From an archaeon (GTDB lineage: Archaea > B1Sed10-29 > JAVZDC01): 64,000 nucleotides of DNA. The translations under genes and the position numbers were made by a program. The stretch spans positions 110,531 through 174,530 of the forward strand of contig JAVZDC010000002.1 in the NCBI GenBank assembly GCA_038874115.1. The letters are read 5' to 3'. The notes beneath the pieces are model-generated. The model saw only the letters and a list, made by a program, of their open reading frames with translations, had not been told where the DNA came from and ran no database searches. Of this stretch, positions 1-64,000 are shown piece by piece (positions within the stretch are counted from its first letter, which is position 1; the number at the start of each line of letters is the position of its first letter).

Positions 1-612
1 AAAAAATGATTTCCGGAACCAAGAGACCCAAGCTGAGGAATACCTCTCTTCTTTGCTTCAGAACTTACTTTTTTTGGATTTGCGAATTCTAAAGAGCCTT
101 TTGATTCGATAAACTCCAAATCTTTTTCATAACCGAACCCTTTTTCTACTGCCCACTTAGCCCCAAGTTTCAGAACATCATCCAACTCTTCTTCCCCACT
201 TAATTTTATTTTCCCTTTACTCCCAACTCCTGAAGGAACGTTTTTAGCTATCTTATCCACAATTTCTTTTATTTTAGGTTTAATTTCTTCAACTTTCAAG
301 TTTGTTCTTAAAATTCTAACGCCGCAATTAATATCATAACCAATTCCTCCAGGGGAGATACATCCCTGTTCATAATCAAAAGCAGCAACTCCTCCTATTG
401 GGAACCCATATCCTTCATGCCCATCTGGCAATATTATGGAGTATTTATATATCCCCGGCAGATAAGTGACATTTTTTCCCTGTATTATTGTTTTATCTTG
501 TTTCATTTTTTCCAATAATTTTTCACTTGCAAAAATCTTTACAGGAACTTTCATCCCTCCTTCTTTTTCTACAATCCAAACGTTTTCAGAAACTTTTCTT
601 ATCTCCATTTTT
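1..612 (-). CDS. rtcB: RNA-splicing ligase RtcB, N-terminal ~200 aa (gene runs off the window start)
   Basis: Minus-strand translation from ATG at 610-612 reads MEIRKVSENVWIVEKEGGMKVPVKIFASEKLL...PDGHEGYGFPIGGVAAFD...GYDINCGVR...GSLGSGNHF, matching conserved RtcB N-terminal motifs. Not in the ORF track because it is truncated by the window edge. Confidence 0.75.
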
Positions 613-620
613 TTCACCCT

Positions 621-1031
621 TCAAATATCCACTATGAAATGAATTTTATTTTCTTTTATCTCAATTTCATGAAAAGTAATCGCCTTAACCAGGGTTCTAC
701 TTTCATGTCTTTTTGGATCAAATTCTTCCCCAAAAGCAACAAATTCCAATTTATATTTCGTATTTTTCTTGATTTTTATTTTAAAAGTTTTAAATAAAAG
801 ATTATCTGAGTCATGGTATATCAAAAGTTTTTCTAAAAAAGAGTACAAAAGTTCCTCTAAGCTTTCGGAGCCTACAGAATCTTCTATCTTTTTTATTTCC
901 CGAACTTTTTCCGTGTTGGTCATTATTTCGAATAAAGCTAAGGCGCCATTCTCAAAGCATTCTTCCAAATTGTTTCCGTACGCTTCTATTCTCACATCGC
1001 TTGTGTGAGGAAAGAATTTGAATTTTTCCAT
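621..1031 (-). CDS. archease (RtcB cofactor)
   Basis: 136 aa; HTSDVRIEAYGNNLEECFENGALALFEIMT is an archease-like N-terminus; sits immediately upstream of rtcB, the usual archease-rtcB pairing. Confidence 0.7.
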   Translation of the reverse strand: MEKFKFFPHTSDVRIEAYGNNLEECFENGALALFEIMTNTEKVREIKKIEDSVGSESLEELLYSFLEKLLIYHDSDNLLFKTFKIKIKKNTKYKLEFVAFGEEFDPKRHESRTLVKAITFHEIEIKENKIHFIVDI

Positions 1032-1164
1032 AATTTATAATAATTCTTTGGTTTTTTAAAAAATTTATTTGTTTTGATAAACAAATGGAATTCTTTGAAA
1101 AACATGAAAAAATACAAGGACTGCGAAATTAATTGAAAATGGCAGAGAAACTTTAAACAAAAGA

Positions 1165-1246
1165 CGCTGAGGGTGGGATTTGAACCCACGATCCCCGAAG
1201 GGAACACGCTCTCCAGGCGTGCGCGTTACCGCTCCGCCACCTCAGC
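1165..1246 (-). tRNA. tRNA-Ser (anticodon GGA)
   Basis: Hand-folded cloverleaf: acceptor GCTGAGG/CCTCAGC, anticodon stem CACGC/GCGTG with loop CTGGAGA, long variable arm, T-loop TTCAAAT, discriminator G. Confidence 0.8.
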
Positions 1247-1332
1247 ATGACGATATATAATAAAAGAATAATAAAAATAAAGGTTTAAGTTTTTAACGCA
1301 TTAAAAATCGCAAGAGACTAGAAATAGACTAC

Positions 1333-1437
1333 TTACTCTTCTTTCTTATCTCCATCATTTTCTCCATACGTCGGGTCGTAAGCTCCCATTATCTCCAAGA
1401 TTACTACTTCTCCTTTTCTGTTAGGTTCTTCCTCCAT
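1333..1437 (-). CDS. hypothetical small acidic protein (34 aa), possibly translationally coupled to rps10
   Basis: ATG 5 nt downstream of the rps10 stop codon; translates MEEEPNRKGEVVILEIMGAYDPTYGENDGDKKEE. Below the ORF-track length cut-off; no homology recognised. Confidence 0.25.
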   Translation of the reverse strand: MEEEPNRKGEVVILEIMGAYDPTYGENDGDKKEE

Positions 1438-1441
1438 TCTT

Positions 1442-1762
1442 TCATTCCTCCTTTGTTTTTAATTCTATTTCTATGTGTACTTTTTCTGGAATTTGGATGC
1501 GCATGATTTGTCTAAGCACTCTTTCATCAGCGTCTATTCTAATCAACCTTTTATGAATTCTCATTTCATATTTATACCAAGTTTTCGAACCATCTCCGCA
1601 TGGCGTCCGAAGAGTAGATATCTGAAGTTTTTTTGTTGGCAATGGAATTGGTCCCGATATTTCTACCCCTGCCTTTCTAGCAATCTCCTTAATATCATTA
1701 CAAACTTTGTTTAAGCTTTCTAAATCAGTTCCAACCAATTTTATATCCGTCTTGTCTGGCAT
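1442..1762 (-). CDS. rps10: 30S ribosomal protein S10 (uS10)
   Basis: 106 aa, typical archaeal S10 sequence; lies directly downstream of EF-1alpha as in the archaeal str-like operon. Confidence 0.9.
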   Translation of the reverse strand: MPDKTDIKLVGTDLESLNKVCNDIKEIARKAGVEISGPIPLPTKKLQISTLRTPCGDGSKTWYKYEMRIHKRLIRIDADERVLRQIMRIQIPEKVHIEIELKTKEE

Positions 1763-1800
1763 AGTTATCTACATATAAAAATTAAAAAATAAAAAGGTTT

Positions 1801-3075
1801 TTACATTTGTTTCTTCTTGACATCAATAACCATTCCTGCAGCGATGGTTTTACCCATGTCTCTTATCGCAAATCTTGCTAATGGCGGGAATTCAGATACT
1901 TTTTCAACTACCATTGGCTTTAAAGGTTTAAACTTTACAACTGCTAAATCTCCTGTTTTGATGAATTCAGGGTGTTCTTGTAAAGTTTGTCCGGTTCTTG
2001 GATCCAATTTTTTCACAAGTTCTATGATTTGGCAAGCAACTTGTGCTGTATGACAGTGAATCACAGGCGTATATCCTACAGTTATTGCACTAGGGTGATT
2101 CAATACAGTAATTTGGGCCGTAAATTCTTCAGCTACAGTTGGAGGATTGTCTACTGGACCAACAACGTCTCCTCTTTTTATTAGTTTTTTATCCACTCCT
2201 TTTAAGTTAAAACCAATGTTGTCTCCAGGTTCGGCTTCTTGCATCTGTTGGTGGTGCATTTCAATGGATTTTACTTCTCCAACTACATTTGCAGGCATTA
2301 TAACAACTTTATCGTTTACTTTTAATTTCCCTGTTTCCACTCGCCCTACAGGTACTGTTCCAACTCCAGTAATTGAATATACATCTTGGATTGGCAATCT
2401 CAATGGTTTATCTATTTGTTTCTGTGGTTCTTTCAAATTATCTAAAGCTTCTAATAAGGTTGGCCCGTTGTACCATGGTAATTTATCGCTCTTTTTTGCA
2501 ATATTATCTCCAGCATATGCTGATATCGGGATAAATTGAACTTCTTCTATTTTGTATCCCACCATTTTTAATAAATTACTCACATCTTTTTTTACATCTT
2601 CAATTCTTACTCTATCGTAATTTATCGCGTCTATTTTGTTTAGAGCCACTATCATTTGGTTTACTCCCAAGGTTCTTGCTAAGAAAATGTGTTCTTTTGT
2701 TTGATCTTGTACGCCTTCTTTTGTTGAAACTACTAGAACTGCTGCATCAGCTTGACTCGTACCAGTAATCATATTTTTAACGAAGTCTCTGTGACCTGGT
2801 GCATCTATGATCGTAAAGTAATATTTTTTAGTATGAAAGTCTTTATGTGCAACATCAATCGTAACCCCTCTTTCTCTTTCTTCTTTTAATCTATCCATCG
2901 CGAAAGCGAATTCGAAAGTAGCTTTTCCAACCCTTGCTGCTTCCTCTTTCAATGTTCTAAGGTCAGTTTCAGATAATGCTCCAGTTTCATAAAGTAGTCT
3001 CCCAACAGTCGTTGATTTTCCATGATCTACGTGCCCTATAAATACCAAATTAACGTGTGGTTTTTTTTCAGCCAT
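1801..3075 (-). CDS. tuf: translation elongation factor 1-alpha (aEF-1A)
   Basis: GTPase motifs [18 protein letters not shown]; archaeal EF-1alpha over full length. Start placed at MAEKKPH (ATG at 3075); the ORF track extends to 3084. Confidence 0.95.
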
Positions 3076-3099
3076 CACATACACCTCCGAATATTAACA

Positions 3100-5280
3100 T
3101 TATTTTTCAAGTAGTTCTAATGGATTTGGAATCTCATCAGATAATCCTTTTCTTTTTCTTATTTGTTTTATGGTTTGATCTTGAAGTTCTTTTGGAAGTT
3201 TTTCATAACCATGATATTCAGTCGACCAAAGAGCTCTTCCATGAGTTACAGACCTTATACTTGCAGCAAACCCAAACATTTCAGCAACAGGAACCTTTGC
3301 CTCCAAAGTTGCTAAATCCTCGTCTTGTGAAACATCAAGAATAATTCCTCTTCTGTTTTGTATATTCGTAGAAACGTCTCCTATATATTCTTGAGGCGTA
3401 GTTATATATAACTTTTGCTTTGGTTCTAAGAGGATTGGATTAGCAAGCAAGATAGATGCATGAATTCCTCTTTTAATTGTTGGGATAACTTGAGCCGGTC
3501 CCCGGTGTACAGCGTCTTCATGTAAAAGTGCATCCGAAAGTACAACTTTTATCTTCAGCACTTTTTCTTTAGCTAAAGGCCCAGCTTCTACAGCTTCTAA
3601 AAATCCTTGTATTATCAACTCTTTTGCTTCATTTAAATATTGAATCCCTCTTGTCATGTCCACAAGAACGCATTTATTTTGAATAGCCCACACCCTTTTC
3701 GCTTGTTCATAATCCATTCCTTTTTCTTTAAGTTTATCCGCAATGAGTTTTGCATCTTTCACTTTACCTTCTTTAATTTCTCCTTTCGCCAACAATTCAT
3801 AAACTCCGTCTTCTAAAGGTTCAACATAAATGTAAAATTTATTGTGTTTATTTGGAGATTTGCTTTCTATCGGATCACTTTTCTTAGACACTGATTCCCG
3901 GTAAACTACAATCGGAGGGGATGTTTTAATCGGTATTTTTTTATCATGGGATATTTGGAAATTAATAGTCTCCAAATGTACTTCTCCCATCCCAGAAATT
4001 AGATGTTCTCCAGTTTCTTTGTTTATTTCGACATGTACTGTCGGATCTTCCTTAGTTAAATTTATTAAAGTATCTATCAATTTTGGTAAATCTCCAGGAT
4101 TTTGTGGCTCAACAGATTCCGTAATCACAGGTTCAGAATAGTGCTTTATTTCTTCAAAAGGAACGATTATTTCTTCACAAGCAGTTTCGCCAGCTCTTGC
4201 ATCTTTCAATCCAATTATTCCAGCGATATTTCCTGCCGGAACTTTTTCAACAGTGAATAAATCCGTTTTATTCATGTATATTCCAACTTGCTGAATTGTA
4301 ACTTCTTTTCCCATGCCTATTAAAATCACTTTTTTCCCTTTTTCCGCTATTCCAGATAAAACTCTTCCAATGGCGATTTCACCAACGTGAGGATCTATTT
4401 TTATACCTGTTATCATGATTGCTAATTTTCCTTTTGAATCACAGTTATACATTTGTTTTCCAATTTCGCTGTTTATGTCTCCTTTCCAAATTCTCGATAA
4501 TCTTATCTTTTGTGCATCTGTCGGAGTGGGTAATTTTGATACAATCATGTCGAGTAAAACTTTATCTAGAGGTATTTTTTTAGCTAAGTCTTTCTGTTTG
4601 TTTTCTTTGCAGGCATTATAAATATCTTTGAAAGTTATTTTCGTCTTTTGTAGATATGGCCAAGATATTGCCCAATTATTATAGGCTGAACCAAAGCATA
4701 CAGTTCCATTTTGTACACTAACTTGCCAAGAATCTTTAAATTCCTCTGGTGCGTATTTTTTTATTATACCATTTACTTTAGTAATTATTTTTGTAAATCT
4801 ATTCTGCATTTCTTCAGGCGTTATTTGTAATTCATTTATTAACCTATCGACCTTATTTATAAATAAAACAGGTTTTACCTTTTCTTTTAAAGCTTCTCTA
4901 AGAACCGTTTCAGTTTGAGGCATAACTCCTTCTACAGCGCAAACTACTACGATTGCCCCATCTATCGCTCTCAAAGCTCTAGTAACTTGTCCACCAAAAT
5001 CCACATGACCTGGAGTATCAATCAAGTTTATCAAGTAATCTTGATTTTCATAATTGTAAACTAAAGATATATTTCCAGCAAAAATTGTTATTCCTCTCTG
5101 GGATTCTAAAATATACGAGTCCATAACAACTGCTTTCCCAGCCAATTCTTCAGACATTAAACCTGCGCCTGCAATTAAATTGTCTGTAAGTGTTGTTTTC
5201 CCATGATCCACATGAGCGCAAATTCCGATGTTTCTAATTCTTTCTGGGAAGTTCATCAATTCTGAAGCTTTTTTAACCAT
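3100..5280 (-). CDS. fusA: translation elongation factor 2 (aEF-2)
   Basis: AHVDHGKTTLTD G-domain and C-terminal diphthamide-region motif HEDAVHRG. ATG for MVKKASEL at 5280 preferred; the track ORF begins at a GTG at 5307 that overlaps the rps7 stop. Confidence 0.95.
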   Translation of the reverse strand: MVKKASELMNFPERIRNIGICAHVDHGKTTLTDNLIAGAGLMSEELAGKAVVMDSYILESQRGITIFAGNISLVYNYENQDYLINLIDTPGHVDFGGQVTRALRAIDGAIVVVCAVEGVMPQTETVLREALKEKVKPVLFINKVDRLINELQITPEEMQNRFTKIITKVNGIIKKYAPEEFKDSWQVSVQNGTVCFGSAYNNWAISWPYLQKTKITFKDIYNACKENKQKDLAKKIPLDKVLLDMIVSKLPTPTDAQKIRLSRIWKGDINSEIGKQMYNCDSKGKLAIMITGIKIDPHVGEIAIGRVLSGIAEKGKKVILIGMGKEVTIQQVGIYMNKTDLFTVEKVPAGNIAGIIGLKDARAGETACEEIIVPFEEIKHYSEPVITESVEPQNPGDLPKLIDTLINLTKEDPTVHVEINKETGEHLISGMGEVHLETINFQISHDKKIPIKTSPPIVVYRESVSKKSDPIESKSPNKHNKFYIYVEPLEDGVYELLAKGEIKEGKVKDAKLIADKLKEKGMDYEQAKRVWAIQNKCVLVDMTRGIQYLNEAKELIIQGFLEAVEAGPLAKEKVLKIKVVLSDALLHEDAVHRGPAQVIPTIKRGIHASILLANPILLEPKQKLYITTPQEYIGDVSTNIQNRRGIILDVSQDEDLATLEAKVPVAEMFGFAASIRSVTHGRALWSTEYHGYEKLPKELQDQTIKQIRKRKGLSDEIPNPLELLEK

Positions 5281-5303
5281 TTCTTCTTTTCTACCCACAA
5301 AAA

Positions 5304-5903
5304 TCACCTAGCAGAAGCCGCGATTCTCTCAACTTCATTTTTTCTTGCGATAGCAAAACTTTGCGCATTATTTTCAGCTGCAAGTATAAGTTCTTCAGCT
5401 AACGCTTCTTCCAAAGTTTTTTTACAATCAAAAGAACGAATAGCAACAGCTTTTCCTATGTTTCTAATCGCGAAATCAACTCTTCTCTGAGGTGCAACAT
5501 CAACAGGTATGTGGTAAATTATTCCACCGTATTTTACTTTTGTTGTTTCTTCACAAGGAGCAGAGTTTTCTATCGCTTTTACTAAAACTTCCACCGGGTT
5601 TTTCTTAGTTTTTTGTTCAATTATTTCAAAAGCTTTTTTTACAGCATTATACATTTTTATTTTTTTTCCACAACCACCGCGATCTCTTATTACTTTTCCA
5701 CCTATCTTCCTCCCGGTCCCTCCACGCATCAAAGTATTAATCAACCTTTCTACAATGTGTACCTTACTTTTCAAAAAAGACTTTCTAGCTTGTCTTCCTT
5801 CATTAAATAAATGTATTTTTGCATCCAAGCAGATATATTTCTTTAAGCTTGGATCCACATTCGAAACTTCGCTTTTCCATCTTGAAAAAATGTAGTTTGA
5901 CAT
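5304..5903 (-). CDS. rps7: 30S ribosomal protein S7 (uS7)
   Basis: 199 aa with archaeal S7 features; position between rps12 and EF-2. Confidence 0.9.
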   Translation of the reverse strand: MSNYIFSRWKSEVSNVDPSLKKYICLDAKIHLFNEGRQARKSFLKSKVHIVERLINTLMRGGTGRKIGGKVIRDRGGCGKKIKMYNAVKKAFEIIEQKTKKNPVEVLVKAIENSAPCEETTKVKYGGIIYHIPVDVAPQRRVDFAIRNIGKAVAIRSFDCKKTLEEALAEELILAAENNAQSFAIARKNEVERIAASAR

Positions 5904-5905
5904 AC

Positions 5906-6337
5906 TTATCGCTTAGGTTTTTCTTTTTTACCAGTTCTGATTTGTTCCAAGTCAACACCATTAACAGCAACAACTTTATATTTTACCCCCCACATGGAAC
6001 CAACTGCGCCAGCCTGAGAACCACCAAGTCCTTCAATTATAACTTCGTCGTGTTCATCTATAAAGTTTATCGCCCCTTCTCTCGGAGCATGCGCGGTCAC
6101 AATTTTCCCATTTTTCAAAAGCTGCACTTTTACACATTTGATTAACCCAGAGTGAGGTTGTTTTTGTTCTCTAACTACTTTTTCCAAAACAATACCCGAA
6201 GCTCTTGGAGCACCTTCCAAAGGATCCTTACACCCTCTCAACCTTCTCTCTATTCTATTTACATAATATATATCTCCTTTTCTTCTAAATTTCTTCCTGT
6301 CCTTTTTCATTTTTCTTGCAGCAAATTCACCAGGCAA
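5906..6337 (-). CDS. rps12: 30S ribosomal protein S12 (uS12)
   Basis: 143 aa, conserved S12 core (…KQPHSGL…[12 protein letters not shown]…); operon position. Confidence 0.9.
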
Positions 6338-6347
6338 AATTTATCAC

Positions 6348-6767
6348 CTATTGCACAGTTATTTTATCAATGCCAAGATGTCGATTAATTATTTCCCTAA
6401 CTGCTTTTATTTTTTTTCCCCCGCCGCCTATTGCTCGTTTCTTCTCATTGGGGTCTACATATATTATTATCTCATCTGTTTTTATATCTATCTTTTCTAC
6501 CTTTATGGGGTAGAATAAATTTGCGACAAATTTTTGAGGATCTTCAGAGTGTTCGTATACGTGAATTTCTTTTCCAAGTAGTTGTTTTATTTTTTTTATT
6601 TTTTCACCTTTTTTGCCTAGAGCAAGACCAATTTGGCCTTCTTTAACTAAAAAAGTTATCTCATTATCATTTTGCAGTATGCAGTCTTTTACTAAAGTAC
6701 CGGTCTCTTTTTCAAACAAGCCAATGTATTTTATTTCTTCGGAAGATAATTTGATCAAATTAATCAC
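6348..6767 (-). CDS. nusA: archaeal NusA-like transcription termination factor (two KH domains)
   Basis: 139 aa with two GxxG KH-like signatures (LGKKGEKIK, IGGGGKKIK); conserved position between rpl30e and rps12. Confidence 0.85.
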   Translation of the reverse strand: MINLIKLSSEEIKYIGLFEKETGTLVKDCILQNDNEITFLVKEGQIGLALGKKGEKIKKIKQLLGKEIHVYEHSEDPQKFVANLFYPIKVEKIDIKTDEIIIYVDPNEKKRAIGGGGKKIKAVREIINRHLGIDKITVQ

Positions 6768-7026
6768 TTTTCAATACGGATAATACTGAACATATAAACG
6801 CTTTACCACAAGTGTGGCCAAGTTTCATACCACTTAAATTTGCTTCTAAAATTTCTATTTTATTTTTCATACATTTTTCTTTTACTTTGTTTTTTAAATC
6901 TTCTGGCAACTTAGTACTTAGAATTACCTTTTCAATTTTGCCTTTATCTGCATTTTTTAATACAAACTTGGCCCCTATTTCTATTTTTCCTTTTTCCATA
7001 AGTTCTTTAATTTCATCCACGTTCAT
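6760..7026 (-). CDS. rpl30e: 50S ribosomal protein L30e
   Basis: 88 aa, L30e-like; conserved position downstream of rpoA''. Confidence 0.85.
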   Translation of the reverse strand: MNVDEIKELMEKGKIEIGAKFVLKNADKGKIEKVILSTKLPEDLKNKVKEKCMKNKIEILEANLSGMKLGHTCGKAFICSVLSVLKSD

Positions 7027-8075
7027 TTCTCTCCCTTCTTTAATACGAGTTTAACAGTTCCGGTTCCAGCATAAATAGGTTTTCCAATTATTACATTTTC
7101 TATTATTCCTTTAAATTCATCTGCAAGTCCTTTAGTTGAAGCATTTGTTAAATGAGTTATTGGAACTTCGAAAGAAGCGCAAGCCAATGGAGATTTTTTT
7201 GCCCCTGCCATACCCGTCCTTCCAATACCTTGCATTCTTCCAGTCACACACATAGCATCCGCAACCAATAAAAGATGTCTTACATCCACATGTATTTTAT
7301 TTTGAATTAATACTTGTTCAACTTCTCTTAAAAATACTTCTCTTGCTGCTTCAAGCCCAAGAACTTTCTCTACTTCTCTCAAATTATTTGAATAAGTTCT
7401 TGTCGGATCCACTTCTGGAAGTTTCAAGATTTCCTCCAAATTATTTCCTTCCGCCTGAAGCATAACTTCATTATCTTTTTTTACAATAGCACACCTTTTT
7501 ATTTTAGATATTCCTTTGACTTTTACTTTTTCTAACCTTTCAGCCAGCTTTTTGATGTTTTTAATATCTTGTTTTTTAAGGTTTATGATGACTTCATTAT
7601 CCTGTAACTCCACTTTCGCCCCTGCAGCTTTTTCAACTTTCTTTATGATCTGCTCTGGAGTCAACTCTTCAGCTCGAATAGCCTCCTGCTTCATTTTCAA
7701 TATTATCCTCTCTTGTTCGTAGTCAGGTATTATGTCGACAAAATCACACAAACTTTTTTCCTCAATATCTTTGGCAAGTTTTTTTATTTTTTCTTCATCT
7801 TGTGTCTTTAAGAATATGTATGTTATTGGAGTCTTCGGTTCAGATCTCAAGTCCATAAGTTCTTTTAATCTGGGCAAACCTAACGAGGTTTTTAATTCTG
7901 CAACTCCGGCAAAGTGGAATGTGATCAAGGTCAACTGAGTTGCTCGCTCCCCGAAAGATTGAGCAGCAATAAGCCCAACAGATTCTCCATTATCGACCTT
8001 GGCTTTCTCATATTTTTCCAAATCTTTTTCACTTTTTATAAGATTTTTTATTTTTTCCGGAATGTCATTTTTCAT
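7023..8075 (-). CDS. rpoA2: DNA-directed RNA polymerase subunit A''
   Basis: 350 aa; C-terminal portion of the largest RNAP subunit, encoded as a separate gene downstream of rpoA' as in archaea. Confidence 0.9.
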   Translation of the reverse strand: MKNDIPEKIKNLIKSEKDLEKYEKAKVDNGESVGLIAAQSFGERATQLTLITFHFAGVAELKTSLGLPRLKELMDLRSEPKTPITYIFLKTQDEEKIKKLAKDIEEKSLCDFVDIIPDYEQERIILKMKQEAIRAEELTPEQIIKKVEKAAGAKVELQDNEVIINLKKQDIKNIKKLAERLEKVKVKGISKIKRCAIVKKDNEVMLQAEGNNLEEILKLPEVDPTRTYSNNLREVEKVLGLEAAREVFLREVEQVLIQNKIHVDVRHLLLVADAMCVTGRMQGIGRTGMAGAKKSPLACASFEVPITHLTNASTKGLADEFKGIIENVIIGKPIYAGTGTVKLVLKKGEK

Positions 8076-8084
8076 AATTCCCCT

Positions 8085-10604
8085 CTAGGTTAAATAAATT
8101 TGTTTATTCGGGAAGATTCCATCTTCTCCATACTTGAATTGTATTACCTGATTAGTGGAGTCCGTTACCAACCCATCTTTTCTCGCAGTGATATCTAATA
8201 ACGCATTTGCTAATCTTCTATAGAAATATCCTGAATCTGCAGTATTTAAACCTTTATCTATTGTTGAGTCTCTTCCTCCAGCCGCTTGCATGAAATATTC
8301 GATTGGATTTAAACCCTTCCTAAAACTGGATTTGATAAATCCGCGTGCAGCAGGAGAATAATCCTCTTGTTTGAAAAAAGTAAGTGTTCTTCCTCTAAAG
8401 CCCCTTTCTATTCTTTTTCCACCAACAGTTACTTGACCTTGAAGCCCCATCATTTGTACCAAATTTAATTCATTACCTTTTACCCCTCCTTTAACCATCT
8501 TGTAAGCAGCGTTGTTTTCTTTTAAATATCTTTCCAAAAGCTTTGCAGCTTTTATTCTCGCAGAATTAATCTTTAATAGTAAAGATACCTCTCTTGTTTC
8601 ATCCAAGGTTTTTCCAGGAAGTCTTTCCATCTGCCCATTCAAATAAGCATTTATTATTTCTTTTACCTCAGCGTTCATTTCATTAAGAATTTCTTCTACT
8701 TTTTGTACATATTCGGGATGGGCAAAATATTCATCAACCCCTATGGTTAGACCATACGAATGAGCAAAGTTCAAACCAAGTAAAGAACATTCATCTATAA
8801 ATTTAACAGTTGCTTCAGGGCCATATTTTTTATAAATTTCTTCAAGTATTTTCTTCAAAGATTCTTTATCCACTGTTCCAAATTTCAATTCTCCTTTTTT
8901 TATTACAACGTATGCATCATATGGACATTTTTCTTTTTCACAAGTACCACAAACTTTACACATTTTACTTTTACATTCAAGATCTATCGGAGGCAATATT
9001 GTGGAAAATATTTTTTTACCGCTAATCGCATTTGATTCGGAATCGTTTATAGTTTCTAGTTTGTTCATACAGCCGAGAAGTTTACCTGCAAGCTCTTTTG
9101 AAACTTTAGTATCTTTAGATGTTAAAAATATTATTCCAGATATCTCATCCAACTTTGGTTGAATTATGAATGACCCATCCCCAGAAGATATTAAATGATT
9201 TTTCACACTCAGTAGCATTTTTGCTTCTATTTGAGCTGGCAACGTCTGAGGAATGTGTATATTCATTTCGTCTCCATCAAAATCAGCGTTGTATGGAGTA
9301 GTCACGGCATCATTCATTCTAATCGCTTTTCCAGGAAGAACTTTTATCTTGTGGGCCATTAAAGACATTCTGTGAAGAGATGGTTGTCTGTTAAATAATG
9401 CGATATCTCCATCGATTATCTGCCTTTCGACGATGTAACCTGGTTTTAGTTCCTTTGCAATTTCTTCTTTGTTAAATTCAGTAACTATTTTTTTCTTTCC
9501 ATCCGGAAGTGTAATTGATATTGCTTTAGGGTACTCATTATTCAAAATAAACTTTTGCATATTTTCTAAATTAAACTGGGTAACGTACTCCGGAACTGTT
9601 AAAATTTTTGCGATTTCCAAAGGAATTCCAACTTCTTCAATGGACAAATTTGGATCGCAAATAATAACGCTTCGTGCAGAAAAATTTACTCTTTTTCCTA
9701 TCAAATAAGATCTAAATATCCCTTGTTTCCCTTTTAACCTTTGGAAAAGAGTTCTCAAAGGTCTGCCATTTCTATGTCTAGCCGGAGGAAGTCCAGGTAT
9801 CTCATTGTTCAAATATGTTGCAACATGATACTGGAGCAAGTCCCAAAGGTCTTCAATAATTACTTGTGGTGCCCCTGCAGATATGTTTTCTTCTACTCTT
9901 TGATTAATTCTAATAACGTCTACGAGTTTATGAGTCAAATCATCTTCAGATCTTTGCCCGGTTTCCAAAATTATGGAAGTTCTTACTGTCACCGGGGGTA
10001 CAGGTAAAACTGTAAGCACAAGCCATTCAGGGCGCATCACTTCAGGATTAAACCCTAAAATTTTCAAATCATCGTCGGGGATTTTCTCTAATCTCTCTCT
10101 AATCTGGTTTGGGAAAAGTCTTTGATCTTCTTCAAATATCAAATAAGGTTTCTCTAACTTCAGAGTTCCTTGTTGTGCTCCACAATGTGGGCATTTTTTT
10201 ATTTGCTTTGCAGAAGATATCAATTCTAACGCAACATCATCCGGATTTTCTAAAAGGGTTTGAATGTTTTTCACTTTTTCTTTCGGTACGAGAAGTCTTC
10301 CGCATTCTTTACAGGTTGATTTTAATAATGTAAGTATATGTTTTATGTAACCAACATGTAACACAGGTCTTGCAAGTTCGATGTGTCCGAAATGCCCTGT
10401 GCATACTCCTATTTTACCCCCACAAGTTTTACATCTAAGACCCGGATCTATGACCCCCATCCTTAAATCCATGAGCCCGCCATCGAATGGAAATCCATCC
10501 ATGTCATAAGTATCCGGTACAATCACTCTTACTGCTGACATTTTTCTAATTACATCTGGAGAAAGAATTCCAAACTCAATATTTTTTATTCTTTTTCTAT
10601 TCAC
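8085..10604 (-). CDS. rpoA1: DNA-directed RNA polymerase subunit A'
   Basis: 839 aa; catalytic NADFDGDEMN motif and N-terminal zinc-binding Cys clusters. Confidence 0.95.
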   Translation of the reverse strand: MNRKRIKNIEFGILSPDVIRKMSAVRVIVPDTYDMDGFPFDGGLMDLRMGVIDPGLRCKTCGGKIGVCTGHFGHIELARPVLHVGYIKHILTLLKSTCKECGRLLVPKEKVKNIQTLLENPDDVALELISSAKQIKKCPHCGAQQGTLKLEKPYLIFEEDQRLFPNQIRERLEKIPDDDLKILGFNPEVMRPEWLVLTVLPVPPVTVRTSIILETGQRSEDDLTHKLVDVIRINQRVEENISAGAPQVIIEDLWDLLQYHVATYLNNEIPGLPPARHRNGRPLRTLFQRLKGKQGIFRSYLIGKRVNFSARSVIICDPNLSIEEVGIPLEIAKILTVPEYVTQFNLENMQKFILNNEYPKAISITLPDGKKKIVTEFNKEEIAKELKPGYIVERQIIDGDIALFNRQPSLHRMSLMAHKIKVLPGKAIRMNDAVTTPYNADFDGDEMNIHIPQTLPAQIEAKMLLSVKNHLISSGDGSFIIQPKLDEISGIIFLTSKDTKVSKELAGKLLGCMNKLETINDSESNAISGKKIFSTILPPIDLECKSKMCKVCGTCEKEKCPYDAYVVIKKGELKFGTVDKESLKKILEEIYKKYGPEATVKFIDECSLLGLNFAHSYGLTIGVDEYFAHPEYVQKVEEILNEMNAEVKEIINAYLNGQMERLPGKTLDETREVSLLLKINSARIKAAKLLERYLKENNAAYKMVKGGVKGNELNLVQMMGLQGQVTVGGKRIERGFRGRTLTFFKQEDYSPAARGFIKSSFRKGLNPIEYFMQAAGGRDSTIDKGLNTADSGYFYRRLANALLDITARKDGLVTDSTNQVIQFKYGEDGIFPNKQIYLT

Positions 10605-12429
10605 AGATATCCCCCAAGTTAATTTTTGGATAAATTCCAGAAGCTAAAGACAACTCCAATAATAACTTAAACGCGTAGCCAGTATCCACTTCATAAACTT
10701 CTGAACCACCACATATCTTACAATATTTTCTTTTTCTAATTAAATCATTTATTGCAAAAGTCTTACAAGTCTTACATACATATAAAGTTGTTTTATCCGA
10801 TTCTTCCAAAAGTCTTTCCTTCAACAGTAGTGCAGCACCGTGGGCGATTAAGCAATGAGTTTCCATTTCTCCCACTCTAAGACCACCAGTTCTCTGCTTT
10901 CCTTCTGTCGGTTGTCTTGTTAACATTTGCACAGGTCCTTTAGCTCTTGCTTGCATTTTCAAACTTACTAAATGTCTTAATCTTAAATAATAAACTACTC
11001 CTGTGAAAACTTCTGCTTGCATCATTTGTCCAGTAACTCCATCATAAAATATTTCATAACCATTTGATTTAAATCCAAGTTTTTCCAATTCAGCTTTCAA
11101 ATCCACTTCTTTTTCTGAATCAAAGCAAGTGCCGTCTACCTCTCGTCCAGAAAGCGCACCTACTTTTCCTCCCAAAGTCTCCAATAAAAATCCATACGTC
11201 ATTCTAGAAGGAATCGCATGCGGGTTTATTAGTAAATCAGGAATTATTCCAGTTTCTGAGAAAGGCATATCACAAGCATCGACTAATGCAGCAACGACGC
11301 CTTTTTGCCCATGTCTGGCAGTGAATTTATCTCCTAACTCTGGTCTCATGTACCTACGAGTTCTTATTTTTATTTGTCTGTTACCTGATCCACTTTCAAC
11401 AATTAAAACAGCGTCTATAACTTCCTTTTCCCCTCCAGGGATTGAATCAATAGTTAAAGACGTATCTATTCTTTTCTCTTTTAAAACTTCCAATTCACTT
11501 ATTTCTTCTAAAAATCTTGGAGGCGATGTTTTTCCAACTAAAACATCTCCTTTTTCTACTTCACAACCCACATCGATTATTCCATTCTCATCCAGGTATC
11601 GGTATGCATTTTCTCCAAGATATCCTATAACATTTTCTTTAGGCTTTTCAATTTTATCTCTTTGCCCTCCAAAGTATATCATTTCCTCTGTTTTTAAAGT
11701 TTCATATTTTGTACTACAGCCCAACCCTCTTTCTACAGCAGCTTTATTCAAAATTACCGCATCGTTTGTGTTATATGGGTGAGATAAAACAGCAATTACA
11801 AAGTTTTGACCATTTGGTCTTTCTAAATGTTTTGTAAGTTGAGAATATTTAGTTTTAACAATAGGGGTTTGAGGATAATGTAGAACATGCACAGTTTTAT
11901 CAAATCTGGTTCTATAAGAATTAGAGTAAATTCCTATTGCTTGATTCATCATTTTTGCAGCCATTAAAATTCTTGTAGACGAATTGTGGTGTTGGAATGG
12001 AGCATTTATAGCACTTATCGAGTTGATACTAGCAGGATGGATTTCCAAATGAGTGTGTTCTGAAGTTAACTCAGATTCATCAAGCGCAACGTACGCATTT
12101 TCCTCTTCTTCTGCATCCAAAAATTCAATAATTCCATTTTTCAAAAGATCGTAAAATCCTAGAACTCCTTGTTTTATTAGTTTTATGTGCTCAGGAGTTA
12201 ATTTTGATTTCCCATTTTCAACGATTATTAAAGGTCTCAAAATTCTTCCAGGACCAGTGTTTATCCTAATTTCTCCATCAATATATGCTATATTCAATGT
12301 CCAATGTAATTTGCCCATTCTTCTTTTATCTCTAACTTGCCGTACGAATTCTATAGGGTTCGAATGGAAACCGATAAGTTTCCCATCTAAAAATATTGGA
12401 GTTTTCATTTTATCATTCAATTTTCTCAA
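10597..12429 (-). CDS. rpoB1: DNA-directed RNA polymerase subunit B' (C-terminal part of split RpoB)
   Basis: 610 aa; conserved RpoB C-terminal region with terminal Zn-ribbon (CKTCKT…CKICGG); 8-nt overlap with rpoA'. Confidence 0.95.
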   Translation of the reverse strand: MRKLNDKMKTPIFLDGKLIGFHSNPIEFVRQVRDKRRMGKLHWTLNIAYIDGEIRINTGPGRILRPLIIVENGKSKLTPEHIKLIKQGVLGFYDLLKNGIIEFLDAEEEENAYVALDESELTSEHTHLEIHPASINSISAINAPFQHHNSSTRILMAAKMMNQAIGIYSNSYRTRFDKTVHVLHYPQTPIVKTKYSQLTKHLERPNGQNFVIAVLSHPYNTNDAVILNKAAVERGLGCSTKYETLKTEEMIYFGGQRDKIEKPKENVIGYLGENAYRYLDENGIIDVGCEVEKGDVLVGKTSPPRFLEEISELEVLKEKRIDTSLTIDSIPGGEKEVIDAVLIVESGSGNRQIKIRTRRYMRPELGDKFTARHGQKGVVAALVDACDMPFSETGIIPDLLINPHAIPSRMTYGFLLETLGGKVGALSGREVDGTCFDSEKEVDLKAELEKLGFKSNGYEIFYDGVTGQMMQAEVFTGVVYYLRLRHLVSLKMQARAKGPVQMLTRQPTEGKQRTGGLRVGEMETHCLIAHGAALLLKERLLEESDKTTLYVCKTCKTFAINDLIRKRKYCKICGGSEVYEVDTGYAFKLLLELSLASGIYPKINLGDICE

Positions 12430-13876
12430 CCCCTAAAGACATTATTTCTTCTTCATACTTTTGGTCTCTAATTCCTGAAGAGATTACACCACATATTGCA
12501 AGATGTTTGGTAAGTCCAATACCTGCTCCTTCCGGAGTAGTCACAGGGCAAAGTCTTCCATAGTGAGTTCCATGCAGTTCTCGCATTTCTAAGTTTGTTC
12601 CAGACTTTTGAACTATGTTTTTTACTACTCTCAAATTACTCATGGCGGACATAAAACAGGTTCTATCCAAAATTTCTGCAATCCCTGTTCTTGTTTGACT
12701 CCATATTCCAGTAGCCATAGCTCTTTGAATATGTCCTGTAAATTTATCAGGTCTAACTATTGTTTTCAAAGTTATTTTTCTCTTTCTTAATTCTATTCTT
12801 TCCGCTTGGTAAACTAAATCGGTTTTTAATTCGTTTAATGCTCCAACAAATAAATTTTCTAAAAGATCACCGGCCCGTCTAACTCTTTTGTTTCCATAAT
12901 GATCTCTATCATCCTCTGGTGTAATGTTAAAGGCTACATTCATGCATTTTTCAGCAATTTTTAATAAAGTGTATGCTTTTTGTAGTCTTTTTTCTTTTGT
13001 AGTCCCTATGTGAGGTAAAACTCTAAAATCAAGCAAGTATTCTGTTAAATTTCTACGAACTGTTGCGGATTGTCCAGGAGCTATTCTTTTACCTATGTAT
13101 TCTATTGCTTGGCTCATCTTATCCATTTCTATTTCCTTTAAGTTAAAAATCAACTCGTTCTTTTTTAAAGTTGAATCAAACATTTTTTCCATTTCTTTTT
13201 GCGAGGTTAAGCCAAGTGCTAAAATGAGAATAAATAATTTTAGATTTTTTGGAGATCCGGGGAACTCAACGTAATATATTCCAGATGCATTTCTTGTGAC
13301 CGTTTGTTTAGCTGTGATGCCATTTCTTTCGCAAAATATAGTAGCTACGACTTCTCCTGGTTTTTCAGATTTATTTACAATTATTTTATTTGGAGCAGGG
13401 TCTTCGACCCCTACTATGAATTTTTCATTCCCATCTATTATGAAATACCCGCCAGGATCCTCAGGATCTTCTTTTACTTTAATTAATTCTTCACGGGATA
13501 AATTTTTTAAATAACATAAATTACTTTTTATCATTACAGGTATTTGGCCGCAATAAATTTCTTCATGCAATTTTTCAATTCCTTTTTCGTATAACCCCAT
13601 TTCAATGTAGAACGGAGCGGAATAAGTTATTCTTCTTAGCCTTGCTTCGAAAGGATAAATACTTCTTTTCGACCCATCTGCTTCCATAAACTTCGGTTGT
13701 TCGAGCCTGCACCTGTGGAATCTTATTTCCATGTCTCCCTCGGATAACTTTATGGGTTCAGAGTTCTCAATTATTTCTTGGATTCTAAAATTTACAAAAT
13801 CATTATATGAATCTAATTGATGTTTTATCAGAGGAACTTCTTTCAAGAATGCTTCCATTACTTCCCACATATCCAA
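12413..13876 (-). CDS. rpoB2: DNA-directed RNA polymerase subunit B'' (N-terminal part of split RpoB)
   Basis: 487 aa; RpoB N-terminal homology; overlaps rpoB' by 17 nt. Confidence 0.9.
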   Translation of the reverse strand: MDMWEVMEAFLKEVPLIKHQLDSYNDFVNFRIQEIIENSEPIKLSEGDMEIRFHRCRLEQPKFMEADGSKRSIYPFEARLRRITYSAPFYIEMGLYEKGIEKLHEEIYCGQIPVMIKSNLCYLKNLSREELIKVKEDPEDPGGYFIIDGNEKFIVGVEDPAPNKIIVNKSEKPGEVVATIFCERNGITAKQTVTRNASGIYYVEFPGSPKNLKLFILILALGLTSQKEMEKMFDSTLKKNELIFNLKEIEMDKMSQAIEYIGKRIAPGQSATVRRNLTEYLLDFRVLPHIGTTKEKRLQKAYTLLKIAEKCMNVAFNITPEDDRDHYGNKRVRRAGDLLENLFVGALNELKTDLVYQAERIELRKRKITLKTIVRPDKFTGHIQRAMATGIWSQTRTGIAEILDRTCFMSAMSNLRVVKNIVQKSGTNLEMRELHGTHYGRLCPVTTPEGAGIGLTKHLAICGVISSGIRDQKYEEEIMSLGVEKIE

Positions 13877-13887
13877 TCCTCGCGAGT

Positions 13888-14127
13888 TTATTCCACTAAT
13901 CTGTAATATTCAGCGGTACCAGCTGTTTTACTTTTTCGAGTTATTTTAATAACATCCCCTTTTTTAGCTCCAAGAGCCACAATAACAGGATCAGTAATCT
14001 TTATTTTTGGAAGCTGATCTATTGAGATCTTATACTTTTCCAAAATACTTTCAACTTCTTTTTTACTCAATATTTCATGTTTAGGTACTAAAACGTGATC
14101 CAAAACGTTCCAAGTAGGTTTACTCAA
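13888..14127 (-). CDS. rpoH: DNA-directed RNA polymerase subunit H (Rpb5 homologue)
   Basis: 79 aa, typical RpoH; first gene of the RNAP cluster; apparent TTG start preceded by GGTGA. Confidence 0.85.
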
Positions 14128-14167
14128 TCTTTCACCAAAAACAGCTTAGATTATTTTTATGCACTCA

Positions 14168-14177
14168 TATATTTAAA
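14168..14177 (-). promoter_or_regulatory. candidate archaeal TATA box (TTTAAATATA) with purine-rich BRE-like element upstream of rpoH
   Basis: Minus-strand TTTAAATATA about 40-50 nt upstream of the rpoH start, preceded by CGAAAAG; by eye only. Confidence 0.25.
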
Positions 14178-14186
14178 CTTTTCGAT

Positions 14187-15644
14187 TTAATTCGTTATCT
14201 TTTTTACTTTTTGCCCTTCTGGAGTATCCATTACTTCCCAACCAAGTTCTTTTAATTTATTTCTCAATTCATCGCTTTTCTTAAAATCTTTCTCTTTTCG
14301 TGCAAGTTCTCTCGCAGCTAATAGTTCTTTAATTTCTGCCGGAATTTCTTCAAGCCTTATAGAATCTATTTTTAAACCCAATACTTTATCAAACTTTAAA
14401 AATAAATCATAAATTAATTTTGCATCTGCTTTAGACAAACTTTTGTCATCTATTTTCATATTTACTTCTTTTTGAATCTCGTTTAGCAAAGCCATTATTT
14501 TTGGAGTATTCAAATCGTCAAAAAGATAATCTTCGAACTCTTGCAGCCATTTAGATACAATATCCTCGATTTTAGTATCCTCTTTTTCTTCTTTCTTTTC
14601 TTCAATTAATTCCAATAATCTTCTTATGAATTCGTACAATCTTTCTAAATTCTTTTGTGCAGCTTTTACCGCATCGAGCGAAAAAACAGATTGAGATCTA
14701 TAGTGCGAGGTTAAAGTCCAATACCTGTAACTTATCGGATTTATTCCTTCCTTTTCCAAATTTTCTAAAGTTATAATATTTCCTAAAGATTTGCTCATTT
14801 TTTCTTTTCCCATTTGTAGAAATTCAACATGCACCCAATACCTTGCAGGATTTTTACCATATGCTGCTCTTGATTGGGCTATTTCATTAGTATGATGTAT
14901 TGGAATATGATCCACTCCTCCGCAATGAATATCAAAGACTTCTCCCAAGTATTTCACACCCATTGCAGAACATTCTATATGCCACCCTGGGAATCCAACA
15001 CCCCATGGAGAATCCCATTCCATATCTCTTTTTTTATCCTTTGGTGAAAATTTCCACAAAGCGAAATCACAAGGGTTTCTTTTACCGACAGCAAATTCTA
15101 CTCTTGCACCAGGTTTTATTCTGGATTGATCGAAATTTGGAATAAGCTCACCATAGACAGGGAGTTTAGAAGTATCAAAATAAACTCCATCATTTTCTAT
15201 TATATACGTATATCCGTTCTCTTCAATTTTCTTTATAAATTCTACTTGTTCTTTAATGTGTTCTGTTGCTTTGCATATTATTGTCGGCTTTTCAATATTC
15301 AATTTTTCAATATCCGAGTAAAATTTTTTTGTATAGTATTCCGCAATTTCCCAAGCAGTTTTTCTTTTTTCTCTAGCGCTTTTTTCTATTTTATCTTCTC
15401 CTGTGTCCGCATCGGACGTAAGATGACCAACATCAGTTATATTTTGAACGTGTTTTACTTCATAACCCAAGTATTCCAAAGTTCTCCTCAGAATGTCTTC
15501 AAAAATATACGTCCTTAAATTTCCAATATGTGGGTCACTGTATACTGTCGGCCCGCAGGTATACATTCCTACTTTTCCTTTTTGCAATGGTACAAAATCT
15601 TGTTTCTGTCTTCCCAAAGTGTTATATATTCTCAAAGTTTTCAA
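14187..15644 (-). CDS. cysS: cysteinyl-tRNA synthetase
   Basis: 485 aa; class I motifs HIGN (in CGPTVYSDPHIGNLR) and KMSKS; CysRS-like throughout. Confidence 0.9.
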   Translation of the reverse strand: MKTLRIYNTLGRQKQDFVPLQKGKVGMYTCGPTVYSDPHIGNLRTYIFEDILRRTLEYLGYEVKHVQNITDVGHLTSDADTGEDKIEKSAREKRKTAWEIAEYYTKKFYSDIEKLNIEKPTIICKATEHIKEQVEFIKKIEENGYTYIIENDGVYFDTSKLPVYGELIPNFDQSRIKPGARVEFAVGKRNPCDFALWKFSPKDKKRDMEWDSPWGVGFPGWHIECSAMGVKYLGEVFDIHCGGVDHIPIHHTNEIAQSRAAYGKNPARYWVHVEFLQMGKEKMSKSLGNIITLENLEKEGINPISYRYWTLTSHYRSQSVFSLDAVKAAQKNLERLYEFIRRLLELIEEKKEEKEDTKIEDIVSKWLQEFEDYLFDDLNTPKIMALLNEIQKEVNMKIDDKSLSKADAKLIYDLFLKFDKVLGLKIDSIRLEEIPAEIKELLAARELARKEKDFKKSDELRNKLKELGWEVMDTPEGQKVKKITN

Positions 15645-16567
15645 ACTCTCAACCGCCCCAAAATTTCTTTTAAAGATTCCGACACAGCTTTTTTCAAATC
15701 AAGAGGATGTATTTTTTTCTCAAAAAACAATCTTTCCAAATCTTCATATTTTTCTATTTTCAAATCCCCTCCGTATTTTTCTGGCCTCTTTATTTCAAAT
15801 TCTTTTTCCATCGAGAAGATTATGTATTTGGCTATTTGTAAAACAGGGTTGTTTTCTCCGGCCGGGCAAAAAGCATTCATTATCGCTTTTTCTATTTTTT
15901 CATCAGAATCCGTGACAAATATACAACTTCCAGGGATCGATTTACTCATTTTTTGTCCAGGCCCAAGCAAAGAATCTAAAAGCGGCATGTGCAAATATAC
16001 GCATTCATGTCCAAAGTCTTTTAAATTTTCCAAAGCCAACATGTGTACTTTTCTTTGTTCCATGCCGCCAACTGCTAAATCCACTCCCAAATATTTTATA
16101 TCCATTACTTGCATTAACGGGTATATTATTTGCGAAATATGTGCGTTATCGAAATCTCTCGCAATCCCTTGCATTGATCTTAACCCTCGATCAATCGTAA
16201 TTTTTTGACTTAATCTCAAAACGTCGGACATGTAATCTTTTTCAAGTTGAAAAGAACTTCCAACAACGACTTCACAATTAAGCAATTTCTTTGAAAATTT
16301 TTTCCAATGCTCCATATTTTCTTCTATCTCCTGCAAATCCTTCATGTTTAAAAAAGCATGCAAGTCTGCGAGCAAAACTTTGACATGAAAACCGATTTCA
16401 CTTAAATCTTTTAGTTTTAATAAAGTTACTAAATGCCCCAAATGTACAGGGCCATTTGGCTCATATCCACAATAAGCAACCGGGTTTTCTTTTTTTAAAA
16501 TACTTTCTATTTTTTCTTCTGGCACTATTTCTAAGGAATTTCTTTTTAATATTTCCGCTTTTTCCAT
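15641..16567 (-). CDS. tyrS: tyrosyl-tRNA synthetase (archaeal type)
   Basis: 308 aa; aligns by eye along its length to archaeal TyrRS (recalled M. jannaschii sequence): EPNGPVHLGH, ADLHAFLN, GMEQRKVHML, KMSKS, KRPEKYGGDL. Confidence 0.9.
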   Translation of the reverse strand: MEKAEILKRNSLEIVPEEKIESILKKENPVAYCGYEPNGPVHLGHLVTLLKLKDLSEIGFHVKVLLADLHAFLNMKDLQEIEENMEHWKKFSKKLLNCEVVVGSSFQLEKDYMSDVLRLSQKITIDRGLRSMQGIARDFDNAHISQIIYPLMQVMDIKYLGVDLAVGGMEQRKVHMLALENLKDFGHECVYLHMPLLDSLLGPGQKMSKSIPGSCIFVTDSDEKIEKAIMNAFCPAGENNPVLQIAKYIIFSMEKEFEIKRPEKYGGDLKIEKYEDLERLFFEKKIHPLDLKKAVSESLKEILGRLRV

Positions 16568-16592
16568 ATTATTTCATCCAAAAAATGAAAAA

Positions 16593-16696
16593 TCCCGCGG
16601 GTGAGAGTTGAACTCACAACCTACCGGTGGCGACCTCCAAAGGCCGGTGCCTTATCGAGACTACAGCCGGTCGCTCTGCCATTGAGCTACCGCGGG
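16593..16696 (-). tRNA. tRNA-Tyr (anticodon GTA) with ~32-nt intron after position 37
   Basis: Acceptor CCCGCGG/CCGCGGG (C1-G72, as in archaeal tRNA-Tyr), anticodon stem ACCGG/CCGGT, loop CTGTAG then intron TCTCGATAAGGCACCGGCCTTTGGAGGTCGCC, T-arm GTGAG-TTCAACT-CTCAC. Confidence 0.8.
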
Positions 16697-16772
16697 TTAT
16701 GCCATCAAAAAATATTATATATTTAATTAGGAATAAAAACTTTTTTAAAGATATCCTTCAAAATGTAATATC

Positions 16773-17384
16773 ATGCTGGCCGGTTTTTTCTTTAATTTTA
16801 TAGTTTCCACGATACAGATTACTGGCTATATAGGTTTGTTTTTTCTTACCATGATTGAGAATATTTTTCCACCAATACCCTCGGAAGTTATTCTTCCTTT
16901 TGCAGGATACTTGTCTTATTTAGGGTTCTTGAATTTTATTTTGGTTATTATCATTGGTGCCTTGGGTAGCGCTTTGGGGTCGATCGTACTTTATTTGATC
17001 GGTCTTAGGTTTGGGAGGCCCTTTTTGGAAAAATATGGCAAATGCTTCTTAATTAATAATAAACAATTACTTAACGCTGAAAAATGGTTTTTAAAAAATG
17101 GAGATTCAGCAATTTTATTATCCAAGATTGTTCCTGGAGTAAGGAGTTTGATTTCAATTCCGGCAGGGATTGCAAAATATCGCATCAGCAATTTATTTTT
17201 TTATTCTTTTATTGGCTCTCTTTTCTGGTGTTTTTTATTGAGTTGGACTGGATTTGTTTTAGGTCCGTATTGGCCTAAAATAATTGAATTTTTGGACAGT
17301 TTGGACCCGCTTATATTTGCATTAATTTGTTTAATGTTTTTTTTAATTTTCAAAAATTCAAGAAATGGGTCCGCTGAGATTTGA
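16773..17384 (+). CDS. DedA/SNARE-associated family membrane protein
   Basis: 203 aa polytopic membrane protein; DedA-like region LFLTMIENIFPPIPSEVILPFAGYL. Its 3' end overlaps tRNA-Pro on the opposite strand by ~19 nt. Confidence 0.7.
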   Translation: MLAGFFFNFIVSTIQITGYIGLFFLTMIENIFPPIPSEVILPFAGYLSYLGFLNFILVIIIGALGSALGSIVLYLIGLRFGRPFLEKYGKCFLINNKQLLNAEKWFLKNGDSAILLSKIVPGVRSLISIPAGIAKYRISNLFFYSFIGSLFWCFLLSWTGFVLGPYWPKIIEFLDSLDPLIFALICLMFFLIFKNSRNGSAEI

Positions 17385-17439
17385 ACTCAGGTCTCCAGCT
17401 CCCGAAGCTGGAAGCCTAACCAGACTAGCCTACGGACCC
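17366..17439 (-). tRNA. tRNA-Pro (anticodon CGG)
   Basis: Acceptor GGGTCCG/CGGACCC, anticodon stem CCAGC/GCTGG with loop TTCGGGA, T-arm CTGAG-TTCAAAT-CTCAG. Confidence 0.75.
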
Positions 17440-17787
17440 TTAGTATTGGCTAAACATTGCTCCTATCCCCATAGCACTGCTTTCTTCTTCTTTCTTAAAT
17501 TCTTCTAACGCTTTCTTTAATTCCTCACCTTCTAACTTCTTTACTCCTTCAAAAAGAATTTCTTTTTCATGTTCTTTGAAAAACTCAGGTTCAGCTTCAA
17601 CTTTCAAATAGTAGAATCCTTTTTCCAGGTTCAAAATTTTTCCATCCCTCAGCGACAAACTTTTCCTAGACCATTCGTTTACGATAAACGTTTTCTTTCC
17701 TTCTTTTTCTTCAACACGATCCTGAGCTTCAATTATCTTCTTTACATTATTTACTGCTTTTTCATCTATTTTGTATACAACTTCCAT
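17440..17787 (-). CDS. hypothetical protein (115 aa)
   Basis: Clean ORF in a gene-dense AT-rich region; no family recognised. Shares a KGFY-containing segment with the 25935..26174 ORF. Confidence 0.55.
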   Translation of the reverse strand: MEVVYKIDEKAVNNVKKIIEAQDRVEEKEGKKTFIVNEWSRKSLSLRDGKILNLEKGFYYLKVEAEPEFFKEHEKEILFEGVKKLEGEELKKALEEFKKEEESSAMGIGAMFSQY

Positions 17788-17803
17788 GAGACCACCTTTT
17801 TGA

Positions 17804-17876
17804 AGCCCCGGGAGGGATTTGAACCCCCGACCTATTGCTTACGAGGCAATCGCTCTACCAGCTGAGCTACCGAGGC
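17804..17876 (-). tRNA. tRNA-Thr (anticodon CGT)
   Basis: 73-nt cloverleaf: acceptor GCCTCGG/CCGGGGC, D-arm GCTC-AGCTGGTA-GAGC, anticodon stem ATTGC/GCAAT with loop CTCGTAA, T-loop TTCAAAT. Confidence 0.85.
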
Positions 17877-17878
17877 AC

Positions 17879-20800
17879 TTAATTTATTAAATACAAATGC
17901 AATTTTTTATTAATTTCTTTTTTGTTATGCAGACATAAAAAGAAGATTGTAAGAAGTACAGTTAAGATGAATTCCAATTTATCTTCTGGAGCAGGGTATA
18001 AAATTTCGATTACTTCCGGAGTTGTAAAGTTATACCCTGAATAAGTGTGATTATTTCCAGCTTCGTCCCATATCGTAATATTATAGAAATATGTAACTCC
18101 GTCTCGGAGATTATTTAATGCTACCTGATGATAATAATCGAAATGTGAGCTACTTACAGACCATGATCCGTCTCCATCCGAGTATGTTATTGCGTAGTTT
18201 GTTAATTCATCAGTAATCCAAGATATTGTTGCAGAGTTAATTGTAGTTGTAACGTTTGGGCCATCCGTTATGTTTGGCGGAAGAATATCGAACCCCAGCG
18301 GGGCAAATATACTCCCGAATTCTGTTATGTTTGCGTACACTGCATTATGCTCCGCATCTACTTCATTAATGTTGAAGAACGAATCATTCCACCACGTACC
18401 GGTATACTTCCATATTCTCAATGTATTCTCATCAACATTTGTTATTTCGTCATCCGTATATGTAAAGTTAATGAATAACCAACTATCTAAGGAGTTGTTT
18501 GACGCATCAACCCATTTTCTAATGTTGTTATGTTTTGAAGGATTAGGAGGGACGTTTTCTTCGTTTAAACTTTTAACTGTAACATCTTTTCCTAAGAATG
18601 AGAACTTTATTTCACTGCTTTGTAAGTTGATTATCTCATTCTCCGATGAATTTTGAGCCGAATAAAAGTCTAAATCAGTACAATTGTTTATACTATTGTT
18701 TGCAAATGTGTTGTTCGATGATGAAATTAAATAGATACAATACTTGCTATCCTTGATAAAATTGTTAGATATATTCGAATTTGTAGTGTTTATAAGATTG
18801 ATTCCTTTTAATGTTGCATTTAAGATGTTGTTGTTTAAAATCGAAACAATCGATACGTTGTTTATTGTGAAGCCAATCACGACATTAGTGATGTTGTTTT
18901 TATAAAATGTAAAGTTTTCAGTGGTGTTGTCTCTTGCCCCACCAAAACCAATGATTTGTACGGCCCCTCCAGGATCGCTGATATTTTCAAAAATATTTTC
19001 TACAAAAGTTTGATTGAATGGCCCTCCTTCCATTTTTAATGGAAAGAATGAAAAACTGTTATTATTAAATTCATTATTTCTTGTCCAAGTCGATGTTGAG
19101 TAGAGAGAATATCCAGAAGATGGCGATATTTTGTTATCAACAAATATACTGGAAGTAAGTACATAAGAGTAAATTCCTGCATACTTTGTACCTGAAATAA
19201 TATTGGATGAAACGTTGTAATAGTTGTTTCCTTTTGTAGTTGCTGGAAAAGAAATACCGATTGAAGATGTGGGTAAATTTGTGCTTATTGTATTGTTGAA
19301 AATTGTAGAGTTAGATGCTGATGCTAAATAAACTCCATAATCGCGGAAATTATTTATTCTGTTATTTGTTATTTTTTGCTTGATGGGTGTTGTTACTCCA
19401 TCATGAGCAATATAAATTGCAGAAGAACAATTTACGCACTCAAAAACGTTGTTAGATATATTATTGTTCCAACTTGCGTTAAGCATCATGTGGATTTGAG
19501 AAATTGAATTTGAAGTAAAATTGAAAATGTTGTTATTTATTGTCATATTGCTGGAATAATAAGAAAAAAAGTGATAAGGCGTTGAAGTTAAACTACTTTT
19601 TATCGTATTATTTTCAAAGATAATTCCAGAACTATTATAAAGATAAATACTTTCATTTTGCATATTTTCGATTTTGTTGTTGTAGAAGTAATTTGGAAAA
19701 GTTACATTCCAAAACAAGATTCCTCGTGAAGAAGAGTAAATTGTATTGTTTACTATTGTATTGTTGTATGGACTCTCAGAAATGACTCTTGTAGATACAG
19801 TTATTACTGCACCACCGAGCCAAGGTTCAATTGTTGACTTGTAATTGTTGGCAAAAGTATTATTTGTAATGAGATTATCGTGCGGGCAACTACCAGAATT
19901 ATCGCACCTAATTAGAAGTAAAGCTAAATTACAGCTGACAGAAACATTTTCGCAAATAGAGTTATTTCTTATAACGTTAAACGCAGAACCACTGCTAATG
20001 GCTATTGAAGTTGAGCCGGAAACTTCTTTTAATCTGTTGTTCTCTATTAGATTGTAAGTCGAATAAGCAGTGCTTATCAAGGAGTTTGTAGATGCGTTGA
20101 TCTGGTTGCCAGTAACGTTATTGTAATGACTTGAAGATAAAAATATTCCATTGCTATAATATTCTCCACCAAGATAAAATTTAGGAGAAGTTGCGGGTTG
20201 GCATATAATCGTATTGTTATTTATTGTGTTGTTTTGAGAATCTTTAATATAAATTCCAGTTCCCCTCAAGGTATAAATAGAATTGTATTCGATGCGATTG
20301 TATAAACTATTCGCTTCAAGAAATATTCCGTAGGTTATGTTTGTGCTGTTCAATTCATTAAAACTTATATTCGTGGAATTTACTCCATACCCATAAATAT
20401 GAGCAATTGGCGGGGAAGAGTACGGAGTATAAAATTTATTGTTTTTTACGTTCAAATTTGCTGCAGAATTCAAATAAATTCCATAACCACTGTAATTTAA
20501 TATTGTGTTATTAATTATATTTATCCAATTTGAAGAATATATCTCGAGAATATTTATTGTCGAGCTTAAACCGAGCAAATTATTAGTTATATTGACGTAT
20601 GCTGAATTATTTATGAAAATACTTTCGTTATACTCAGAATAAGCTATTGATGTATATCCTGTATTATTATAAAAATCTACGTTTTGTGTACCGTTGACAT
20701 ATAGCCATCTAACAGTATAGTTGAATACATTATTGTAAATACTAATGTTTTGAGAATTTCTAAATCCAATAGCATATAAGCTTGCAGATCTTGTATCGAA

Positions 20801-21667
20801 TTTATTATTTCTTATTATGATATTGTATGCTACATAAGTACCTATGTCATTGGTGGCGTTTACATAATTATCTTCGATTGTTATGTTCCTTGATGAGTCG
20901 GTGATTAAAAATCCAGTATCATAATAAGGCAAAACTGTGTTGTTTTTTATTATAATATTTGATGATGAAGAAAAAATGCGAATTGCTTGTGGCCAGTACC
21001 CAGACCCCAAATTCCCCCCCAGGAATATATTTGATGTAATGTTAATTCCATTGGAAGAAGCCAACTCTACGTGTCTGACCCAGCTATTGTTAAAATAATT
21101 GTTGTCTATCTTAGAATTTTGAACAGAATTTAACGAAATTCCTTTACTTATGTTGACAGCAGTAAAATTATTGTTTTTAATTAAATTTCCATCACCAGTT
21201 GATATGTATGTGAATGTGTTTGAACCAAGCTGATAATCTTGGAATTTATTATTCGATATATTTGTGTTGTTTAAGTTGGTCGCATAAACATAATACGTGT
21301 TACTTGGTTGATCGTAAATAAAGCAGTTTTCTATAGAAGAACTTGTAACGTTCGTGATATGAATGCTGTATGCCCAATTACTAAGATTAATATTTTTTAT
21401 GGTGACATTTGTTATCGCTCCGCCGTACACTTTTATACCATATGTATTTGCGGCATTTATACCGTCAATCACATGATAGTTACCGTTTAAAATCACGTTT
21501 GATGTTGTTATTTCGATGCAAGTTGCAGAATCATTGTTCAATACATCAGCTATTAAGTTGTATTCTCCCGGATATGTAATTACAGTACAACCGCTTATAT
21601 CGACAGTACACCCAATAACCACTAATAAAACAAAAAGTAAGCACACAATAAATATCTTAAGTTTCAT
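17879..21667 (-). CDS. large cell-surface protein with right-handed parallel beta-helix repeats, signal peptide and C-terminal TM anchor/sorting signal
   Basis: Start moved to MKLKIFIVCLLFVLLVVIGC (signal-peptide-like). Periodic ~22-aa repeats of the NNxIxxN/IxNNxF type (IKNNTVL, IEDNYVN, IRNNKFD, IYNNVFN…), very many N-x-S/T sequons; C-terminus PEDKLEF-ILTVLLTIFFLCL-HNKKEINKK (motif + hydrophobic helix + basic tail). Confidence 0.8.
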   Translation of the reverse strand: MKLKIFIVCLLFVLLVVIGCTVDISGCTVITYPGEYNLIADVLNNDSATCIEITTSNVILNGNYHVIDGINAANTYGIKVYGGAITNVTIKNINLSNWAYSIHITNVTSSSIENCFIYDQPSNTYYVYATNLNNTNISNNKFQDYQLGSNTFTYISTGDGNLIKNNNFTAVNISKGISLNSVQNSKIDNNYFNNSWVRHVELASSNGINITSNIFLGGNLGSGYWPQAIRIFSSSSNIIIKNNTVLPYYDTGFLITDSSRNITIEDNYVNATNDIGTYVAYNIIIRNNKFDTRSASLYAIGFRNSQNISIYNNVFNYTVRWLYVNGTQNVDFYNNTGYTSIAYSEYNESIFINNSAYVNITNNLLGLSSTINILEIYSSNWINIINNTILNYSGYGIYLNSAANLNVKNNKFYTPYSSPPIAHIYGYGVNSTNISFNELNSTNITYGIFLEANSLYNRIEYNSIYTLRGTGIYIKDSQNNTINNNTIICQPATSPKFYLGGEYYSNGIFLSSSHYNNVTGNQINASTNSLISTAYSTYNLIENNRLKEVSGSTSIAISSGSAFNVIRNNSICENVSVSCNLALLLIRCDNSGSCPHDNLITNNTFANNYKSTIEPWLGGAVITVSTRVISESPYNNTIVNNTIYSSSRGILFWNVTFPNYFYNNKIENMQNESIYLYNSSGIIFENNTIKSSLTSTPYHFFSYYSSNMTINNNIFNFTSNSISQIHMMLNASWNNNISNNVFECVNCSSAIYIAHDGVTTPIKQKITNNRINNFRDYGVYLASASNSTIFNNTISTNLPTSSIGISFPATTKGNNYYNVSSNIISGTKYAGIYSYVLTSSIFVDNKISPSSGYSLYSTSTWTRNNEFNNNSFSFFPLKMEGGPFNQTFVENIFENISDPGGAVQIIGFGGARDNTTENFTFYKNNITNVVIGFTINNVSIVSILNNNILNATLKGINLINTTNSNISNNFIKDSKYCIYLISSSNNTFANNSINNCTDLDFYSAQNSSENEIINLQSSEIKFSFLGKDVTVKSLNEENVPPNPSKHNNIRKWVDASNNSLDSWLFINFTYTDDEITNVDENTLRIWKYTGTWWNDSFFNINEVDAEHNAVYANITEFGSIFAPLGFDILPPNITDGPNVTTTINSATISWITDELTNYAITYSDGDGSWSVSSSHFDYYHQVALNNLRDGVTYFYNITIWDEAGNNHTYSGYNFTTPEVIEILYPAPEDKLEFILTVLLTIFFLCLHNKKEINKKLHLYLIN

Positions 21668-21717
21668 ACGCCTCTTTATTTTAAACATGTTTAAAAAATA
21701 TATCTTTTTCGAAGAGT

Positions 21718-22110
21718 TTAACAACAATTAATATTAATTTCTATTTTATCTTCTGTTACGTTTTCTTTCCAATCAAGCCCGTTTTCTTGAATATAAACTT
21801 TTTCATAACTTGCTTTGTTATTTTCCACATGTATCGTTTTTTGTTGTTGCGCTAAACAACCTTTGTATTCTAAAGTATAGTTTTTTCCATTTTCAAATTT
21901 TAATAAAAGATAACCTGCGTCATCTGTTTCTTTTTTCTCCCCATTTACATATATTTCTGCTTTTTCAGGGAATGCCAAACATTTGCCGTTTGTTAGATGA
22001 TACTTTACTATTTTTACCGGAATTAGCCCAACTGAAATCTGAGCTTGGCTGAGATAATACGCAAAAGCAATTATTCCAAGGATCAAAATCAACAAAATGA
22101 CTTCTTTCAT
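21718..22110 (-). CDS. hypothetical membrane-anchored protein (130 aa)
   Basis: N-terminal TM helix (VILLILILGIIAFAYYL), C-terminal Cys pair; immediately upstream of the beta-helix protein on the same strand. Confidence 0.55.
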   Translation of the reverse strand: MKEVILLILILGIIAFAYYLSQAQISVGLIPVKIVKYHLTNGKCLAFPEKAEIYVNGEKKETDDAGYLLLKFENGKNYTLEYKGCLAQQQKTIHVENNKASYEKVYIQENGLDWKENVTEDKIEININCC

Positions 22111-22124
22111 ATAGCTCCCTTAGA

Positions 22125-22199
22125 TGGTGGAGGCGGGCTTTGAACCCGCGACCTTCAGATTATGAGTCTGACGCTCTAACCGGGCTGAGCTACTCCACC
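22125..22199 (-). tRNA. tRNA with anticodon CAT (elongator Met or Ile2)
   Basis: Acceptor GGTGGAG/CTCCACC, D-arm GCTC…GAGC, anticodon stem TCAGA/TCTGA with loop CTCATAA. G1-C72 argues against an initiator tRNA. Confidence 0.75.
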
Positions 22200-22201
22200 G
22201 A

Positions 22202-22274
22202 TGGGTCTGGCAGGATTTGAACCTGCGATCTCCGCCTTGTGAAAGCGGCGTCATAACCCCTAGACCACAGACCC
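22202..22274 (-). tRNA. tRNA-Val (anticodon CAC)
   Basis: Acceptor GGGTCTG/CAGACCC, anticodon stem CCGCT/GGCGG with loop TTCACAA, T-arm GCAGG-TTCAAAT-CCTGC. Confidence 0.8.
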
Positions 22275-22276
22275 TT

Positions 22277-22368
22277 TAGCCCCGGGAGGATTCGAACCTC
22301 CGTCTGAAGGTATCTCCTCAATAAAGCAATCCAGAGCCTTCCATCCTTGTCCACTAGACGACGGGGCT
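22277..22368 (-). tRNA. tRNA-Gln (anticodon CTG) with ~19-nt intron
   Basis: A1-U72 acceptor AGCCCCG/CGGGGCT (common in archaeal tRNA-Gln), anticodon stem GAAGG/CCTTC, loop CTCTGG + intron ATTGCTTTATTGAGGAGAT, T-arm GGAGG-TTCGAAT-CCTCC. Exact intron boundaries uncertain. Confidence 0.65.
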
Positions 22369-22393
22369 TTGAATATGATTATTCTTCCAAGAT

Positions 22394-23599
22394 TTATTTA
22401 TTTTTTATTTTTTGTATCATATTATACGTGAAATAAAATCCAACAAATACCGTTATTACACTCATTACTATTATTGATGAAAATTGCAAAGTATCTAGAA
22501 TGGCAAGTTGAAGACCTATTTGTGCGATAACTAGACCAAGCTCTCCTCTAGGTATCAATCCACAACCGACGATAAAGCTTTCTTTTTTATTCATGTTTAT
22601 TATTTTTCCTCCAAGATACGCACCCACGATTTTTCCCCATATAGCAGTTAAAACATAAAGGAAGACAAAAATAATTGCACTCGCTTCAACAAACAAACTA
22701 GAAATATTTACAGCAAGACCAAGAGTAAAAAAGAAGATTGGGAAAAACAAGCTTTCTCCAATCTCAGTTATTATTTTTAAAAGTTCTTCTTTATATTTTG
22801 GATAAATGCTACTCAATGCAACTCCAGCAAAAAAAGCGCCAAAAGGAGCATCGTAGAGAAATTGAGCAAAAATGGCGCTGAAGAAGAACATAAAGGAAAA
22901 AGCCAAAGTTATTCTTGTTTGAGGACCAGGATACCCAAACTTATCAAATATCCATCGAATTATTTTTGGCAGTACAAAATAAGCAGCTAAAATACATATA
23001 CCAAGTAAACCTATGACCCCAAGTATCGCAGGAAGATCTACATGTGAAATATGCATCCCTCTTCCGGTAGTTAGCACGCTTATCAAGAGAATTCCTATGA
23101 TATTGTCCAACATCGCAGCAGCGTGCAAGACATGTGCAACCTCTGTTTTTATTTTATGTGCGCTAATCGTTGCAGCCATGGTTGTTGAAGTTGCGGTAAC
23201 TATTGTAGCCGCGATTATGATAACGATTTGACTTATGGAAAAATAAAATAAAACTGAAATCATGAATACAAAAATTCCGGAGAAAAAAATTCCTAAAAAA
23301 GAAATCAAGATGGCTTTTTTTAAGTAAAACATCATTCTGGATGCGTGTGTTTCCAACCCGACTAAAAATAAGATTAGCATCGAACCCAATAAAGATAGAA
23401 AACTCAACCATTCAGGCATTTTTTGATATTCGATAAAACCTATTCCCGAACTTCCAAGCAAAATTCCAATTAGAATACATCCAAGCAAAGGAGAAATTTT
23501 TAATTTTTTTTGAAAAACAGAAAATACGAGAACCCCAGTTAATACAAGCAGAATCCCATAAAGACTTATCGCACTCTCACTAACCATATTCTTTTTCAA
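22394..23599 (-). CDS. monovalent cation:proton antiporter (CPA2/Kef-NapA type)
   Basis: 401 aa, ~11-12 predicted TM helices, glycine-rich helix pattern typical of Na+(K+)/H+ exchangers. Confidence 0.7.
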   Translation of the reverse strand: MKKNMVSESAISLYGILLVLTGVLVFSVFQKKLKISPLLGCILIGILLGSSGIGFIEYQKMPEWLSFLSLLGSMLILFLVGLETHASRMMFYLKKAILISFLGIFFSGIFVFMISVLFYFSISQIVIIIAATIVTATSTTMAATISAHKIKTEVAHVLHAAAMLDNIIGILLISVLTTGRGMHISHVDLPAILGVIGLLGICILAAYFVLPKIIRWIFDKFGYPGPQTRITLAFSFMFFFSAIFAQFLYDAPFGAFFAGVALSSIYPKYKEELLKIITEIGESLFFPIFFFTLGLAVNISSLFVEASAIIFVFLYVLTAIWGKIVGAYLGGKIINMNKKESFIVGCGLIPRGELGLVIAQIGLQLAILDTLQFSSIIVMSVITVFVGFYFTYNMIQKIKNK

Positions 23600-25826
23600 C
23601 CTTTCCTATCATTAATCTTGTTCTGTTAATAACGTCTGGGTTAACTGAAATAGCATCGATTTTATTTTTCACTAAAAATTCACAATATTCAGGATACTCG
23701 CTTGGAGCTTGCCCACAAATAGAAACAGTTTTTCCACACAAATGAGCTCTTTTTATAAGATCGGCAATAGCTTTTTTTACAGCTTCGTTTCTTTCATCAA
23801 AAACTCCTTTCTTTGCAAGCATTTCTGAGTCTCGATCAACCCCTAAAATTAACTGAGTTAAGTCATTACTTCCTATGGAAAAACCATCACAATATTTACT
23901 AAATTCTTCGACTAAAATAATGTTGGCTGGAGTTTCTGCCATTAAATAAAGATGCATTTTCTTTAAATCAAGCCCAGATTCTTCCAGAATTTCTCTTATT
24001 CTTTTAACTTCTGCAATAGTTCTTGGAAAAGGAAGCATAACATGTAAATTATCATACTTTTTTCTCACTTGTTTCACAATTTCGATCTCAAGTCTGAATG
24101 CTTTTTCATATTCTGGCGAAATATATCTCGAACAACCTCTCCAACCTATCATTGGATTTTGTTCTATAGGTTCATATTTTTCTCCGCCTTTTAAACTTCG
24201 ATACTCATTTGATTTTAAATCTGAAAACCTTAAAATTACTGGTCTTGGATAAAATGCTTTTGTTACTTTAGAAATCTCTCTGACCATGAATTTTATAAAT
24301 TTGTCTTCTTCATGTTTCTCTAAAATGTATAAAGGATGTTCTCCATATTGGGCAAGTAAGAATTCTAACCTAAATAAGCCCACCCCATCCACGTTTTCTT
24401 TTGCAATTTTCTCTGCAAGATCCGGTATCGCTAAATTAACGTACACTTTTGTCTTTGTTTTCAAAGTTACTTTTTCTTCTTTCTTTTCTTCAATTTTTAA
24501 AATTCCTCTGTACACCTTTCCCGACGTTCCATCTACAGTAACTTCTTCATTATCGGTCAGCATTTTTGTAGCATTTTCAGTTCCCGTGACGCATGGAATC
24601 CCTAACTCTCTAGATACAATCGCAGCATGACTTGTAACGCCACCAAGATCGGTTATTATTGCCGCAGCTTTTTTCATCACAGGTACCATGTCAGGATTTG
24701 TCATCGTAGTGACTAGTATGTCTCCCTTTTCTATTTTTATAATGTCTTTTATTGATCTTAGAATTTTTACTTTGCCAGCCGCAACTCCTGGAGAAGCCCC
24801 AAGACCTTGAATAATTACTTCTCCTTTCAGTTTTTCCGTAGTTATTTTTTCTTTTCTTTCACTCCAGACGGTTTCCGGTCTTGTTTGTAAGATATATATT
24901 TTATTTTTCTCTAAAGCCCATTCAATATCCTGTGGTACTCCATAATGTTTTTCTAAGAGCAAACCGTATTTTGCAAGTTCTTTTATTTTTTCATCAGGTA
25001 TGACTTGTTTCTTACTGATATTTTTTGGGACAGAGACTTGGATCGTTCCTTGCCCCTCTCTCCTGACTAGCGCAATTTTTTTATCAGAAATCTTCTTTTC
25101 GGTTATAGTTAAATCTTTTTTCCTAACTAAAAATAAATCAGGGATTACTTTTCCTTGTACTATGTATTCTCCAAGCCCATACGAGCCTTCTATAGATATT
25201 ACACTTTCATCCCCATTCTCCACGTTTAAGGTGAACATTACTCCTGAGCTTTCTGAAAAAACCATTTTTTGAACTATTGCACTTAAAGCAACTTTTTCAT
25301 GTGGGAAACCTTTTTGAATTCTATAAAATATGGCCCTATCTGTGAAAAGAGAAGCATAGCACATTAAAATTTTCTTTAAAACTTCTTTCCATCCTTTTAC
25401 GTTTAAATAAGTTTCTTGTTGTCCAGCAAAAGAAGCTCCAGGCAAATCTTCCGCAGTTGCAGAAGATCTGATTGCAACGTAAGGATCTTTCTCGTTGGCA
25501 ATTTTTCCTAATTTTTCATACGCAAGCTTTATTTCTTCCATTAATTCTTTTGGAATTCTGCAACTTAGAATCAAACTTCTTACTTTAGCTCCAACTTTCT
25601 TTATGGTTTTTGTATCGTTAGGGTCTTTTATTTTATCCAATTCTTTTTTTATTGCAGACCAAATCTTATTTCGTTTTAAGAAAAATCGATATGCTTCGGC
25701 AGTTGTTGCAAACCCAGGCGGAACAGGAAGTTTTAAAGATACCATTTCCCCTAAATTTGCTGTTTTCCCTCCAACAATTCCCACATCTTCTTTTGAAATT
25801 TCATTAAAAAAACGTATGTATCGCAT
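23580..25826 (-). CDS. ppsA: phosphoenolpyruvate synthase (pyruvate, water dikinase)
   Basis: 748 aa; N-terminal ATP-grasp region (GGKTANLGEM), phospho-histidine domain GGVTSHAAIVSRELGIPCVTG, C-terminal PEP-utilising domain. Confidence 0.9.
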   Translation of the reverse strand: MRYIRFFNEISKEDVGIVGGKTANLGEMVSLKLPVPPGFATTAEAYRFFLKRNKIWSAIKKELDKIKDPNDTKTIKKVGAKVRSLILSCRIPKELMEEIKLAYEKLGKIANEKDPYVAIRSSATAEDLPGASFAGQQETYLNVKGWKEVLKKILMCYASLFTDRAIFYRIQKGFPHEKVALSAIVQKMVFSESSGVMFTLNVENGDESVISIEGSYGLGEYIVQGKVIPDLFLVRKKDLTITEKKISDKKIALVRREGQGTIQVSVPKNISKKQVIPDEKIKELAKYGLLLEKHYGVPQDIEWALEKNKIYILQTRPETVWSERKEKITTEKLKGEVIIQGLGASPGVAAGKVKILRSIKDIIKIEKGDILVTTMTNPDMVPVMKKAAAIITDLGGVTSHAAIVSRELGIPCVTGTENATKMLTDNEEVTVDGTSGKVYRGILKIEEKKEEKVTLKTKTKVYVNLAIPDLAEKIAKENVDGVGLFRLEFLLAQYGEHPLYILEKHEEDKFIKFMVREISKVTKAFYPRPVILRFSDLKSNEYRSLKGGEKYEPIEQNPMIGWRGCSRYISPEYEKAFRLEIEIVKQVRKKYDNLHVMLPFPRTIAEVKRIREILEESGLDLKKMHLYLMAETPANIILVEEFSKYCDGFSIGSNDLTQLILGVDRDSEMLAKKGVFDERNEAVKKAIADLIKRAHLCGKTVSICGQAPSEYPEYCEFLVKNKIDAISVNPDVINRTRLMIGKVEKEYG

Positions 25827-25934
25827 CTATTAAATTTGAAACATGCGAACTTTATAAATTTTTTTATTGCTCAAGATAAATCTTTTTAAGTAAGAAATCA
25901 TTAAAAAATTAACAATGATTAAGAGGTGGATACG

Positions 25935-26174
25935 ATGGCTAACGAAAGCACAAAACCACAATATCAAACTCTTGATTCGAAAGAATATAAGTATGGAAAC
26001 AACTTTATCGAGGTTGCGAAGAAATTAGTCGTAGGTGAAAATGCGGAATTCATCTCCATTTCAAAAGGTTTCTATACAAAAGCGGGGATAAAAAAATACA
26101 CAACTACGATTGGGTTTCCTTCATCAGATGTTCAATTGAAGGAATTTTTAATTAACGCTTTGAATTCTTTTTAA
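25935..26174 (+). CDS. hypothetical protein (79 aa)
   Basis: ATG preceded by GAGGTG; no family recognised; KGFY segment resembles the 17440..17787 ORF. Confidence 0.5.
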   Translation: MANESTKPQYQTLDSKEYKYGNNFIEVAKKLVVGENAEFISISKGFYTKAGIKKYTTTIGFPSSDVQLKEFLINALNSF

Positions 26175-26445
26175 TTTTTTCTTTAGCTGCGATCTGCGAT
26201 CCATAAATTCCCAAAATTCCTACTGGAAGACTGAGAAATCCGCATATTAAAGCCAGGCCGGTTGCTAAATCTCTTTTCCAGTCCAATAAAAAAGCAGAGA
26301 TTATCGATATTATCCCTATAAAAGCAAGGCCAAGTCTAACATACGGAAAAGTAGTTACTCCCAAAAATAATATCAATAATATCATTAATAATGTCCAAAT
26401 CACACCGTTTGCTAAAATATAAACTGAAGCTTTTGAAAACCGCAT
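26152..26445 (-). CDS. hypothetical small membrane protein (97 aa, 3 TM)
   Basis: Three hydrophobic helices and a basic C-terminus; no homology recognised. Confidence 0.5.
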   Translation of the reverse strand: MRFSKASVYILANGVIWTLLMILLILFLGVTTFPYVRLGLAFIGIISIISAFLLDWKRDLATGLALICGFLSLPVGILGIYGSQIAAKEKIKKNSKR

Positions 26446-26493
26446 ATATTTTTTTGCTTTTTCAACTTTTTATAAATTTTCATTCTTGATTTT

Positions 26494-27258
26494 TTATTTC
26501 GACAAAAGCCGAAAAAATTCGATAGCGTTCTGCCCGCACCGTTCCCAAACAGTTTTATATTCCAATTTTTTTATTTTCGCAATCTCCTCGCACACTATCT
26601 TTATGTTAAGCGGAGTGCCTCGTTCAGATCCGCCAAACCAAGGAGAATCTGTTTCGAGTAGTATTCTTTCTAAAGGAAAATCTCTAGCAATTTTTTTATA
26701 ATCTTTAGATGTTTTTATTATCGGACCTATAGAGATATACCATCCTTCTTCAATAACTTCGTTTAAGAAATTTCTTTTTCCAAAAAGATGTAAAAGAACT
26801 TTTTTTACTTTGCCTTCCTTTAATATATTTAAAGCATCCGAAGCAACGTTTTCTTTTCCACGGATATGTACGACTAAAGGCTTATCCAATTTTTTTGAAA
26901 GCTCAATAGTTTCTTTAAAAAGAATTCTTTGTTTTTCTCTCCATTCTTCTTCTTGTATCCAATAATAATCCAAGCCAGTTTCTCCTATTCCAACGATTTT
27001 ATTTTTTTCTTTCTCTATTTTTTCAAAAAACTTCTTTTTTATTTCTTCATCTATATTTTTTATAAATTCAGGGTGTATCCCGGCGCAAAGAAAAACAAAG
27101 TCTGGATACTTCTTTATGATGTCTAGACTTTTTTCAAAGTCAGAAGGATGGGCACAGCAAGTTACCACAGCCATTAATTCTTTTTTCCATTCTTTTATTA
27201 ATTCATCCAAATCTTTATCAAAATCCTTTTGTTCAAGATGACAATGGGCATCAATCAT
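26494..27258 (-). CDS. tatD: TatD-family metal-dependent hydrolase/DNase
   Basis: 254 aa; N-terminal MIDAHCHL metal-binding motif and TatD-like conserved His/Asp/Glu pattern. Confidence 0.85.
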   Translation of the reverse strand: MIDAHCHLEQKDFDKDLDELIKEWKKELMAVVTCCAHPSDFEKSLDIIKKYPDFVFLCAGIHPEFIKNIDEEIKKKFFEKIEKEKNKIVGIGETGLDYYWIQEEEWREKQRILFKETIELSKKLDKPLVVHIRGKENVASDALNILKEGKVKKVLLHLFGKRNFLNEVIEEGWYISIGPIIKTSKDYKKIARDFPLERILLETDSPWFGGSERGTPLNIKIVCEEIAKIKKLEYKTVWERCGQNAIEFFRLLSK

Positions 27259-27324
27259 GTTTTTATTAAAAAAGCATATGTTTTTAAACTTTAATTTTTA
27301 TTATTTTTACTGAAAGGTGAGTTT

Positions 27325-27609
27325 TTGCAAATAAAAGATTTGAGTGCCGGACTTTGTGACGGCCCATTAGAAGCAACGGTTTCTAATCTCTCAGATAAGA
27401 AAAAAGTTCAAACAAGATATGGGGAAAGAACCGTTAGAACCGCCACTCTTTCTGACGAAAGTGGAGATATAGAGCTTACTCTTTGGGGAGATCAAGGAGA
27501 AGGATTGGAGATTGGAGATCAGGTCAAAATTACGAATTTTTTTGTCAAAGAGTGGAACGGAAAGCTTCAGATGAGCTTAGGAAAGTCTGGAGAACTCAAA
27601 AAAATTTAA
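27325..27609 (+). CDS. small OB-fold nucleic-acid-binding protein (SSB/RPA-like)
   Basis: 94 aa with OB-fold-like pattern (…TLSDESGDIELTLWGDQ…KITN…WNGKLQMSL); apparent TTG start preceded by AAAGGTGA. Confidence 0.55.
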   Translation: MQIKDLSAGLCDGPLEATVSNLSDKKKVQTRYGERTVRTATLSDESGDIELTLWGDQGEGLEIGDQVKITNFFVKEWNGKLQMSLGKSGELKKI

Positions 27610-27620
27610 AGGTGAATTTG

Positions 27621-27923
27621 ATGCAAGGGTTTGGTAGAAAATTTAGACAGAGAAGAAATTTTAGGATGCCTAAACCGGTTAACGTTGGAGATGAACTCGA
27701 CGTAGAAATTTTAGAGACCGGGGCCAAAGGAGATGGATTAGCAAAAAAAGATAATTTTGTAATCTTTGTCCCTGGAACTCAAAAAGGAGAAAAAGTTCAC
27801 ATCAGAATAGTAAAAGTATTGGATAAATCAGCGATTGGAGAGGTTGTTCAAGCAGAATCTTCTCAATCTGCGGAAAAATTGGATATAGAGAATCCAGAAT
27901 TTGAAGAAGAAATAGAAGAATAA
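27621..27923 (+). CDS. TRAM-domain protein
   Basis: MQGFGRKF…VGDELDVEILETGAKGDGLAKKDNFVIFVPGTQKGEKVHIRIVKV is a classical stand-alone TRAM domain; ATG at 27621 preceded by AGGTGA. The longer track ORF from 27483 is judged an upstream extension. Confidence 0.75.
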   Translation: MQGFGRKFRQRRNFRMPKPVNVGDELDVEILETGAKGDGLAKKDNFVIFVPGTQKGEKVHIRIVKVLDKSAIGEVVQAESSQSAEKLDIENPEFEEEIEE

Positions 27924-27964
27924 AACTTTTTTATTTTTCTTTTTCTATATTAATTAAATCAGTA

Positions 27965-28035
27965 GCGCCAATAGTCTAGTGGTAGGACGGAGGCTTCCCA
28001 AGCCTCTAACCCGGGTTCGAATCCCGGTTGGCGCA
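27965..28035 (+). tRNA. tRNA-Gly (anticodon CCC)
   Basis: Acceptor GCGCCAA/TTGGCGC, anticodon stem GAGGC/GCCTC with loop TTCCCAA, T-arm CCGGG-TTCGAAT-CCCGG. Confidence 0.8.
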
Positions 28036-28047
28036 TCTACAAAGCTA

Positions 28048-28941
28048 TTAGTTTGTTGAATTTTTTCTAATTTTAATATCAAAAACAACTTGCTCAACTC
28101 TTGGCGCATACGTTCTTACTATTCTTTTATTTGTAATTTCCCATTCAACATTTTTTAATTTCTCCTCAACCTTTTTTTCTAATTCTTCGAACGGATTTTC
28201 TTCAGAACCAAACCCATAAATGTGAATATATCCTACTTCTTTTAGGCATTCTAACGCACTTTCTAAAAAGTCAGGAGCATTTTTCGGTAAAGGCATTATT
28301 ACACGATCGCATTTTTCAATTTCTTTCGCTTTTTCTTTCACGTCTCCAAAAATAGGAACTATTTTTCCAACCATCTTATTTAATTTTATATTTTCTTCAA
28401 AGTACTTGTAAGCATCAGGATTTAATTCTATTCCATAAATTTTCGAGACAAGAGGTTGTTTTTTTCCAATCACCAAAGCAAAAGGACCAACTCCGGCAAA
28501 GAATACAGCTACTTTTTCACCAGGTTTTACTAGATTTGCTATCCTTTCCCGTTCGAAACTTAGTCTTGGGCTAAAATAAACCTTATTGACATCTAATTTC
28601 ATTAATACTCCTGATTCTTTGTGAATGGTTTCTGTTTTATTTTCTCCAGCAATAATCGTACAAGGCCGAATTCTAAACGGCCCTTCATGAATACCTGCTT
28701 TTTTACAAACAGTTTTTACATGTTTTAAATTTTCTAAAATCTTTTCCCCAATAATCTTCTCAAATTCTTTCAATTCATCTGGGATTTCAATCACTACGAT
28801 ATTCCCGATTATATCGAAACTTTGAACCAACTTTTCTAATTTTTCATCAGGTATGATCCCTTTCAAAGTTTCTTTCAATCTCATATTCTCATCCAAAAGC
28901 TTTTCGAAGCTCAACCCCTTTTTCCATACAAATTTTTTCAA
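28048..28941 (-). CDS. trm5: tRNA (guanine37-N1)-methyltransferase, Trm5/TYW2 family
   Basis: Class I SAM-MTase fold (VFFAGVGPFA) with NPDA/NLPK-type motif (IYGIELNPDAYKYFEENIKLNK…MPLPK). An internal ATG at 28884 would remove the overlap with the upstream gene. Confidence 0.75.
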   Translation of the reverse strand: MKKFVWKKGLSFEKLLDENMRLKETLKGIIPDEKLEKLVQSFDIIGNIVVIEIPDELKEFEKIIGEKILENLKHVKTVCKKAGIHEGPFRIRPCTIIAGENKTETIHKESGVLMKLDVNKVYFSPRLSFERERIANLVKPGEKVAVFFAGVGPFALVIGKKQPLVSKIYGIELNPDAYKYFEENIKLNKMVGKIVPIFGDVKEKAKEIEKCDRVIMPLPKNAPDFLESALECLKEVGYIHIYGFGSEENPFEELEKKVEEKLKNVEWEITNKRIVRTYAPRVEQVVFDIKIRKNSTN

Positions 28942-29641
28942 TCTCTTCTACTTTTTCTTTTGGAAACTTATTCAAAAAATCTAAGGTTTTTTCATCTTTT
29001 ATCGCGGACTTTATTCTTTCCCACAGAATAGGCTTTTTTCTAAATTTATCCACGTATACCAAGTCGATGAAATCAATGCATTTTTCCAAAATTTCTTTCG
29101 GGTTTGTGGATGGAAGAATGGGCCCAATAAAAAGAAAAGTTTTAATTCCAATATCATGAAAATTTTTTAAAACTTCTATTCTTTTTTCAGGCGTATCTGC
29201 TTTTGGTTCAAACGTTTGCCAATTTTCCAAACTTGTTATTGTGATCCCGATTTCAGAGTCCATCTCAGATATTATTTTTATGTCCCTAAGAATTAAACTA
29301 CTTTTTGTTTGAATACAAACCGGGATGTCAAATTCTTTCAAAATCTCTAAACACTTTCTCGTAATTTCGTATTTTTTTTCTACTGGTTGATAACAATCGG
29401 TCACTGTTCCAAAACCAATTACTCCCTTTTCCAATTTTTCTAAATCCTTTTTAAAAACCTCAAAAAAATTTATTTTTACATCCACAAATTTTCCCCATTC
29501 TCTTTTTTCGTGTAGTACGTCTTGGCTGTAGCAATAAATACATCCGTGTTCGCATCCGCGATAGGGATTACAAGCATAATTAAGGCCTGGAAGTTTGCTT
29601 TTAGAGATCGCACTTTTTACATTCACTTCTTTTATAATCAT
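28889..29641 (-). CDS. radical SAM protein (SplB/DNA-photolyase-like family)
   Basis: 250 aa; N-terminal CxxxCxxC cluster in NPYRGCEHGCIYCYSQ, as in SplB-like radical SAM enzymes. Confidence 0.7.
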   Translation of the reverse strand: MIIKEVNVKSAISKSKLPGLNYACNPYRGCEHGCIYCYSQDVLHEKREWGKFVDVKINFFEVFKKDLEKLEKGVIGFGTVTDCYQPVEKKYEITRKCLEILKEFDIPVCIQTKSSLILRDIKIISEMDSEIGITITSLENWQTFEPKADTPEKRIEVLKNFHDIGIKTFLFIGPILPSTNPKEILEKCIDFIDLVYVDKFRKKPILWERIKSAIKDEKTLDFLNKFPKEKVEEIEKICMEKGVELRKAFG

Positions 29642-30831
29642 AGGTACTCGACCAACTTTTTTTGATGAATCATATTTTTTAATATTTCACTTTTCATGAT
29701 CCATTCTCTATGCTTGATGCACATTTTTTCATCAATTTTCTTAAAAACATCTTTTAAATTCTCAACTTTTTCCGGATTTCTTTTCAAAGCTTCTCTTACG
29801 CTTTCTCTAACCAACCACACCCCTGCAGGAAGAGCATAACCCGGATGACTTTCTCTTAATATTACAACTCCTGCTTGTCTTTTTCTAGAAAATAAGAATT
29901 CTGAGACAGCTAATCTTGCAGCATAATAACAACCCCCTATTTCAGCATATGTTTTTCTTCCTTTATAAAATTCATGTGAACTAATTATTTCGATTTTTTT
30001 AGAAGGATTCCAAATTGTCCCAGGATACCAAGCTTCGATGAGCTCGTATTTCCATTCTCCCGGAATTAAAATCACAAGCCAAATATCATCGAATCCAACA
30101 TTTTTGTAAAAGTATAGCTCATATGAATCCAAAGTATCAAAAATTTTCAATTGTTTTATTAATTCAGAAGAGACTGTAGAGTCCACAGTTGTAATCGCCC
30201 ATCTTGTTGGGACAATTTTTCTCTCAACTCCAAAAGCACCTGCGCTCAACGCTTTTTGTATTTTAGAAACTTCGACTTTGTTTTTATATGCAAGCAGAAC
30301 TGCATCTTTTGCTTTCAAGCGGTTATCAAAATAGTATTTTTCTAAATATTTGTTCCATTTTGCGTTTCCGATTATTATTTTATTTGCTATCCCTGATGGA
30401 CCAAAAGGTTGACAGACAGGATCAAAAAACCTAGAATAATTTGGAGTTTTTTCAAAGTAAATTTCTGTTTCAAAGTACTTGTCCGCCAAAGCAAAATCAA
30501 TTAAATAATCTGGCGGTTTAGACACGTCTTCGATTTTCCTACCATGGAATAAACTCATTCTGATTTTTATAAATTCCATCAAGTTTATGTTGCTCCATTT
30601 TTCTGGCAAATCAAAGAACTCGGTTTCATCTGAAAATGGGGGGACAAGCGGGCCAGCAAAGACTTTTGGATAATTATACGATCCAACAAAAATACTTGGA
30701 GGACTATTCCCTTTAATTTCCTTTTTGATTTTAGGTACAAGATTTTCTCTAATTTTTAATTTTAAAAGGATGGGACAGAATTTTTTACTGCATAAAAGTT
30801 TTGCCCCTCTACACAAGGTACAAACTTGCAT
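29638..30831 (-). CDS. hypothetical protein with N-terminal Cys-rich Zn-finger-like motif (possibly Nre-like)
   Basis: 397 aa; N-terminus CTLCRGAKLLCSKKFC; family assignment is a weak recollection of archaeal Nre proteins, not verified. Confidence 0.5.
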   Translation of the reverse strand: MQVCTLCRGAKLLCSKKFCPILLKLKIRENLVPKIKKEIKGNSPPSIFVGSYNYPKVFAGPLVPPFSDETEFFDLPEKWSNINLMEFIKIRMSLFHGRKIEDVSKPPDYLIDFALADKYFETEIYFEKTPNYSRFFDPVCQPFGPSGIANKIIIGNAKWNKYLEKYYFDNRLKAKDAVLLAYKNKVEVSKIQKALSAGAFGVERKIVPTRWAITTVDSTVSSELIKQLKIFDTLDSYELYFYKNVGFDDIWLVILIPGEWKYELIEAWYPGTIWNPSKKIEIISSHEFYKGRKTYAEIGGCYYAARLAVSEFLFSRKRQAGVVILRESHPGYALPAGVWLVRESVREALKRNPEKVENLKDVFKKIDEKMCIKHREWIMKSEILKNMIHQKKLVEYL

Positions 30832-30850
30832 TTTTTAATATTATCTTTTC

Positions 30851-31405
30851 TTATATATATTCCAAACTTAACAAGATCGTTAAACTAAGAAAGAATACAA
30901 AGATAAGAATTAAAAGTATTACGAATAGTAGGACTGAGCCAACGCTTTTCCAAAAACTCATCCCAGGTATCTGTCTTAGATTCGAATACAATACGTACAT
31001 GAAATATAAAAATAAAATAAAGAAAAGAATCGCGAGTATTATTTCAAACCCGTTTAAAATTTGAAACAGATTATCCACTAACGCAAACAAAAATAAAAAG
31101 CAATATACTGGGATTGAAAAATGAGATATGAACTTTTTAAATTTTATTTCTGCCCCGCAAATTCGTGCAGCAGCCCATAGAACACCTAGTAATAAAGCCA
31201 AGTTTATGATAAAATAAGTAAACCCGTTGATTATTTCTTTCAACTGAAAGTTATTAAATATTAAAAATAAAAGACAGAACATTAGAGAGAACAATAAAAA
31301 AATAAATGTGTGATCCTGATATTTTATTTTTTCTATATCTTTCCAAGCTTTTTTCGGATTTGTTACACTTTTCCAACAAGATTTAATAATTTCTATAAGT
31401 TTCAT
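30851..31405 (-). CDS. hypothetical polytopic membrane protein (Yip1-like topology)
   Basis: 184 aa with ~5 TM helices; no specific motif recognised. Confidence 0.5.
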   Translation of the reverse strand: MKLIEIIKSCWKSVTNPKKAWKDIEKIKYQDHTFIFLLFSLMFCLLFLIFNNFQLKEIINGFTYFIINLALLLGVLWAAARICGAEIKFKKFISHFSIPVYCFLFLFALVDNLFQILNGFEIILAILFFILFLYFMYVLYSNLRQIPGMSFWKSVGSVLLFVILLILIFVFFLSLTILLSLEYI

Positions 31406-31505
31406 AAAATTTATATGACAACTTAATTTAAAAAATTTTGGTATTCCAGAATTGCGTATTAAAATTAAAAAAGTTTATTAAAAACATTTGATAACTATCA
31501 TCTAT

Positions 31506-31580
31506 GGGCTTATGGCGTAGTTTGGATAGCGCGCCAGGCTTCGGACCTGGAGGTCGGGGGTTCGAATCCCCCTAAGCCCG
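31506..31580 (+). tRNA. tRNA-Arg (anticodon TCG)
   Basis: Acceptor GGGCTTA/TAAGCCC, anticodon stem CCAGG/CCTGG with loop CTTCGGA, T-arm GGGGG-TTCGAAT-CCCCC. Confidence 0.75.
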
Positions 31581-31581
31581 T

Positions 31582-31665
31582 GCAAGGGTGGCAGAGTGGA
31601 CAAATGCGCCAGGTTCAGGGCCTGGTGGCTTAGTGCCTTCAAGGGTTCGAATCCCTTCCCTTGCA
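31582..31665 (+). tRNA. tRNA-Leu (anticodon CAG)
   Basis: Acceptor GCAAGGG/CCCTTGC, anticodon stem CCAGG/CCTGG with loop TTCAGGG, long variable arm TGGCTTAGTGCCTTC, T-arm AAGGG-TTCGAAT-CCCTT. Confidence 0.8.
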
Positions 31666-31673
31666 TTTTTTAA

Positions 31674-32648
31674 TTATTTCTTTCTTTTTCCTGAAGGACA
31701 CAACAAGCAAATTAAAAAGCAAGGAATTTGAATAAACACAATTCCAAAAACAGATAGTATCGACATCCAAACGAGTCCAATCCACAATGGCAAATATTTT
31801 ATTAATTCCTGGAAAATTGCAGTTTTTTCTAATATGGTCCCAATCATGCTTTTACTTTCTTCCTCAATCTTCCCAAGTTTTTCATAAAGAATTTCGGTCT
31901 GTTTTTCCAAATTTTTCTCTTGGTCTTCCCTAATTTTTTCAGCCAAAGAATTAATTATTCTTTGTTTTTCAGCTTCAGGTAGTTGCTCAAAGTTAGGTAC
32001 ATTTTTTGCTTGTTCCTCTGCTAAAGAATATATTTCACTTTCATTTAGTTTCATTCTTTCAACAATTCCCCGAACTTCTTCTTTTGTCATTGAAACTTTC
32101 ATTCCTTTTTGGACGATTTCAATTATACTGTTTTTAAAAACCTCTTGTTTTTCCATAAACTCCATTTGAGTTATTAAGATTCCACTTATTAATGCTGCTA
32201 AACATAGTGATAAAATAATTGTTTTCGAACAACCTGCACTGAAAAATATTTTTTTGATACCTGTTGGAATTTCTTCAATATTTATCGCAGATATGCCCAA
32301 CCCAAAAGCATACAGTATCCCAAAAATAAATACTGCAATCTTGTGATCGAAAAACATGCTACCAATCGCAAAGGCAACAAAGCTTGGTAAAAATGAAATT
32401 AAGAAAGCTTCTTTAGTACTAATCTCCAAAGAAAAGCGTTTTACTAGAACAACACTTATCGAAATTAGAATTCCTACAGATAGGAACAAAACGATTAAAG
32501 ACCAAATGTTATTTAAAAAATATTGAATTCCACTTACAAAATCGTAAATATAATTTATTTTTAATCCTGAGTTTGCAACTAATAGAATCCAACTTAAAGT
32601 TAAGATAAAGACACATGCGGATAATATAACCGACTTTCTATTAACCAT
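31674..32648 (-). CDS. hypothetical membrane protein with central coiled-coil/cytoplasmic segment
   Basis: 324 aa; N-terminal TM cluster, charged Glu/Lys-rich middle segment, C-terminal TM helices. Confidence 0.55.
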   Translation of the reverse strand: MVNRKSVILSACVFILTLSWILLVANSGLKINYIYDFVSGIQYFLNNIWSLIVLFLSVGILISISVVLVKRFSLEISTKEAFLISFLPSFVAFAIGSMFFDHKIAVFIFGILYAFGLGISAINIEEIPTGIKKIFFSAGCSKTIILSLCLAALISGILITQMEFMEKQEVFKNSIIEIVQKGMKVSMTKEEVRGIVERMKLNESEIYSLAEEQAKNVPNFEQLPEAEKQRIINSLAEKIREDQEKNLEKQTEILYEKLGKIEEESKSMIGTILEKTAIFQELIKYLPLWIGLVWMSILSVFGIVFIQIPCFLICLLCPSGKRKK

Positions 32649-32689
32649 GTAAATAAAAAATAACTTATTAAATATATACTTTTGCTTTA

Positions 32690-33571
32690 TTAGAATTCAA
32701 CAAGCGGCCTTGCTCCATCTTTTTCAATTAAAACTGTTTTTTCCGCCTGAGCAACAAAGCTACCCGGAACATCTTGAAGCCCAGGATAACTTTTTATTAT
32801 TTTATTTAATAAAAGCTCCCTTAAACCAAGATTTAATTCAAATTCCCCAAATTCTTTTCTTAACCATCTTTTTGCAAAAGGTAAATTATCATACTTCTCG
32901 ATTTTTGCTAAAAGTTCCCTTCCAGATTTTTGTCTAACCTGACTTTTTTTAACTATTTTAAAAATTTCTACAAAGTTTGTTTCCCTAACTAAACCGCTCC
33001 CTGTTGTAGCAAAAGGCTCTATAGCAAAGACTTGTCCCTCTTCCAATGTTTCTTCCCCTTCGGCAACGTTTGGAATTGAAATCCCGCTATGCAAGTTGTA
33101 CCTTGTAAGTAAATGTCCATGTAAATTTCTGATTGGTTTGAAACCTTTTTCATTTATCGTCCTTAGGATCTCAGCCCCAACTTCTTTTATCTTTATTCCT
33201 GGCTTTATCAATGCGATTGCGTTTTCTAACGCAACTTCACAAGCCTCAACCAAGTTTTGATACTCTCCAGACAAGTCAACAGTAAAAGCACAATCGCATA
33301 TGAAGCCATCGACTTGGGTTCCAATATCTATTTTTATAATATCTTTTTCGGAGAAAGAATACGATGAGCCAAATTCGGGAGTGAAATGCGCCGCTTGATT
33401 ATTTATTGAGATGTTTACAGGAAACGCAGGTTTACAAGTCTCCCAAATCTCCTTTTCTATGCTTTCCGCAATTTCTAAAGCAAATACGCCAGGTTTTATT
33501 TTTTCTTTATACTTTTTTATAATTCTACTTGCAACTTCTCCAGCTTTTAGGTAGCAAGCTAATTCATCCAT
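32690..33571 (-). CDS. map: methionine aminopeptidase, type 2 (archaeal)
   Basis: 293 aa; pita-bread fold metal ligands (…DIGTQVDGFICDCAFT…HGH…EPF) and archaeal MetAP2 C-terminal region. Confidence 0.85.
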   Translation of the reverse strand: MDELACYLKAGEVASRIIKKYKEKIKPGVFALEIAESIEKEIWETCKPAFPVNISINNQAAHFTPEFGSSYSFSEKDIIKIDIGTQVDGFICDCAFTVDLSGEYQNLVEACEVALENAIALIKPGIKIKEVGAEILRTINEKGFKPIRNLHGHLLTRYNLHSGISIPNVAEGEETLEEGQVFAIEPFATTGSGLVRETNFVEIFKIVKKSQVRQKSGRELLAKIEKYDNLPFAKRWLRKEFGEFELNLGLRELLLNKIIKSYPGLQDVPGSFVAQAEKTVLIEKDGARPLVEF

Positions 33572-35802
33572 TTTTCCAAACCTTGTTGTTTTTTAGGAAC
33601 TATATCTTCAGGTTTAACTCCCAATTCTTCTAAAATCTTTAAAACAGCAGGAAGGATTTGATTTTGAATGTAGTATTCTGGATCATATTTTTCATTTTTT
33701 AAAAGTTGTATTGGAATGCTTCGGTCAGATATGCTTCCAGGCCCTTTTACTACGATGTATTCAAGCATCATACCAGGAGTTATTTTATGCCCTGCTTCCA
33801 TGAGTCTTTTGGCAACTTTAACATGAGGAGCTTGCTGTTCGTACTTGGATATTTTCCTTTGTATTTGCGTCATGATTATCAAATCTTCTTTTTTCGCTTT
33901 CCCTTCCTGAACTTCTTTTATAATTTCTCTTAAAGTTTTAACCGCATCCTCTACATTTCCTTCTTTCAATATTTTTTCTATAACTACTTCTTGTGCTTTT
34001 TTAGCAATATTAGCCCAATCTCGCCTCACTAATTCAAAACCTTTTATTTCCAAAACTCCATCCTCTCGTATTAAAGCATACTTCTTTTTTGCAGCCCCGC
34101 CCTCTCTTTTTGTAACAAAAAGTCCACGTGGATAATACCCTTGAAATTCAAGTTCCATTTTTTCTGGAAGTTCTTTATTTATTTTCTCAATCATTTTTTT
34201 AGCATCTTCCAAAGGTTTATTTCCAAGAGTAAAAAAGCAACTATCAGTATCCGCGTAAATAACTTTAAACCCGTTTTCACTAACTTCTTTTATGACTTTT
34301 TGAATGTAATGACGTGCAAGAGCCGTTATAGATTCAGCACATTCTCTGGAATACCATCTGGAGCGAGCAAAACCAAGATATCCATAAAAAGAATTAAGAA
34401 GGATTTTGAGCGCAAATTGTTTGAAATAAAGCTTTTTATACTCTTTTGTTCCGCGATCGTACTTTTTCATCAAATTTTTCGTTTCTATTCTTTTTTCAAT
34501 CAACTCTTCCAAGACTTCCGGAATAAGACCTTTCTTTTTCGTACAAAATTTGTGGTTAACTTCTGGAACTTTAAAGCATTCTTCATGTTCGCAATTTAAC
34601 GTATCCGGGGAAATGTTATGTGCTATTATTATGCTGGGATATAAAGATCTAAAGTCACACACAACTATTTTTTCATGAAGCCCAGGCTCAGGAGATTTTA
34701 CAAAAGCTCCTTTTATAGGGTTTAGCATCCTTTGTTTGATTAAATTTTCAGTCGGTCTTTTCGGGATTAAAATATTTTGTTCAATCGCTTTCCTTATTAT
34801 TAGCCATTCCACAAGTTGCGATGCACTCATCTTTATTATTTCTTCCATCGGGAATCCAAGAAGTTTTGTAAGTTCTATATAAATCGGTAAAATTTCTTCA
34901 CAAAGTTCATATGTAGCCCTTACATCTTCTTGATTGTATCTTAATAATTCTTCAAAATGCTCTTCTTTTTCCCAATACTCTCCAATTTTCTCACAAGGTA
35001 TGTCGAATTTTTCTTTTTTAAAGAATTCTCTATATATTGAAGGAAGGTCGTTTTTTGGCAATCTAATTGCTCCAATACTTGCTAAAAAATCTACAGCATC
35101 GAATACATCTACATGAATCATGTTTGGAATCGTTAATTTCGTCCAAATAGACCTTTTTTTTATGTTTACTTTTTGTTCTTCTGACCCAAATTCAAATTTT
35201 ATTCCCAATTTTTTTGCCCTTTCACTTAAGTAAGGAAAATCAAAAACAGAGGAAGCGTAACCTGTTATTATGTCTGGTTGTTCTTTTGCTACAAAATCCA
35301 AGAATTCTTCTATTATCCTTTTTTCCCCATCTTCTTCCCCCTTTTTCCAATAAAACGTCTTTTCCAAATCTTTCGTTTTAACTCCAATCACGATTATTTG
35401 ATCGTTTTCTGGATTTGGTATTCCAGAAACATTATATACTTCGATATCAAAAGCCAAGATCTTTAAGTCTTTTTCTAATCCATCAAAAACATATTTTTTT
35501 GTATCTAAGAGATATCTAAACACAAAAGGGATATCATGCTCATAAGCTATCCCGCCTTTTTTCTCTATATGTTTGGAAAGTTCAACTACTTGATTCGAAT
35601 TATCACAAAGAATTTTCTTTACTTTTTGAACTTTCTCCCCAACTTTCTTCTCAACATCTTCTGTTCTGATTTCTTTTTCTATCGGCCCAATAGCGTAAAA
35701 ATAAGGAGTAAATTTTACTTTTTTAAATTCCTTTTTCGAATTTATATAAATTTCCCTGATCTCATCGTCCCCGCTTTTAAGAACGTCAAACAACACGGGC
35801 AT
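33559..35802 (-). CDS. polB: DNA polymerase, family B
   Basis: Exo I FDIE (ILAFDIEVY), motif A DFRSLYPSII, motif C YADTDS. Start moved to MPVLFDVLKSG (ATG at 35802), giving ~748 aa; no intein. Confidence 0.9.
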   Translation of the reverse strand: MPVLFDVLKSGDDEIREIYINSKKEFKKVKFTPYFYAIGPIEKEIRTEDVEKKVGEKVQKVKKILCDNSNQVVELSKHIEKKGGIAYEHDIPFVFRYLLDTKKYVFDGLEKDLKILAFDIEVYNVSGIPNPENDQIIVIGVKTKDLEKTFYWKKGEEDGEKRIIEEFLDFVAKEQPDIITGYASSVFDFPYLSERAKKLGIKFEFGSEEQKVNIKKRSIWTKLTIPNMIHVDVFDAVDFLASIGAIRLPKNDLPSIYREFFKKEKFDIPCEKIGEYWEKEEHFEELLRYNQEDVRATYELCEEILPIYIELTKLLGFPMEEIIKMSASQLVEWLIIRKAIEQNILIPKRPTENLIKQRMLNPIKGAFVKSPEPGLHEKIVVCDFRSLYPSIIIAHNISPDTLNCEHEECFKVPEVNHKFCTKKKGLIPEVLEELIEKRIETKNLMKKYDRGTKEYKKLYFKQFALKILLNSFYGYLGFARSRWYSRECAESITALARHYIQKVIKEVSENGFKVIYADTDSCFFTLGNKPLEDAKKMIEKINKELPEKMELEFQGYYPRGLFVTKREGGAAKKKYALIREDGVLEIKGFELVRRDWANIAKKAQEVVIEKILKEGNVEDAVKTLREIIKEVQEGKAKKEDLIIMTQIQRKISKYEQQAPHVKVAKRLMEAGHKITPGMMLEYIVVKGPGSISDRSIPIQLLKNEKYDPEYYIQNQILPAVLKILEELGVKPEDIVPKKQQGLEKWMN

Positions 35803-35866
35803 AAATATTAATAAATAGACGTATTTTAAATATTTGGAGGTGGATTTATTGCCATCTGATCGTGGC

Positions 35867-36301
35867 ATGTCTGCTTTGGATGCTTTAAATATGCAGGTTC
35901 AAACCTTAAATTCAAAGGTAGAAGTAGTAGCTCAAAGAATGAAAGTTATCGAGAAAAATGAACAGATAATTGGAAAAACTTTAATATCTCATAATAAAAC
36001 TTTGAAAGAATTGGAAGACGGGCTAGCTGCTTTAAAGGCAGAGAAGAAAGAAGAATTTCAGCAACAATTCGCTGCTGCTTTGGAAGAATTAAAAGAAAAG
36101 ATTGCTTCTTTTGAAGAAGATTTAAAAAGCTTAAAAAGTCAAGTCGAATATGCTCGTTTAGGAGTCGATGCTTTAAAATCTGATTTATCCAAATTGGAAT
36201 ATGCGTTAGAAGCCATAAACCCTGTTTTATACGTTACTATAGATCAAATTGGAGAATTAATAGAACAAAAGATCGAAGAAGCTTTATCTAAAAAGAAATA
36301 A
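35867..36301 (+). CDS. hypothetical coiled-coil protein
   Basis: ~145 aa of heptad-like Leu/Glu/Lys repeats. Start ambiguous (TTG 35849 after GGAGG, or ATG 35867). Confidence 0.55.
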   Translation: MSALDALNMQVQTLNSKVEVVAQRMKVIEKNEQIIGKTLISHNKTLKELEDGLAALKAEKKEEFQQQFAAALEELKEKIASFEEDLKSLKSQVEYARLGVDALKSDLSKLEYALEAINPVLYVTIDQIGELIEQKIEEALSKKK

Positions 36302-37750
36302 CTATTCACTCAAGAAAGGTCTAATCTTAAATCTGTATGGTTTTGAATTCTTTTCTTTTGCAGCCGCTTCGTTTTCAGTAATAAATTGTAAAATCATTGT
36401 TGAGTTTTGCATAATTTCTTGTGCTATATCGGATTCATGTGGAGTTCCGATGTGTACTCCAACTCCAACTTTTTGACAATCAAAAATACTTTTGAGAATT
36501 TCTTTCTCAATATTTTTTTGAATTTCCGGGGAGACTATCGGCTTTTCGATAAATACACTTGCTTTTAATGTATAGCTCTTGTCCACGACATAATAGAAAT
36601 AAAGTGTTTTTAAAAGGGATAAAAATACAAGTGGCAGCAATTCTTCCTGTTTTTCTAAAAATTCAACTCTGATCGCATTTCCTCCTGTTAAATATTTTGG
36701 TAAAATTTCAGAAATATTCATCTTTCCTTTGAAAATATCCGGGTATGCTTGCTCCAACGTAGACAATATCCTTAAAGCTTGGTAATATTGATTCTTAGTT
36801 GTAGCATCGAAAGCAAGATTAGTCTTTATATCCTCTATTGAACTTATCCCACCTTTTATCTTATTTAAAGCTTGATCAATCATTTCCCATGTCTTTTTCA
36901 CGCTTTCTGAATTCAATCCTAAAAATTCCTTCAAAGTTTCATTTGATATTAAGTTTAGGTCTACTCCAATTCTTTCAAGTGAAATGTTTTTTAAAGGCAA
37001 TCCAACAGGGCTTAAATCAGGGTAGTTCTCAAAATCAAACTTCGGGTTTGGTAGATTCATTGAAGCATAATCTTTTCCTTTATCGAAAAATATCGCCATT
37101 TTTCCACTTAATACGCAATTTTCGATTAAAACATGGAACATCTTTTTTATATCTTTTTGGCTTCCTATTACCACACAAAGCATAAATGAGTTTATCTCTT
37201 CCATGGCCTTTTCTCCAGTAATTTTTCTTCCAATTATCACCTTTGTTGGTTTAACTTCCTCAATTATCCTTTCTTTTTTGGAAACAAGAGCAAAGAATAG
37301 CGCAGGGTCCACAAACAATCTTTTAACCTCTTCTTCTTTTGCATATTTCAATTCCACTAAGTCGATTTTATAAAGTTTTGAAAGTCTGAGAAGATCTTTT
37401 GAAGAAGTTTCACATACATTTATCGATTTTTCTATCGCATCGTTTAATGCACTCATGTTGTATTCCACGTAAACAGGTCCAGAATTTATGATGAAGTATT
37501 TTGTTAAGCTTAAAGGTTCTTTTTTTTCAATTATTTGTGCGTAACCTACAATATTTTCTAAAGCACGAGCAAGAGAACCAACAGCTACGAATACCTTATT
37601 TACTTGCACCAATACTCCTTTAATTTCCTCCCCTTCTTTTTCATAAATACATATTAAAAGAATCCGGTCTGGGTTTTCGAAAATTTTAGTTTCGTATCCT
37701 TGCCAAAAACCTGAAAAGATTTCATTCCAAGGCCCATAAGCAGCTTCCAT
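36302..37750 (-). CDS. hypothetical protein (482 aa)
   Basis: Long uninterrupted ORF in AT-rich DNA; no Walker or other diagnostic motif found. Confidence 0.6.
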   Translation of the reverse strand: MEAAYGPWNEIFSGFWQGYETKIFENPDRILLICIYEKEGEEIKGVLVQVNKVFVAVGSLARALENIVGYAQIIEKKEPLSLTKYFIINSGPVYVEYNMSALNDAIEKSINVCETSSKDLLRLSKLYKIDLVELKYAKEEEVKRLFVDPALFFALVSKKERIIEEVKPTKVIIGRKITGEKAMEEINSFMLCVVIGSQKDIKKMFHVLIENCVLSGKMAIFFDKGKDYASMNLPNPKFDFENYPDLSPVGLPLKNISLERIGVDLNLISNETLKEFLGLNSESVKKTWEMIDQALNKIKGGISSIEDIKTNLAFDATTKNQYYQALRILSTLEQAYPDIFKGKMNISEILPKYLTGGNAIRVEFLEKQEELLPLVFLSLLKTLYFYYVVDKSYTLKASVFIEKPIVSPEIQKNIEKEILKSIFDCQKVGVGVHIGTPHESDIAQEIMQNSTMILQFITENEAAAKEKNSKPYRFKIRPFLSE

Positions 37751-37798
37751 ATTATCATTTAAAGCATAAATATATTTAAACTTGATTTATATCTAATT

Positions 37799-38386
37799 AT
37801 GCCTACCATGGATCCAAAAATGCAGGAAATTATCGACATTCTAAAAAACATGCTTCAGACTGGAGCATCGGATGAAGAAATATCGAATATTCTCCAATCT
37901 GCCGGGATTCCAAAAGAAGATGCAGACTTTTTAATATCTGAGGCAAAAAAATCTTTAGAATCAGAAAAAGCTGCTGCAAAAGCTGCTGAAGAAAAAGCTC
38001 CAACACAGGAAGCACCAACTCCACCTCCTGCGGCTGAAGAGGTAGAGGAAGGAGCAGAAGCTGAGGAAACCGAGGTTGAAGAAGCACCTGAAGGTCTTGG
38101 CGAGATTTTAGAAGAACAACAAAGCATTTTAGAAGAAATATTGTCTAAATTGGACGAACAGAATAAAGATATTTCCGAGTTAAAAACAATGATTACTGAG
38201 ATTAAAGAAAAACAAGCATTTTTAGAACAAAAGATAGAAGAAATAAGTATTCCAGCAGGAGATATACTTCAACTAAAAGAATTTGTTCTTCAGATGAAAC
38301 CTATGATTTCAAACGTAAAGGAATTAAATGAAAAACTTTTAGATATAAACCGAGAAGTATTGATGTGGTTAAAGAGTAAAAAATAA
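37799..38386 (+). CDS. hypothetical acidic coiled-coil protein
   Basis: 195 aa; Pro/Ala/Glu-rich acidic linker (APTQEAPTPPPAAEEVEEGAEAEETEVEEAPE) followed by a coiled-coil segment. Confidence 0.6.
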   Translation: MPTMDPKMQEIIDILKNMLQTGASDEEISNILQSAGIPKEDADFLISEAKKSLESEKAAAKAAEEKAPTQEAPTPPPAAEEVEEGAEAEETEVEEAPEGLGEILEEQQSILEEILSKLDEQNKDISELKTMITEIKEKQAFLEQKIEEISIPAGDILQLKEFVLQMKPMISNVKELNEKLLDINREVLMWLKSKK

Positions 38387-38387
38387 C

Positions 38388-38612
38388 TTATTTCTGAAAT
38401 ATTTTCATAATTTGAGTTAGAATGCTTTTGCTTTTCTTTCCTTTTTTAAAAAGTTTTAAAAACGGAGGTAGTATAGCTTCAATTTCTTTAGATTTACCTT
38501 TCTTATCTTCTTTACTTATGCTTTCAAATAAAATCCCTTCTGCTTCTCCTGGAATTGGAATTTCTTCTTTTGGTGGCTCAGAATAAATTATGATATGTTT
38601 CTTTTTTCCCAT
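38388..38612 (-). CDS. small protein with cationic amphipathic C-terminus (paralogue family member, no TM)
   Basis: 74 aa; HIIIYSEPPKEEIPIP core and tail ILPPFLKLFKKGKKSKSILTQIMKIFQK; related to the three upstream paralogues. Confidence 0.5.
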   Translation of the reverse strand: MGKKKHIIIYSEPPKEEIPIPGEAEGILFESISKEDKKGKSKEIEAILPPFLKLFKKGKKSKSILTQIMKIFQK

Positions 38613-38618
38613 GAAAAC

Positions 38619-38945
38619 TCACTTAAATAAGCTTTTAAATACTTTTCCAAAAGACTTTGATGCTTTAACCCACCAAGGCGGTTCTGCCTCTTCTTCAGGT
38701 TTGTATTTTAAACTTATTTTTTCAGGCATTACGTATGGCGCGGTTCTTTTGCTTTTAATGTAGATGGGATTTAACATTTCTTGTTTTGATTCTTTTTCTT
38801 CTTTTTTCTTAGAAATTAGACTAAATAACAATAAGATTATACTTAGTCCAAAAAGTAGATAAGATAATAACAAGTATTTTGCAATATACAAAAATAATGC
38901 AATTGTCATTAAAATTAATGCGTGATCAGCGTCCATATCAATCAA
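38619..38945 (-). CDS. small membrane protein, paralogue family with cationic amphipathic C-terminal tail
   Basis: 108 aa; two N-terminal TM helices, Lys/Glu linker, NPIYIKSKRTAPYVMPEK core, tail SKSFGKVFKSLFK. Confidence 0.6.
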   Translation of the reverse strand: MIDMDADHALILMTIALFLYIAKYLLLSYLLFGLSIILLLFSLISKKKEEKESKQEMLNPIYIKSKRTAPYVMPEKISLKYKPEEEAEPPWWVKASKSFGKVFKSLFK

Positions 38946-39279
38946 ATATTTTTTTAAAGAGTTTTATTATCGAACCACTCACTTTACCTAAAGACTCACC
39001 AGCCAACATGAAGGTTGAGCCGTGCTTTGGCCATTTTGTAATAATCTCTATCTTTCCTTTTTTCGGGTATAAATACGGAGGCTCTCCTATGTCTTCATAT
39101 ATCACTGGATGTAAAATCGTCTCCTCATCCTCTTTCTCCTTTTTTTCTGTTTTTTTATATTGTTTTTTAGGCCAAACTGCTATCAAAACGCTTAAAAATA
39201 ATAAAAATGCTGCGATGTAAACTTGTAACCAAAAAGCTATTATGAGCGCAACTATGAGTAATAAAAGAATTCTATCCAT
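38938..39279 (-). CDS. small membrane protein, paralogue family with cationic amphipathic C-terminal tail
   Basis: 113 aa; two TM helices, HPVIYEDIGEPPYLYPKK core, tail LGKVSGSIIKLFKKIFD. Confidence 0.6.
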   Translation of the reverse strand: MDRILLLLIVALIIAFWLQVYIAAFLLFLSVLIAVWPKKQYKKTEKKEKEDEETILHPVIYEDIGEPPYLYPKKGKIEIITKWPKHGSTFMLAGESLGKVSGSIIKLFKKIFD

Positions 39280-39321
39280 ACCTAAATTTTATTTTTTAAA
39301 GCTTAATAATCTTTCGCGAGT

Positions 39322-39636
39322 TCATTTAAACAGGCTTTTTAATATTTTTCCTAAATTCTTTCCAAGTTTATCAGCTTTAAGGGATAAGCCAGTAGGCCCA
39401 GGTTTTCCAACCTCAATCTCCAATTTTTCAGGATATATGCTTTTCGGCCCAACGTATTCTCTTTGTACAATTATTGGCTGAACTTTCACTTTTTCTGTAT
39501 GTTTTTTACTTTTGGATTGTTTTTTAAATTCTAAGAAAGCTACCCCAACTATCATAAGTATTACGGATAACCAAACTTGCTTTAGAAAAAAAGAGATGAT
39601 AGCACCAACGAAAGCAACAATACTAATTTTATTCAT
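39322..39636 (-). CDS. small membrane protein, paralogue family with cationic amphipathic C-terminal tail
   Basis: 104 aa; two TM helices, QPIIVQREYVGPKSIYPEK core, tail LGKNLGKILKSLFK. Confidence 0.6.
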   Translation of the reverse strand: MNKISIVAFVGAIISFFLKQVWLSVILMIVGVAFLEFKKQSKSKKHTEKVKVQPIIVQREYVGPKSIYPEKLEIEVGKPGPTGLSLKADKLGKNLGKILKSLFK

Positions 39637-39944
39637 CTATAGCCCCCAAGCATTCTTAATAATTCGTCATATCCTCCTTCTTCTGTTTGTTTTATTCCTT
39701 TTCTTTGAGCAAGTATGTAGATTATAGCTACTGCGATGATTATCGGAATAAACCAATTTTCTTTTAAATTGAGGAAATAAATGCTTGCTAAAGCTAACCA
39801 ACAAACCAAAGATATTGCAAAGCTTCTACTTATCAAAAGAATGAACAATGCACATGCGAACCCAAATACAGTTAGTTTAGCATTGATCAATATCGCAGAA
39901 AGCAATAATAAGATCAAGGTAGAATATAAATCAATCTCTGCCAT
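39633..39944 (-). CDS. hypothetical small polytopic membrane protein
   Basis: 103 aa, 3 TM helices; tightly packed with flanking genes on the same strand. Confidence 0.5.
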   Translation of the reverse strand: MAEIDLYSTLILLLLSAILINAKLTVFGFACALFILLISRSFAISLVCWLALASIYFLNLKENWFIPIIIAVAIIYILAQRKGIKQTEEGGYDELLRMLGGYR

Positions 39945-39964
39945 TTAAATCTTTCCCCCGCTTT

Positions 39965-40249
39965 TTATTTTTTTTCTTCTTTTTTCTCCGCTTTTTCACT
40001 CAAAGTTTCAGCCATTCCTTCTAAAAAGGCATAGCCGAAGAATAGTATTATTATCCAAATTATTAGCTCTGGATGCAGGTAAAACGTAAAATAACTTATT
40101 ATCGCAGCAAGGATTATTCCAATTTTTTTCGATCCAATAAAGTCCGATGCCCATTTGTATACGAATAAAAATAAAATAATTGTGAATACTATTCTTAAAT
40201 CATTCCAAATGTTACCCGCAACCCCAAACACAATTTCTTGCATCATCAT
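39965..40249 (-). CDS. hypothetical small membrane protein
   Basis: 94 aa, 2-3 TM helices, Lys/Glu-rich C-terminus. Confidence 0.5.
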   Translation of the reverse strand: MMMQEIVFGVAGNIWNDLRIVFTIILFLFVYKWASDFIGSKKIGIILAAIISYFTFYLHPELIIWIIILFFGYAFLEGMAETLSEKAEKKEEKK

Positions 40250-40280
40250 ACTTAATCCTTTCCATAATATATAAATTTTT

Positions 40281-40604
40281 TCAATATCTTTGTAGCATAA
40301 ACATTATTATTCCAGAAAAGCCCATCATAACGAGTAAATAAAAGGTGTAGGCTGGGACAAAAAGAAAATACAATTTTATTACAAAGATGTATATCAATAT
40401 TCCGCTAACGATATATGTTAAAATCCCTGGGCCCAAGAAATTCTTAACGAATGAATAAATTACAAATATGAAATATGCTATCATTAACCACTTAAATATT
40501 GGGAAAAGCTCTCCAAGAAGAAGAGGAAAGAGCATGATTGCTAAGAAAACAAGTAACAAGATAATCATGAACGGAGTGAAAAATAAAAATCCTTTTGTTT
40601 TCAA
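40281..40604 (-). CDS. hypothetical small polytopic membrane protein
   Basis: 107 aa, ~4 TM helices. Confidence 0.5.
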   Translation of the reverse strand: MKTKGFLFFTPFMIILLLVFLAIMLFPLLLGELFPIFKWLMIAYFIFVIYSFVKNFLGPGILTYIVSGILIYIFVIKLYFLFVPAYTFYLLVMMGFSGIIMFMLQRY

Positions 40605-40610
40605 AATTGT

Positions 40611-40973
40611 TCACCTCATCCTAGCCCTAGCTCTCATCATCGTATCTTCTGTTTCGATTCCCTCCATAGAAGGTTCTTTTCTCCAAGGTTTAACTATGGA
40701 TAGGTCGAATAAAACTTGTGTGAATCCAAATATAATGAATAAGTAAATGAACATCATCGGACCAAATATCTCAAAATGCTGGAATAGGAAGATATAAGCT
40801 AAAACCAAAGTAATGATTATTGTAACTGGCCCTCCACCAAACCTGTTTTTTACAAAACCAACAATAAACAGTAAAACCACGATTTTAAAAGCAAGAATAA
40901 GAAGGTCAAAATCAGATAAAACGTTCCCAAAAAGCTTTCCAATCAAAAATCCTTGAATATCTGGGAACCCCAT
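40611..40973 (-). CDS. hypothetical small membrane protein
   Basis: 120 aa, 3 TM helices, Arg-rich C-terminus (MMRARARMR); start 2 nt after the stop of the giant upstream gene. Confidence 0.5.
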   Translation of the reverse strand: MGFPDIQGFLIGKLFGNVLSDFDLLILAFKIVVLLFIVGFVKNRFGGGPVTIIITLVLAYIFLFQHFEIFGPMMFIYLFIIFGFTQVLFDLSIVKPWRKEPSMEGIETEDTMMRARARMR

Positions 40974-40974
40974 T

Positions 40975-43900
40975 TTAATCCTTGAAGTTACTTATTAAAG
41001 TTTCCAATTCTCCTGAATCTTTTGCGAATATCTTGTATCCTTGTGAATCAGACCAAATTATTCCGCTTTTAGGAATGTCTGCTGTACTGCCCCACTTATT
41101 TTTAAATATTGTTTGCGCATTTTGTTCGCACGTAGAGATACTTGTACAAATTGCCACAAATACACTTTTTATGTTGTCTGGGGGCGTAGTTCCAGATTTC
41201 CATAAGAAATTAACTTCTGCAGGAGATACTTTTTCAATCTTCGCAATTAAATTTATTATATTATTGTTAAGTTTCTCCTTTACATCTCGCGAGCATTCTC
41301 CGTTTCCTTGAACGCAGATTCCTTGAATTGTTGAGGATGTTAATGTAAGATAATTCTCCCCTATAGAGTCTTCATCAATGTATTTTAAAGATAGTGTTCC
41401 TCTAAGAGTTTTTTCTAAATTACTTATTAATTCCTCTAATTCCCCTTTATTTTTTCCAATGATGTATGTGTTCCATCCTTTTCTAAATATTATGTTAGCT
41501 TCGTACCTTCCAAGTTTATCAGATACTAGATGACATGGAGCTTTCTTATCTTCTCCTTCATTGATTATAGCTGATTCGTTGCATATCTTCACTATGATAG
41601 TAGGACCCAACTCGATTTCATTTTTTTGAGTTATTTCTTTTAAAGTTACATCCGTGTTCCATTGTGCTTTTAAAGCTTTTCCTAACTTCTGCAAAATACC
41701 GTCCTTTTCCGAGCCCCCTATTCCTTCAAAGTACACATGTACATAGATTGCTGGTGTTGTCGAAGAACTTAACGATTCGTTAAGTACAGGCCAAAATGCT
41801 TGTACTCCTCTCACATCATTTTCATTTTCATCCACAATTTCCAATCCTGAAAGTCTTCCTGTAGAATCAAACGAATTTATTTCAACGCAGGAATCAGTTA
41901 TTTTATTTATTTTAAGCTGATATTCCCCTGCCCCTTCAATTCTAGCCCCATTGTTTATTAATACACATTTTTCTTTTCCAGAGGTACAATAACCGCATGA
42001 GCTCTGAGATGCCATTTCACTTATTATCACAAACTCCGCTTTAGAATATATTTCTGTAAATATTCTTTGAATATCTTGCGGTGTCGCGCCTTTTAAAGCC
42101 ACAGATTTGAAAGTCACTGGATTTGGACTTGAGAAATTGTCCGTTTTCTCTATAATAAATGCTAAAATTTGATCAAGAGAGCAAAAGTTTGTTTCACAGT
42201 CAAGAGGAAGACCATACTTCTGAATCTTTAAAGGTTTAAAGTATCCTTCAGAAATTTCTTCAACACTCGGAGCTTTTGCCATTATCGTAAGTCGAATCGT
42301 GTATGCGGAGCTTATTTTTTTATTTGACTTAAACTCCTTTGACGCGTTAATAGTAATGTTTATGTTATTTATTTCAGACGCGCCAGCTTCCAATGTTTTC
42401 CCAAAACTATATTTTATCTCCGCTCCTTGTGTGTATTGAGAAAATGAAGAAATATATCCACTTGGGGATGCTCCTCCAGTCCCTTCGACTACCACTTTGG
42501 TAATGTCCACTTCTACATCCGGGTCGCATTTTTTGAGAGTTAGAGATACGGGATTAGATTCGGTACAATTATTGTCACGTGGTGCTTCAAAGCTTGCTTC
42601 TTTTGTCATAACTTTAGATACTGAGATCAAACAAGAATGAGTTTCCCTTGTTGAAACGTCTAGATTGATTGATTTGGTTGTTGGAATTTCTAGACAAGGA
42701 CTTGCTACTTTTTTTATCTGGCCTTCCTTTAAATTATCTCCTGAAAGATTTATTTCTATTTTTGTTCCTGGGTATGCTCGTACTTGGTCATCAAAATAAA
42801 TCTCTATCCGATCTCTCTTATATTTGTAATTATTCGAATATTCTGAACTTTTAATTTGAATCGTTCTTCCATCCATTGTAATTTTTCCTTCTACATGGTA
42901 TTGTTTTGGATTTATAGGGGTATTCAAACCCTCTTTATATACTTTTATCGAAAAGTTAGTAGTTAAATCAGTTATTTTTTCAGGTTCTATTTCAATTCTT
43001 ATCGAAGCTTGTGCAGAATAGTTTATTTTGGTCTCAGCTACTTTGTTATTGTCGACAAAAGAATGAATTATCACTTGCGGAGGTATTTTAGCCTCTGCTT
43101 CAATCTTTACAATTATTTTTTCCCCAGTTCTCCAATCTTTTAAACTTAATTTAACATCTGTTTCATTCGCTTCGTATTCCGATTCATCAATAGTCGTAAG
43201 AGTATTGTTAAATTCTCTTAATACCATCGTGGTTAAAAATTCAGTAGTAATTCCAGATAAAGTATTGCTTGTAATACTTATCTCAGATGAACTTCTGGTT
43301 GAACCCTCGTTTATAAATGAAATTGTTAAGTTGTACTTAGGTTCATTTTCTTTAATCTCTACAGCGTTTGGAGAATAGGAGTTACCTTTATAGTTCACTT
43401 CTGCTTTAACCATTATTGTTTTGTCCTCCAAACCTGGCTCCAAATTGCTTTCTCGTGAGATATAAAAGAATATCTTTTTCGTCCCCTTTTTCGGATCGCT
43501 AACTTTCGCGTCTCCTTTATACCAAGTAGCAGAGTATTCCAAAGTTACATTATCGTTGAAACAAGTTGTTTTTACTCTTATAGGTACACGCACCTCTAAA
43601 GTAGTATTTCTATATTCATCTGGGTATCCGGATATTACATACGTTACGCCAGACACCTCTGTCGATTGTGTGAAATCAGTCGGCTCGACTCTTCCAAATT
43701 CTAAACATCCACTACGTTCCTTTATAGAAAATTCTGCTTTATCTACAGGTTCATTATTTAAATCTGGGAGGGAAACTAAGAAATGTAAAACATATTGTTC
43801 TCCTACTGAAAGACTTTCTTCAACATTCCCATTGGTTGCTCTATCAAAATAGACTGTAAAGTTTACGAATGCAAGCTTCAAATCTATTGAAACATCTTTA

Positions 43901-45684
43901 GTTAACATACCTACGTCAATAATCCCTCCATATATTTTTCCTGTTGAAGTATTTCTCCAAGTTCCTTTTACTATTATGTTCGAGTATTCTGGAACTTCAA
44001 ATTCTACGTACCCATCGATCGATGTTTTACCGCTTGTAAGTTGAACGAGTTCTTGTTCTTCCCCAACTCTTTTATCAAAAAGTACTACTTCTGCATTCGA
44101 AAGTACTTCTTCGCTCTCTTTTTCTAAAACAGTTATTCCTATGGTATATTTTTTCCTTTCAATTTCTATAACTTTCCTAACAAGGGACCCTCCTTTCACT
44201 GTAACTTGGACGCAACTACTTGAATCATTAAACCTTATTGCTTTTACACAATATTCTCCGATAGGCACACCATTAAACATAACTTTTCCATCCACCCCTG
44301 TTTTTTCAGGTATGGAAGGAATTCCAAGTAATTGAGACTCATCTTTTGAAAATAATTTTACTTCAGCATCCTTTACAGGTATTTCAGTTCCTTTAAAAAT
44401 TACAGTTACCTTTATGTCTCCATACTCTCCAGAAGTAAGTTCCGTCAAATATATTTTTTTACTTTCGCCCCCAACTATTTCGAATTCAGTATAATTGTAT
44501 CCTTGTAAAAATACGCTAGCTCGGTAAGTTTCTCTCTTTTTTAATGCAATCTTTGCGACACCAGTTTCATCAGATTCTGCCTTACTAATTATATCGTTTC
44601 CTTTGAATACTGTAATATATGCTCCTCCAACCGGAACTTCCCCACTTTGAGTTTGCTTAAAAGTATAGATGTAAGTTGGAGATGTTGTATTTACTTGAAT
44701 TAAAATCTCTAAAGTTCCGCCAGTTATGTTAGCAACCCAAGTTTTGTTTTCATCAATGTAACTGTCATAATTTGTATTATTTTCCCCTGCTTCAACTTTT
44801 ACTGAGAAGTTAGCATTCTTTGGAACTTTGAGGTTTGCAATTCCCAAATAACCTTGAGAATACCCTGTTGTCTCTGAAGAATAAGTGTAGTTAGTTAATG
44901 GATTTACAAGTTTTACCGTGACTCCAGCCAAAGGATTATTATTTTCATCAACAACTTTTACTTTGACTTTCACATATTCTTCTTTTATTTCTTTCCGATC
45001 TAGTTTGATGCAAACTCCAGAATCTATTTTATTTTTTATGTACTCTCCAGGCAGTAAATCAGTCTCATAGTTCAAAGTTTCAAATTTATAAGAATAATTT
45101 ATTACAAAATTACTCATTACACAAGTAGCATTTTCCTCACAAGAAAGAACGTCTTTTTCTTTAACCACTCTTTCTCCATCATAGGCGGAGTATTTAATTG
45201 AACTTATGCTTAATTCTGAAAAATCTGCTGTTTCAAAGCAAAGTTGTACTGATGTTCTTGAAAGCTCGCCTTGGCATTTTAAATATATTGGAATCTGGTA
45301 CGTATCTGATTCTACAGTTATCGTAGATTCGTAATTTAAACATCCTGTTTTTTCCACCTGAATAGAATATTCACCAGGTTCTGCTGAGAGTTCAACGATC
45401 CCATCAACAGTTTCTCCACTATATACTGTTTTCCCATTCAAATCCTTTAAAGTTATTGATGCGCCAGATATTCCTATTTTTGTAATGTTGTCTTTTACAA
45501 ATATGGAAAATTGTATTTCTTTTGGGGTAGGTGCTCCTCCTCCCCCTCCAGCCAGCATTAAATAAATTCCAACAAGTATTGCAACGAATATTCCAGCAAA
45601 AACAGGTAAAGAAGGTATTCCCTTTTTTTCCAAAGGATCTATAATTGAATAGATTGGAACACCTTTCGAATCTAAAAAATCCAA
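40975..45684 (-). CDS. giant (1569 aa) surface adhesin-like protein with prepilin-like N-terminal anchor and Ig-like/prealbumin-like beta-sandwich repeats
   Basis: N-terminus EKKGIPSLPVFAGIFVAILVGIYLML (basic, KG, hydrophobic helix) then Gly5 linker; many beta-rich repeats (e.g. VKVKVVDENNNPLAGVTVKLVNPLTNYTY); last long gene of the pilus-like operon. Confidence 0.8.
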   Translation of the reverse strand: MDFLDSKGVPIYSIIDPLEKKGIPSLPVFAGIFVAILVGIYLMLAGGGGGAPTPKEIQFSIFVKDNITKIGISGASITLKDLNGKTVYSGETVDGIVELSAEPGEYSIQVEKTGCLNYESTITVESDTYQIPIYLKCQGELSRTSVQLCFETADFSELSISSIKYSAYDGERVVKEKDVLSCEENATCVMSNFVINYSYKFETLNYETDLLPGEYIKNKIDSGVCIKLDRKEIKEEYVKVKVKVVDENNNPLAGVTVKLVNPLTNYTYSSETTGYSQGYLGIANLKVPKNANFSVKVEAGENNTNYDSYIDENKTWVANITGGTLEILIQVNTTSPTYIYTFKQTQSGEVPVGGAYITVFKGNDIISKAESDETGVAKIALKKRETYRASVFLQGYNYTEFEIVGGESKKIYLTELTSGEYGDIKVTVIFKGTEIPVKDAEVKLFSKDESQLLGIPSIPEKTGVDGKVMFNGVPIGEYCVKAIRFNDSSSCVQVTVKGGSLVRKVIEIERKKYTIGITVLEKESEEVLSNAEVVLFDKRVGEEQELVQLTSGKTSIDGYVEFEVPEYSNIIVKGTWRNTSTGKIYGGIIDVGMLTKDVSIDLKLAFVNFTVYFDRATNGNVEESLSVGEQYVLHFLVSLPDLNNEPVDKAEFSIKERSGCLEFGRVEPTDFTQSTEVSGVTYVISGYPDEYRNTTLEVRVPIRVKTTCFNDNVTLEYSATWYKGDAKVSDPKKGTKKIFFYISRESNLEPGLEDKTIMVKAEVNYKGNSYSPNAVEIKENEPKYNLTISFINEGSTRSSSEISITSNTLSGITTEFLTTMVLREFNNTLTTIDESEYEANETDVKLSLKDWRTGEKIIVKIEAEAKIPPQVIIHSFVDNNKVAETKINYSAQASIRIEIEPEKITDLTTNFSIKVYKEGLNTPINPKQYHVEGKITMDGRTIQIKSSEYSNNYKYKRDRIEIYFDDQVRAYPGTKIEINLSGDNLKEGQIKKVASPCLEIPTTKSINLDVSTRETHSCLISVSKVMTKEASFEAPRDNNCTESNPVSLTLKKCDPDVEVDITKVVVEGTGGASPSGYISSFSQYTQGAEIKYSFGKTLEAGASEINNINITINASKEFKSNKKISSAYTIRLTIMAKAPSVEEISEGYFKPLKIQKYGLPLDCETNFCSLDQILAFIIEKTDNFSSPNPVTFKSVALKGATPQDIQRIFTEIYSKAEFVIISEMASQSSCGYCTSGKEKCVLINNGARIEGAGEYQLKINKITDSCVEINSFDSTGRLSGLEIVDENENDVRGVQAFWPVLNESLSSSTTPAIYVHVYFEGIGGSEKDGILQKLGKALKAQWNTDVTLKEITQKNEIELGPTIIVKICNESAIINEGEDKKAPCHLVSDKLGRYEANIIFRKGWNTYIIGKNKGELEELISNLEKTLRGTLSLKYIDEDSIGENYLTLTSSTIQGICVQGNGECSRDVKEKLNNNIINLIAKIEKVSPAEVNFLWKSGTTPPDNIKSVFVAICTSISTCEQNAQTIFKNKWGSTADIPKSGIIWSDSQGYKIFAKDSGELETLISNFKD

Positions 45685-45797
45685 GAGATCAAACCATTTG
45701 TCCTCTATCGAATAATAAATTTCTTTTAAATTCGTAAGACCACCTTTATCATGTTCTATTTTCTAATGCCACCATAGTATATAAAATTTTTTCTTTT

Positions 45798-46601
45798 TTA
45801 GCAACTTGATGGTGTAATCGATATCGTGGTTGTTATGTATTCAATTGTTTGGTCTGGATTGGAATAACGGAATATTATTTTAGTTAATCCTTCTATTCCT
45901 TGGGAAATTCCAACTATTTCAACTCTTGATGCTTCGGCCTCTGCTTTCATTTGTCCGCAACTACCATCATTTTTAGCTGCAATGTATGATTTCTCCAATC
46001 TCTTACAAAGAGGAGCACTAGAAACCCAAGTTCTGCTTTCCGGCCCAATAAAGATCGTTAATTTATCTTTCTCATTATTTTTATTTTTAAAAGTAACTTT
46101 AAAAATGTCTTTCCCTTTAAATTTACTTCCATCTATTTCTATTTTAACCTTTCCTTCCGAGTCACAACTTAGTGTTATAGGTTTAATTTCACCTAAAGTC
46201 TTTGAAAGTTGGTCATAAAAATTAGCCGGATATTCTGGAGAATATTCTGTCGCACTTTCAACGCTAGACCCCATACCTTGATAGATTCCGTTTCCCCCTA
46301 AGGTTAAATCATTTTCTAACTTTCTTATAATCATGTATTTTAAATTCTCCGAGCTGCCATACTTGGAAAGGTCGAGCGTAAAATTAGAAGCTATCGCATT
46401 TTCAATTTGAGCGTAAATGTGGCTTTCAACAGTTGCTTTTATCATCTTTGCAGAATTACTTTGAAAAGAGTTTTCTTGGAAATTAATTAGACTTTTTGAT
46501 ACTCTTACATTATTCTCCACGACTACTACTGCTGTAAAACTTGCTATCAAAACCAGCAAGGTTCCAATCAAGGCACTAAAAAGAGAAAAACCTCTTCTCA
46601 T
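45798..46601 (-). CDS. prepilin-like protein (class III signal peptide), 267 aa
   Basis: N-terminus MRRGFSLFSALIGTLLVLIASFTAVVVV (basic, RG, hydrophobic helix), as in archaeal type IV pilin precursors. Confidence 0.6.
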   Translation of the reverse strand: MRRGFSLFSALIGTLLVLIASFTAVVVVENNVRVSKSLINFQENSFQSNSAKMIKATVESHIYAQIENAIASNFTLDLSKYGSSENLKYMIIRKLENDLTLGGNGIYQGMGSSVESATEYSPEYPANFYDQLSKTLGEIKPITLSCDSEGKVKIEIDGSKFKGKDIFKVTFKNKNNEKDKLTIFIGPESRTWVSSAPLCKRLEKSYIAAKNDGSCGQMKAEAEASRVEIVGISQGIEGLTKIIFRYSNPDQTIEYITTTISITPSSC

Positions 46602-46752
46602 GAATATTTCTCTAATGCATGAAAATAAAGGAAGGGGTTTGTGCGAATTGTGCTGCGCCTGAAAACATTGGTTTTATGACTGCAAATAAAAGTATTGTTG
46701 CAATGATGATTATTATTAAGATATAAAGTGGAGTCCATTCCATGGAAATTAC

Positions 46753-47175
46753 CTAACATCCCTGTGGTAAAGTAGGTGTACCGCCTATGCCTACGACACA
46801 TTTATTAGTTCCACAAACAGCATAGACATCCACAGGTACATTTTTCTGCGGGGAGAATGTATTCTCATCGCAGTTTGCAATATTATTATTGATATTACTC
46901 GCGCATTCGAATTCTATATCTTTTCCCGCAGCTTCAACAAACTTTGAGGATCTAGCTGAATACGAGGTTCCAGTTTTTAATTTTACTGGAGTTGAACTTT
47001 TTTGAATATTGCAAGGTGAATTTGCTGCAGACTGAAGCAATGCTGCTACGGTTGTATCGAACTCTTGGCCAGGTACTGTTATTCCTCCAAGAATACTTAA
47101 TAAAATCGCTAAAATCATTACCGCAACTACCGCAGCAATCATAAGTTGGAACGTATCGAATGCTTGTCCTTTCAC
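46753..47175 (-). CDS. archaeal type IV pilin-like protein (class III signal peptide)
   Basis: N-terminus MKGQAFDTFQLMIAAVVAVMILAILLSILGG: KGQ motif then hydrophobic helix, matching the archaeal prepilin signal; Cys-containing C-terminal domain. Confidence 0.7.
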   Translation of the reverse strand: MKGQAFDTFQLMIAAVVAVMILAILLSILGGITVPGQEFDTTVAALLQSAANSPCNIQKSSTPVKLKTGTSYSARSSKFVEAAGKDIEFECASNINNNIANCDENTFSPQKNVPVDVYAVCGTNKCVVGIGGTPTLPQGC

Positions 47176-47190
47176 GCATTCACCTCCAAT

Positions 47191-47403
47191 TCACCATTTA
47201 TAATACGGACATATCTTACATTCTTCAGGTACTTGTTCAACAGTCCAAGGTTTTCCTATTAATTCTTTAACTTGCGGTGGGCAATCAGGGAAAGAACCAT
47301 AACAATTTGGAAACTTTTTTGCTTTTTTTATTTCTTCATAAATTTTTTCTCCTTCTTTTTTTCTTTTTATGATCGGTGTCCTTCTTCTTTTACCTCCACC
47401 CAT
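47191..47403 (-). CDS. hypothetical small basic Cys4 protein (70 aa)
   Basis: Highly basic N-terminus (GGGKRRRTPIIKRKK), four Cys (C-x5-C…C-x2-C); sits between two pilin genes. Confidence 0.45.
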   Translation of the reverse strand: MGGGKRRRTPIIKRKKEGEKIYEEIKKAKKFPNCYGSFPDCPPQVKELIGKPWTVEQVPEECKICPYYKW

Positions 47404-47443
47404 AACTTCACTACGTGTTTTTTATATAAAAATCTTTCTTTTT

Positions 47444-47842
47444 TTAAGAACAACTATCTGAGCAAAGATATATTGTACATCCTTGTTGTGAGTCGCACTT
47501 TGTAGATATTGGAATTTTCATATTGTATTTTGCAGTACAAAGGAATCCTTCACAATCTACTTTATTTCCGCACCTGTTCCTAATTCCTATAGATGTATCT
47601 GGGAAAAAATGTTGTATGCTTTTAGATGATATTGTTTCTCCTTTTTTTAGTTCAAAATCCCGAGATATGCATTGGGATGCTACTCTTACAGAATAAGCTT
47701 CCCCAACAATCTCTTTTAATAATGCTCCTGTTTCAAAAGGTTTTGGAGTAGAACTTATATATGCAAAGATTATTGCTGCTAAAGCGATAGCAAAAATTCC
47801 AGCAAGCATCATTTCAAAAATCGTAAAAGCTTGTCCTTTCAT
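47444..47842 (-). CDS. archaeal type IV pilin-like protein (class III signal peptide)
   Basis: N-terminus MKGQAFTIFEMMLAGIFAIALAAIIFAYI; paralogue of 46753..47175; overlaps the platform gene stop by 4 nt. Confidence 0.7.
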   Translation of the reverse strand: MKGQAFTIFEMMLAGIFAIALAAIIFAYISSTPKPFETGALLKEIVGEAYSVRVASQCISRDFELKKGETISSKSIQHFFPDTSIGIRNRCGNKVDCEGFLCTAKYNMKIPISTKCDSQQGCTIYLCSDSCS

Positions 47843-49881
47843 GCGATCCCTGTAATTAATAAAGAACTAAAGTACGTTGCGGCAAGGAAAAGAATGACAG
47901 ATATTGGTAAAGTCTTTGCAATGTTTATCTTTAAAGCAAGGTCGTTTTCCCCTTCCTCTATTTTACTTGTAAAATAGGTTAAAAGCAAAGTAATTTCAAC
48001 AACATAGATTCCAAGTAAAATTATGAAGAATTCAACACTTGGTAACTGCGAGACTTCAAACTTTCCAATACTAAAGAATCCAGGAATGTTTTTCATTTTG
48101 ATTCCAGTTTGTTGAGCAGACAAACCAGAAAGAGATTGAATTATTAATTTCTGCATGCTTCCAGTGATTCCAAGTACTAAAGGAGCAATTAGAAAAGCAA
48201 TCGATTTCATCATGGCAGTTATTTCTTCCAACATGTTTTTTATTTTTGTTTGTAATTTTCTCAAATCTTTTATTTGTAAAGAAAGAGATATAAGAGCTTT
48301 TGCTGCTTGTTGAACTCCTAAACTAGCAGCATCTAAAACAATCCTAAAACTGTTTTTTATAAAGTCTGAGTATACTTCTCTTAAAGATCCGTATGCAGGG
48401 TCAAAAAAAGCACTCTGAACAGTCATTCCCAAGTTTCTTATGTTTTCACTAGTTTTTGCAAAAACTTTTGCAATTTTTGTGTGTTTTAAAAAGTTAGCTG
48501 AATATTCCATCGCTTCTTCCAAAGGTCTATTTTCCCCAAGTCTTGAAGCAACAACATAGATCCCATCTTCAAATTCTCCTTCCATTGTCATTATTTCTAA
48601 CTGCAGTTTTCTTCTTTCGATAGAAATTCCGTAAAGATAGATTGAAACAAAAGCACTAAAACTTAAGAATACCCCTGCAATCCAACCAAAATGAACGTAT
48701 CCAGTCAAATCAGCATGAGTTTGTGAGTATTGCATAGCAAGGAATGGTTCCAAAATAAAGAAACAACAAAAGAAAATAGTAAATGCAACAATGGATGCAA
48801 TAAAGACAGCAGGTACTTCAGACTTACCTATCCTCATGTAACCTTTTTTTGGAAGTTTGGGAAGATTTTCCGGAATTTTTGGTGGCACGTATACAGGAGG
48901 TCTCATACTTAAAATGTTTTTAGCAAAGATCATCGTTCCAAAAGGAATCGCAGCAACATAAAGCCCAGTTATAAGCAAAGGATTGCTTAAAAAAGGCAAG
49001 TTTCCAATCATCGCTCCTATCGGTAAAAGAATTATAAGCATTAAAGGCAGTAGGACTCCAACATAGTAAAGGTAGATCGTTGGTTGTCTCATCTTTGTTA
49101 TGTACCCGTTCATTTCTTCAGAAAGGCCAGCTAAAACATCTTCTAAAGCCTTATCTAAAATTGCATGTCTCTTTCCTTCGTCTATTTCTATTATCGAAGA
49201 TCTTATTAACATCAAGGCATGTTTAAACTGTTCACTATAGTTTCCCCATTTATACGCTAAAGCATCTAACGCTTCCTCCATAGATCTATATATTCCAAAT
49301 TTTACATCCCAACTTAATTTCTTTAAATCTTCTGCAATCTTTCCCCTTCCATGCATTCCTGCAAACTCAACTGCCTTTTCCAAGTTTGGCGTTAGTTTCA
49401 TCGAAATTATAAGATAATTTACTATCTCGGGTATACTTAGCAAAGCTTCTATCTTTTGAGCTTTTGCTGCGTTTATTATATATCGGTTATAATAGTTTGC
49501 AAGAATGAAAGGAATTAATATTAAAACTGGAGCACACATCGTAAAAATAAACATGTCTAGCTCTTGGGTAATAAAAACCATGTATCCAAGAAAACCCAGG
49601 ATTGGCAAAACAAGTATTAAAGAGATTTGTGTTACAAAGATAGGAACAGCATTTACTTCCGCAGGAGTTAAAGGCCAACCTAAAAACTCTAGAGCAGAAG
49701 CAAATTCTTTATTTTTAAACTCATTTTTTGCTTTTACGTATTTTGCAGCCATTTTTGCCAATCTTATGTAAGAATTTTCTTTGATTTGTACTTTTGGTTT
49801 TTCTATAAGCTCTTTTGAAAATGCTTCTGCAAAACCTCCAAGCGTATTTTCTTCTTCAAACCTTCTTCTTCGCTCTCTCAA
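47839..49881 (-). CDS. type IV pilus / secretion membrane platform protein (FlaJ/TadC-like, two T2SS-F-type domains)
   Basis: 680 aa polytopic membrane protein with two cytoplasmic helical domains each followed by TM helices; immediately downstream of and overlapping the secretion ATPase gene. Confidence 0.7.
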   Translation of the reverse strand: MRERRRRFEEENTLGGFAEAFSKELIEKPKVQIKENSYIRLAKMAAKYVKAKNEFKNKEFASALEFLGWPLTPAEVNAVPIFVTQISLILVLPILGFLGYMVFITQELDMFIFTMCAPVLILIPFILANYYNRYIINAAKAQKIEALLSIPEIVNYLIISMKLTPNLEKAVEFAGMHGRGKIAEDLKKLSWDVKFGIYRSMEEALDALAYKWGNYSEQFKHALMLIRSSIIEIDEGKRHAILDKALEDVLAGLSEEMNGYITKMRQPTIYLYYVGVLLPLMLIILLPIGAMIGNLPFLSNPLLITGLYVAAIPFGTMIFAKNILSMRPPVYVPPKIPENLPKLPKKGYMRIGKSEVPAVFIASIVAFTIFFCCFFILEPFLAMQYSQTHADLTGYVHFGWIAGVFLSFSAFVSIYLYGISIERRKLQLEIMTMEGEFEDGIYVVASRLGENRPLEEAMEYSANFLKHTKIAKVFAKTSENIRNLGMTVQSAFFDPAYGSLREVYSDFIKNSFRIVLDAASLGVQQAAKALISLSLQIKDLRKLQTKIKNMLEEITAMMKSIAFLIAPLVLGITGSMQKLIIQSLSGLSAQQTGIKMKNIPGFFSIGKFEVSQLPSVEFFIILLGIYVVEITLLLTYFTSKIEEGENDLALKINIAKTLPISVILFLAATYFSSLLITGIA

Positions 49882-52144
49882 GAGCTTCCCTCCTAGCGAT
49901 AAGCGGTTTTACCTGGTTTTCTAAAAACCAGTCTTTCCATTCTTGAATTGCCATTTGATAATCAACCATTCCCAAATCTTCTCTCTGTCTTTCCAGTATT
50001 AAAAGCCAAGCATCATTAGCTGGAACAGTGTATTTCGCTTCCAATAATTCTGGTATTTGGTATTTATTCTTTTGGTCTACTGCAAATTGTTTTATTTCTG
50101 CCCTTGCGTTTATGTCTTCCCAGATTTGTTCAAAAGTTAGTCCTCTTCTTGCACTAATTCTTTTAAAAATCTCAGACTTTCTACAATTTTCTTCTAAAAC
50201 CTTAAAAGAATCTTTATCTACATTGTATTCTATAAGTTGCAAGAAACCATTTTCTTTTTCCGGATCTGAATACCAATGTTTTTCCACACTCGTTATTTCC
50301 ACAACTCTCCTATGTCTTTTCAAAGACCCCTTAAACCTTATTGGAGCACAAACTACACAAACGTCTGTTGCTTTGAAAGAAGTATTTGGAACTCCTAAAT
50401 CGTTTACGATTCTGTCCCATACTGAATATGCGGATTCTCCGTGGATAGTTCCCATAACTACGTTACCTACAGCACCAACTCTCATAGCTTCGTACAAAAC
50501 TAAAGCTTCTTTAGATCTAACTTCTCCAACTATCAATACTGAATCTCCAAGCCTTAAAGCAGTCCTTAATGCTTCTTCTGGCGGTACTTCAGCACTTGTT
50601 CTAGATACTGCTATTGCTGATTGCGTTTTTAATCTTTGAATGTTAAATCCAAGCCCTTTCATGAATTCGACTGGAAGTTCTAAAGTGTCTTCTAGAGTTA
50701 GAATTCTTAAACTTGGCAATATTTCCAACATTAAAGCTTGAAGAAGAGATGTTTTCCCTGCCCCTCTTGAACCAACAACAAGAGTGGATGCTTGCGCATC
50801 TATTAAATAAGATAATAAACCAGCTACTTTGCTATCTATCATTTTTACATCTATAAATTGTTGTAATGTCCACGGAGTTTCTTTATGCAATCTTAGTGCA
50901 AACGCAGTACCATCAGGGGATAAAGGTGGTCCAATAACTGCAATTCTTGTTTGTAAATCTCTTAAATCAAAATCCAAGACCGGATGGGCTTCATCAAAAG
51001 GTCTTCCAGAAAGGGCTCTAAACCTAGATACCAAAGTTTTTGCTTCTTCTTCAGTAAAAACAACGTTTGTTTGGCAAGAACCATATTCTCCATGCACAAC
51101 GTAGACAGGTTTGGTTCCAAGAGGAGCATCGATATAGACATCAGTTAACTTTCTATCAGAAAGCAACAATTCCAATATCCCGTAACCAACAGTATATCTG
51201 CAAACAATTCCAGCAATTTCCGAAGCTTCTTTTCCAGTAATTTTTATTCCATGTTTATTGGCCAAATCTATAATCGTTGTTTCATAAACTCCAAGCAAAT
51301 AGTTCCTTAGTTCTTCCGGATTAGCAAAATGTAATCCTTCAGGAGAATAAGTTGAAACAATATCTTTAGTCTTCGAAAGTAAAAAGTATTTTTCTGGAGG
51401 CAAGTTGTATTCTGGAGGGGCAATATAATAAAGATATTGAACTTTTGCTGGATGTTTGTATATATTTACAGTCGCATCTTTTACATAATATTGGTCCACT
51501 AATTCTATTTCTTCTGGAGTTGCGAAAAAAACTCTGGATGCAACAAAAGCAGGTTTTATTTGAGCTTCAAATAAACTATGATAAATAGTTCTTCCTGGCG
51601 GAATTCTCCCAAGCTTTTTTATAATTTCTTTTGTTTTTTGAATTAGAGTAGTTTTTTCAAAAGCAGCTAACATGAAATATAGTGTATTTAAGTATATGTC
51701 GCTACATTCTTTTTCTATTCCTTGAAGGCCGGCATTCCTTTCATTCTCTCTTTTCAAAGCTTCAACCAAAGTTAAATATGCTCGGAGAGGGTCTGTTTTT
51801 AAAAGATCTTGAGCAATGGAGACGACTAATGAATACCGTCCAGGAATTTCTCCTTCGCATTGAGGATGGCCAAGTCTTGAAGAATTCCACACTCCTTCCC
51901 TATAAAATAAGTTCCCCAATTCTCCGATTTCTTTAAGCATTTTTGTTTGTTCTTCAGAATATATTATTTCATAAACTTCAGCTAGAACAACCATGTCTGC
52001 ATTTGTTCTAGCCAACTTTTCTATAACTTCCCTCATGCATTGTGGAAAATCAGCAACAGAAGGGCCCCACTCGCTTCCTCTATAATCAATGATTAAATAC
52101 CTCTTTGTTCCTTCTGTTTTTATTGTGAAATCATGCGCAGCCAT
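49856..52144 (-). CDS. type II/IV secretion-system ATPase (FlaI/VirB11/PilB superfamily) with long N-terminal extension
   Basis: 762 aa; Walker A VVGSRGAGKTSLLQAL, downstream conserved Asp/Glu and His boxes typical of secretion ATPases. Confidence 0.85.
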   Translation of the reverse strand: MAAHDFTIKTEGTKRYLIIDYRGSEWGPSVADFPQCMREVIEKLARTNADMVVLAEVYEIIYSEEQTKMLKEIGELGNLFYREGVWNSSRLGHPQCEGEIPGRYSLVVSIAQDLLKTDPLRAYLTLVEALKRENERNAGLQGIEKECSDIYLNTLYFMLAAFEKTTLIQKTKEIIKKLGRIPPGRTIYHSLFEAQIKPAFVASRVFFATPEEIELVDQYYVKDATVNIYKHPAKVQYLYYIAPPEYNLPPEKYFLLSKTKDIVSTYSPEGLHFANPEELRNYLLGVYETTIIDLANKHGIKITGKEASEIAGIVCRYTVGYGILELLLSDRKLTDVYIDAPLGTKPVYVVHGEYGSCQTNVVFTEEEAKTLVSRFRALSGRPFDEAHPVLDFDLRDLQTRIAVIGPPLSPDGTAFALRLHKETPWTLQQFIDVKMIDSKVAGLLSYLIDAQASTLVVGSRGAGKTSLLQALMLEILPSLRILTLEDTLELPVEFMKGLGFNIQRLKTQSAIAVSRTSAEVPPEEALRTALRLGDSVLIVGEVRSKEALVLYEAMRVGAVGNVVMGTIHGESAYSVWDRIVNDLGVPNTSFKATDVCVVCAPIRFKGSLKRHRRVVEITSVEKHWYSDPEKENGFLQLIEYNVDKDSFKVLEENCRKSEIFKRISARRGLTFEQIWEDINARAEIKQFAVDQKNKYQIPELLEAKYTVPANDAWLLILERQREDLGMVDYQMAIQEWKDWFLENQVKPLIARREALERAKKKV

Positions 52145-52657
52145 TTTAACATTCCTCGTTCCGAATTCGTGAAAGCGACTTTTTTTACTTTTAAAATCTT
52201 GCTATTTTTTTCTATTTTTATAACTCTACTCTCTTTTATAAATCTTTATCCTCTTAAAGTCTTTGTGGCTAAAGGCGTCTCTTTTTTATTAACTCTTTTT
52301 GGTGTACCGCATGTTTTAATCTTCTCAAGCCCAGAGCCAAGCATTTTTGTAGATAATGTCGAAGCCCAAATAAAGGACTTATGTGTTGGACATATGGAAA
52401 TTGCGTTGATTTGTTCGATAATCTTAGCTTGTGATGATCGTTCTGTTAAATCTCGAGTTCTTGGTGCCTTTTGTTCTATTCCTTTTGTTTTTTTCTTAAA
52501 TCCTTTAAGAATCTCGGTCGTTTTGTTTTTTGGGCATTATTTCTCCTGGCCTTTTGCAGACTTTATTCATGATGTTCTTTTCAGGCTCACTCTTTTTATT
52601 GTAATTCTTATTTACTTTCTGATTTGGTATGTTTTATCCTGGAAGTTTAAGTTATAA
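52133..52657 (+). CDS. possible small polytopic membrane protein with Cys-Ser / Asn-x-x-Arg motifs (exosortase/archaeosortase-like?), or non-coding
   Basis: 174-aa ORF in the 550-bp divergent intergenic region; TM helices, EIALICSIILAC and FLNPLRISV. May be spurious (AT-rich DNA gives hydrophobic ORFs) or may start internally. Confidence 0.3.
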   Translation: MRSHFNIPRSEFVKATFFTFKILLFFSIFITLLSFINLYPLKVFVAKGVSFLLTLFGVPHVLIFSSPEPSIFVDNVEAQIKDLCVGHMEIALICSIILACDDRSVKSRVLGAFCSIPFVFFLNPLRISVVLFFGHYFSWPFADFIHDVLFRLTLFIVILIYFLIWYVLSWKFKL

Positions 52658-52696
52658 CTAAGAAAAAATTTAAATAGTTTTAGGCATTAGAAAATT

Positions 52697-53833
52697 ATGT
52701 CAAAGAAAATAATTTCAAATGCTTTCTTACTTTTGGTTTTGGCGAGTGTAGGATTCGCTGGATTCCAGACAATTTCTCCTTCCGAAGGAGGGTTTGTTTT
52801 TACTGACTTTCAAGAAATGACGATGTCTGGGTTTGCAGATTTTCTTGCTGAGAAAGCTTTGGAAAAGAAAGGAACGTATTTTGTTCATATAACTTCTGCA
52901 GATTGTAAAATTAATTTAGATAACTTCCGCGACTTTGCTTCTTCTACAAACTATGTAACAGTTTCCAAATATTCTATTGAAGATACTTCTTCTGGCAAAT
53001 CGCAAGATACTTTTTATCCAGGGTATTATGTTTTTAGTGTGAAAGATAAGGGAAAGGAAACTGTAAGTATTTCTGGCAAGGCTTTGAAAAAGGAGAGTAC
53101 TAGTTTACCGGATAAAGAATGCATTAGCAAATACCAAGGAGTTAGAGCAGATCAATGGGCGGGTTTCGGAAAAGAAAATGCCGGAATTCTCTATAGTGCC
53201 AGTAATCTTGTATACCCTGAGGATCAAGGAGAGGAATGCGGAAATATAGTTGCATGGTGGGGGGCGGCACAGAGACTCACCGGTATGGGGGCTGATCGGG
53301 CGGGGTGCGATACCAATGAGGGTGTGCCTATGCCAAGAGTCTATTACCGAGTGGTGCAAGATATTTTAGGGTTAGAACCTAAAGATTGTAGTGGCACCTT
53401 GGAAGATTGTTGTATATCTCATGCTACAGAGTGGATGAAGAACAATATTCGATATGATTCTTTCAGCGTTTTAAAGTACAACGATACCGCGATTTATTAT
53501 GACGGTGTTAATATTCCTTTAACTTATTATAATTATTATGCCACGGTTAAACCAAAAGTAGATAAAGGAACAGAAATGAATCCCAAGTGTTTTGGTTCGG
53601 GAATTCAGCGCTTTTGGTGGATCGTGGATTATTTATACTGTGTAAAGGGTTCAAAATGCATGGAGTCTGATGGTTCAAGGTTCGTTGCGCCTTGCAGTGC
53701 TAAATCCGGTTATGGAACATGCTGTCATGGAGATGTCCTTTATAGTGATGATGGAAAACCGCACTGTTGCCCAAGCGGTTACTCCAAAGTCATAGATTTT
53801 GGAAATGGAAATGTTCGGTGCTTTAAGAGTTAA
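52697..53833 (+). CDS. secreted cysteine-rich protein (378 aa)
   Basis: N-terminal signal peptide (KKIISNAFLLLVLASVGFAG), many Cys including CC pairs (DCCISHA, TCCHGD, PHCCPSG); locally elevated GC. Confidence 0.7.
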   Translation: MSKKIISNAFLLLVLASVGFAGFQTISPSEGGFVFTDFQEMTMSGFADFLAEKALEKKGTYFVHITSADCKINLDNFRDFASSTNYVTVSKYSIEDTSSGKSQDTFYPGYYVFSVKDKGKETVSISGKALKKESTSLPDKECISKYQGVRADQWAGFGKENAGILYSASNLVYPEDQGEECGNIVAWWGAAQRLTGMGADRAGCDTNEGVPMPRVYYRVVQDILGLEPKDCSGTLEDCCISHATEWMKNNIRYDSFSVLKYNDTAIYYDGVNIPLTYYNYYATVKPKVDKGTEMNPKCFGSGIQRFWWIVDYLYCVKGSKCMESDGSRFVAPCSAKSGYGTCCHGDVLYSDDGKPHCCPSGYSKVIDFGNGNVRCFKS

Positions 53834-53864
53834 TCTTTAAATTCTTATTTTCCCTTGTTTATTC

Positions 53865-54407
53865 ATGAAAGGACAAGAATCTGCACCAATTGAGCTTCTT
53901 TTAGGGACGATAATCCTAAGCTTTGTGTTAGTTTTGGTTTATTTTACTTACCAAAATCTTTCTGGAAAGCAATATTCTGCAGCATTACAAGTTGCATTTT
54001 CAAAACTTGGAAGTGAGTTGGAATTTGTGTACCAAGGAGCTGTGGGTACAAAAAGAGTACTTTCTTTAGATTTTTCTCCTTTAGAGGGCACAGGAAAAAA
54101 GACAGCGATAAAAATTCTTCATGGGCACAAGGAGACATGTTTAAAACAAACTGGAAAAGAAAACTGTTGGCAATTGATCGCCGTACAAGGTGAAGAAGGA
54201 CAAGCAGGAGTTTTATATTCTTTAGCATTAAACATTCCAACATCAATCGCGATAAAATTCAAGAATGCAACAGGAGACGAAGCGGTATGTGAAAATGAAT
54301 ACAGTTCTTGGAGCTCTCCTATACCTTGCCAATGGAAACCTACAAGATATACTTTGACTATAGAAAAGACAAGCAATAATGAAATAATAATTAGTCAAGT
54401 GAGTTAA
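53865..54407 (+). CDS. prepilin-like protein (class III signal peptide)
   Basis: N-terminus MKGQESAPIELLLGTIILSFVLVLVYF (KGQ + hydrophobic helix). Confidence 0.6.
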   Translation: MKGQESAPIELLLGTIILSFVLVLVYFTYQNLSGKQYSAALQVAFSKLGSELEFVYQGAVGTKRVLSLDFSPLEGTGKKTAIKILHGHKETCLKQTGKENCWQLIAVQGEEGQAGVLYSLALNIPTSIAIKFKNATGDEAVCENEYSSWSSPIPCQWKPTRYTLTIEKTSNNEIIISQVS

Positions 54408-54408
54408 T

Positions 54409-54921
54409 TTGCGAGGAATATCTGTCTGGCTTTTTTCAAAAATAATAATGCTTCTTTTCGTATTTTTAGCATTCGCATTAATGACGTCTTTTTATGTCTC
54501 AGTGAAAGAAAAAGAATTTACAGATTCTGCATATTTCTTTACTGAACAATTAAAAGAAAGAATTCAGATGATTGCTTTTGCAGACGTTCTTGAATCTCAG
54601 ACTCAGTTTTATTTACCAAAAACTCTTCCAGAAGAAAGGCAAGAAAAAGGAAGATTTTATACTTTAACTATAGGGAAAAAAGAAGATGTTTTCTATATTC
54701 TTCTTTCTTGGGGGACAGAAAAATCTCCGAAAAAATATTTAGTTGCTCAAGGTTTTAATATAAGTAAGGAATATAAGGTTAATAAGCAAGATTCTTGTAA
54801 GATAACTGTCCAATCATCGGAATATATTTGGTTAAATATCTCTAAGAAAGAAAAAGAGTTGACAATCCAAAAATGTAAGTCATCGACATCCTGTGACCAA
54901 CCAAAATGTGAGGGTTCATGA
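54409..54921 (+). CDS. prepilin-like protein (class III signal peptide)
   Basis: N-terminus MRGISVWLFSKIIMLLFVFLAFALM (RG + hydrophobic helix). Confidence 0.55.
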   Translation: MRGISVWLFSKIIMLLFVFLAFALMTSFYVSVKEKEFTDSAYFFTEQLKERIQMIAFADVLESQTQFYLPKTLPEERQEKGRFYTLTIGKKEDVFYILLSWGTEKSPKKYLVAQGFNISKEYKVNKQDSCKITVQSSEYIWLNISKKEKELTIQKCKSSTSCDQPKCEGS

Positions 54922-55304
54922 AAGGGTACATTGGTCCTTTAGGGGATGATATTCCAGGAATAATTTCCATAGTTTTAGCATTCTCAATTTTCTTTGCTGG
55001 TTTTTCTATAGCAATGACTACTTTGAATGAAAAAACTGTTGTTATTCAAAAGTTTAAGGGAACCATGGAAATTGCGAAAGCAATAAATTCAAAAACCGTT
55101 CTTCCAGAGAATTTGGAAGATTTACGGAAAGATGCACAGAGAATTGCAACTACAAGAGCTTTACAGTTTAATCTTTCTTATAAAGATACAAGAAGTCAAA
55201 TGGTTTGTGGAGAAAAAGCATTTTATCTTACATACTTTGTTGCAAGATATAATCAAGGTCAAACAGAAATAGTTCCAGATATATTGACAATTTGCGTTTG
55301 GTGA
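54918..55304 (+). CDS. prepilin-like protein (class III signal peptide)
   Basis: N-terminus MKGYIGPLGDDIPGIISIVLAFSIFFAGF; start overlaps the preceding gene stop by 4 nt. Confidence 0.5.
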   Translation: MKGYIGPLGDDIPGIISIVLAFSIFFAGFSIAMTTLNEKTVVIQKFKGTMEIAKAINSKTVLPENLEDLRKDAQRIATTRALQFNLSYKDTRSQMVCGEKAFYLTYFVARYNQGQTEIVPDILTICVW

Positions 55305-55308
55305 ATGA

Positions 55309-55824
55309 ATGAATAAAGCCCAAGCAGCTCTTTTCGACGCTCTTTTCTTTATGTTTTTAGCAGCTGGAGCAGCTTACTTATTACTTTTCGTGGCTGCAAA
55401 CTATGCTGCGGATACACAAAATCAAGTAGCTTTCACGTATAATTATGATTATCTCTCAAACGTTTTTGTAGCGTTACATTATTTAAAAGATGATTCTGGA
55501 AACTTTTTTTGGTTAAAATTTGAAGAAAAATTGGGGAAAGAAGAACAAAGTTGCAATTATTTGAAAGATTATTTTGGTTTGACAAAGGTTACTTATGATC
55601 CAAACGATCATGAAAAAGCAAAACCTATTTTAGAACTTTTGAATGCTTCAAGTCCAAGTGATTGTTTTGTTTTGGAAATAAGGGAAAATGGGTGCAAGAT
55701 ATACGTTTCCGGAAGTGAGGCTACTTGCGAAGAAAGCAAAGAAAGAAATCAAGTAATTGCTTATTCCACCGGAATTTCTAAAGGTCTTAAATCTTATACT
55801 TTAACTTTGAAGGTTTTGCGCTGA
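55309..55824 (+). CDS. prepilin-like protein (class III signal peptide)
   Basis: N-terminus MNKAQAALFDALFFMFLAAGAAYLLLF (K-A-Q + hydrophobic helix). Confidence 0.5.
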   Translation: MNKAQAALFDALFFMFLAAGAAYLLLFVAANYAADTQNQVAFTYNYDYLSNVFVALHYLKDDSGNFFWLKFEEKLGKEEQSCNYLKDYFGLTKVTYDPNDHEKAKPILELLNASSPSDCFVLEIRENGCKIYVSGSEATCEESKERNQVIAYSTGISKGLKSYTLTLKVLR

Positions 55825-58800
55825 GAATCTTTTTCTTATTATAAGAATTCCTAAAATTACTGCAATCAGGAAAGGTAAGAATTCTATCCCTTCAGGAACG
55901 CTTGGTAACTGAGCCAAGATGCTTGGTTTTTCAGAAGGTTTTGTTGGCCCACCGCCAGCTACTCTACTCGTGCCTAAGAAGTTTTGCATAGGTATTATTC
56001 CTCCCCCAGCCCAACCGCCTCCAAGAGTCTGGAAACTTGGGTTTAAGTTAAGTGGGAATTCATTACTAATCGATATTTTTCCTGATTCAGCATTGAATAT
56101 TATGGACCCTTGCGGGCTTCCAAACAACCATACTGGGAATGAACTAACAGGCTTTCCGTCTTTTGAAATTTCTACAACTGGTTCTCCGTTTGGTCCAGTT
56201 TTAACTTTTAATTCCATCCCATCGTCAAATTTTATTACCCCATCTTTTATCTCTTTTATATCATGACATTCTTCTTTGCCTTCTTTGTTCCAGCATAATT
56301 GATTATCTTTTATGTAAATAGATTCGTTTTTGTCTAATGAAACAATCCTGTCAAAGCACATTTCTTCCAACAATGCTTGCAGTTGAGCTCTTTCATCCGG
56401 GTCTCTTGTTTCAGCTACAAGTTTAAATCCTTTTAACCCATCAGTTTCGCAAGGATCTGTAATTCTCCAATTCTCAAAGTTTGTGCTTTCATCAACGTAT
56501 AAATCATAGAAGAATAAGTGCATTACATTCCTTCCATATGTTTTAGATTCTTCTTTTGCCCTGCCGATTACTGTTTTCTCGTTTTCAAACTCAATATAGC
56601 TTCTAGAGTCCATAGTAAATAAACAAGAACCTGCTTGTATGCTTCCATTCCTATAAACAGTTATTTCTTGGCCAACAGACAATACTTTTCCAAGCCCGTG
56701 AACTTCTTCTCCACATTTTGATTCTTTCAAAAATCTAACATAAAATCCATCTTTTTCTTTCCAAATGTACCCTTCTTTTGTGTTTATGAATTGGAATCCT
56801 CCAAAGGCGTTTTTAATTATTTTTTCTTTGTATGCTTCTTTTGCGTTTACTCCTCCAAACAATTTCAAAATAGCATTTTTAACGCAATCATTCTCGATAG
56901 TTACAGTATCATCAGAACGTATTTTGAATAATGTATCATCTTTCATGAATACGTTTATTACTTGGAGTGGTAATCCTAAATATCCTCGATCGTTGTGCCA
57001 TCTTAATCCTAATAACTCTGGCCCTTCAAGGATCAAATTACCCTTTTCATCATAAAGGTAATATCCTTTTCCTTCTATGCATTTGAATTTCCCTTCTTCT
57101 ACTTGTTGGCAAAATTGTATTGGGCAGTCTTCGCCAGTATTGAAGTCAAATATTGTGTCTGGATCAAAGTGGAATTGATAGATTTCAGGCATGAAATAAT
57201 TCATGTTGTTTGGAGGGTTTATTTTTCCTTGAATGTTTAAAATTTGAGTATAAGTAGATGCGCTCACAATCTCAGATATTTTATTTGCCGCTTCTGGTGC
57301 AAAGCCTTGGAGTAAAGTTCCTAAACTTTGTACTGCAGGTTTAAGTTGTGAAGATAATTGAGCTGTTAAGTCATCAGCCTCTTCCTTCAATTCTCCTCTG
57401 TCAACTTGTTGGAATGCTAAAAGAGAAAACTTAGTTTCTTTACATCTTTTTAAGCGTTCTAATCCTTCTGCTTTTGCTTCTTCATATTGTCTTTGGGCTT
57501 CATAAGACCATAGACTAGTAGCTATTGATGCAATTGTTGTAGCAGGTTTCACTATAGCTCCGACTCCACTGTACGTAGCTACCGTATCTACGCTTGTCGC
57601 AGCAAGGTCAGCTATAATGGCCGCATAGTACCATCCGAACTTCTCATCTACTTTTCCTTCAACATCCACAAGAGTTTTTTCACAATCTTCTCCAGATGCG
57701 TATGCTGCCAATGGATCAGAGATTGGCGCCCATCTAACTTCTTTCATATGTTCTGATATTTCTTGCATAACTCTACCTTGTTGTTGTAGACCAGCGGCAA
57801 TAGCGATAGCGACAAGTGCTCTTGATGCAGGAGTGATTCCTCCAAAGGTAGGTAGTGGGACTATAAAAGAGGTTAAAAGAATCGATTTTCCAACATCCCC
57901 CCAGTTAGGCATTTGTGCAGCCACTTTCGAAGCAGGTAATTGAGCCCAATCTTCTGTTGATGGGGCCCAACCACTCATGTTTACATTCGTGATATCCATC
58001 CCAATACTTGAGACAAACGTTTTTCCAAAATAGAATAAGCTCGATGGATGTTCATACAAATAATAAGCTGTTTCTAACGGATTTCCTACGGTAGCGAACA
58101 TTATTTTTCCCGGGCTTGCTTCTGTTATTCCGAAAACATTAAGTGGTCTTGCAGAAGTTAAAGCAGTTGTAAGTCCTTGTTCTTGGTCTGCTATAAAAAC
58201 ATAAGATTGCTTTCCACTTTGTACCTTTTGTGCAATTAATGGTATATCTTTCCATTCAATACCAAATACAAGGTTAGTGGATTTTATCCAAGCACTTGGA
58301 GGTCTGAAATCTTCTCCTTCAATTCCATCTTCGGCAGCATATTTTAGTTTTGTTACAACGATGTCAAGATATGAAGATTGATTTATGAGTTTTCGAGTAG
58401 GAGTTAACTCAAATTCTAAAGCATGAACTAATATTTCTCCTTTTGGTTCTTGGGTAAGAGCCCAAGCTCCAACAAGCAACATTGCAGCTCTGTGCATCAA
58501 AGCTTGAGCATGCGCCAGAGTTAAAGCGTTTAGCACATACCTACCTCCATTTATCAGGAACGTCACCCCAGCTCTGTAAAGACCTTCCTCAGCTTTAATG
58601 ATTATACCCTTTTTCGTACCTTTTTCAACTTCTAGATACCTGCTCAAATCGATAGTTTTCTTTCCTATAGAAATTTTAGATCTCCCTTCAGCAATGAGTT
58701 TTATCTCTTCATCCGATGGTTGCTCAATTATTTTTCTAACAAATTTGAGTCTAGGGTCCTTCACCAACCCACCCTCAGAGTTTTTCAGTTCCGATATATA

Positions 58801-60126
58801 ACCTTGTATTTTGTCCAAGCAACCTTCTTTAACACAAAATTCTTTCTCATATTCTCCTACGAGTCCATTTTCTATAGCATTTTTCATATCCTTTGGCATC
58901 TTTCCTTCTTTTATAAGCTCTTGTAGTTCTTTTTCAGATAGCCCTAATTCTTTTTCTGTTAGTGTTTTTATTCCTGAATACTCTACAAAAGCCTTTTCCA
59001 TAAGCTTATCATTATTTTTAAGCTCTTCTTCCAAACTCGTCATTTCTTTTTCCAACCTGGAAAGCCTCCATTTACCAATCCGCCCCAACTTCCCCGATCC
59101 TTCAAGTTCTTTCAATCCTTTTACTTTTTCACTAATCTCCATGTACTTTTTAGCCTGTGCTGCAATACCAGACTTTGTAACAGTCGTCCCCTTTTTCATC
59201 CCTCCTTTCAAAGAGGCAAACCCAACAGCAGTGCTTACCCATCCAGCAATTTCAGCATATTCTTCCAACCCTGCTTTTCCAGCAAGGAAATGAGTATAAG
59301 CTAATAGAGTTTTTGGTATCAAAAATCCAAAATCCATTTGAGAAAGAAGTCCAGTTGTTCTATTGCTTTCAATTATGTTCATCCTTCCTGTTTGTTGTAT
59401 GTCCATTATTTTTGTCGATAAATCCATTATTGCCATTGCAGCTTTATCTTTTTCCCCTCCTTTTATAGCATTCATGCTTTCTTCATATATTTCTTTATAC
59501 TGTTCTTTCCACCCGCTTTCACTCCATGCTCTCTCCAAATCTTGTTCTGAATTCTTTTCTATTGCGTTTAGCAATGCTTGGATTTTTCCATAATTCTGAG
59601 CATTTGTTTCTTTCTGAGCTTCACTTAAGTATCCATTTTCACAAGCAGGGTCATGAATTTCAGAACAGATTCTTGTATTCCAATCTATTTTTCCAGCAAA
59701 GCTTATTGCTCCCCTATAAAAAGCATCAGTAAGGTAACATTGAGACCCAGCAGGAACTATCTTATGTTGAAGAGTATCAAAAAGGAGTATTGGCTTTCCT
59801 CCAGGACCAAGAATAAATAAGTCCTTTACATTATTTACAGAAGAATCAGGAGAAACGCCTGCTTTATTATATGTATCTGCTCTTTTTTGAGCTTCCGTAT
59901 TTCCATAAAAGTCAATAGTTATCGAATTATTCAAAAGCCTTTCATATTCGCTCGCATTCAATGTGACAATCTCAACTTCCTTTTCACAATTTTGTACATT
60001 TTTTATTTTATACATCGAAGTAATATTAATCTCTTTTGAAATTGCAAAACTTATCGGTTCTAACGTTGAGAAAAATAATATTCCAAAAAACAAAATCGCT
60101 ATTAATTTATCTCGCATATCTTCCAA
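55801..60126 (-). CDS. giant (1441 aa) secreted/surface protein with C-terminal PEF/PGF-CTERM-like sorting signal
   Basis: N-terminal signal/TM (LIAILFFGILFFSTLEPISFA); no recognised catalytic domain; C-terminus PSVPEGIEFLPF-LIAVILGILII-RKRF (motif, TM helix, basic cluster); GC above local background. Confidence 0.8.
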   Translation of the reverse strand: MEDMRDKLIAILFFGILFFSTLEPISFAISKEINITSMYKIKNVQNCEKEVEIVTLNASEYERLLNNSITIDFYGNTEAQKRADTYNKAGVSPDSSVNNVKDLFILGPGGKPILLFDTLQHKIVPAGSQCYLTDAFYRGAISFAGKIDWNTRICSEIHDPACENGYLSEAQKETNAQNYGKIQALLNAIEKNSEQDLERAWSESGWKEQYKEIYEESMNAIKGGEKDKAAMAIMDLSTKIMDIQQTGRMNIIESNRTTGLLSQMDFGFLIPKTLLAYTHFLAGKAGLEEYAEIAGWVSTAVGFASLKGGMKKGTTVTKSGIAAQAKKYMEISEKVKGLKELEGSGKLGRIGKWRLSRLEKEMTSLEEELKNNDKLMEKAFVEYSGIKTLTEKELGLSEKELQELIKEGKMPKDMKNAIENGLVGEYEKEFCVKEGCLDKIQGYISELKNSEGGLVKDPRLKFVRKIIEQPSDEEIKLIAEGRSKISIGKKTIDLSRYLEVEKGTKKGIIIKAEEGLYRAGVTFLINGGRYVLNALTLAHAQALMHRAAMLLVGAWALTQEPKGEILVHALEFELTPTRKLINQSSYLDIVVTKLKYAAEDGIEGEDFRPPSAWIKSTNLVFGIEWKDIPLIAQKVQSGKQSYVFIADQEQGLTTALTSARPLNVFGITEASPGKIMFATVGNPLETAYYLYEHPSSLFYFGKTFVSSIGMDITNVNMSGWAPSTEDWAQLPASKVAAQMPNWGDVGKSILLTSFIVPLPTFGGITPASRALVAIAIAAGLQQQGRVMQEISEHMKEVRWAPISDPLAAYASGEDCEKTLVDVEGKVDEKFGWYYAAIIADLAATSVDTVATYSGVGAIVKPATTIASIATSLWSYEAQRQYEEAKAEGLERLKRCKETKFSLLAFQQVDRGELKEEADDLTAQLSSQLKPAVQSLGTLLQGFAPEAANKISEIVSASTYTQILNIQGKINPPNNMNYFMPEIYQFHFDPDTIFDFNTGEDCPIQFCQQVEEGKFKCIEGKGYYLYDEKGNLILEGPELLGLRWHNDRGYLGLPLQVINVFMKDDTLFKIRSDDTVTIENDCVKNAILKLFGGVNAKEAYKEKIIKNAFGGFQFINTKEGYIWKEKDGFYVRFLKESKCGEEVHGLGKVLSVGQEITVYRNGSIQAGSCLFTMDSRSYIEFENEKTVIGRAKEESKTYGRNVMHLFFYDLYVDESTNFENWRITDPCETDGLKGFKLVAETRDPDERAQLQALLEEMCFDRIVSLDKNESIYIKDNQLCWNKEGKEECHDIKEIKDGVIKFDDGMELKVKTGPNGEPVVEISKDGKPVSSFPVWLFGSPQGSIIFNAESGKISISNEFPLNLNPSFQTLGGGWAGGGIIPMQNFLGTSRVAGGGPTKPSEKPSILAQLPSVPEGIEFLPFLIAVILGILIIRKRFSAQNLQS

Positions 60127-60697
60127 CCTTTTTAGTACTTCTCTTAAACCTCCACACCACGATTAATCCAGTAATTATTGCACTTAATATTACTATCGCA
60201 ATTATATTTTCAGTGAGAAATCCTCCTTTTATTTCCTCGTATAAAATTAAATCATAGCCATCGAATAAACCAACGAATTTCCCCCCAGTCATATAACTAC
60301 AATTATAACTTGTAGCATTTTCCTCTCTTTCAAGAATCTTGCATTTTTTAAAGTCTACTAATTCTGGAGCAAGATAAAACTCATCGATGTCTGAAGCCGG
60401 AATCGTAAAACTTTCTCTCGAAGTTTTGTTAGCTTTAAGAGACTTAACCAAAAAATTCCAAGAAATTTCCGTAGGTTCTAATATTTTACCTTCTGCTACG
60501 CACCCAATCTCTGATCCTTCAATTTTTGTACAAGTTACAGAATTCAACTCAACGCTTACAGTTATATTGCCTAATTCAGGGCAATATATGTTATCAGAAT
60601 CATTAAAGCAGATATCTTCAACTAATAAATCCATCGCACTTTTGCTCTGCGCAAAACATATTCCAATAAGAAACATCAACAAAATGTATTTTTTCAT
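60107..60697 (-). CDS. secreted protein with signal peptide and C-terminal TM anchor + basic tail (196 aa)
   Basis: N-terminus MKKYILLMFLIGICFAQS, several Cys pairs, C-terminus IIAIVILSAIITGLIVVW-RFKRSTKK; overlaps the start of the giant gene by 20 nt. Confidence 0.65.
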   Translation of the reverse strand: MKKYILLMFLIGICFAQSKSAMDLLVEDICFNDSDNIYCPELGNITVSVELNSVTCTKIEGSEIGCVAEGKILEPTEISWNFLVKSLKANKTSRESFTIPASDIDEFYLAPELVDFKKCKILEREENATSYNCSYMTGGKFVGLFDGYDLILYEEIKGGFLTENIIAIVILSAIITGLIVVWRFKRSTKKVGRYAR

Positions 60698-61155
60698 TAT
60701 CCCAAACCCATATCAATTAATATTAACTGCAGCAAGATTTTTAAAAATATTGCAAAAACAGCCCAAAAAATTAAACTTACAAAGAGACAAACAAGCAAAA
60801 TCTTTAATATTCTATTTATTTTCCACTCTATTTTCGAATAAACCCAAGAACCAAGAAACGTGAAAGGCAAGCATATGAGAGAACAAATTATGAGTGCAGG
60901 TATGAAGGAAGCTTCTAAAGAAAATCCGTAAAATAGTGCATAATATATTCTTAAGATTATTGCTCCAATTGCAACTCCGATAAAAGTTAATAAAACGTTT
61001 TTTAAAATTTTATTTTTTATATTTTTCCCTAATTCTGCACACATTATCGCTATTACCCAAGAGAAGATTCCAGTTAAAAGTACGACAGTTGGAAAAGTTA
61101 AAGGATTAAAACCAAAAAGCAAGATTGTTAACCCTAAGTATGAAAGTGGATCCAT
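60697..61155 (-). CDS. small polytopic membrane protein with conserved Cys (candidate sorting/processing enzyme, family unknown)
   Basis: 152 aa, ~4-5 TM helices, contains ALIICSLICLPF and WKINRILK; first gene of the three-gene operon ending in the giant protein. Confidence 0.5.
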   Translation of the reverse strand: MDPLSYLGLTILLFGFNPLTFPTVVLLTGIFSWVIAIMCAELGKNIKNKILKNVLLTFIGVAIGAIILRIYYALFYGFSLEASFIPALIICSLICLPFTFLGSWVYSKIEWKINRILKILLVCLFVSLIFWAVFAIFLKILLQLILIDMGLG

Positions 61156-61203
61156 GTTTTTAAAAAAGATAATTTAATATATATACATTTTGTTATTACA
61201 TGC

Positions 61204-62145
61204 ATGTTTGATATTTTTTGGTACTCAGCTTATGCATTTTTCTTACTAGGAAGTACAAGTTTCGGTTATTTTATTCTCAGATTTGCTTTTCCAGAAATAA
61301 GAGCAACGTCAAAGGAACATAAAACTGGCTTTTCAATAATCTTGGGAACAGGGGTTTTTGTTGTAAGTGCTTTGGTCAGCCTTCTTTTGGGCCAGATTCT
61401 TCTCCCGGTCTTAATGCTTGTTTTTACTTTCGTCTCAATAGGTTTGGCTTATTTTAAAGTAATCTTTTTTGCCCCAAACGTTGTGCGCGTTGCTATCCCT
61501 CAAGCAAGAATAGCGCCTGCTGAAGCACCTAAAACTCCTAAAGAAGAAAGATTGGAAGAAGAACTTGAAAAAATTAAGGCTGAGGAAAAACATGAAGAAT
61601 TAAAGGAAGAAAAGAAACCGGAAGGAGTGAAAGAAGAAATAAAAATTGAGGAAAAATATGCTGCTTTGCTTGATGTTTTAAAGAAAAAGAAAATTGAAAA
61701 GGTTGAAGAAAAACCGTTAGAGGTTCCAAAACCGGTTGAAGAAGTAAGGCCGCGTGGAAGAGAAAGATACATGAGAAAAAGAGAAGAATTAAAGAAAGAA
61801 TCGATGTTGGAAGAGGCTAAGAGAAGCATATCTTATGAAGAGCCTTCATCTTTAACCGTTTCAGATCTACCTTCAGTTACTTTGGAAGATTTAGGTATTT
61901 CTTTTGAGTCTGAAGAAATGAAGACTTTAGAAGACCTTGCTGGTTTAGTTTCTGAAGAAAAAATAGAAAAAGAAAAAACTCCTAGATGTCCAAACTGCCA
62001 TGCAATAACTTCCACTATAATTTATTGTCCTTATTGTGGAAAACCTTTCTGTTCAAACTGTGCTTTAACCGTTAAAACAAGAGGAAATTTGATTTTTTAT
62101 TCTTGCCCGCACTGTAAAAAAGAAGTTATAATGAAAAAAGAATAA
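61204..62145 (+). CDS. membrane protein with Lys/Glu-rich linker and C-terminal double zinc ribbon
   Basis: 313 aa; N-terminal TM helices, long charged linker, C-terminus CPNC…CPYCGKPFCSNC…CPHC. Confidence 0.6.
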   Translation: MFDIFWYSAYAFFLLGSTSFGYFILRFAFPEIRATSKEHKTGFSIILGTGVFVVSALVSLLLGQILLPVLMLVFTFVSIGLAYFKVIFFAPNVVRVAIPQARIAPAEAPKTPKEERLEEELEKIKAEEKHEELKEEKKPEGVKEEIKIEEKYAALLDVLKKKKIEKVEEKPLEVPKPVEEVRPRGRERYMRKREELKKESMLEEAKRSISYEEPSSLTVSDLPSVTLEDLGISFESEEMKTLEDLAGLVSEEKIEKEKTPRCPNCHAITSTIIYCPYCGKPFCSNCALTVKTRGNLIFYSCPHCKKEVIMKKE

Positions 62146-62147
62146 AT

Positions 62148-62516
62148 TCATTCTAATACGTAGAAAGGTTCGACCTCTACTTCTATTCCAAAACCAGGAC
62201 CCAAATCCTTAAATTTCTTTACTATCCCTACGTTTATGTATTTTATTTGGATTCTTGTTGTTAAAACTTCTTTTTCATCAAACTCTTCAGGGACGGTTCT
62301 CCAATAATCGGTTTTTACATTAACAACTTGACCTATTATTCCCTCGGTTCCTTTTGAAATGTCTGCTTTGCTTACGTTTGTTATAAATATCGAATCCCCT
62401 TTCTTTATTTTCTGAGAAGTTATTACATGGTCCGTACACGTTAGCTCAAATGTTTTAATTTTTAATCTTCTTAAATCTTGCATTTCAGGCCAAGATATCG
62501 CAAACAAGGCAAACAT
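62148..62516 (-). CDS. hypothetical protein (122 aa)
   Basis: ORF without recognised motifs; true start possibly at the internal MQDLRRL. Confidence 0.45.
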   Translation of the reverse strand: MFALFAISWPEMQDLRRLKIKTFELTCTDHVITSQKIKKGDSIFITNVSKADISKGTEGIIGQVVNVKTDYWRTVPEEFDEKEVLTTRIQIKYINVGIVKKFKDLGPGFGIEVEVEPFYVLE

Positions 62517-62520
62517 TTTT

Positions 62521-63240
62521 TCACCCGTACATTGAAGGAATAAGTTCTTCTTTTGGTTCTTTTCTAACCTTCATTTTCTGTAACATTTTTATTTTTTGTT
62601 CAATTTCTGCTTCAGCTTGCTCTAAAGCTTTAATATTAAATTGAATTCCTAAATATTCTCCTGCTTTTTTCAAAAGTTTTGCAGCCCCTCTCGGATCTGC
62701 AGGATATTCGGAGTGACTTTCAATTATTAGATTTAAAGCCTTTAAATTTGCCAAACTAAGTTTTAAAAGCAGTACACCAACAAAACCAGTAATTATGCCT
62801 TCTGAAATTATATCCACATTAATCTTCTTTAATTCTTTCTTTAATTCTTCATTTGTTGCAACTCCGAAAATTCTATCCCCTTCAGAACTCATTCCAGATA
62901 AAAGTAAAACTTCTTTAATCTTATTTTTTTGACAAAACTCCACGATTTTATTTGCTAAAACTTCAGAGTAATTAATTGGGATCGATTGTTCAGATAAAAG
63001 TACGCATAGTTTCTCTTTGGGATCATGATAAATTCTTATTGAAGGCAAAGGTTTTCCTTCATATATCCCAACATAATTTGTAATCCCTTCGATTTCCAAG
63101 AAACCAACGTATTCCATTTTTCTCTCATCAACCATATGTCCTGTAGCCAAAGTAGAAACTAACCCAACTCCTGGAAAAGCAGCGACAAGAGTGTGTCCTT
63201 CCAAGTTAACTTTTTTTATTAATTTTATCTCTAAAAGCAT
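62521..63240 (-). CDS. PAC2-family proteasome assembly chaperone
   Basis: 239 aa; N-terminal LVAAFPGVGLVSTLA glycine-rich motif typical of PAC2/DUF75; C-terminus …PSMYG resembles an HbYX proteasome-docking motif. Confidence 0.65.
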   Translation of the reverse strand: MLLEIKLIKKVNLEGHTLVAAFPGVGLVSTLATGHMVDERKMEYVGFLEIEGITNYVGIYEGKPLPSIRIYHDPKEKLCVLLSEQSIPINYSEVLANKIVEFCQKNKIKEVLLLSGMSSEGDRIFGVATNEELKKELKKINVDIISEGIITGFVGVLLLKLSLANLKALNLIIESHSEYPADPRGAAKLLKKAGEYLGIQFNIKALEQAEAEIEQKIKMLQKMKVRKEPKEELIPSMYG

Positions 63241-63275
63241 AATTAATTAAAAGGGATTTATTTAAAAACTTTTAC

Positions 63276-63944
63276 TTAAACTTTTATTGTTTGGGCTAAA
63301 GAAAATATTATTTGAGTTATTGGGACCAAAAATATCAAATAAATTAAAAACTTATTCTTTCTTCCATCGATAAAGCTTAAAAAGGCCGAGGTTATAACTG
63401 CATAAAATCCTAAATAAATTCTATTTCCAAGTACTATATTTTCTATAACCCCTTCAGAAATTGAGAAATCGTCTAGTCCGGAAAAATCAAGTTGAGATAC
63501 GATTGAGAGCATTAAACCAAGTATGGTTGGAACTAAAATGCATCCAGCAAGCAAAGTTAGCTTTTCAATAGTTAAAATGCTTTTTCTTTGATTTTGGATT
63601 TTTATATACTCTGAAATTTCATCAGCACAACTTTTCAATGCTTTTGAAATGTCTGCCCCAGTTGAATATCCAGATATTAAGATGTCAAGAGCTCTTTTAA
63701 AATATTCAGACTTAGTTTCTTCCCTGATTTGCATTAGAGCTTTATCTACCGATTCTCCTTTCGAAACTCTGATAAAAGCTTTGTTAAATTCTTTTCCAAT
63801 CTCCCCTTCCTTCCCCAAATTCTTTAAAACATCTTCAAAAGGCAAAAAAGTTGAAAGTGCAGCTGCAGCATACAATGTACCAACAAGTTCTTTTTCCAAT
63901 TTTTCTATCTTCCCAATTTCTTTAAGGGTTTCCATAAATTGCAA
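63276..63944 (-). CDS. T2SS-F-domain (FlaJ/TadB-like) membrane protein, single domain
   Basis: 222 aa; cytoplasmic helical N-domain followed by TM helices, the GspF/TadB-like architecture. Weak call. Confidence 0.45.
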   Translation of the reverse strand: MQFMETLKEIGKIEKLEKELVGTLYAAAALSTFLPFEDVLKNLGKEGEIGKEFNKAFIRVSKGESVDKALMQIREETKSEYFKRALDILISGYSTGADISKALKSCADEISEYIKIQNQRKSILTIEKLTLLAGCILVPTILGLMLSIVSQLDFSGLDDFSISEGVIENIVLGNRIYLGFYAVITSAFLSFIDGRKNKFLIYLIFLVPITQIIFSLAQTIKV

Positions 63945-64000
63945 TCGACATCACCAATAAATTTAAAACAGGGAATATAACTGCAGGAATCAAGAATGCA

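What the first reader, a model, noticed from the sequence alone, without database searches (positions are those of the whole stretch)
52697..55824. Divergent second operon: Cys-rich secreted protein followed by four consecutive prepilin-like proteins
Transcribed divergently from the ATPase operon. A 378-aa signal-peptide protein with about twenty Cys, including three CC pairs, is followed by four small proteins with class-III-like N-termini (MKGQESAPIELLLG…, MRGISVWLF…, MKGYIGPLGDDIPGIISIVLAF…, MNKAQAALFDALFFMFL…) and divergent C-terminal domains. Together with the three on the other strand and the giant protein this gives at least eight pilin-like genes in ~15 kb, suggesting a multi-subunit or variable fibre, or minor pilins/pseudopilins.
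Basis: seen in the sequence. Interest (0 to 1): 0.6.

Follow-up and report, generated by a model that had tools for sequence, protein, structure and literature searches.

The report
Conserved four-pilin cassette plus an orphan
Four small genes in this DPANN (Micrarchaeota-like) archaeon encode four different, conserved pilin-like proteins that always travel together as a fixed set beside a type IV pilus motor, so they are most likely its minor pilins; the Cys-rich protein in front of them is an unrelated orphan, and the whole is an ordinary but so far unannotated archaeal pilus locus.

Summary
The five ORFs exist exactly as described. The 378-aa protein has 16 Cys, not about 20, and three CC pairs. 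The window comes from a Micrarchaeota-like DPANN archaeon.

The four small proteins are four distinct orthologous families. They occur in the same order (p180-p170-p128-p171) in all 14 other distinct related loci long enough to show all four, always next to a type IV filament ATPase, a TadC platform and two paralogous pilins. Every one of 68 sequences keeps [KR][GA] just before a conserved mature N-terminus. The N-terminal 30 residues are 66-77% identical, the rest 36-44%. AlphaFold models p180 (pLDDT 91) as a 50-residue N-terminal helix plus a beta domain, which is pilin architecture, but it has no significant match to solved structures. No Pfam, NCBIfam or PDB match exists for any of the four families.

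The cassette has its own conserved TATA-like box and tightly coupled genes. In most relatives it lies downstream of the ATPase operon, so the "divergent operon" here results from one inversion. The Cys-rich protein sits at the inversion junction, is absent from all related loci, and has no relative among 1.84 billion representatives.

Verdict: minor pilins of an archaeal type IV filament, a new member of a known kind. A "variable fibre" is not supported.

The parts
53865..54407 (+). p180: first cassette protein, pilin-like. Mature N-terminus QE(S/E)APxELLxG follows MKG.
   Evidence: 20 of 20 orthologues keep [KR][GA]Q E. AlphaFold with a 36-sequence alignment gives pLDDT 91.4, a helix at residues 8-57 and then 8 strands. 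38 database homologues are all 'hypothetical' with no Pfam domain.
54409..54921 (+). p170: second cassette protein, pilin-like. Mature N-terminus (I/L/F)SxW(L/M/I)FSK follows M(K/R)G.
   Evidence: 18 of 18 orthologues keep [KR]G. Trp +4, Ser +7 and Lys +8 are invariant. No Pfam or PDB hit.
54918..55304 (+). p128: third cassette protein, pilin-like. Mature N-terminus (F/Y)xGPxGDDxP precedes the hydrophobic helix.
   Evidence: 16 of 16 orthologues keep [KR][GA]. G, P, G, D, D and P are invariant. Leader length varies from 2 to 13 residues in gene-called orthologues. Single-sequence AlphaFold was uninformative, pLDDT 50.6.
55309..55824 (+). p171: fourth cassette protein, pilin-like. Mature N-terminus Q(A/S)(A/S)xxDAxxFM, then a conserved YNxEY...HYAKD..G.WFW block.
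   Evidence: 14 of 14 orthologues keep [KR][GA]Q. Its N-terminus weakly resembles the m132/m140 pilins (hhalign probability about 30%). No Pfam or PDB hit.
53836..53842 (+). TATA-like box (TTTAAAT) 23-29 nt upstream of the p180 start codon.
   Evidence: A TTATAAAC / TTTAAAT / TTTTATA element sits at the same distance in all 20 loci examined.
52697..53833 (+). cys378: orphan secreted Cys-rich protein (16 Cys, 3 CC pairs, N-terminal Sec-type signal peptide). It is not part of the conserved module.
   Evidence: It is absent from 23 related loci. Exhaustive phmmer against 1.84 billion representatives finds only itself. No Pfam, NCBIfam or PDB hit. Its GC3 is 0.325 against 0.18-0.29 in neighbouring genes. 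It has its own TTTAAATA box at 52669-52676.
52133..52657 (+). Archaeosortase/exosortase-family protein (gene-called start 52169), divergent from the ATPase gene.
   Evidence: PF09721 at 1e-9, and TIGR04178 at 42 bits against a cutoff of 23. It holds the same divergent position in 10 related loci. Cys, Arg and His are invariant.
49856..52144 (-). Type IV filament assembly ATPase (FlaI/TadA-like).
   Evidence: PF00437 T2SSE at 5e-20. Best NCBIfam hits are FlaI and TadA, all below the equivalog cutoffs. 66-69% identical to Micrarchaeota MAG proteins.
47839..49881 (-). TadC/ArlJ-like membrane platform protein (680 aa).
   Evidence: Weak PF00482 T2SSF match, two stretches. Orthologue follows the ATPase in every locus that shows this region.
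46753..47842 (-). m132 (47444-47842) and m140 (46753-47175): paralogous pilins, MKG|QAF..., candidate major pilins. A 70-aa insert gene lies between them at 47191-47403.
   Evidence: hhalign probability 99.8% between the two families. The m140 N-terminal 30 residues are 82% identical across loci.
45798..46601 (-). m267: larger pilin-like protein, M(R)RG|FSLF..PL(V/I)GT.
   Evidence: 10 of 10 orthologues keep [KR]G. In relatives it follows the archaeosortase gene.
40975..45684 (-). 1569-aa surface protein with an N-terminal membrane helix and prealbumin/Ig-like domains. Three small membrane proteins follow at 39965-40973.
   Evidence: CarboxypepD_reg and SpaA domains. The block is conserved after m267 in L001 and L002.
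55801..60126 (-). 1441-aa surface protein, convergent on p171, with a C-terminal sorting signal. It is the probable archaeosortase substrate.
   Evidence: The gene lies next to the cassette in every locus long enough to show it: convergent on p171 in most, on the cassette's strand upstream of p180 in L013. The C-terminus LP-x-x-P-(E/D/S)-(G/N) + about 20 hydrophobic residues + an R/K cluster is conserved in 12 sequences.

Best explanation
The four small genes encode four different type IV pilin-like proteins. Each has a very short basic leader ending in Gly or Ala (a class III signal peptide), a conserved hydrophobic N-terminal helix, and a small extracellular domain that probably carries disulfides.

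They form an obligate, co-inherited set of minor subunits of the Micrarchaeota type IV filament. That filament is built by the neighbouring FlaI/TadA-like ATPase and TadC platform, probably from the paralogous m140/m132 pilins.

The set is transcribed from its own TATA-like promoter, and its tightly spaced or overlapping reading frames point to coupled translation. That arrangement would give roughly equal amounts of the four proteins.

The most likely mechanism, which is inferred and not shown, has three steps. A prepilin peptidase encoded elsewhere removes the leader. The four proteins then associate through their N-terminal helices into a low-abundance heteromeric complex at the platform. 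That complex primes assembly and ends up at the tip or base of the filament. This parallels the essential minor pilins EpdA-D of Methanococcus maripaludis and the four core minor pilins of bacterial type IV pili and type II secretion systems.

The Cys-rich 378-aa protein is a separate, lineage-specific orphan secreted protein. It lies at the junction of an inversion that moved the cassette next to the archaeosortase gene.
For: Shown:
- The cassette p180-p170-p128-p171 keeps the same order in 14 other distinct loci plus the window. It is never split, even though it occurs in three different arrangements relative to the ATPase.
- It is linked to a T2SSE ATPase and a T2SSF platform.
- [KR][GA] is kept in 20/20, 18/18, 16/16 and 14/14 sequences. 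Conservation starts at position -2, while the leader varies from 2 to 13 residues.
- The N-terminal 30 residues are 66-77% identical, against 36-44% for the rest.
- Cys counts are mostly even.
- A TATA-like box is conserved 23-33 nt upstream of p180 in 20 of 20 loci, and a 178-195 nt spacer follows m140.
- Gaps within the cassette are mostly -7 to +10 nt.
- The four globular domains are not homologous to one another.

From the literature:
- Methanococcus maripaludis needs the minor pilins EpdA, B, C and MMP1283 (PMC3875500).
- Archaeal loci of this kind typically carry five or more minor pilins plus large adhesin-like or S-layer-like proteins (PMC4858521).
- The micrarchaeon Mia14 has an ATPase-TadC-five-pilin locus (PMC5498576, Supplementary Table 2).
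Against: - No prepilin peptidase gene lies in the window, so processing is inferred only.
- Most leaders are only 2-3 residues long (MKG), at the short extreme for known archaeal substrates.
- p128 has about 10 partly polar residues (FxGPxGDDxP) before its hydrophobic helix, which is atypical.
- Only p180 could be modelled with an alignment. The p128 single-sequence model is unreliable, and p170 and p171 were not modelled.
- No member of any of the four families matches Pfam pilin models such as PF04021.
- A tip or priming role, the stoichiometry and the existence of a complex are all untested.
Confidence: 0.62

Rival explanations
1. The four are unprocessed bitopic membrane proteins. They would form an assembly or anchoring sub-complex around the platform, comparable in role to ArlF/ArlG of the archaellum or PilN/PilO of bacterial pili, and would not be filament subunits.
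For: - The N-region is very short (MK/MR), which also fits a plain signal anchor.
- No peptidase gene is nearby.
- The tight operon and fixed set suit a stoichiometric machine part.
- p128 and p170 have atypical mature N-termini.
Against: - Gly or Ala at -1 is invariant in 68 of 68 sequences across four unrelated families, and in three further pilin families of the same locus. A plain anchor would not require this.
- Conservation starts exactly at -2, while the leader length varies.
- Two of the families share +1 Gln with the locus's own pilins and show weak N-terminal profile similarity to them (hhalign probability 29-40%).
- The p180 helix runs unbroken from the membrane segment into the globular domain, as in pilins.
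- There are no Pfam or NCBIfam hits to ArlF/G or PilN/O models.
Confidence: 0.15
2. The four form a short pseudopilus, as in type II secretion. It would push or present the giant surface proteins of the locus (1441 aa and 1569 aa) through the S-layer and would not be part of a long adhesive pilus.
For: - The cassette lies next to the 1441-aa protein gene in every locus long enough to show it.
- The two giant proteins and an archaeosortase are conserved parts of the locus.
- Four distinct pilin-like proteins match the GspH/I/J/K count.
Against: - Two conserved paralogous pilins (m132/m140) with the most conserved N-termini are available as filament-forming major subunits.
- The 1441-aa protein has its own Sec-type N-terminus and a C-terminal sorting signal, which points to Sec export plus archaeosortase processing and not to piston export.
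- No homology to Gsp pseudopilins was found.
Confidence: 0.13
3. The four are alternative major pilins that give a variable or multi-subunit fibre.
For: There are several pilin-like genes in a row with unrelated C-terminal domains.
Against: - Each is a single-copy orthologue kept in fixed order across relatives with only 25-40% identity.
- No locus shows a copy-number change or a swap.
- All four are tightly packed in one unit, with gaps of mostly -7 to +10 nt, and are not separately regulated.
Confidence: 0.05

Closest known systems
Epd pili of Methanococcus maripaludis: major pilin MMP1685 plus the essential minor pilins EpdA, EpdB, EpdC and MMP1283 (PMC3875500; archaeal TFF 'clade/system 1', PMC4858521 and bioRxiv 10.64898/2026.04.22.720090)
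   Same: - Both are archaeal type IV filaments with an ATPase, a TadC-type platform and several distinct minor pilins of about 130-180 aa encoded beside the machinery.
- The leader ends in Gly, and +1 is Gln in p180, p171 and the m132/m140 pilins.
- The locus also holds large adhesin-like proteins and extra small membrane proteins.
   Different: - No sequence match to PF04021/DUF361 or to any curated pilin model.
- There is no conserved +5 Glu.
- The leader is usually only 2-3 residues, against 5-13.
- No EppA gene lies in the locus.
- There is a single fused 680-aa platform protein instead of two.
- The candidate major pilins are 132-140 aa with a globular domain, not about 70-aa Flp-like pilins.
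- An archaeosortase gene is part of this locus.
Type IV pili locus MIA14_0252-0260 of the micrarchaeon 'Ca. Mancarchaeum acidiphilum' Mia14 (PMC5498576, Supplementary Table 2)
   Same: - The organism belongs to the same phylum-level group.
[quoted passage not shown] This matches the canonical layout seen here in relatives: ATPase-TadC-m132-m140-p180-p170-p128-p171.
   Different: - That paper gives annotation only. It does not recognise a fixed four-gene cassette, its own promoter or the archaeosortase link.
Bacterial core minor pilins (FimU-PilV-PilW-PilX of type IVa pili; GspH-I-J-K of type II secretion)
   Different: - No conserved Glu5 is present.
- The resemblance is one of organisation only, and a complex has not been shown.

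Membership tests
Type IV pilin-like proteins (class III signal peptide substrates, type IV filament subunits) | A short, positively charged leader ending in Gly/Ala, followed directly by a hydrophobic segment of about 20 residues | tested here: met
   [KR][GA] is present in 68 of 68 sequences of the four families. A hydrophobic 19-mer (mean Kyte-Doolittle above 1.6) starts within 10 residues of it. In p128 the hydrophobic segment starts only at about +11.
Type IV pilin-like proteins (class III signal peptide substrates, type IV filament subunits) | The leader is removed by a dedicated prepilin (class III signal) peptidase | not testable with these tools
   No peptidase A24/FlaK/EppA-like gene was found among the window proteins scanned. 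The rest of the genome is not available. In Mia14 the single peptidase is encoded far from the pili loci (PMC5498576).
Type IV pilin-like proteins (class III signal peptide substrates, type IV filament subunits) | A long N-terminal alpha-helix whose C-terminal half packs on a globular beta-rich domain | tested here: inconclusive
   Met for p180: pLDDT 91.4, helix 8-57, then 8 strands. The p128 single-sequence model is unreliable, pLDDT 50.6.
Type IV pilin-like proteins (class III signal peptide substrates, type IV filament subunits) | Significant structural or sequence similarity to a solved pilin | tested here: not met
   [not shown]
Type IV pilin-like proteins (class III signal peptide substrates, type IV filament subunits) | Genomic linkage to a type IV filament ATPase and platform protein | tested here: met
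   Linkage is seen in the window and in every related locus long enough to show it.
Type IV pilin-like proteins (class III signal peptide substrates, type IV filament subunits) | Physical incorporation into, or requirement for, a filament | not testable with these tools
   This needs experiments on an uncultivated organism.
EppA-type pilins (Pfam PF04021 Class_IIIsignal / DUF361) | A match to the family model, +1 Gln and +5 Glu | tested here: not met
   None of 77 family members scanned matches the model at E of 0.01 or better. +1 Gln occurs only in p180 and p171. No +5 Glu is present; the acidic residues sit at +2/+7 in p180 and +6 in p171.
Bacterial core minor-pilin set (GspHIJK / FimU-PilVWX) | Homology to those families and formation of a heteromeric tip or priming complex | tested here: not met
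   No homology in sequence or structure. The complex itself cannot be tested. Only the organisation is shared: four distinct contiguous pilin-like genes beside a large surface-protein gene.
Archaeosortase/exosortase system (for the gene at 52133-52657, considered as a possible processor of the five proteins) | Enzyme: a family model match and the Cys/Arg/His residues. Substrate: a C-terminal motif + TM helix + basic cluster | tested here: met
   Enzyme: TIGR04178 at 42.2 bits against a cutoff of 23, with invariant C, R and H. A substrate-type C-terminus is present in the 1441-aa neighbour. It is absent from cys378 and from all four pilin-like proteins, so these five are not its substrates.
Archaellum stator-like proteins ArlF/ArlG | A match to archaellin/FlaF/FlaG family models | tested here: not met
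   No Pfam or NCBIfam hit.

The most novel reading that the evidence does not exclude
The four-protein cassette is an archaeal counterpart, evolved independently, of the bacterial four-minor-pilin tip and priming complex. The conserved charged residues in the four mature N-termini (Lys +8 in p170; Glu +2/+7 in p180; Asp +6 in p171; Asp-Asp +7/+8 in p128) would pair up inside a heterotetrameric helix bundle. That complex would dock the archaeosortase-processed 1441-aa surface protein, always encoded next to it, at the pilus tip. The result would be the host-attachment device of these DPANN symbionts.
Probability: 0.2. Interest if true: 0.6.

Novelty: new member of a known kind. Interest (0 to 1): 0.35.

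Why it matters
DPANN archaea such as Micrarchaeota live attached to host cells, and type IV filaments are the prime suspects for that contact. Their pilus loci, however, are annotated almost wholly as hypothetical proteins.

This work defines four unannotated protein families as a fixed minor-pilin cassette with its own promoter. It separates the conserved machine from a lineage-specific orphan. It also links the locus to an archaeosortase and its giant substrate. Together these give a concrete parts list for annotation and for future structural or co-culture work.

It does not change the general picture of archaeal type IV filaments, where several minor pilins and large accessory surface proteins are already expected.

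Tried and rejected
Only p180 could be modelled with an alignment. The second job, p128 alone, gave an unreliable model.
- The afdb50 fold library was not available.
- An exact look-up of cys378 found no record. The exhaustive search later found only the identical sequence.
- The sister-MAG contig L027 starts inside p180, so it cannot show whether cys378 is present there.
- cys378 as an archaeosortase substrate was rejected, because it has no C-terminal TM helix or basic tail.
- cys378 as a relative of the two secreted proteins that follow the archaeosortase gene in L001 was rejected, because no similarity appears even at E = 50.
- The four proteins as paralogues of one another was rejected (hhalign probabilities 0.4-1.7%).
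- The gene in the roughly 920-nt gap between p171 and the giant gene in some relatives was considered as a cys378 counterpart and rejected. By my own reading of its sequence it resembles deoxyhypusine synthase; no family search was run on it.
- The paper on minimal signal-peptide length for FlaK and PibD is not held in the library.
Full report
**1. The observation.**
An independent gene caller on an essentially identical public contig (2 mismatches in 20 kb) calls the same five genes.

The 378-aa protein has an N-terminal hydrophobic signal. It has 16 Cys, not about 20, and three CC pairs. Each of the four small proteins has a single N-terminal hydrophobic segment and 2-4 Cys.

It matches PF09721 at 1e-9 and TIGR04178 at 42 bits against a cutoff of 23.

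**2. Organism and locus.**
The window carries archaeal translation, RNA polymerase and family-B DNA polymerase genes at about 34% GC. The closest named relatives of its pilus ATPase are Candidatus Micrarchaeota MAGs, at 66-69% identity.

The minus strand next to the finding encodes:
- a T2SSE-type ATPase of the FlaI/TadA kind, below every equivalog cutoff;
- a 680-aa TadC-like platform protein;
- two paralogous pilins, m132 and m140, both starting MKG|QAF (hhalign probability 99.8%);
- a larger pilin-like protein, m267;
- a 1569-aa protein with prealbumin/Ig-like domains;
- three small membrane proteins.

Convergent on the last cassette gene is a 1441-aa protein with a C-terminal membrane anchor.

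**3. Comparative genomics.**
A genome scan with the ATPase and a metagenome scan with a p180 alignment gave 24 related loci. Local phmmer mapping of all locus ORFs shows the four small genes as four orthologous groups in the same order, p180-p170-p128-p171. This holds in all 14 other distinct loci long enough to show all four (13 mapped plus the sister MAG contig L027), and in every partial locus up to the contig end.

The canonical layout, seen in 12 loci, is:

<- small TM x3 <- 1569-aa <- m267 <- archaeosortase | ATPase -> TadC -> m132 -> m140 -> p180 -> p170 -> p128 -> p171 ... <- 1441-aa.

The window differs from this by one inversion of the segment [archaeosortase | ATPase...m140]. That inversion places the cassette after the archaeosortase gene. 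L013 shows a third arrangement in which the cassette alone is inverted. In all three arrangements the cassette stays intact.

The "divergent second operon" is therefore a lineage-specific rearrangement and not a design feature. This is an inference from synteny.

**4. The Cys-rich protein.**
It lies at the inversion junction.
- It has no counterpart in any related locus, even at E = 50.
- It has no Pfam, NCBIfam or PDB hit.
- In an exhaustive HMMER search of 1.84 billion representatives, only the identical sequence was found.
- Its GC3 of 0.325 exceeds that of its neighbours, 0.18-0.29.
- It has its own TTTAAATA box 21-28 nt upstream.
- It lacks a C-terminal sorting signal, so it is not an archaeosortase substrate.

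It is best described as a lineage-specific orphan secreted protein that probably carries disulfides. It may be an accessory surface factor, but nothing ties it functionally to the pilin set.

**5. The N-termini.**
In alignments of all orthologues, conservation begins at a [KR][GA] pair. This pair is present in 20/20, 18/18, 16/16 and 14/14 sequences. Family-specific mature N-termini follow it:
- p180: QE(S/E)APxELLxG
- p170: (I/L/F)SxW(L/M/I)FSK
- p128: (F/Y)xGPxGDDxP
- p171: Q(A/S)(A/S)xxDAxxFM

The residues upstream vary in number from 2 to 13. The starts of ten p128 orthologues were confirmed as gene calls in the public collection.

The first 30 residues are 66-77% identical on average, against 36-44% for the rest. 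The three pilin families on the other strand show the same site. In the whole window, 7 of the 11 ORFs that fit a crude class-III rule are these clustered genes.

A plain signal anchor would not need an invariant small residue at -1 in seven unrelated families. A class III signal peptide is therefore the better reading. Cleavage itself remains inferred, and no peptidase gene lies in the window.

**6. Structure.**
Using 35 database homologues, all "hypothetical" with no Pfam domain, AlphaFold2 models p180 with mean pLDDT 91.4 and pTM 0.79. Residues 8-57 form one helix, followed by eight strands and a short helix. This is the pilin "lollipop" architecture.

Tool restrictions prevented alignment-based models of the other three. 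The single-sequence p128 model is unreliable, at pLDDT 50.6.

**7. Relations between the families.**
Profile-profile comparison finds no homology among the four globular domains (probabilities 0.4-1.7%). It finds only weak N-terminal similarity of p180 and p171 to m132/m140, at 29-40%.

None of 77 family members scanned hits a Pfam pilin model. Profile searches of PDB sequences are empty.

The four are therefore four old, distinct, unannotated families and not diversified copies. This argues against a variable fibre.

**8. Expression signals.**
A TATA-like element (TTATAAAC / TTTAAAT / TTTTATA) lies 23-33 nt upstream of the p180 start codon in all 20 loci examined. In the window it is at 53836-53842. 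In canonical loci a spacer of 178-195 nt separates m140 from p180.

Within the cassette the gaps are mostly -7 to +10 nt. This suggests a separate, possibly leaderless transcript with coupled translation of the four proteins. That reading is an inference.

**9. Mechanism and rivals.**
The best-supported reading is that the four are minor pilins of the filament assembled by the adjacent ATPase and platform, with m140/m132 as candidate major subunits. They would be made in roughly equal amounts, processed by a peptidase encoded elsewhere, and act together. Most plausibly they form a priming or tip complex, by analogy with two known systems:
- the essential minor pilins EpdA, EpdB, EpdC and MMP1283 of Methanococcus maripaludis (PMC3875500);
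- the bacterial core minor pilins.

The rivals are:
- unprocessed bitopic machine parts of the ArlF/G or PilN/O kind;
- a pseudopilus that serves the giant surface proteins;
- alternative major pilins.

Their weights and refutation tests are given in the structured sections of this report.

**10. Comparison with what is known.**
Makarova et al. 2016 (PMC4858521) describe archaeal T4P loci with five or more minor pilins, large adhesin-like and S-layer-like proteins, extra membrane proteins and conserved cysteines. Golyshina et al. 2017 (PMC5498576, Supplementary Table 2) list an ATPase-TadC-five-pilin locus in the micrarchaeon Mia14 and state that its key components are shared by many Micrarchaea. 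A 2026 preprint (10.64898/2026.04.22.720090) surveys archaeal TFF diversity and does not mention an archaeosortase link.

The finding is thus a new member of a known kind. The new elements are:
- the definition of the fixed four-family cassette and its promoter;
- the demonstration that the Cys-rich gene is an orphan;
- the conserved pairing of the locus with an archaeosortase and a giant substrate.

**11. Scores.**
Interest is 0.35. The result is useful for annotating DPANN surface machinery and gives testable hypotheses on archaeal minor pilins. A specialist would not be surprised by it.

Noticed in passing
window 52133-52657 (+) and 55801-60126 (-); L001, L002, L003, L005, L007, L012, L013, L018, L019, L022: An archaeosortase-family gene sits divergently next to the pilus ATPase gene in the window and in 10 related loci, with Cys (LCxG), Arg (NPxR) and His (ADxxH) invariant. 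The 1441-aa neighbour ends in a conserved LP-x-x-P-(E/D/S)-(G/N) motif, a TM helix and an R/K cluster in 12 orthologues, so it is the probable substrate. I found no paper describing an archaeosortase-pilus locus link in DPANN.
   Followed up: partly
window 17879-21727 (-): A 1282-aa protein that, by eye, is Asn-rich and repetitive (possibly beta-helix-like; no repeat or fold test was run) ends in ...YPAPEDKLEF + hydrophobic helix + HNKKE. This resembles the sorting signal of the 1441-aa protein, so it may be a second archaeosortase substrate.
   Followed up: no
window 63276-63944 (-) and the gene running off the window end: A second T2SSF/ArlJ-like platform gene suggests that a second type IV filament locus starts at the window edge. 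PF00482 matches at 4.5e-12.
   Followed up: no
window 47191-47403 (-): A 70-aa basic protein with a C-terminal Cys cluster lies between the two paralogous pilin genes. Most related loci have only about 45-60 nt there. It is another lineage-specific insert in the locus.
   Followed up: no
window 40975-45684 (-); L001 1409-6274; L002 1529-6763: The 1569-aa protein has a conserved stretch of about 20-60 residues (…DFLDSK.IPVYS.IDP.EK.G) before its membrane helix. The Gly is kept but the -2 position varies (K/H/A).
   Followed up: partly
mature N-termini of p180, p170, p128, p171 and m140 (window 53865-55824 and 46753-47175): Each family keeps charged residues inside or just before the hydrophobic helix: Glu +2/+7 (p180), Lys +8 (p170), Asp-Asp +7/+8 (p128), Asp +6 (p171), Asp +4/Lys +7 (m140). 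Opposite charges could pair between subunits in a helix bundle. This is untested.
   Followed up: no
window 26152-26445 (-): A 97-aa ORF (MRFSKA|SVYILANG... followed by a long hydrophobic stretch) fits the crude class-III rule and might be a stand-alone pilin-like gene.
   Followed up: no
L001 7194-9497 (-): In one relative the archaeosortase gene is followed by two paralogous secreted proteins of 387 and 348 aa that are unrelated to cys378. The position downstream of the archaeosortase gene may be a variable slot for lineage-specific secreted proteins.
   Followed up: partly
L002 12684-15733: In this relative, small unrelated genes are inserted between the pilin genes of the operon. By my own reading of their sequences (no family search was run) they resemble a toxin-antitoxin pair, a winged-helix protein and a kinase-like P-loop protein. 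The locus therefore tolerates insertions everywhere except inside the four-gene cassette.
   Followed up: no

What the first reader, a model, noticed from the sequence alone, without database searches (positions are those of the whole stretch)
53100..53830. Local GC-rich compositional island inside the Cys-rich secreted protein gene
Against a very AT-rich background, stretches of this gene are conspicuously GC-rich (e.g. GGGCGGGGTGCGATACCAATGAGGGTGTGCC; GGTTCGTTGCGCCTTGCAGTGC; CCGCACTGTTGCCCAAGCGG). The secretion ATPase and the 1441-aa giant gene are also somewhat GC-enriched. This could reflect horizontal acquisition of part of the island, or merely Cys/Gly/Ala-rich coding.
Basis: seen in the sequence. 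Interest (0 to 1): 0.4.

Follow-up and report, generated by a model that had tools for sequence, protein, structure and literature searches.

The report
GC-rich patch in orphan secreted-protein gene
The GC-rich stretch is real, but about two thirds of it comes from the amino acids encoded there and the rest from a short run of rare codons, inside a protein gene with no known relatives in an archaeal pilus gene cluster; there is no positive evidence that the cluster was imported from another organism.

Summary
Window 53157-53356 is 53.5% GC against a 33.9% background. It is the highest GC peak in the 64 kb that is not a tRNA gene.

About 65% of the excess follows from the encoded amino acids (Gly/Ala/Trp/Arg/Pro-rich segment; expected GC 0.46-0.49). 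The rest is a run of GC-ending rare codons at codons 189-220. Their GC3 is 0.50-0.55 against 0.31-0.33 expected.
- Against window-wide codon usage this gives z of about 3.4-4.0.
- Against the gene's own codon pool it is weaker (p=0.016-0.07).
- Three other genes show comparable excursions.

The ATPase and the 1441-aa gene have normal GC3 and homologues in related Micrarchaeota-type MAGs, so they give no sign of island acquisition.

The 378-aa gene is a singleton ORFan. Searches of 5.8 billion protein clusters and 1.84 billion representatives returned only itself. It is the only gene from 40281 to 60126 without a counterpart in related loci. It lies immediately downstream of a small archaeosortase-like gene, in a slot whose content differs between relatives. 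In a roughly 94-95% identical sister MAG, both contigs end on either side of it.

No RNA structure, Rfam family, repeat or DGR template was found. Foreign origin of the orphan gene cannot be excluded or tested. Low interest.

The parts
52697..53833 (+). 378-aa ORFan gene. It has an N-terminal hydrophobic, Sec-type signal-like segment and 16 Cys, concentrated in the C-terminal third. It lacks a C-terminal sorting signal.
   Evidence: ORF. Cys positions and composition. Only a self-hit; no relatives. No Pfam, NCBIfam or PHROG family. No PDB sequence or fold match. The signal-peptide reading is by inspection.
53157..53356 (+). Core GC-rich patch: 53.5% GC and GC skew about +0.33. It encodes ...QWAGFGKENAGILYSASNLVYPEDQGEECGNIVAWWGAAQRLTGMGADRAGCDTNEGVPMPRVYYRVV.
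   Evidence: composition; observed 0.532, amino-acid expectation 0.464, z 3.9; highest of all coding 201-nt windows.
53261..53356 (+). Run of GC-ending rare synonymous codons at codons 189-220: GGG x3, GCG x2, CTC, ACC x2, CGG, CGA, GTG x3, GTC, CAG, GAG, TGC, TAC.
   Evidence: Per-codon table with window-wide relative frequencies. 40-codon window z 3.99 and z3 3.44, second highest of 17,182 windows. Within-gene synonymous shuffle p=0.016 for the fixed window and 0.069 for the maximum window.
53579..53778 (+). Second, milder GC rise over the Cys/Gly/Ser-rich C-terminal module. It is explained by amino-acid composition.
   Evidence: 0.455; observed 0.458, expected 0.424, z 1.9.
53105..53359 (-). 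84-aa antisense ORF coinciding with the GC patch. It is most likely a by-product of stop-codon depletion in GC-rich DNA and not a gene.
Evidence: TTG start, no family match.
52133..52657 (+). Small (174 aa) exosortase/archaeosortase-family membrane protein, immediately upstream of the orphan gene and divergent from the ATPase gene.
   Evidence: PF09721 at 38.7 bits. TIGR04178 at 42.2 bits, above its cut-off of 23. 41-43% identical homologues in L001-L003.
49856..52144 (-). FlaI/PilB/TadA-type secretion ATPase (762 aa). Its GC enrichment is confined to codon positions 1 and 2.
   Evidence: PF00437. NCBIfam FlaI-like and TadA-like hits, all below their curated cut-offs. 66-69% identical homologues in L001-L003. 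GC3 0.231, z -1.8.
47839..49881 (-). 680-aa polytopic partner of the ATPase (TadC/PilC/FlaJ-like).
   Evidence: Weak PF00482 hit, E=7e-4, below the gathering score. 51% identical homologues sit next to the ATPase in L001 and L002.
53865..55824 (+). Four small genes (180, 170, 128 and 171 aa), each with an N-terminal hydrophobic helix; candidate pilin-like subunits. They are conserved in relatives.
   Evidence: ORFs. Homologues in L001 and L002 in the same order. The pilin-like reading of the N-termini is by inspection only.
55801..60126 (-). 1441-aa surface protein with a C-terminal motif, TM helix and RKR tail. Its GC3 is normal.
   Evidence: Homologues in L001 and L002. GC3 0.263, z -0.1.

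Best explanation
The GC 'island' is a local property of one protein-coding gene and is not evidence that the gene cluster was imported.

The gene (52697-53833) encodes a lineage-specific, probably secreted, Cys-rich protein with no detectable relatives. It sits immediately downstream of a small archaeosortase-like gene, in a slot whose content differs between relatives, within an otherwise conserved pilus-type (FlaI/TadA-like ATPase) cluster of a Micrarchaeota-related DPANN archaeon.

Within the gene, a roughly 65-residue segment is rich in Gly, Ala, Trp, Arg, Pro and Val. This forces GC-rich first and second codon positions and accounts for about two thirds of the GC excess. On top of that, some 30 consecutive codons (189-220) use GC-ending synonyms that are rare in this genome, which supplies the remaining third.

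The cause of that codon run is not shown. I infer it is most likely ordinary local heterogeneity in codon choice in a fast-evolving, weakly expressed accessory gene. A selected translational slow-down just after the N-terminal domain is a secondary possibility.

Shown: the composition decomposition, the orphan status, the synteny, and the absence of RNA structure or repeats.
Inferred: secretion, the surface or host-interaction role, and the cause of the rare-codon run.
For: - Peak size and rank.
- The GC peaks that equal or exceed it are tRNA genes.
- Decomposition: amino-acid-expected GC is 0.464 (201 nt) to 0.49 (40 codons), against observed 0.532 to 0.58 and background 0.339. Other coding windows with a similarly high amino-acid-driven expectation (37901-38101, 57772-57972) show observed close to expected.
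- The residual is concentrated in codons 189-220, with named rare codons. Windows of comparable synonymous excess occur in three other genes (z 3.8-4.4). The within-gene shuffle is only p=0.016-0.069.
- The first 150 codons have native GC3 of 0.17-0.33. Dinucleotide signature delta* is 0.061 against a window mean of 0.084.
- The ATPase and giant gene have normal GC3 and are conserved in L001-L003.
- Orphan status.
- Variable slot: L001 carries two unrelated proteins of 387 and 348 aa at this position, while L002 and L003 carry none.
- No integrase or transposase family was found among the 20 predicted proteins I scanned between 38.9 and 64 kb.
Against: - The synonymous excess in the patch is nominally strong against genome-wide usage (z about 3.9). 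GC rises by a similar amount (+0.23 to +0.27) at all three codon positions, which is what a DNA-level compositional patch would also give.
- Gene-level codon usage is the second most atypical of 53 genes.
- With no homologue, neither conservation of the rare codons nor the protein's function can be checked.
- Secretion and a surface role rest on sequence inspection and context only.
Confidence: 0.7

Rival explanations
1. The orphan gene, or only its 200-nt GC-rich segment, is foreign DNA. It would have been acquired from a GC-richer donor, for example a related DPANN archaeon with 42-50% GC or an unknown mobile element or virus, and be only partly ameliorated.
For: - GC3 of 0.50-0.55 in the patch would fit a donor of about 45-50% GC. 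Relatives carrying the same pilus cluster span 38-50% GC.
- The gene is the only one from 40281 to 60126 without a homologue in related loci.
- Its codon usage is the second most atypical.
- It lies at a point where gene order differs from L001-L003.
- In the sister MAG, both contigs stop on either side of it.
Against: - No donor or homologue exists in about 15 billion proteins or in metagenome and viral contigs.
- The 5' 400 nt and the 53400-53550 stretch are fully native in GC and GC3.
- The dinucleotide signature is typical and the tetranucleotide correlation is unremarkable at the 8th percentile.
- There are no flanking repeats, no tRNA target and no integrase among the neighbouring proteins scanned.
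- A 200-nt in-frame foreign patch would need an unusual recombination event.
Confidence: 0.15
2. The run of rare GC-ending codons is selected. It would slow ribosomes after the N-terminal domain (about residues 40-130) has emerged, helping folding or export of a disulfide-rich secreted protein.
For: - The cluster of about 30 rare codons begins roughly 55-60 codons after the end of the only moderately confident predicted N-terminal domain.
- Rare-codon clusters are widespread and in some cases positionally conserved (PMC2565806, PMC5438181; from their titles and abstracts).
Against: - Conservation cannot be tested because there are no homologues.
- Clustering relative to the gene's own codon pool is weak (p=0.016-0.069).
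- Similar excursions occur in three unrelated genes.
- The domain boundary comes from a low-confidence model (mean pLDDT 43).
- tRNA abundances are unknown.
Confidence: 0.12
3. The patch harbours an embedded nucleic-acid element: a structured small RNA (as at the other top GC peaks, all tRNA genes), an antisense gene (84-aa ORF, 53105-53359), or a diversity-generating retroelement variable region.
For: - In this genome the GC peaks that equal or exceed this one are RNA genes.
- An antisense ORF coincides with the patch.
- The minus strand of 53140-53400 folds slightly better than shuffles (z -1.99, 4 of 200).
Against: - No Rfam match, even at E<=1, and no tRNA.
- Plus-strand z is -0.81; sub-window z-scores range from -0.09 to -1.34 on both strands.
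- There is no second copy or template repeat anywhere in the 64 kb or in related loci.
- The antisense ORF has a TTG start and no family match. Open antisense frames are expected in GC-rich DNA.
- There is no G-quadruplex motif.
Confidence: 0.03

Closest known systems
Taxonomically restricted (ORFan) secreted or surface protein genes in variable slots of archaeal type IV pilus-like loci
   Same: It is flanked by a FlaI/PilB/TadA-type ATPase (PF00437), its polytopic membrane partner, and several small proteins with N-terminal hydrophobic helices. It has a signal-like N-terminus and an even number (16) of cysteines. The occupant of the slot differs between related genomes.
   Different: No family membership can be shown: there is no homologue, no domain and no confident fold. 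It lacks both a pilin-type N-terminus and a C-terminal sorting signal, so it is neither an evident pilin nor an evident archaeosortase substrate.
Rare-codon clusters inside coding sequences (Clarke & Clark 2008, PMC2565806; Chaney et al. 2017, PMC5438181)
   Same: A contiguous run of about 30 codons is enriched in synonyms that are rare in the host genome. It lies in the interior of a gene for a probably secreted protein.
   Different: Positional conservation, the criterion used to argue function, cannot be tested. Significance is modest once the gene's own codon pool is used.
Horizontally acquired genomic island with atypical GC
   Same: There is a local GC deviation, atypical codon usage in one gene, that gene is absent from relatives, and it lies at a point of gene-order difference.
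   Different: The deviation covers about 200 nt of one gene and not an island. Neighbouring genes have native GC3 and are vertically conserved. No mobility genes, att-like repeats or tRNA junction were found, and the dinucleotide signature is native.

Membership tests
Horizontally acquired genomic island | Atypical composition at synonymous sites across the genes of the island | tested here: not met
   ATPase GC3 is 0.231 (z -1.8) and the giant gene 0.263 (z -0.1). The pilin-like genes are 0.19-0.24. Only the 378-aa gene is raised (0.325, z +2.1), and this is driven by codons 171-220.
Horizontally acquired genomic island | Genes absent from related genomes | tested here: not met
   Every gene from 40281 to 60126 has a tblastn homologue in L001 and/or L002 and L003, except the 378-aa gene. 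The feature is met for that single gene only.
Horizontally acquired genomic island | Mobility signatures: integrase or transposase, flanking direct repeats, tRNA junction | tested here: not met
   No such Pfam families were found among the 20 predicted proteins scanned between 38.9 and 64 kb; several small ORFs in that span (for example 39322-39944) were not scanned. No repeats flank the gene or link the two gene-order junctions. The nearest tRNA is more than 20 kb away.
Horizontally acquired genomic island | Atypical oligonucleotide signature | tested here: not met
   delta* is 0.061, below the window mean of 0.084 (74% of same-size windows are more deviant). Tetranucleotide correlation is at the 8th percentile.
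Structured non-coding RNA embedded in the CDS | Match to a curated RNA family | tested here: not met
   Rfam at gathering threshold over the window finds only tRNAs elsewhere. Rfam at E<=1 over 52600-53950 gives two chance-level hits outside the patch.
Structured non-coding RNA embedded in the CDS | Folding energy below that of dinucleotide shuffles | tested here: not met
   z is -0.81 (+) and -1.99 (-) for 261 nt, and -0.09 to -1.34 for four sub-windows.
Structured non-coding RNA embedded in the CDS | Compensatory base changes across homologues | not testable with these tools
   No homologous sequence exists in any collection searched.
Diversity-generating retroelement variable region | A near-identical template repeat nearby | tested here: not met
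   blastn of 53140-53400 against the whole window gives no hit longer than 23 nt. The repeat finder reports no family involving the patch. I did not search the window systematically for a reverse transcriptase.
Rare-codon cluster | Local excess of genome-rare synonymous codons | tested here: met
   Codons 171-220 give a codon-likelihood z of -3.82. The 40-codon GC z is 3.99, second of 17,182 windows. Against the gene's own pool, p=0.016.
Rare-codon cluster | Positional conservation of rare codons in orthologues (evidence of selection) | not testable with these tools
   There are no orthologues.
Archaeal type IV pilus-like locus (context) | PilB/FlaI/TadA-type ATPase with an adjacent PilC/TadC/FlaJ-type membrane protein | tested here: met
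   ATPase: PF00437 at 71.8 bits (cut-off 24.9). Membrane partner: PF00482 is weak (20 bits, cut-off 25.2), but it is conserved next to the ATPase in L001 and L002. All subtype-specific NCBIfam models fall below their cut-offs, so the subtype is unassigned.
Archaeal type IV pilus-like locus (context) | Pilins with class III signal peptides, and a prepilin peptidase | not tested
   The N-termini of the 53865-55824 products look pilin-like by eye (for example MKGQESAPIELLLG...). No model or peptidase search was run.
Archaeosortase substrate (for the 378-aa protein) | C-terminal tripartite signal: motif, TM helix, basic tail | tested here: not met
   The protein ends ...GNGNVRCFKS with no hydrophobic helix. 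By contrast the 1441-aa protein ends PSILAQLPSVPEGIEF, a TM helix and RKR.

The most novel reading that the evidence does not exclude
The 378-aa gene is a recently arisen or recently acquired, strain-variable surface or secreted protein. It would occupy a recombination-prone slot next to the archaeosortase-like gene of a DPANN pilus cluster and serve as a host-interaction determinant that turns over between closely related strains. The GC-rich rare-codon patch would be the scar of its foreign or mosaic origin.
Probability: 0.12. Interest if true: 0.4.

Novelty: new member of a known kind. Interest (0 to 1): 0.15.

Why it matters
It matters little on its own. The case is a useful caution: in an AT-rich genome, a GC spike inside a gene can be mostly an amino-acid effect, and GC1/GC2 enrichment of neighbouring genes says nothing about transfer.

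The modestly interesting by-products are these. The gene is a true singleton among about 15 billion proteins. It sits in a slot of a conserved DPANN pilus and archaeosortase cluster whose content varies between relatives. A roughly 94-95% identical sister genome fails to assemble exactly across it. If the slot holds strain-specific surface proteins, it could be relevant to how these episymbiotic archaea recognise hosts. Nothing here demonstrates that.

Tried and rejected
- Embedded RNA: rejected. No Rfam hit at gathering threshold or at E<=1. ARAGORN found nothing there. Folding z-scores on both strands and in four sub-windows were unremarkable.
- DGR or repeat origin: rejected. There is no second copy of the patch in the window or in related loci.
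- Inverted repeats linking the two gene-order junctions (46602-46752 and 52658-53864): none beyond chance 9-13-mers.
- G-quadruplex: the patch has G6 and G5 runs, but no four-tract motif with loops of 12 nt or less.
- Donor identification failed at every level. The word-indexed search of 5.8 billion clusters, full phmmer against 1.84 billion representatives, metagenome and viral contig scans, PDB sequence search, and Pfam, NCBIfam and PHROGs found nothing beyond the self-hit. tblastn against the window itself and L001-L004 found nothing. BLASTP against the two slot occupants of L001 gave E of 0.47 or worse.
- Structure: the single-sequence AlphaFold2 model is poor (mean pLDDT 43, pTM 0.32). 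Foldseek against PDB gave no hit with E<=0.001.
- Exact-sequence contig look-ups for the orphan and its neighbour returned nothing.
- Antisense 84-aa ORF as a real gene: rejected as unsupported.

Full report

Yes. The window is 33.9% GC. The flagged region 53100-53830 is 42.4% GC, against 34.7% for the 5' part of the same gene.

The signal is concentrated. 53157-53356 is 53.5% GC over 200 nt, and 150-nt windows reach 0.55-0.56. That is about 4.6 SD above the mean for 200-nt windows. The GC peaks that equal or exceed it at the 100-300-nt scales are tRNA genes at 22125-22368 and 31505-31666. The other tRNA genes at 1163-1247, 16593-16696 and 17804-17876 also rank among the top peaks. Among coding windows of 201 nt it is the highest in the window. 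A second, weaker rise lies at 53579-53778 (about 0.455).

**2. What carries it?**

The patch lies inside ORF 52697-53833 (+), which encodes 378 aa. The product has a hydrophobic, signal-like N-terminus and 16 cysteines, mostly in the C-terminal third. The window is archaeal chromosome:
- EF-2, RNA polymerase A' and B, and PolB are present.
- At least one tRNA gene (16593-16696, 104 nt) is long enough to contain an intron.
- NCBI names the identical protein 'MAG: hypothetical protein QW735_00855 [archaeon]'.

The gene's neighbours are:
- a FlaI/PilB/TadA-type ATPase (49856-52144, PF00437) and its polytopic partner (47839-49881);
- a small exosortase/archaeosortase-family protein (52133-52657; PF09721, TIGR04178);
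- four small genes with N-terminal hydrophobic helices (53865-55824);
- a 1441-aa surface protein (55801-60126).

**3. Amino acids or DNA?**

I used the codon usage of the other 52 genes of the window to compute the GC expected from the amino-acid sequence alone.
- For 53156-53356, the expectation is 0.464 against 0.532 observed (z 3.9).
- For the 40-codon core, the expectation is 0.49 against 0.58 observed (z 3.6-4.0). GC3 there is 0.50-0.55 against 0.31-0.33 expected (z 3.0-3.4).

About 65% of the excess over background is therefore forced by the Gly/Ala/Trp/Arg/Pro/Val-rich peptide...CGNIVAWWGAAQRLTGMGADRAGCDTNEGVPMPRVYYRVV. About 35% is synonymous.

The synonymous part is a run of GC-ending codons at positions 189-220. 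Each is used for only 3-22% of its amino acid elsewhere in the window: GGG x3, GCG x2, CTC, ACC x2, CGG, CGA, GTG x3, GTC, CAG and GAG. TGC and TAC, at 32-39%, also occur in the run. Other coding windows whose amino acids predict a similarly high GC (37901-38101, 57772-57972) show observed close to expected, so the extra codon effect is specific to this patch.

**4. How unusual is the codon effect?**

Across 17,182 overlapping 40-codon windows, this one ranks second (z 3.99). Three other genes have peaks of z 3.8-4.4, at 26500-26619, 7608-7727 and 18263-18382. Local codon heterogeneity of this size therefore recurs in the window.

When synonymous codons are shuffled only within the 378-aa gene, the patch is weakly significant: p=0.016 for the fixed window and p=0.069 for the best window.

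At gene level, the codon-usage likelihood is the second most atypical of 53 genes (z -3.49). It falls to -2.16 when codons 171-220 are removed. The conserved archaeosortase-like neighbour is third, at -3.12. The dinucleotide signature is typical (delta* 0.061 against a mean of 0.084) and the tetranucleotide correlation is unremarkable at the 8th percentile.

The residual is modest.

**5. The ATPase and the giant gene**

Their slight GC excess (36.0% and 36.7%) lies at codon positions 1 and 2. Their GC3 is 0.231 and 0.263, with z of -1.8 and -0.1 after allowing for amino acids. Both have homologues in related MAG loci:
- L001, Candidatus Micrarchaeota, 38% GC;
- L002, 42% GC;
- L003, Candidatus Micrarchaeota, 50% GC.

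The ATPases are 66-69% identical. Nothing suggests these two genes were acquired as an island.

**6. Orphan status and context**

The 378-aa protein matched only itself in every search:
- the word-indexed search of 5.8 billion clusters;
- a full phmmer scan of 1.84 billion representatives;
- metagenome and viral contig scans;
- Pfam, NCBIfam, PHROGs and PDB.

Every other gene from 40281 to 60126 has a tblastn homologue in L001 and/or L002 and L003.

In L001-L003 the order is: giant-1, 302-360-aa protein and archaeosortase-like gene on one strand, then divergently the ATPase, membrane partner, two small genes, four pilin-like genes and giant-2. In the window, the central block from the archaeosortase-like gene through 46753-47175 is inverted relative to the two flanks. 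The orphan gene lies exactly at one junction, 52658-53864.

In L001 the same position downstream of the archaeosortase-like gene holds two unrelated lineage-specific paralogues of 387 and 348 aa. L002 and L003 have none. L006 (70% identical ATPase, 49% GC) has yet another order. The slot is therefore variable and the locus is prone to rearrangement.

A sister MAG, GCA_038885235.1, is 93.8-94.9% identical in DNA. One of its contigs ends at window position 52545 and another begins at 53994. The only unassembled 1,448 nt span the orphan gene, and no homologue is among that MAG's proteins. This is compatible with strain-level variability at the slot but does not prove it.

**7. Alternatives tested**

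- RNA element: rejected. There is no Rfam or tRNA match and no significant folding excess.
- DGR variable region or repeat-derived segment: rejected. There is no second copy.
- Antisense 84-aa ORF (53105-53359): no support. Open antisense frames are expected in GC-rich DNA.
- G-quadruplex: no canonical motif.
- Mobility genes or junction repeats: none found among the neighbouring proteins scanned.
- Structure prediction without an alignment: poor (mean pLDDT 43). Foldseek found nothing.

**8. Best reading**

The GC spike is an ordinary coding-composition effect, amplified by a short run of rare GC-ending codons. It sits in a lineage-specific, probably exported, Cys-rich protein gene that occupies a variable slot of a conserved DPANN pilus and archaeosortase cluster.

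The cause of the rare-codon run is not established. Local drift in a fast-evolving accessory gene is the default. A translational pause or a mosaic or foreign origin remain possible, but both are untestable without homologues.

I rate the finding as low interest. The orphan status and the assembly gap in the sister strain are the only mildly notable by-products.

Noticed in passing
window 46602-46752 and 52658-53864, against L001-L003: The block from the archaeosortase-like gene through the ATPase, its membrane partner and two small genes is inverted relative to its flanks, compared with three related MAG loci. The orphan gene sits at one junction. No inverted repeats link the two junctions.
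   Followed up: partly
window 52546-53993; L005 and L007 (GCA_038885235.1 contigs JAWAAE010000008 and JAWAAE010000013): A sister MAG with about 94-95% nucleotide identity has two contigs that end on either side of the orphan gene. A 1,448-nt gap is left, and no homologue of the orphan is among that MAG's proteins.
   Followed up: partly
window 55801-55950 (C-terminus of the 1441-aa protein); L001 homologue: The C-terminus reads PSILAQLPSVPEGIEF, then a TM helix, then RKR. The L001 homologue has PSIIARLPWTPENN, a TM helix and RRK. This looks like a sorting signal that the adjacent small archaeosortase-like enzyme could process. The 1282-aa beta-helix protein (17879-21727) ends similarly (PAPEDKLEF, a TM helix and a basic tail).
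   Followed up: partly
window 58563-58994, against L007 4559-4840: There is an indel or replacement inside the giant surface-protein gene between the two sister strains. The product is 1441 aa here and 1336 aa in the sister MAG.
   Followed up: no
window 16593-16696 and 22277-22368: Two long tRNA genes (104 and 92 nt), probably intron-containing. The first was found by Rfam but missed by ARAGORN. For the second, ARAGORN reports an odd 4-base anticodon.
   Followed up: no
window 26500-26619, 7608-7727, 18263-18382: Three other 40-codon stretches have a synonymous GC excess as strong as the flagged one (z 3.8-4.4), but at lower absolute GC. Their cause is unknown.
   Followed up: no
L001 7194-9497 (- strand): Two paralogous lineage-specific proteins with signal-like N-termini (348 and 387 aa) occupy the same slot downstream of the archaeosortase-like gene. 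They are unrelated to the window's orphan.
   Followed up: partly
homologues P0047, P0057, P0099, P0120: Several related DPANN ATPases are about 1270-1300 aa long and carry intein or homing-endonuclease domains (PF14528, PF14890). The window's ATPase has no intein.
   Followed up: no
window 63276-63944 (-): A second T2SSF-domain protein (PF00482, E=4.5e-12) lies at the edge of the window. It suggests another pilus or secretion module nearby.
   Followed up: no

What the first reader, a model, noticed from the sequence alone, without database searches (positions are those of the whole stretch)
55801..61155. Three-gene operon: small Cys-containing polytopic membrane protein, C-terminally anchored secreted protein, giant protein with PEF/PGF-CTERM-like signal
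The 1441-aa protein ends in …PSVPEGIEFLPF-LIAVILGILII-RKRF, the tripartite layout (short Pro/Glu/Phe motif, TM helix, basic cluster) of archaeosortase/exosortase substrates. The 1282-aa beta-helix protein at 17879-21667 ends similarly (…PAPEDKLEF-ILTVLLTIFFLCL-HNKK…), and the 196-aa protein also ends in a TM helix plus RFKR. The operon starts with a 152-aa polytopic protein carrying ALIICS and NRIL motifs. I have a tentative recollection that exosortase-family enzymes carry a Cys-Ser active-site motif and a downstream Asn/Arg motif; on that unverified basis it may be a minimal sortase-like enzyme for these substrates.
Basis: partly seen in the sequence, partly recalled or inferred. Interest (0 to 1): 0.7.

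Follow-up and report, generated by a model that had tools for sequence, protein, structure and literature searches.

The report
Giant surface-protein operon beside an archaeosortase

Summary
The three overlapping minus-strand ORFs (152, 196 and 1441 aa) and the quoted C-terminal tails are real. The genes are under purifying selection. Positional orthologues of all three exist in a Micrarchaeota MAG, and orthologues of the giant and/or the small membrane protein exist in two further lineages.

None of the tails reaches the cutoff of any known CTERM model. Across three lineages the giant's tail keeps a Gly/Pro linker, an A-x-LP-x-[VT]-P motif, a TM helix and a basic cluster. The unrelated 1282-aa beta-helix protein carries the same P-x-PE[GD]-x-EF motif directly before its own terminal TM helix.

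The 152-aa protein is not sortase-like. It matches no exosortase model and shows no similarity to the local sortase. Its ALIICS cysteines and its NR motif are not conserved in orthologues.

The real archaeosortase-family gene is the 174-aa ORF at 52133-52657, with invariant Cys84, Arg126 and His146. It lies 3.1 kb from the giant's 3' end, divergent from a type-IV-filament ATPase. This sortase, filament genes, pilin block and giant module recur together in related DPANN genomes.

Most likely the operon encodes a filament-associated surface module. Processing of the giant's tail by the 174-aa sortase is plausible but unproven.

The parts
60697..61155 (-). First gene of the operon: a 152-aa small membrane protein with four or five helices. 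It is not sortase-like.
   Evidence: ORF; TM scan. AF2 gives five helices at pLDDT 66. No family hit. Orthologues are L006 6416..6910 (25% identity over 134 aa, E 5e-5) and L013 1586..2038. No invariant Cys/His/Arg.
60107..60697 (-). Second gene: a 196-aa protein with a Sec signal peptide, an ectodomain of about 140 aa with six Cys, a C-terminal TM helix and RFKR. It looks like a type I membrane partner.
   Evidence: No family hit. The orthologue L006 11886..12485 (199 aa) shares the CPELG motif and the same architecture (E 4e-4). It is 94% identical to the L001 fragment, with dN/dS 0.21.
55801..60126 (-). Third gene: the giant protein (1441 aa from TTG; 1438 aa from ATG 60117). In order it has a signal peptide, a Cys-containing N-domain, a charged helical region that varies in length, several weakly hydrophobic helices, a beta-rich C-terminal half, a Gly/Pro linker, a TM helix and a basic tail.
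   Evidence: No Pfam, NCBIfam, PHROG or PDB hit. Orthologues occur in L003/L006 (E 1e-56), L005/L007 (E 2e-68) and, by position and architecture only, L013.
55804..55914 (-). C-terminal tail of the giant (residues about 1405-1441): AQLPSVPEGIEF, then TM helix LPFLIAVILGILII, then RKRF plus 8 residues. This is the candidate sorting signal.
   Evidence: Alignment A3 has invariant A, L, P and P in the motif and F, G, L and I in the TM helix. Tails are compared. No known CTERM model reaches its cutoff.
52133..52657 (+). A 174-aa short archaeosortase/exosortase-family protein. This is the actual sortase homologue of the region.
   Evidence: PF09721 38.7 bits (gathering score 25.7) and TIGR04178 42.2 bits (cutoff 23). 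210 relatives were found. C84, E89, N123, R126, H146, F150 and W165 are invariant in 41 sequences. NCBI name: archaeosortase/exosortase family protein.
53865..55824 (+). Four pilin-like genes (180, 170, 128 and 171 aa), each with a class-III-type signal peptide ([KR][GA] right after Met, then a hydrophobic helix). They converge on the giant gene and overlap its 3' end by 24 nt.
   Evidence: Orthologues occur in the same order next to the giant module in L001, L003/L006, L005/L007 and L013.
52697..53833 (+). A 378-aa Cys-rich secreted protein directly downstream of the sortase.
   Evidence: No family hit and no homologue in the related loci.
47839..52144 (-). Type-IV-filament core: a 762-aa T2SSE/FlaI-like ATPase (49856..52144) and a 680-aa T2SSF-type platform protein (47839..49881). 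The ATPase is divergent from the sortase.
   Evidence: Pfam T2SSE 71.8 bits, and T2SSF 20.0 bits, which is below its gathering score of 25.2. NCBIfam FlaI/TadA-type hits. The ATPase is 56-67% and the platform protein 38-48% identical to their orthologues in L003, L005, L012 and L013.
38619..47842 (-). Rest of the filament supercluster. It holds two pilin-like genes (MKGQAF...), a 267-aa RGFSLF-type pilin-like protein, a 1569-aa CarboxypepD_reg/Ig-like giant, and seven small membrane proteins.
   Evidence: All have orthologues in L003.
61204..62145 (+). Divergent neighbour of the operon: a 313-aa protein with a TM domain, a charged coiled coil and a C-terminal double zinc ribbon.
   Evidence: It is 32% identical (E 7e-45) to the gene in the same position in L006.
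17879..21727 (-). A 1282-aa secreted right-handed beta-helix protein. Its tail YPAPEDKLEF + TM + HNKK resembles the giant's tail.
   Evidence: Pfam Beta_helix and NosD. Tail shown. The shared regex occurs only in these two proteins, each time abutting the terminal TM helix.

Best explanation
The window comes from a low-GC DPANN archaeon related to Micrarchaeota. Positions 55801-61155 hold a conserved three-gene cell-surface module, made of three parts:
- a Sec-exported giant protein of about 160 kDa, held at the membrane by a C-terminal tail (Gly/Pro linker, A-x-LP-x-[VT]-P motif, TM helix, basic cluster);
- a small type I membrane protein with a disulfide-rich ectodomain;
- a small multi-helix membrane protein.

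The module always sits next to a block of four pilin-like genes. That block belongs to a large type-IV-filament (TFF) supercluster, which also encodes a short archaeosortase (174 aa, 52133-52657).

Shown: the operon, the tail architecture and its conservation, the conserved neighbourhood, the identity of the sortase, and the non-sortase nature of the 152-aa protein.

Inferred:
- The giant is displayed on the cell surface as an adhesin or host-contact protein working with the filament.
- The two small proteins help its insertion, folding or anchoring.
- The 174-aa archaeosortase recognises the motif before the TM helix of the giant, and of the 1282-aa beta-helix protein. By analogy with ArtA it would cleave there and re-anchor the protein. 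I put this last step alone at about 0.35-0.4.
For: Operon and coding reality.

All three genes have positional orthologues in Candidatus Micrarchaeota B47_G15 (L006: 164 aa, then 1654 aa, then 199 aa). The same divergent Zn-ribbon gene is also there.

Giant orthologues also occur in L005/L007, and a 150-aa plus giant pair occurs in L013.

Wherever the sequence runs past the four-pilin block, the giant module follows. This holds for the window/L001, L003/L006, L005/L007 and L013. It holds despite an inversion of the central ATPase/sortase block between the window and the relatives, and despite a different order of the three genes.

The tail is conserved at 26-30% overall identity: ILAQLPSVP / ILAALPWTP / LIAELPSTP, followed by a TM helix with conserved F, G, L and I, then a basic cluster.

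The regex P.{1,2}PE[DG].{1,2}EF hits only the giant and the unrelated 1282-aa protein among 57 ORFs (19,885 aa). Both hits abut the terminal TM helix, and shuffles expect 0.005 hits (the regex was derived after seeing the tails).

The sortase passes PF09721 and TIGR04178. Cys84, Arg126 and His146 are invariant across 41 relatives. The Cys-Arg spacing is 42 residues, against 41 in H. volcanii ArtA, where Cys173, Arg214 and Arg253 are essential (PMC9263693).

The sortase is divergent from the TFF ATPase in the window, L002, L003, L005, L011, L012 and L013.

A short archaeosortase (ArtE) is required for pilus-dependent transformation in M. maripaludis (PMC10133366).
Against: No tail reaches the cutoff of any curated CTERM model.

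In L005/L007 the LPSTP motif lies about 45 residues before the TM helix rather than abutting it. This is atypical for exosortase signals.

The sortase's most constant neighbours are a [KR]GFS[LV]F-type pilin-like protein and a CarboxypepD_reg giant. Neither has a C-terminal tail.

In L010, L012 and L014 no tailed protein lies within the DNA held. In L012 the locus ends inside the pilin block.

Only three or four lineages could be examined, and they are related, so part of the synteny may be inherited gene order.

No domain of the giant could be identified. Both AF2 models were low confidence (pLDDT 66 and 37), so the adhesin role is inference only.

The tail carries 8 extra residues after the basic cluster.
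Confidence: 0.5

Rival explanations
1. The C-terminal tails are ordinary, permanent type I TM anchors. The neighbouring archaeosortase acts on some other substrate, or has a different role in the filament system. The giant module is simply a membrane-anchored surface complex.
For: - No CTERM model is matched.
- The 196-aa partner has a plain TM helix plus basic tail with no motif.
- In L005 the conserved LPSTP lies far from the TM helix.
- The sortase's tightest conserved neighbours are the pilin-like protein and the CarboxypepD_reg giant, not the tailed giant.
- C-terminal TM anchoring without processing is known for archaeal surface proteins such as SlaB (PMC6098224).
Against: - A Pro-containing motif sits just before the TM helix and is conserved across 26-30%-identical orthologues.
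- The same motif-plus-TM layout is shared with an unrelated protein of the same genome.
- An archaeosortase with its catalytic residues intact is encoded in the same supercluster.
Confidence: 0.35
2. One reading: the 152-aa membrane protein is a minimal exosortase-like enzyme. Its Cys (ALIICS) and Asn/Arg (NRIL) would process the two downstream tailed proteins.
For: It is co-transcribed with two proteins that end in a TM helix plus a basic cluster. It is a small multi-helix membrane protein, and short archaeosortases are of similar size.
Against: - No hit to any exosortase or archaeosortase model in Pfam or NCBIfam.
- No similarity to the genuine local sortase.
- Cys91, Cys95, Asn114 and Arg115 are not conserved in the L006 and L013 orthologues, and the family has no invariant Cys/His/Arg.
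- By the positive-inside rule the NR motif lies in a Lys-rich cytoplasmic loop, while the Cys sits in the outer half of a TM helix, so they are on opposite sides of the membrane (inference).
Confidence: 0.02
3. The adjacency of the operon to the filament/sortase supercluster is inherited gene order among related small genomes. It has no functional meaning, and the operon acts independently (for example in envelope structure).
For: All loci with the giant come from related DPANN lineages. Long-range synteny extends beyond the cluster to PAC2, the Zn-ribbon gene and a second T2SSF locus.
Against: The giant module stays attached to the four-pilin block even though the central block is inverted, the order of the three genes differs (152-196-giant against 164-giant-199), and the module's orientation relative to the pilins differs (convergent in the window, L003 and L005; co-directional in L013). 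Retention through rearrangements argues for selection on linkage.
Confidence: 0.15

Closest known systems
Archaeosortase A / PGF-CTERM system (Haloferax volcanii ArtA and the S-layer glycoprotein)
   Same: Both have a polytopic Cys/Arg enzyme of the exosortase superfamily. Both have substrates with a Sec signal peptide and a C-terminal tripartite signal (short motif, TM helix, basic cluster) preceded by a low-complexity linker. The Cys-Arg spacing is about the same (42 against 41 residues).
   Different: The local enzyme is 174 aa with about 5 TM helices, not the larger ArtA, and it did not register a TIGR04125 (ArtA) match. The motif is LPx[VT]P / PxPE[GD]xEF, not PGF. No processing or lipidation has been shown. 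The gene sits in a type-IV-filament locus.
Short archaeosortases ArtB (VPXXXP-CTERM), ArtD (PIP-CTERM), ArtE, pacearchaeosortase, and exosortase XrtM
   Same: Size (150-190 aa), the catalytic core alone, and weak cross-hits: ArtB 32 bits, ArtD 21 bits, XrtM 23 bits, pacearchaeosortase 16 bits. Relatives also hit ArtE (best E 2e-17). ArtE is genetically linked to a pilus-dependent process in M. maripaludis.
   Different: All scores are far below the subfamily cutoffs (80-150 bits). The tails match none of the cognate CTERM models. This looks like a separate DPANN (Micrarchaeota/Diapherotrites) subfamily that lies divergent from a TFF ATPase.
Archaeosortase C / PEF-CTERM
   Same: In the window the tail reads ...PEGIEF + TM + RKRF, which superficially has P, E and F before the TM helix.
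   Different: TIGR03024 scores only 9-10 bits (cutoff 23). The EF is not conserved in orthologues (TETTQ, or a long insert). No ArtC-type enzyme was found.
Archaeal type IV filament systems with large adhesin-like proteins (for example 'system 2' in bioRxiv 10.64898/2026.04.22.720090)
   Same: An ATPase with a long N-terminal extension, a single-gene platform protein, many class-III-signal pilin-like genes, membrane accessory proteins and very large secreted proteins, all in one locus.
   Different: That survey mentions no sortase or exosortase component. It also mentions no C-terminal transmembrane anchor, though this was only a term search. The giant here has no Ig or PilY-like domain that could be detected.
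Gram-positive sortase / LPXTG cell-wall sorting and sortase-built pili
   Same: An LPx[VT]P motif followed by a TM helix and a basic tail resembles LPXTG + TM + basic. A pilus locus encoding a Cys transpeptidase-like enzyme is a functional parallel.
   Different: The enzyme families are unrelated and no class A-F sortase is present. The fifth motif residue is Pro, not Gly. The TIGR01167 score of the L006 tail (16.1 bits) comes only from the TM and basic part. Archaea of this group have no peptidoglycan.

Membership tests
Exosortase/archaeosortase superfamily: 152-aa protein (60697-61155) | Match to the exosortase/archaeosortase signature models (PF09721, TIGR04178) | tested here: not met
   No such hit at E <= 1 in Pfam or NCBIfam. 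No similarity to the local 174-aa sortase.
Exosortase/archaeosortase superfamily: 152-aa protein (60697-61155) | Conserved catalytic Cys and Arg (plus His/Arg) | tested here: not met
   C91, C95, N114 and R115 are replaced in the L006 and L013 orthologues. Alignment A4 has no invariant Cys/His/Arg/Asn.
Exosortase/archaeosortase superfamily: 152-aa protein (60697-61155) | Exosortase fold | tested here: inconclusive
Exosortase/archaeosortase superfamily: 174-aa protein (52133-52657) | Match to the signature models above their curated cutoffs | tested here: met
   PF09721 38.7 bits against 25.7, and TIGR04178 42.2 bits against 23. All 41 aligned relatives also match TIGR04178 at E <= 0.001.
Exosortase/archaeosortase superfamily: 174-aa protein (52133-52657) | Conserved Cys and Arg catalytic residues | tested here: met
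   C84, R126 and H146 are invariant in 41 sequences, and R151 is conserved in the closest relatives. This compares with ArtA C173/R214/R253.
Named archaeosortase subfamilies (ArtA-F, pacearchaeosortase, heimdallarchaeosortase) | Score above the subfamily-specific cutoff | tested here: not met
   ArtB 32.4 bits against 150, ArtD 21.3 against 125, pacearchaeosortase 15.7 against 80. No ArtA, ArtC, ArtE or ArtF hit for the window protein.
Known CTERM sorting signals (PGF-, PEF-, PIP-, VPXXXP-, PEP-, Heimdall-, Loki-CTERM and others) | The tail scores above the model cutoff | tested here: not met
   Giant tail: Heimdall-CTERM 11.5-13 bits against 24, PEF-CTERM 9-10 bits against 23. The 1282-aa tail has no hit. 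The 196-aa tail has no relevant hit.
Exosortase/archaeosortase substrate (generic) | N-terminal signal peptide plus C-terminal motif / TM helix / basic cluster | tested here: met
   Met by the giant and the 1282-aa protein. The 196-aa protein has a TM helix and basic cluster but no motif.
Exosortase/archaeosortase substrate (generic) | The same signal recurs in several proteins of a genome, and only in genomes with the cognate sortase | tested here: inconclusive
   Two proteins in 64 kb share the motif. The rest of the genome could not be read. The giant and the sortase co-occur in four lineages, but no systematic survey was possible.
Exosortase/archaeosortase substrate (generic) | C-terminal cleavage and re-anchoring of the mature protein | not testable with these tools
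   This needs proteomics or genetics.
Archaeal type IV filament (TFF) locus | Secretion ATPase, platform protein and class-III-signal pilins | tested here: met
   T2SSE 71.8 bits, plus a weak T2SSF match on the 680-aa protein (20.0 bits against a gathering score of 25.2), whose orthologues are 38-48% identical in the related loci. At least seven ORFs start M-[KR]-[GA]-x followed by a hydrophobic helix.
Archaeal type IV filament (TFF) locus | Class III signal peptidase (PibD/EppA type) | tested here: not met
   No Peptidase_A24 hit among the window proteins scanned. It may be encoded elsewhere in the genome.

The most novel reading that the evidence does not exclude
In Micrarchaeota-type DPANN archaea, a dedicated short archaeosortase is an integral component of a type-IV-filament machine. 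It recognises a new LPx[VT]P-type C-terminal signal on a giant surface protein of unknown fold, and on other secreted proteins such as the beta-helix protein. It then either lipid-anchors them or couples them covalently to filament or envelope components. This would be an archaeal counterpart of sortase-assembled pili, used for attachment to or membrane contact with the host cell.
Probability: 0.15. Interest if true: 0.75.

Novelty: new variant of a known kind. Interest (0 to 1): 0.45.

Why it matters
DPANN archaea depend on physical contact with host cells, yet the surface machinery behind this is largely unknown. This region offers a concrete, conserved candidate: a filament system, a sortase-family enzyme and a giant anchored protein with two dedicated membrane partners.

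If the sortase does process the LPxxP-type tail, archaeosortase biology would extend beyond the Euryarchaeota S-layer paradigm into DPANN. It would add a new sorting signal, and it would link C-terminal protein sorting to type IV filaments. So far only one genetic result hints at that link (ArtE and transformation in M. maripaludis).

If it does not, the locus is still a useful correction. The small membrane protein is not an enzyme of this family, and the tails are ordinary anchors.

Tried and rejected
- Word-based homologue searches found only self or near-self for the giant and the 174-aa protein, and nothing for the 152-aa protein.
- Sequence searches of the PDB with the 152-aa, 174-aa and giant proteins, and with a three-sequence profile of the giant, found nothing.
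- PHROGs found nothing.
- Pfam on the orthologues of all three genes found nothing.
- AF2 of giant residues 951-1441 gave pLDDT 37 and was unusable, so no fold search was run on it.
- The search for related loci with sortase alignments failed because no stretch was conserved enough.
- Genome and metagenome scans with the giant alignment returned only the already known Micrarchaeota contig and one near-duplicate of L005.
- The giant is not the Micrarchaeota S-layer protein. That protein is 101 kDa with TIGR01564-type domains, and none are present here.
- An internal duplication of the 152-aa protein is hinted at by a cross-match but is not significant by BLAST of its two halves.
- A visual resemblance between the C-terminus of the 378-aa protein and the C-terminus of the L003 CarboxypepD_reg giant was not supported by BLAST.
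- No second archaeosortase and no prepilin peptidase were found among the window ORFs scanned; not every ORF was scanned.

Full report
**1. Observation**

The window is a chromosomal stretch of a low-GC (about 33%) archaeon. It carries split RNA polymerase genes, translation factors and intron-containing tRNAs.

Three co-directional minus-strand ORFs lie at the stated coordinates:
- 152 aa, 61155..60697
- 196 aa, 60697..60107
- 1441 aa from TTG at 60126, or 1438 aa from ATG 60117 as NCBI calls it, ending at 55801

Neighbouring genes overlap by 1 nt and by 11-20 nt. A TATA-like box lies 25-35 nt upstream of the first ATG. The quoted tails and the ALIICS and NRIL strings are present.

In a scan of all ORFs of at least 100 aa, only the giant, the 196-aa protein and the 1282-aa beta-helix protein (17879..21727) end in a lone C-terminal TM helix followed by a basic cluster.

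Against an 86%-identical relative (L001, GCA_038885235.1), dN/dS is 0.15-0.22 for the giant and 0.21 for the 196-aa gene.

**2. Family searches on the three proteins**

None of the three proteins matches any Pfam, NCBIfam or PHROG family or any PDB sequence.

I scanned the tails on their own against NCBIfam, which holds the CTERM models. The giant tail scores 11.5-13 bits on Heimdall-CTERM (cutoff 24) and 9-10 bits on PEF-CTERM (cutoff 23). The 1282-aa tail scores nothing. The 196-aa tail scores nothing relevant. No known sorting-signal model is therefore met.

**3. Where the sortase really is**

The 174-aa ORF at 52133..52657 (+) passes Pfam Exosortase_EpsH (38.7 bits, gathering score 25.7). 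It also passes the NCBIfam exosortase/archaeosortase signature TIGR04178 (42.2 bits, cutoff 23). NCBI names it archaeosortase/exosortase family protein.

An exhaustive HMMER search found 210 relatives, mostly 160-220 aa. In an alignment of 41 of them, C84, E89, N123, R126, H146, F150 and W165 are invariant. The Cys-Arg spacing of 42 residues matches the 41 between the essential Cys173 and Arg214 of H. volcanii ArtA (PMC9263693).

The protein stays far below the cutoffs of every named subfamily: ArtB 32 bits against 150, ArtD 21 against 125, pacearchaeosortase 16 against 80. Named relatives come from Micrarchaeota/Micrarchaeia and Diapherotrites MAGs.

The 152-aa protein has no similarity to this sortase.

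**4. Genomic context**

The sortase is divergent from a 762-aa T2SSE/FlaI-like ATPase. Next to that ATPase is a 680-aa T2SSF-type platform protein (its Pfam T2SSF match, 20.0 bits, is below the gathering score of 25.2).

Behind them on the minus strand lie:
- two pilin-like genes
- an RGFSLF-type pilin-like protein
- a 1569-aa CarboxypepD_reg/Ig-like giant
- seven small membrane proteins

Downstream of the sortase on the plus strand lie:
- a 378-aa Cys-rich secreted protein
- four pilin-like genes with class-III-type signal peptides (53865..55824)

These four genes converge on the giant gene of the finding and overlap its 3' end by 24 nt. The finding is thus the outer edge of a type-IV-filament supercluster of about 22 kb. 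The sortase lies 3.1 kb from the giant's stop codon.

**5. Relatives**

I looked up contigs encoding sortase relatives. I also ran a genome scan with an alignment of the giant. Several contexts emerged.

In Candidatus Micrarchaeota B47_G15 (L003/L006), L005/L007, L012 and L013 the sortase is again divergent from the ATPase and platform operon. The short contigs L002 and L011 show it divergent from the ATPase, as far as they extend. Identities to the window proteins are 56-67% for the ATPase and 38-48% for the platform protein.

In L003, L005, L010, L012, L013 and L014 the sortase is directly followed by a [KR]GFS[LV]F-type pilin-like protein, and a CarboxypepD_reg giant comes next or next but one.

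The window's arrangement equals that of the relatives with the central block [two pilins, platform, ATPase | sortase] inverted.

Homologues of the 1441-aa giant sit next to the same four-pilin block in L003/L006 (26% identity, E 1e-56) and in L005/L007 (27-30% identity, E 2e-68). In L013 a giant occupies that position, but it is assigned by position and architecture only. Its N-terminal fragment shares no significant sequence similarity with the window protein, only the pattern signal peptide, F-x-[LM]-GP-x-G, then Cys motifs.

L006 shows the whole module: a 164-aa polytopic protein, then a 1654-aa giant, then a 199-aa protein with a signal peptide and a C-terminal TM helix. Pairwise comparisons with the window give:
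- 152 aa against 164 aa: 25% identity over 134 aa, E 5e-5
- 196 aa against 199 aa: E 4e-4, with a shared CPELG motif
- the divergent TM/coiled-coil/Zn-ribbon neighbours: 32% identity, E 7e-45

In L013 a 150-aa polytopic protein precedes the giant.

The module keeps its link to the pilin block despite three differences: an inversion, a different internal gene order, and a different orientation (convergent in three lineages, co-directional in L013).

**6. The tail**

In the three lineages where the C-terminus is available, the giant ends as follows:
- window: ...ISISNEFPL-NLNP-F..., a Gly/Pro-rich linker, then ILAQLPSVPEGIEF + LPFLIAVILGILII + RKRF
- L006: ILAALPWTPTETTQ + LLLFVVLLLSGLLLI + RRRR
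- L005/L007: LIAELPSTPGRESQ + an acidic insert of about 40 residues + VILILFMATILGGVLVI + HNKGK

The conserved signature is A-x-LP-x-[VT]-P, not PEF. In two of the three lineages it lies six or seven residues before the TM helix.

Within the window, the giant and the unrelated 1282-aa beta-helix protein share P-x(1,2)-PE[GD]-x(1,2)-EF directly abutting the terminal TM helix. That pattern occurs nowhere else in 57 ORFs (19,885 aa), and shuffles expect 0.005 hits. The pattern was derived from these two tails, so it is suggestive only.

The L006 tail scores 13-16 bits on several sorting-signal models (LPXTG anchor, SrtB target, MYXO-, PEP-CTERM). These matches cover the TM and basic segment rather than the signature motif (for LPXTG_anchor, profile positions 9-32 of 34).

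**7. The 152-aa protein**

The three-way alignment of the window, L006 and L013 proteins has no invariant Cys, His, Arg or Asn. The window's C91 and C95 align with V, F or A. N114 and R115 align with P and K, or fall in a gap.

By the positive-inside rule the NR motif lies in a Lys-rich cytoplasmic loop, whereas the cysteines are in the outer half of a TM helix. This is an inference.

**8. The giant**

It has the following regions, in order:
- a signal peptide
- a Cys-containing N-domain
- a conserved NIIESNRT motif followed by weakly hydrophobic helices
- a highly charged helical region that varies in length
- further Ala/Gly-rich hydrophobic helices, none reaching TM-like hydropathy
- a beta-rich C-terminal half with conserved Cys

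No domain could be recognised in it or in its orthologues. AF2 of residues 951-1441 was unusable at pLDDT 37.

It is not the known Micrarchaeota S-layer protein. A survey of archaeal type IV filament systems notes large adhesin-like proteins in such loci but mentions no sortase.

The only experimental link I found between a short archaeosortase and a pilus-dependent process is the requirement of ArtE for natural transformation in M. maripaludis (PMC10133366).

**9. Interpretation**

Shown:
- a conserved three-gene module for a C-terminally TM-tailed giant secreted protein and two small membrane proteins
- physical attachment of that module to a type-IV-filament supercluster that contains a bona fide short archaeosortase
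- a tail with a conserved Pro motif, shared in layout with a second secreted protein

Inferred:
- The module is a filament-associated surface or host-contact device.
- The 174-aa sortase may cleave and re-anchor the giant at the LPxxP-type signal (about 0.35-0.4).

The main rival is that the tails are permanent anchors and the sortase serves another substrate. Several points favour that rival:
- The sortase's most constant neighbours lack C-terminal tails.
- L005 has a long spacer between the motif and the TM helix.
- No curated CTERM model is matched.

**10. Verdict**

This is a new variant of a known kind. It combines an unclassified DPANN short archaeosortase embedded in a filament locus with an undescribed candidate signal and an uncharacterised giant-protein module. 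Interest is moderate (0.45), because all functional steps remain genomic inference.

Noticed in passing
window 38619-55824: A type-IV-filament supercluster of about 17 kb: ATPase, platform protein, at least seven class-III-signal pilin-like genes, a 1569-aa CarboxypepD_reg giant and seven small membrane proteins. Compared with four related loci, its central block [two pilins, platform, ATPase | sortase] is inverted.
   Followed up: partly
L003 10561-18606; L005 10591-18333; L010 4054-6457; L012 10485-20523; L013 10528-20530; L014 10544-19535: In all these relatives the short archaeosortase is directly followed by a pilin-like protein starting [KR]GFS[LV]F-x-P-[LM]-[VI]G, with a 2100-2700-aa CarboxypepD_reg giant next or next but one. 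Neither has a C-terminal sorting tail. The role of a sortase at this position is unexplained.
   Followed up: partly
window 40975-45684 (N-terminus); L003 11398; L012 12760; L013 12686; L014 12588: The CarboxypepD_reg giants share a conserved N-terminal segment of about 35 residues, presumably cytoplasmic (..Y-x-K-x-EDK-x-Y...G-[IV]-P-[IV]-YS-[IV]-[IV]-DP-I). It lies immediately before their single TM helix. In the window only the distal part remains (KGVPIYSIIDP).
   Followed up: no
window 52697-53833: A 378-aa Cys-rich secreted protein sits right after the sortase, at the inversion breakpoint. It has no detectable homologue in any related locus or family library.
   Followed up: partly
window 61204-62145 and L006 5398-6363: A conserved protein with a TM domain, a charged coiled coil and a double zinc ribbon is transcribed divergently from the three-gene operon in both genomes (32% identity). 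It may be a regulator or a cytoplasmic partner of the module.
   Followed up: partly
window 63276-63944 (runs to the window edge); L006 46-3181: A second, separate filament locus starts at the right edge of the window with a T2SSF-type gene. In the Micrarchaeota relative it continues with a second T2SSF gene and a 540-aa ATPase carrying an N-terminal Cys-rich, ferredoxin-like (4Fe-4S-type) region.
   Followed up: no
window 17879-21727: The 1282-aa beta-helix protein lies between tRNA genes (Thr, Pro / Met, Val). This is the lowest-GC part of the window (0.30-0.33), and its GC skew is reversed relative to other minus-strand genes. It may be a variable or acquired surface-protein island.
   Followed up: no
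window 16593-16696 and 22277-22368: Two tRNA genes are over-long (104 and 92 nt) and probably contain introns. ARAGORN missed the first and mis-read the anticodon of the second.
   Followed up: no
window 31674-32648: A 324-aa membrane protein with about seven TM helices has no Pfam or NCBIfam match. No class III signal peptidase was found in the window for the many pilin-like genes.
   Followed up: partly
window 55801-55824; L001 4511-4534: The giant gene and the last pilin-like gene converge and overlap at their 3' ends by 24 nt. The overlap is conserved in the close relative. In L006 the equivalent convergent pair overlaps by 4 nt.
   Followed up: no
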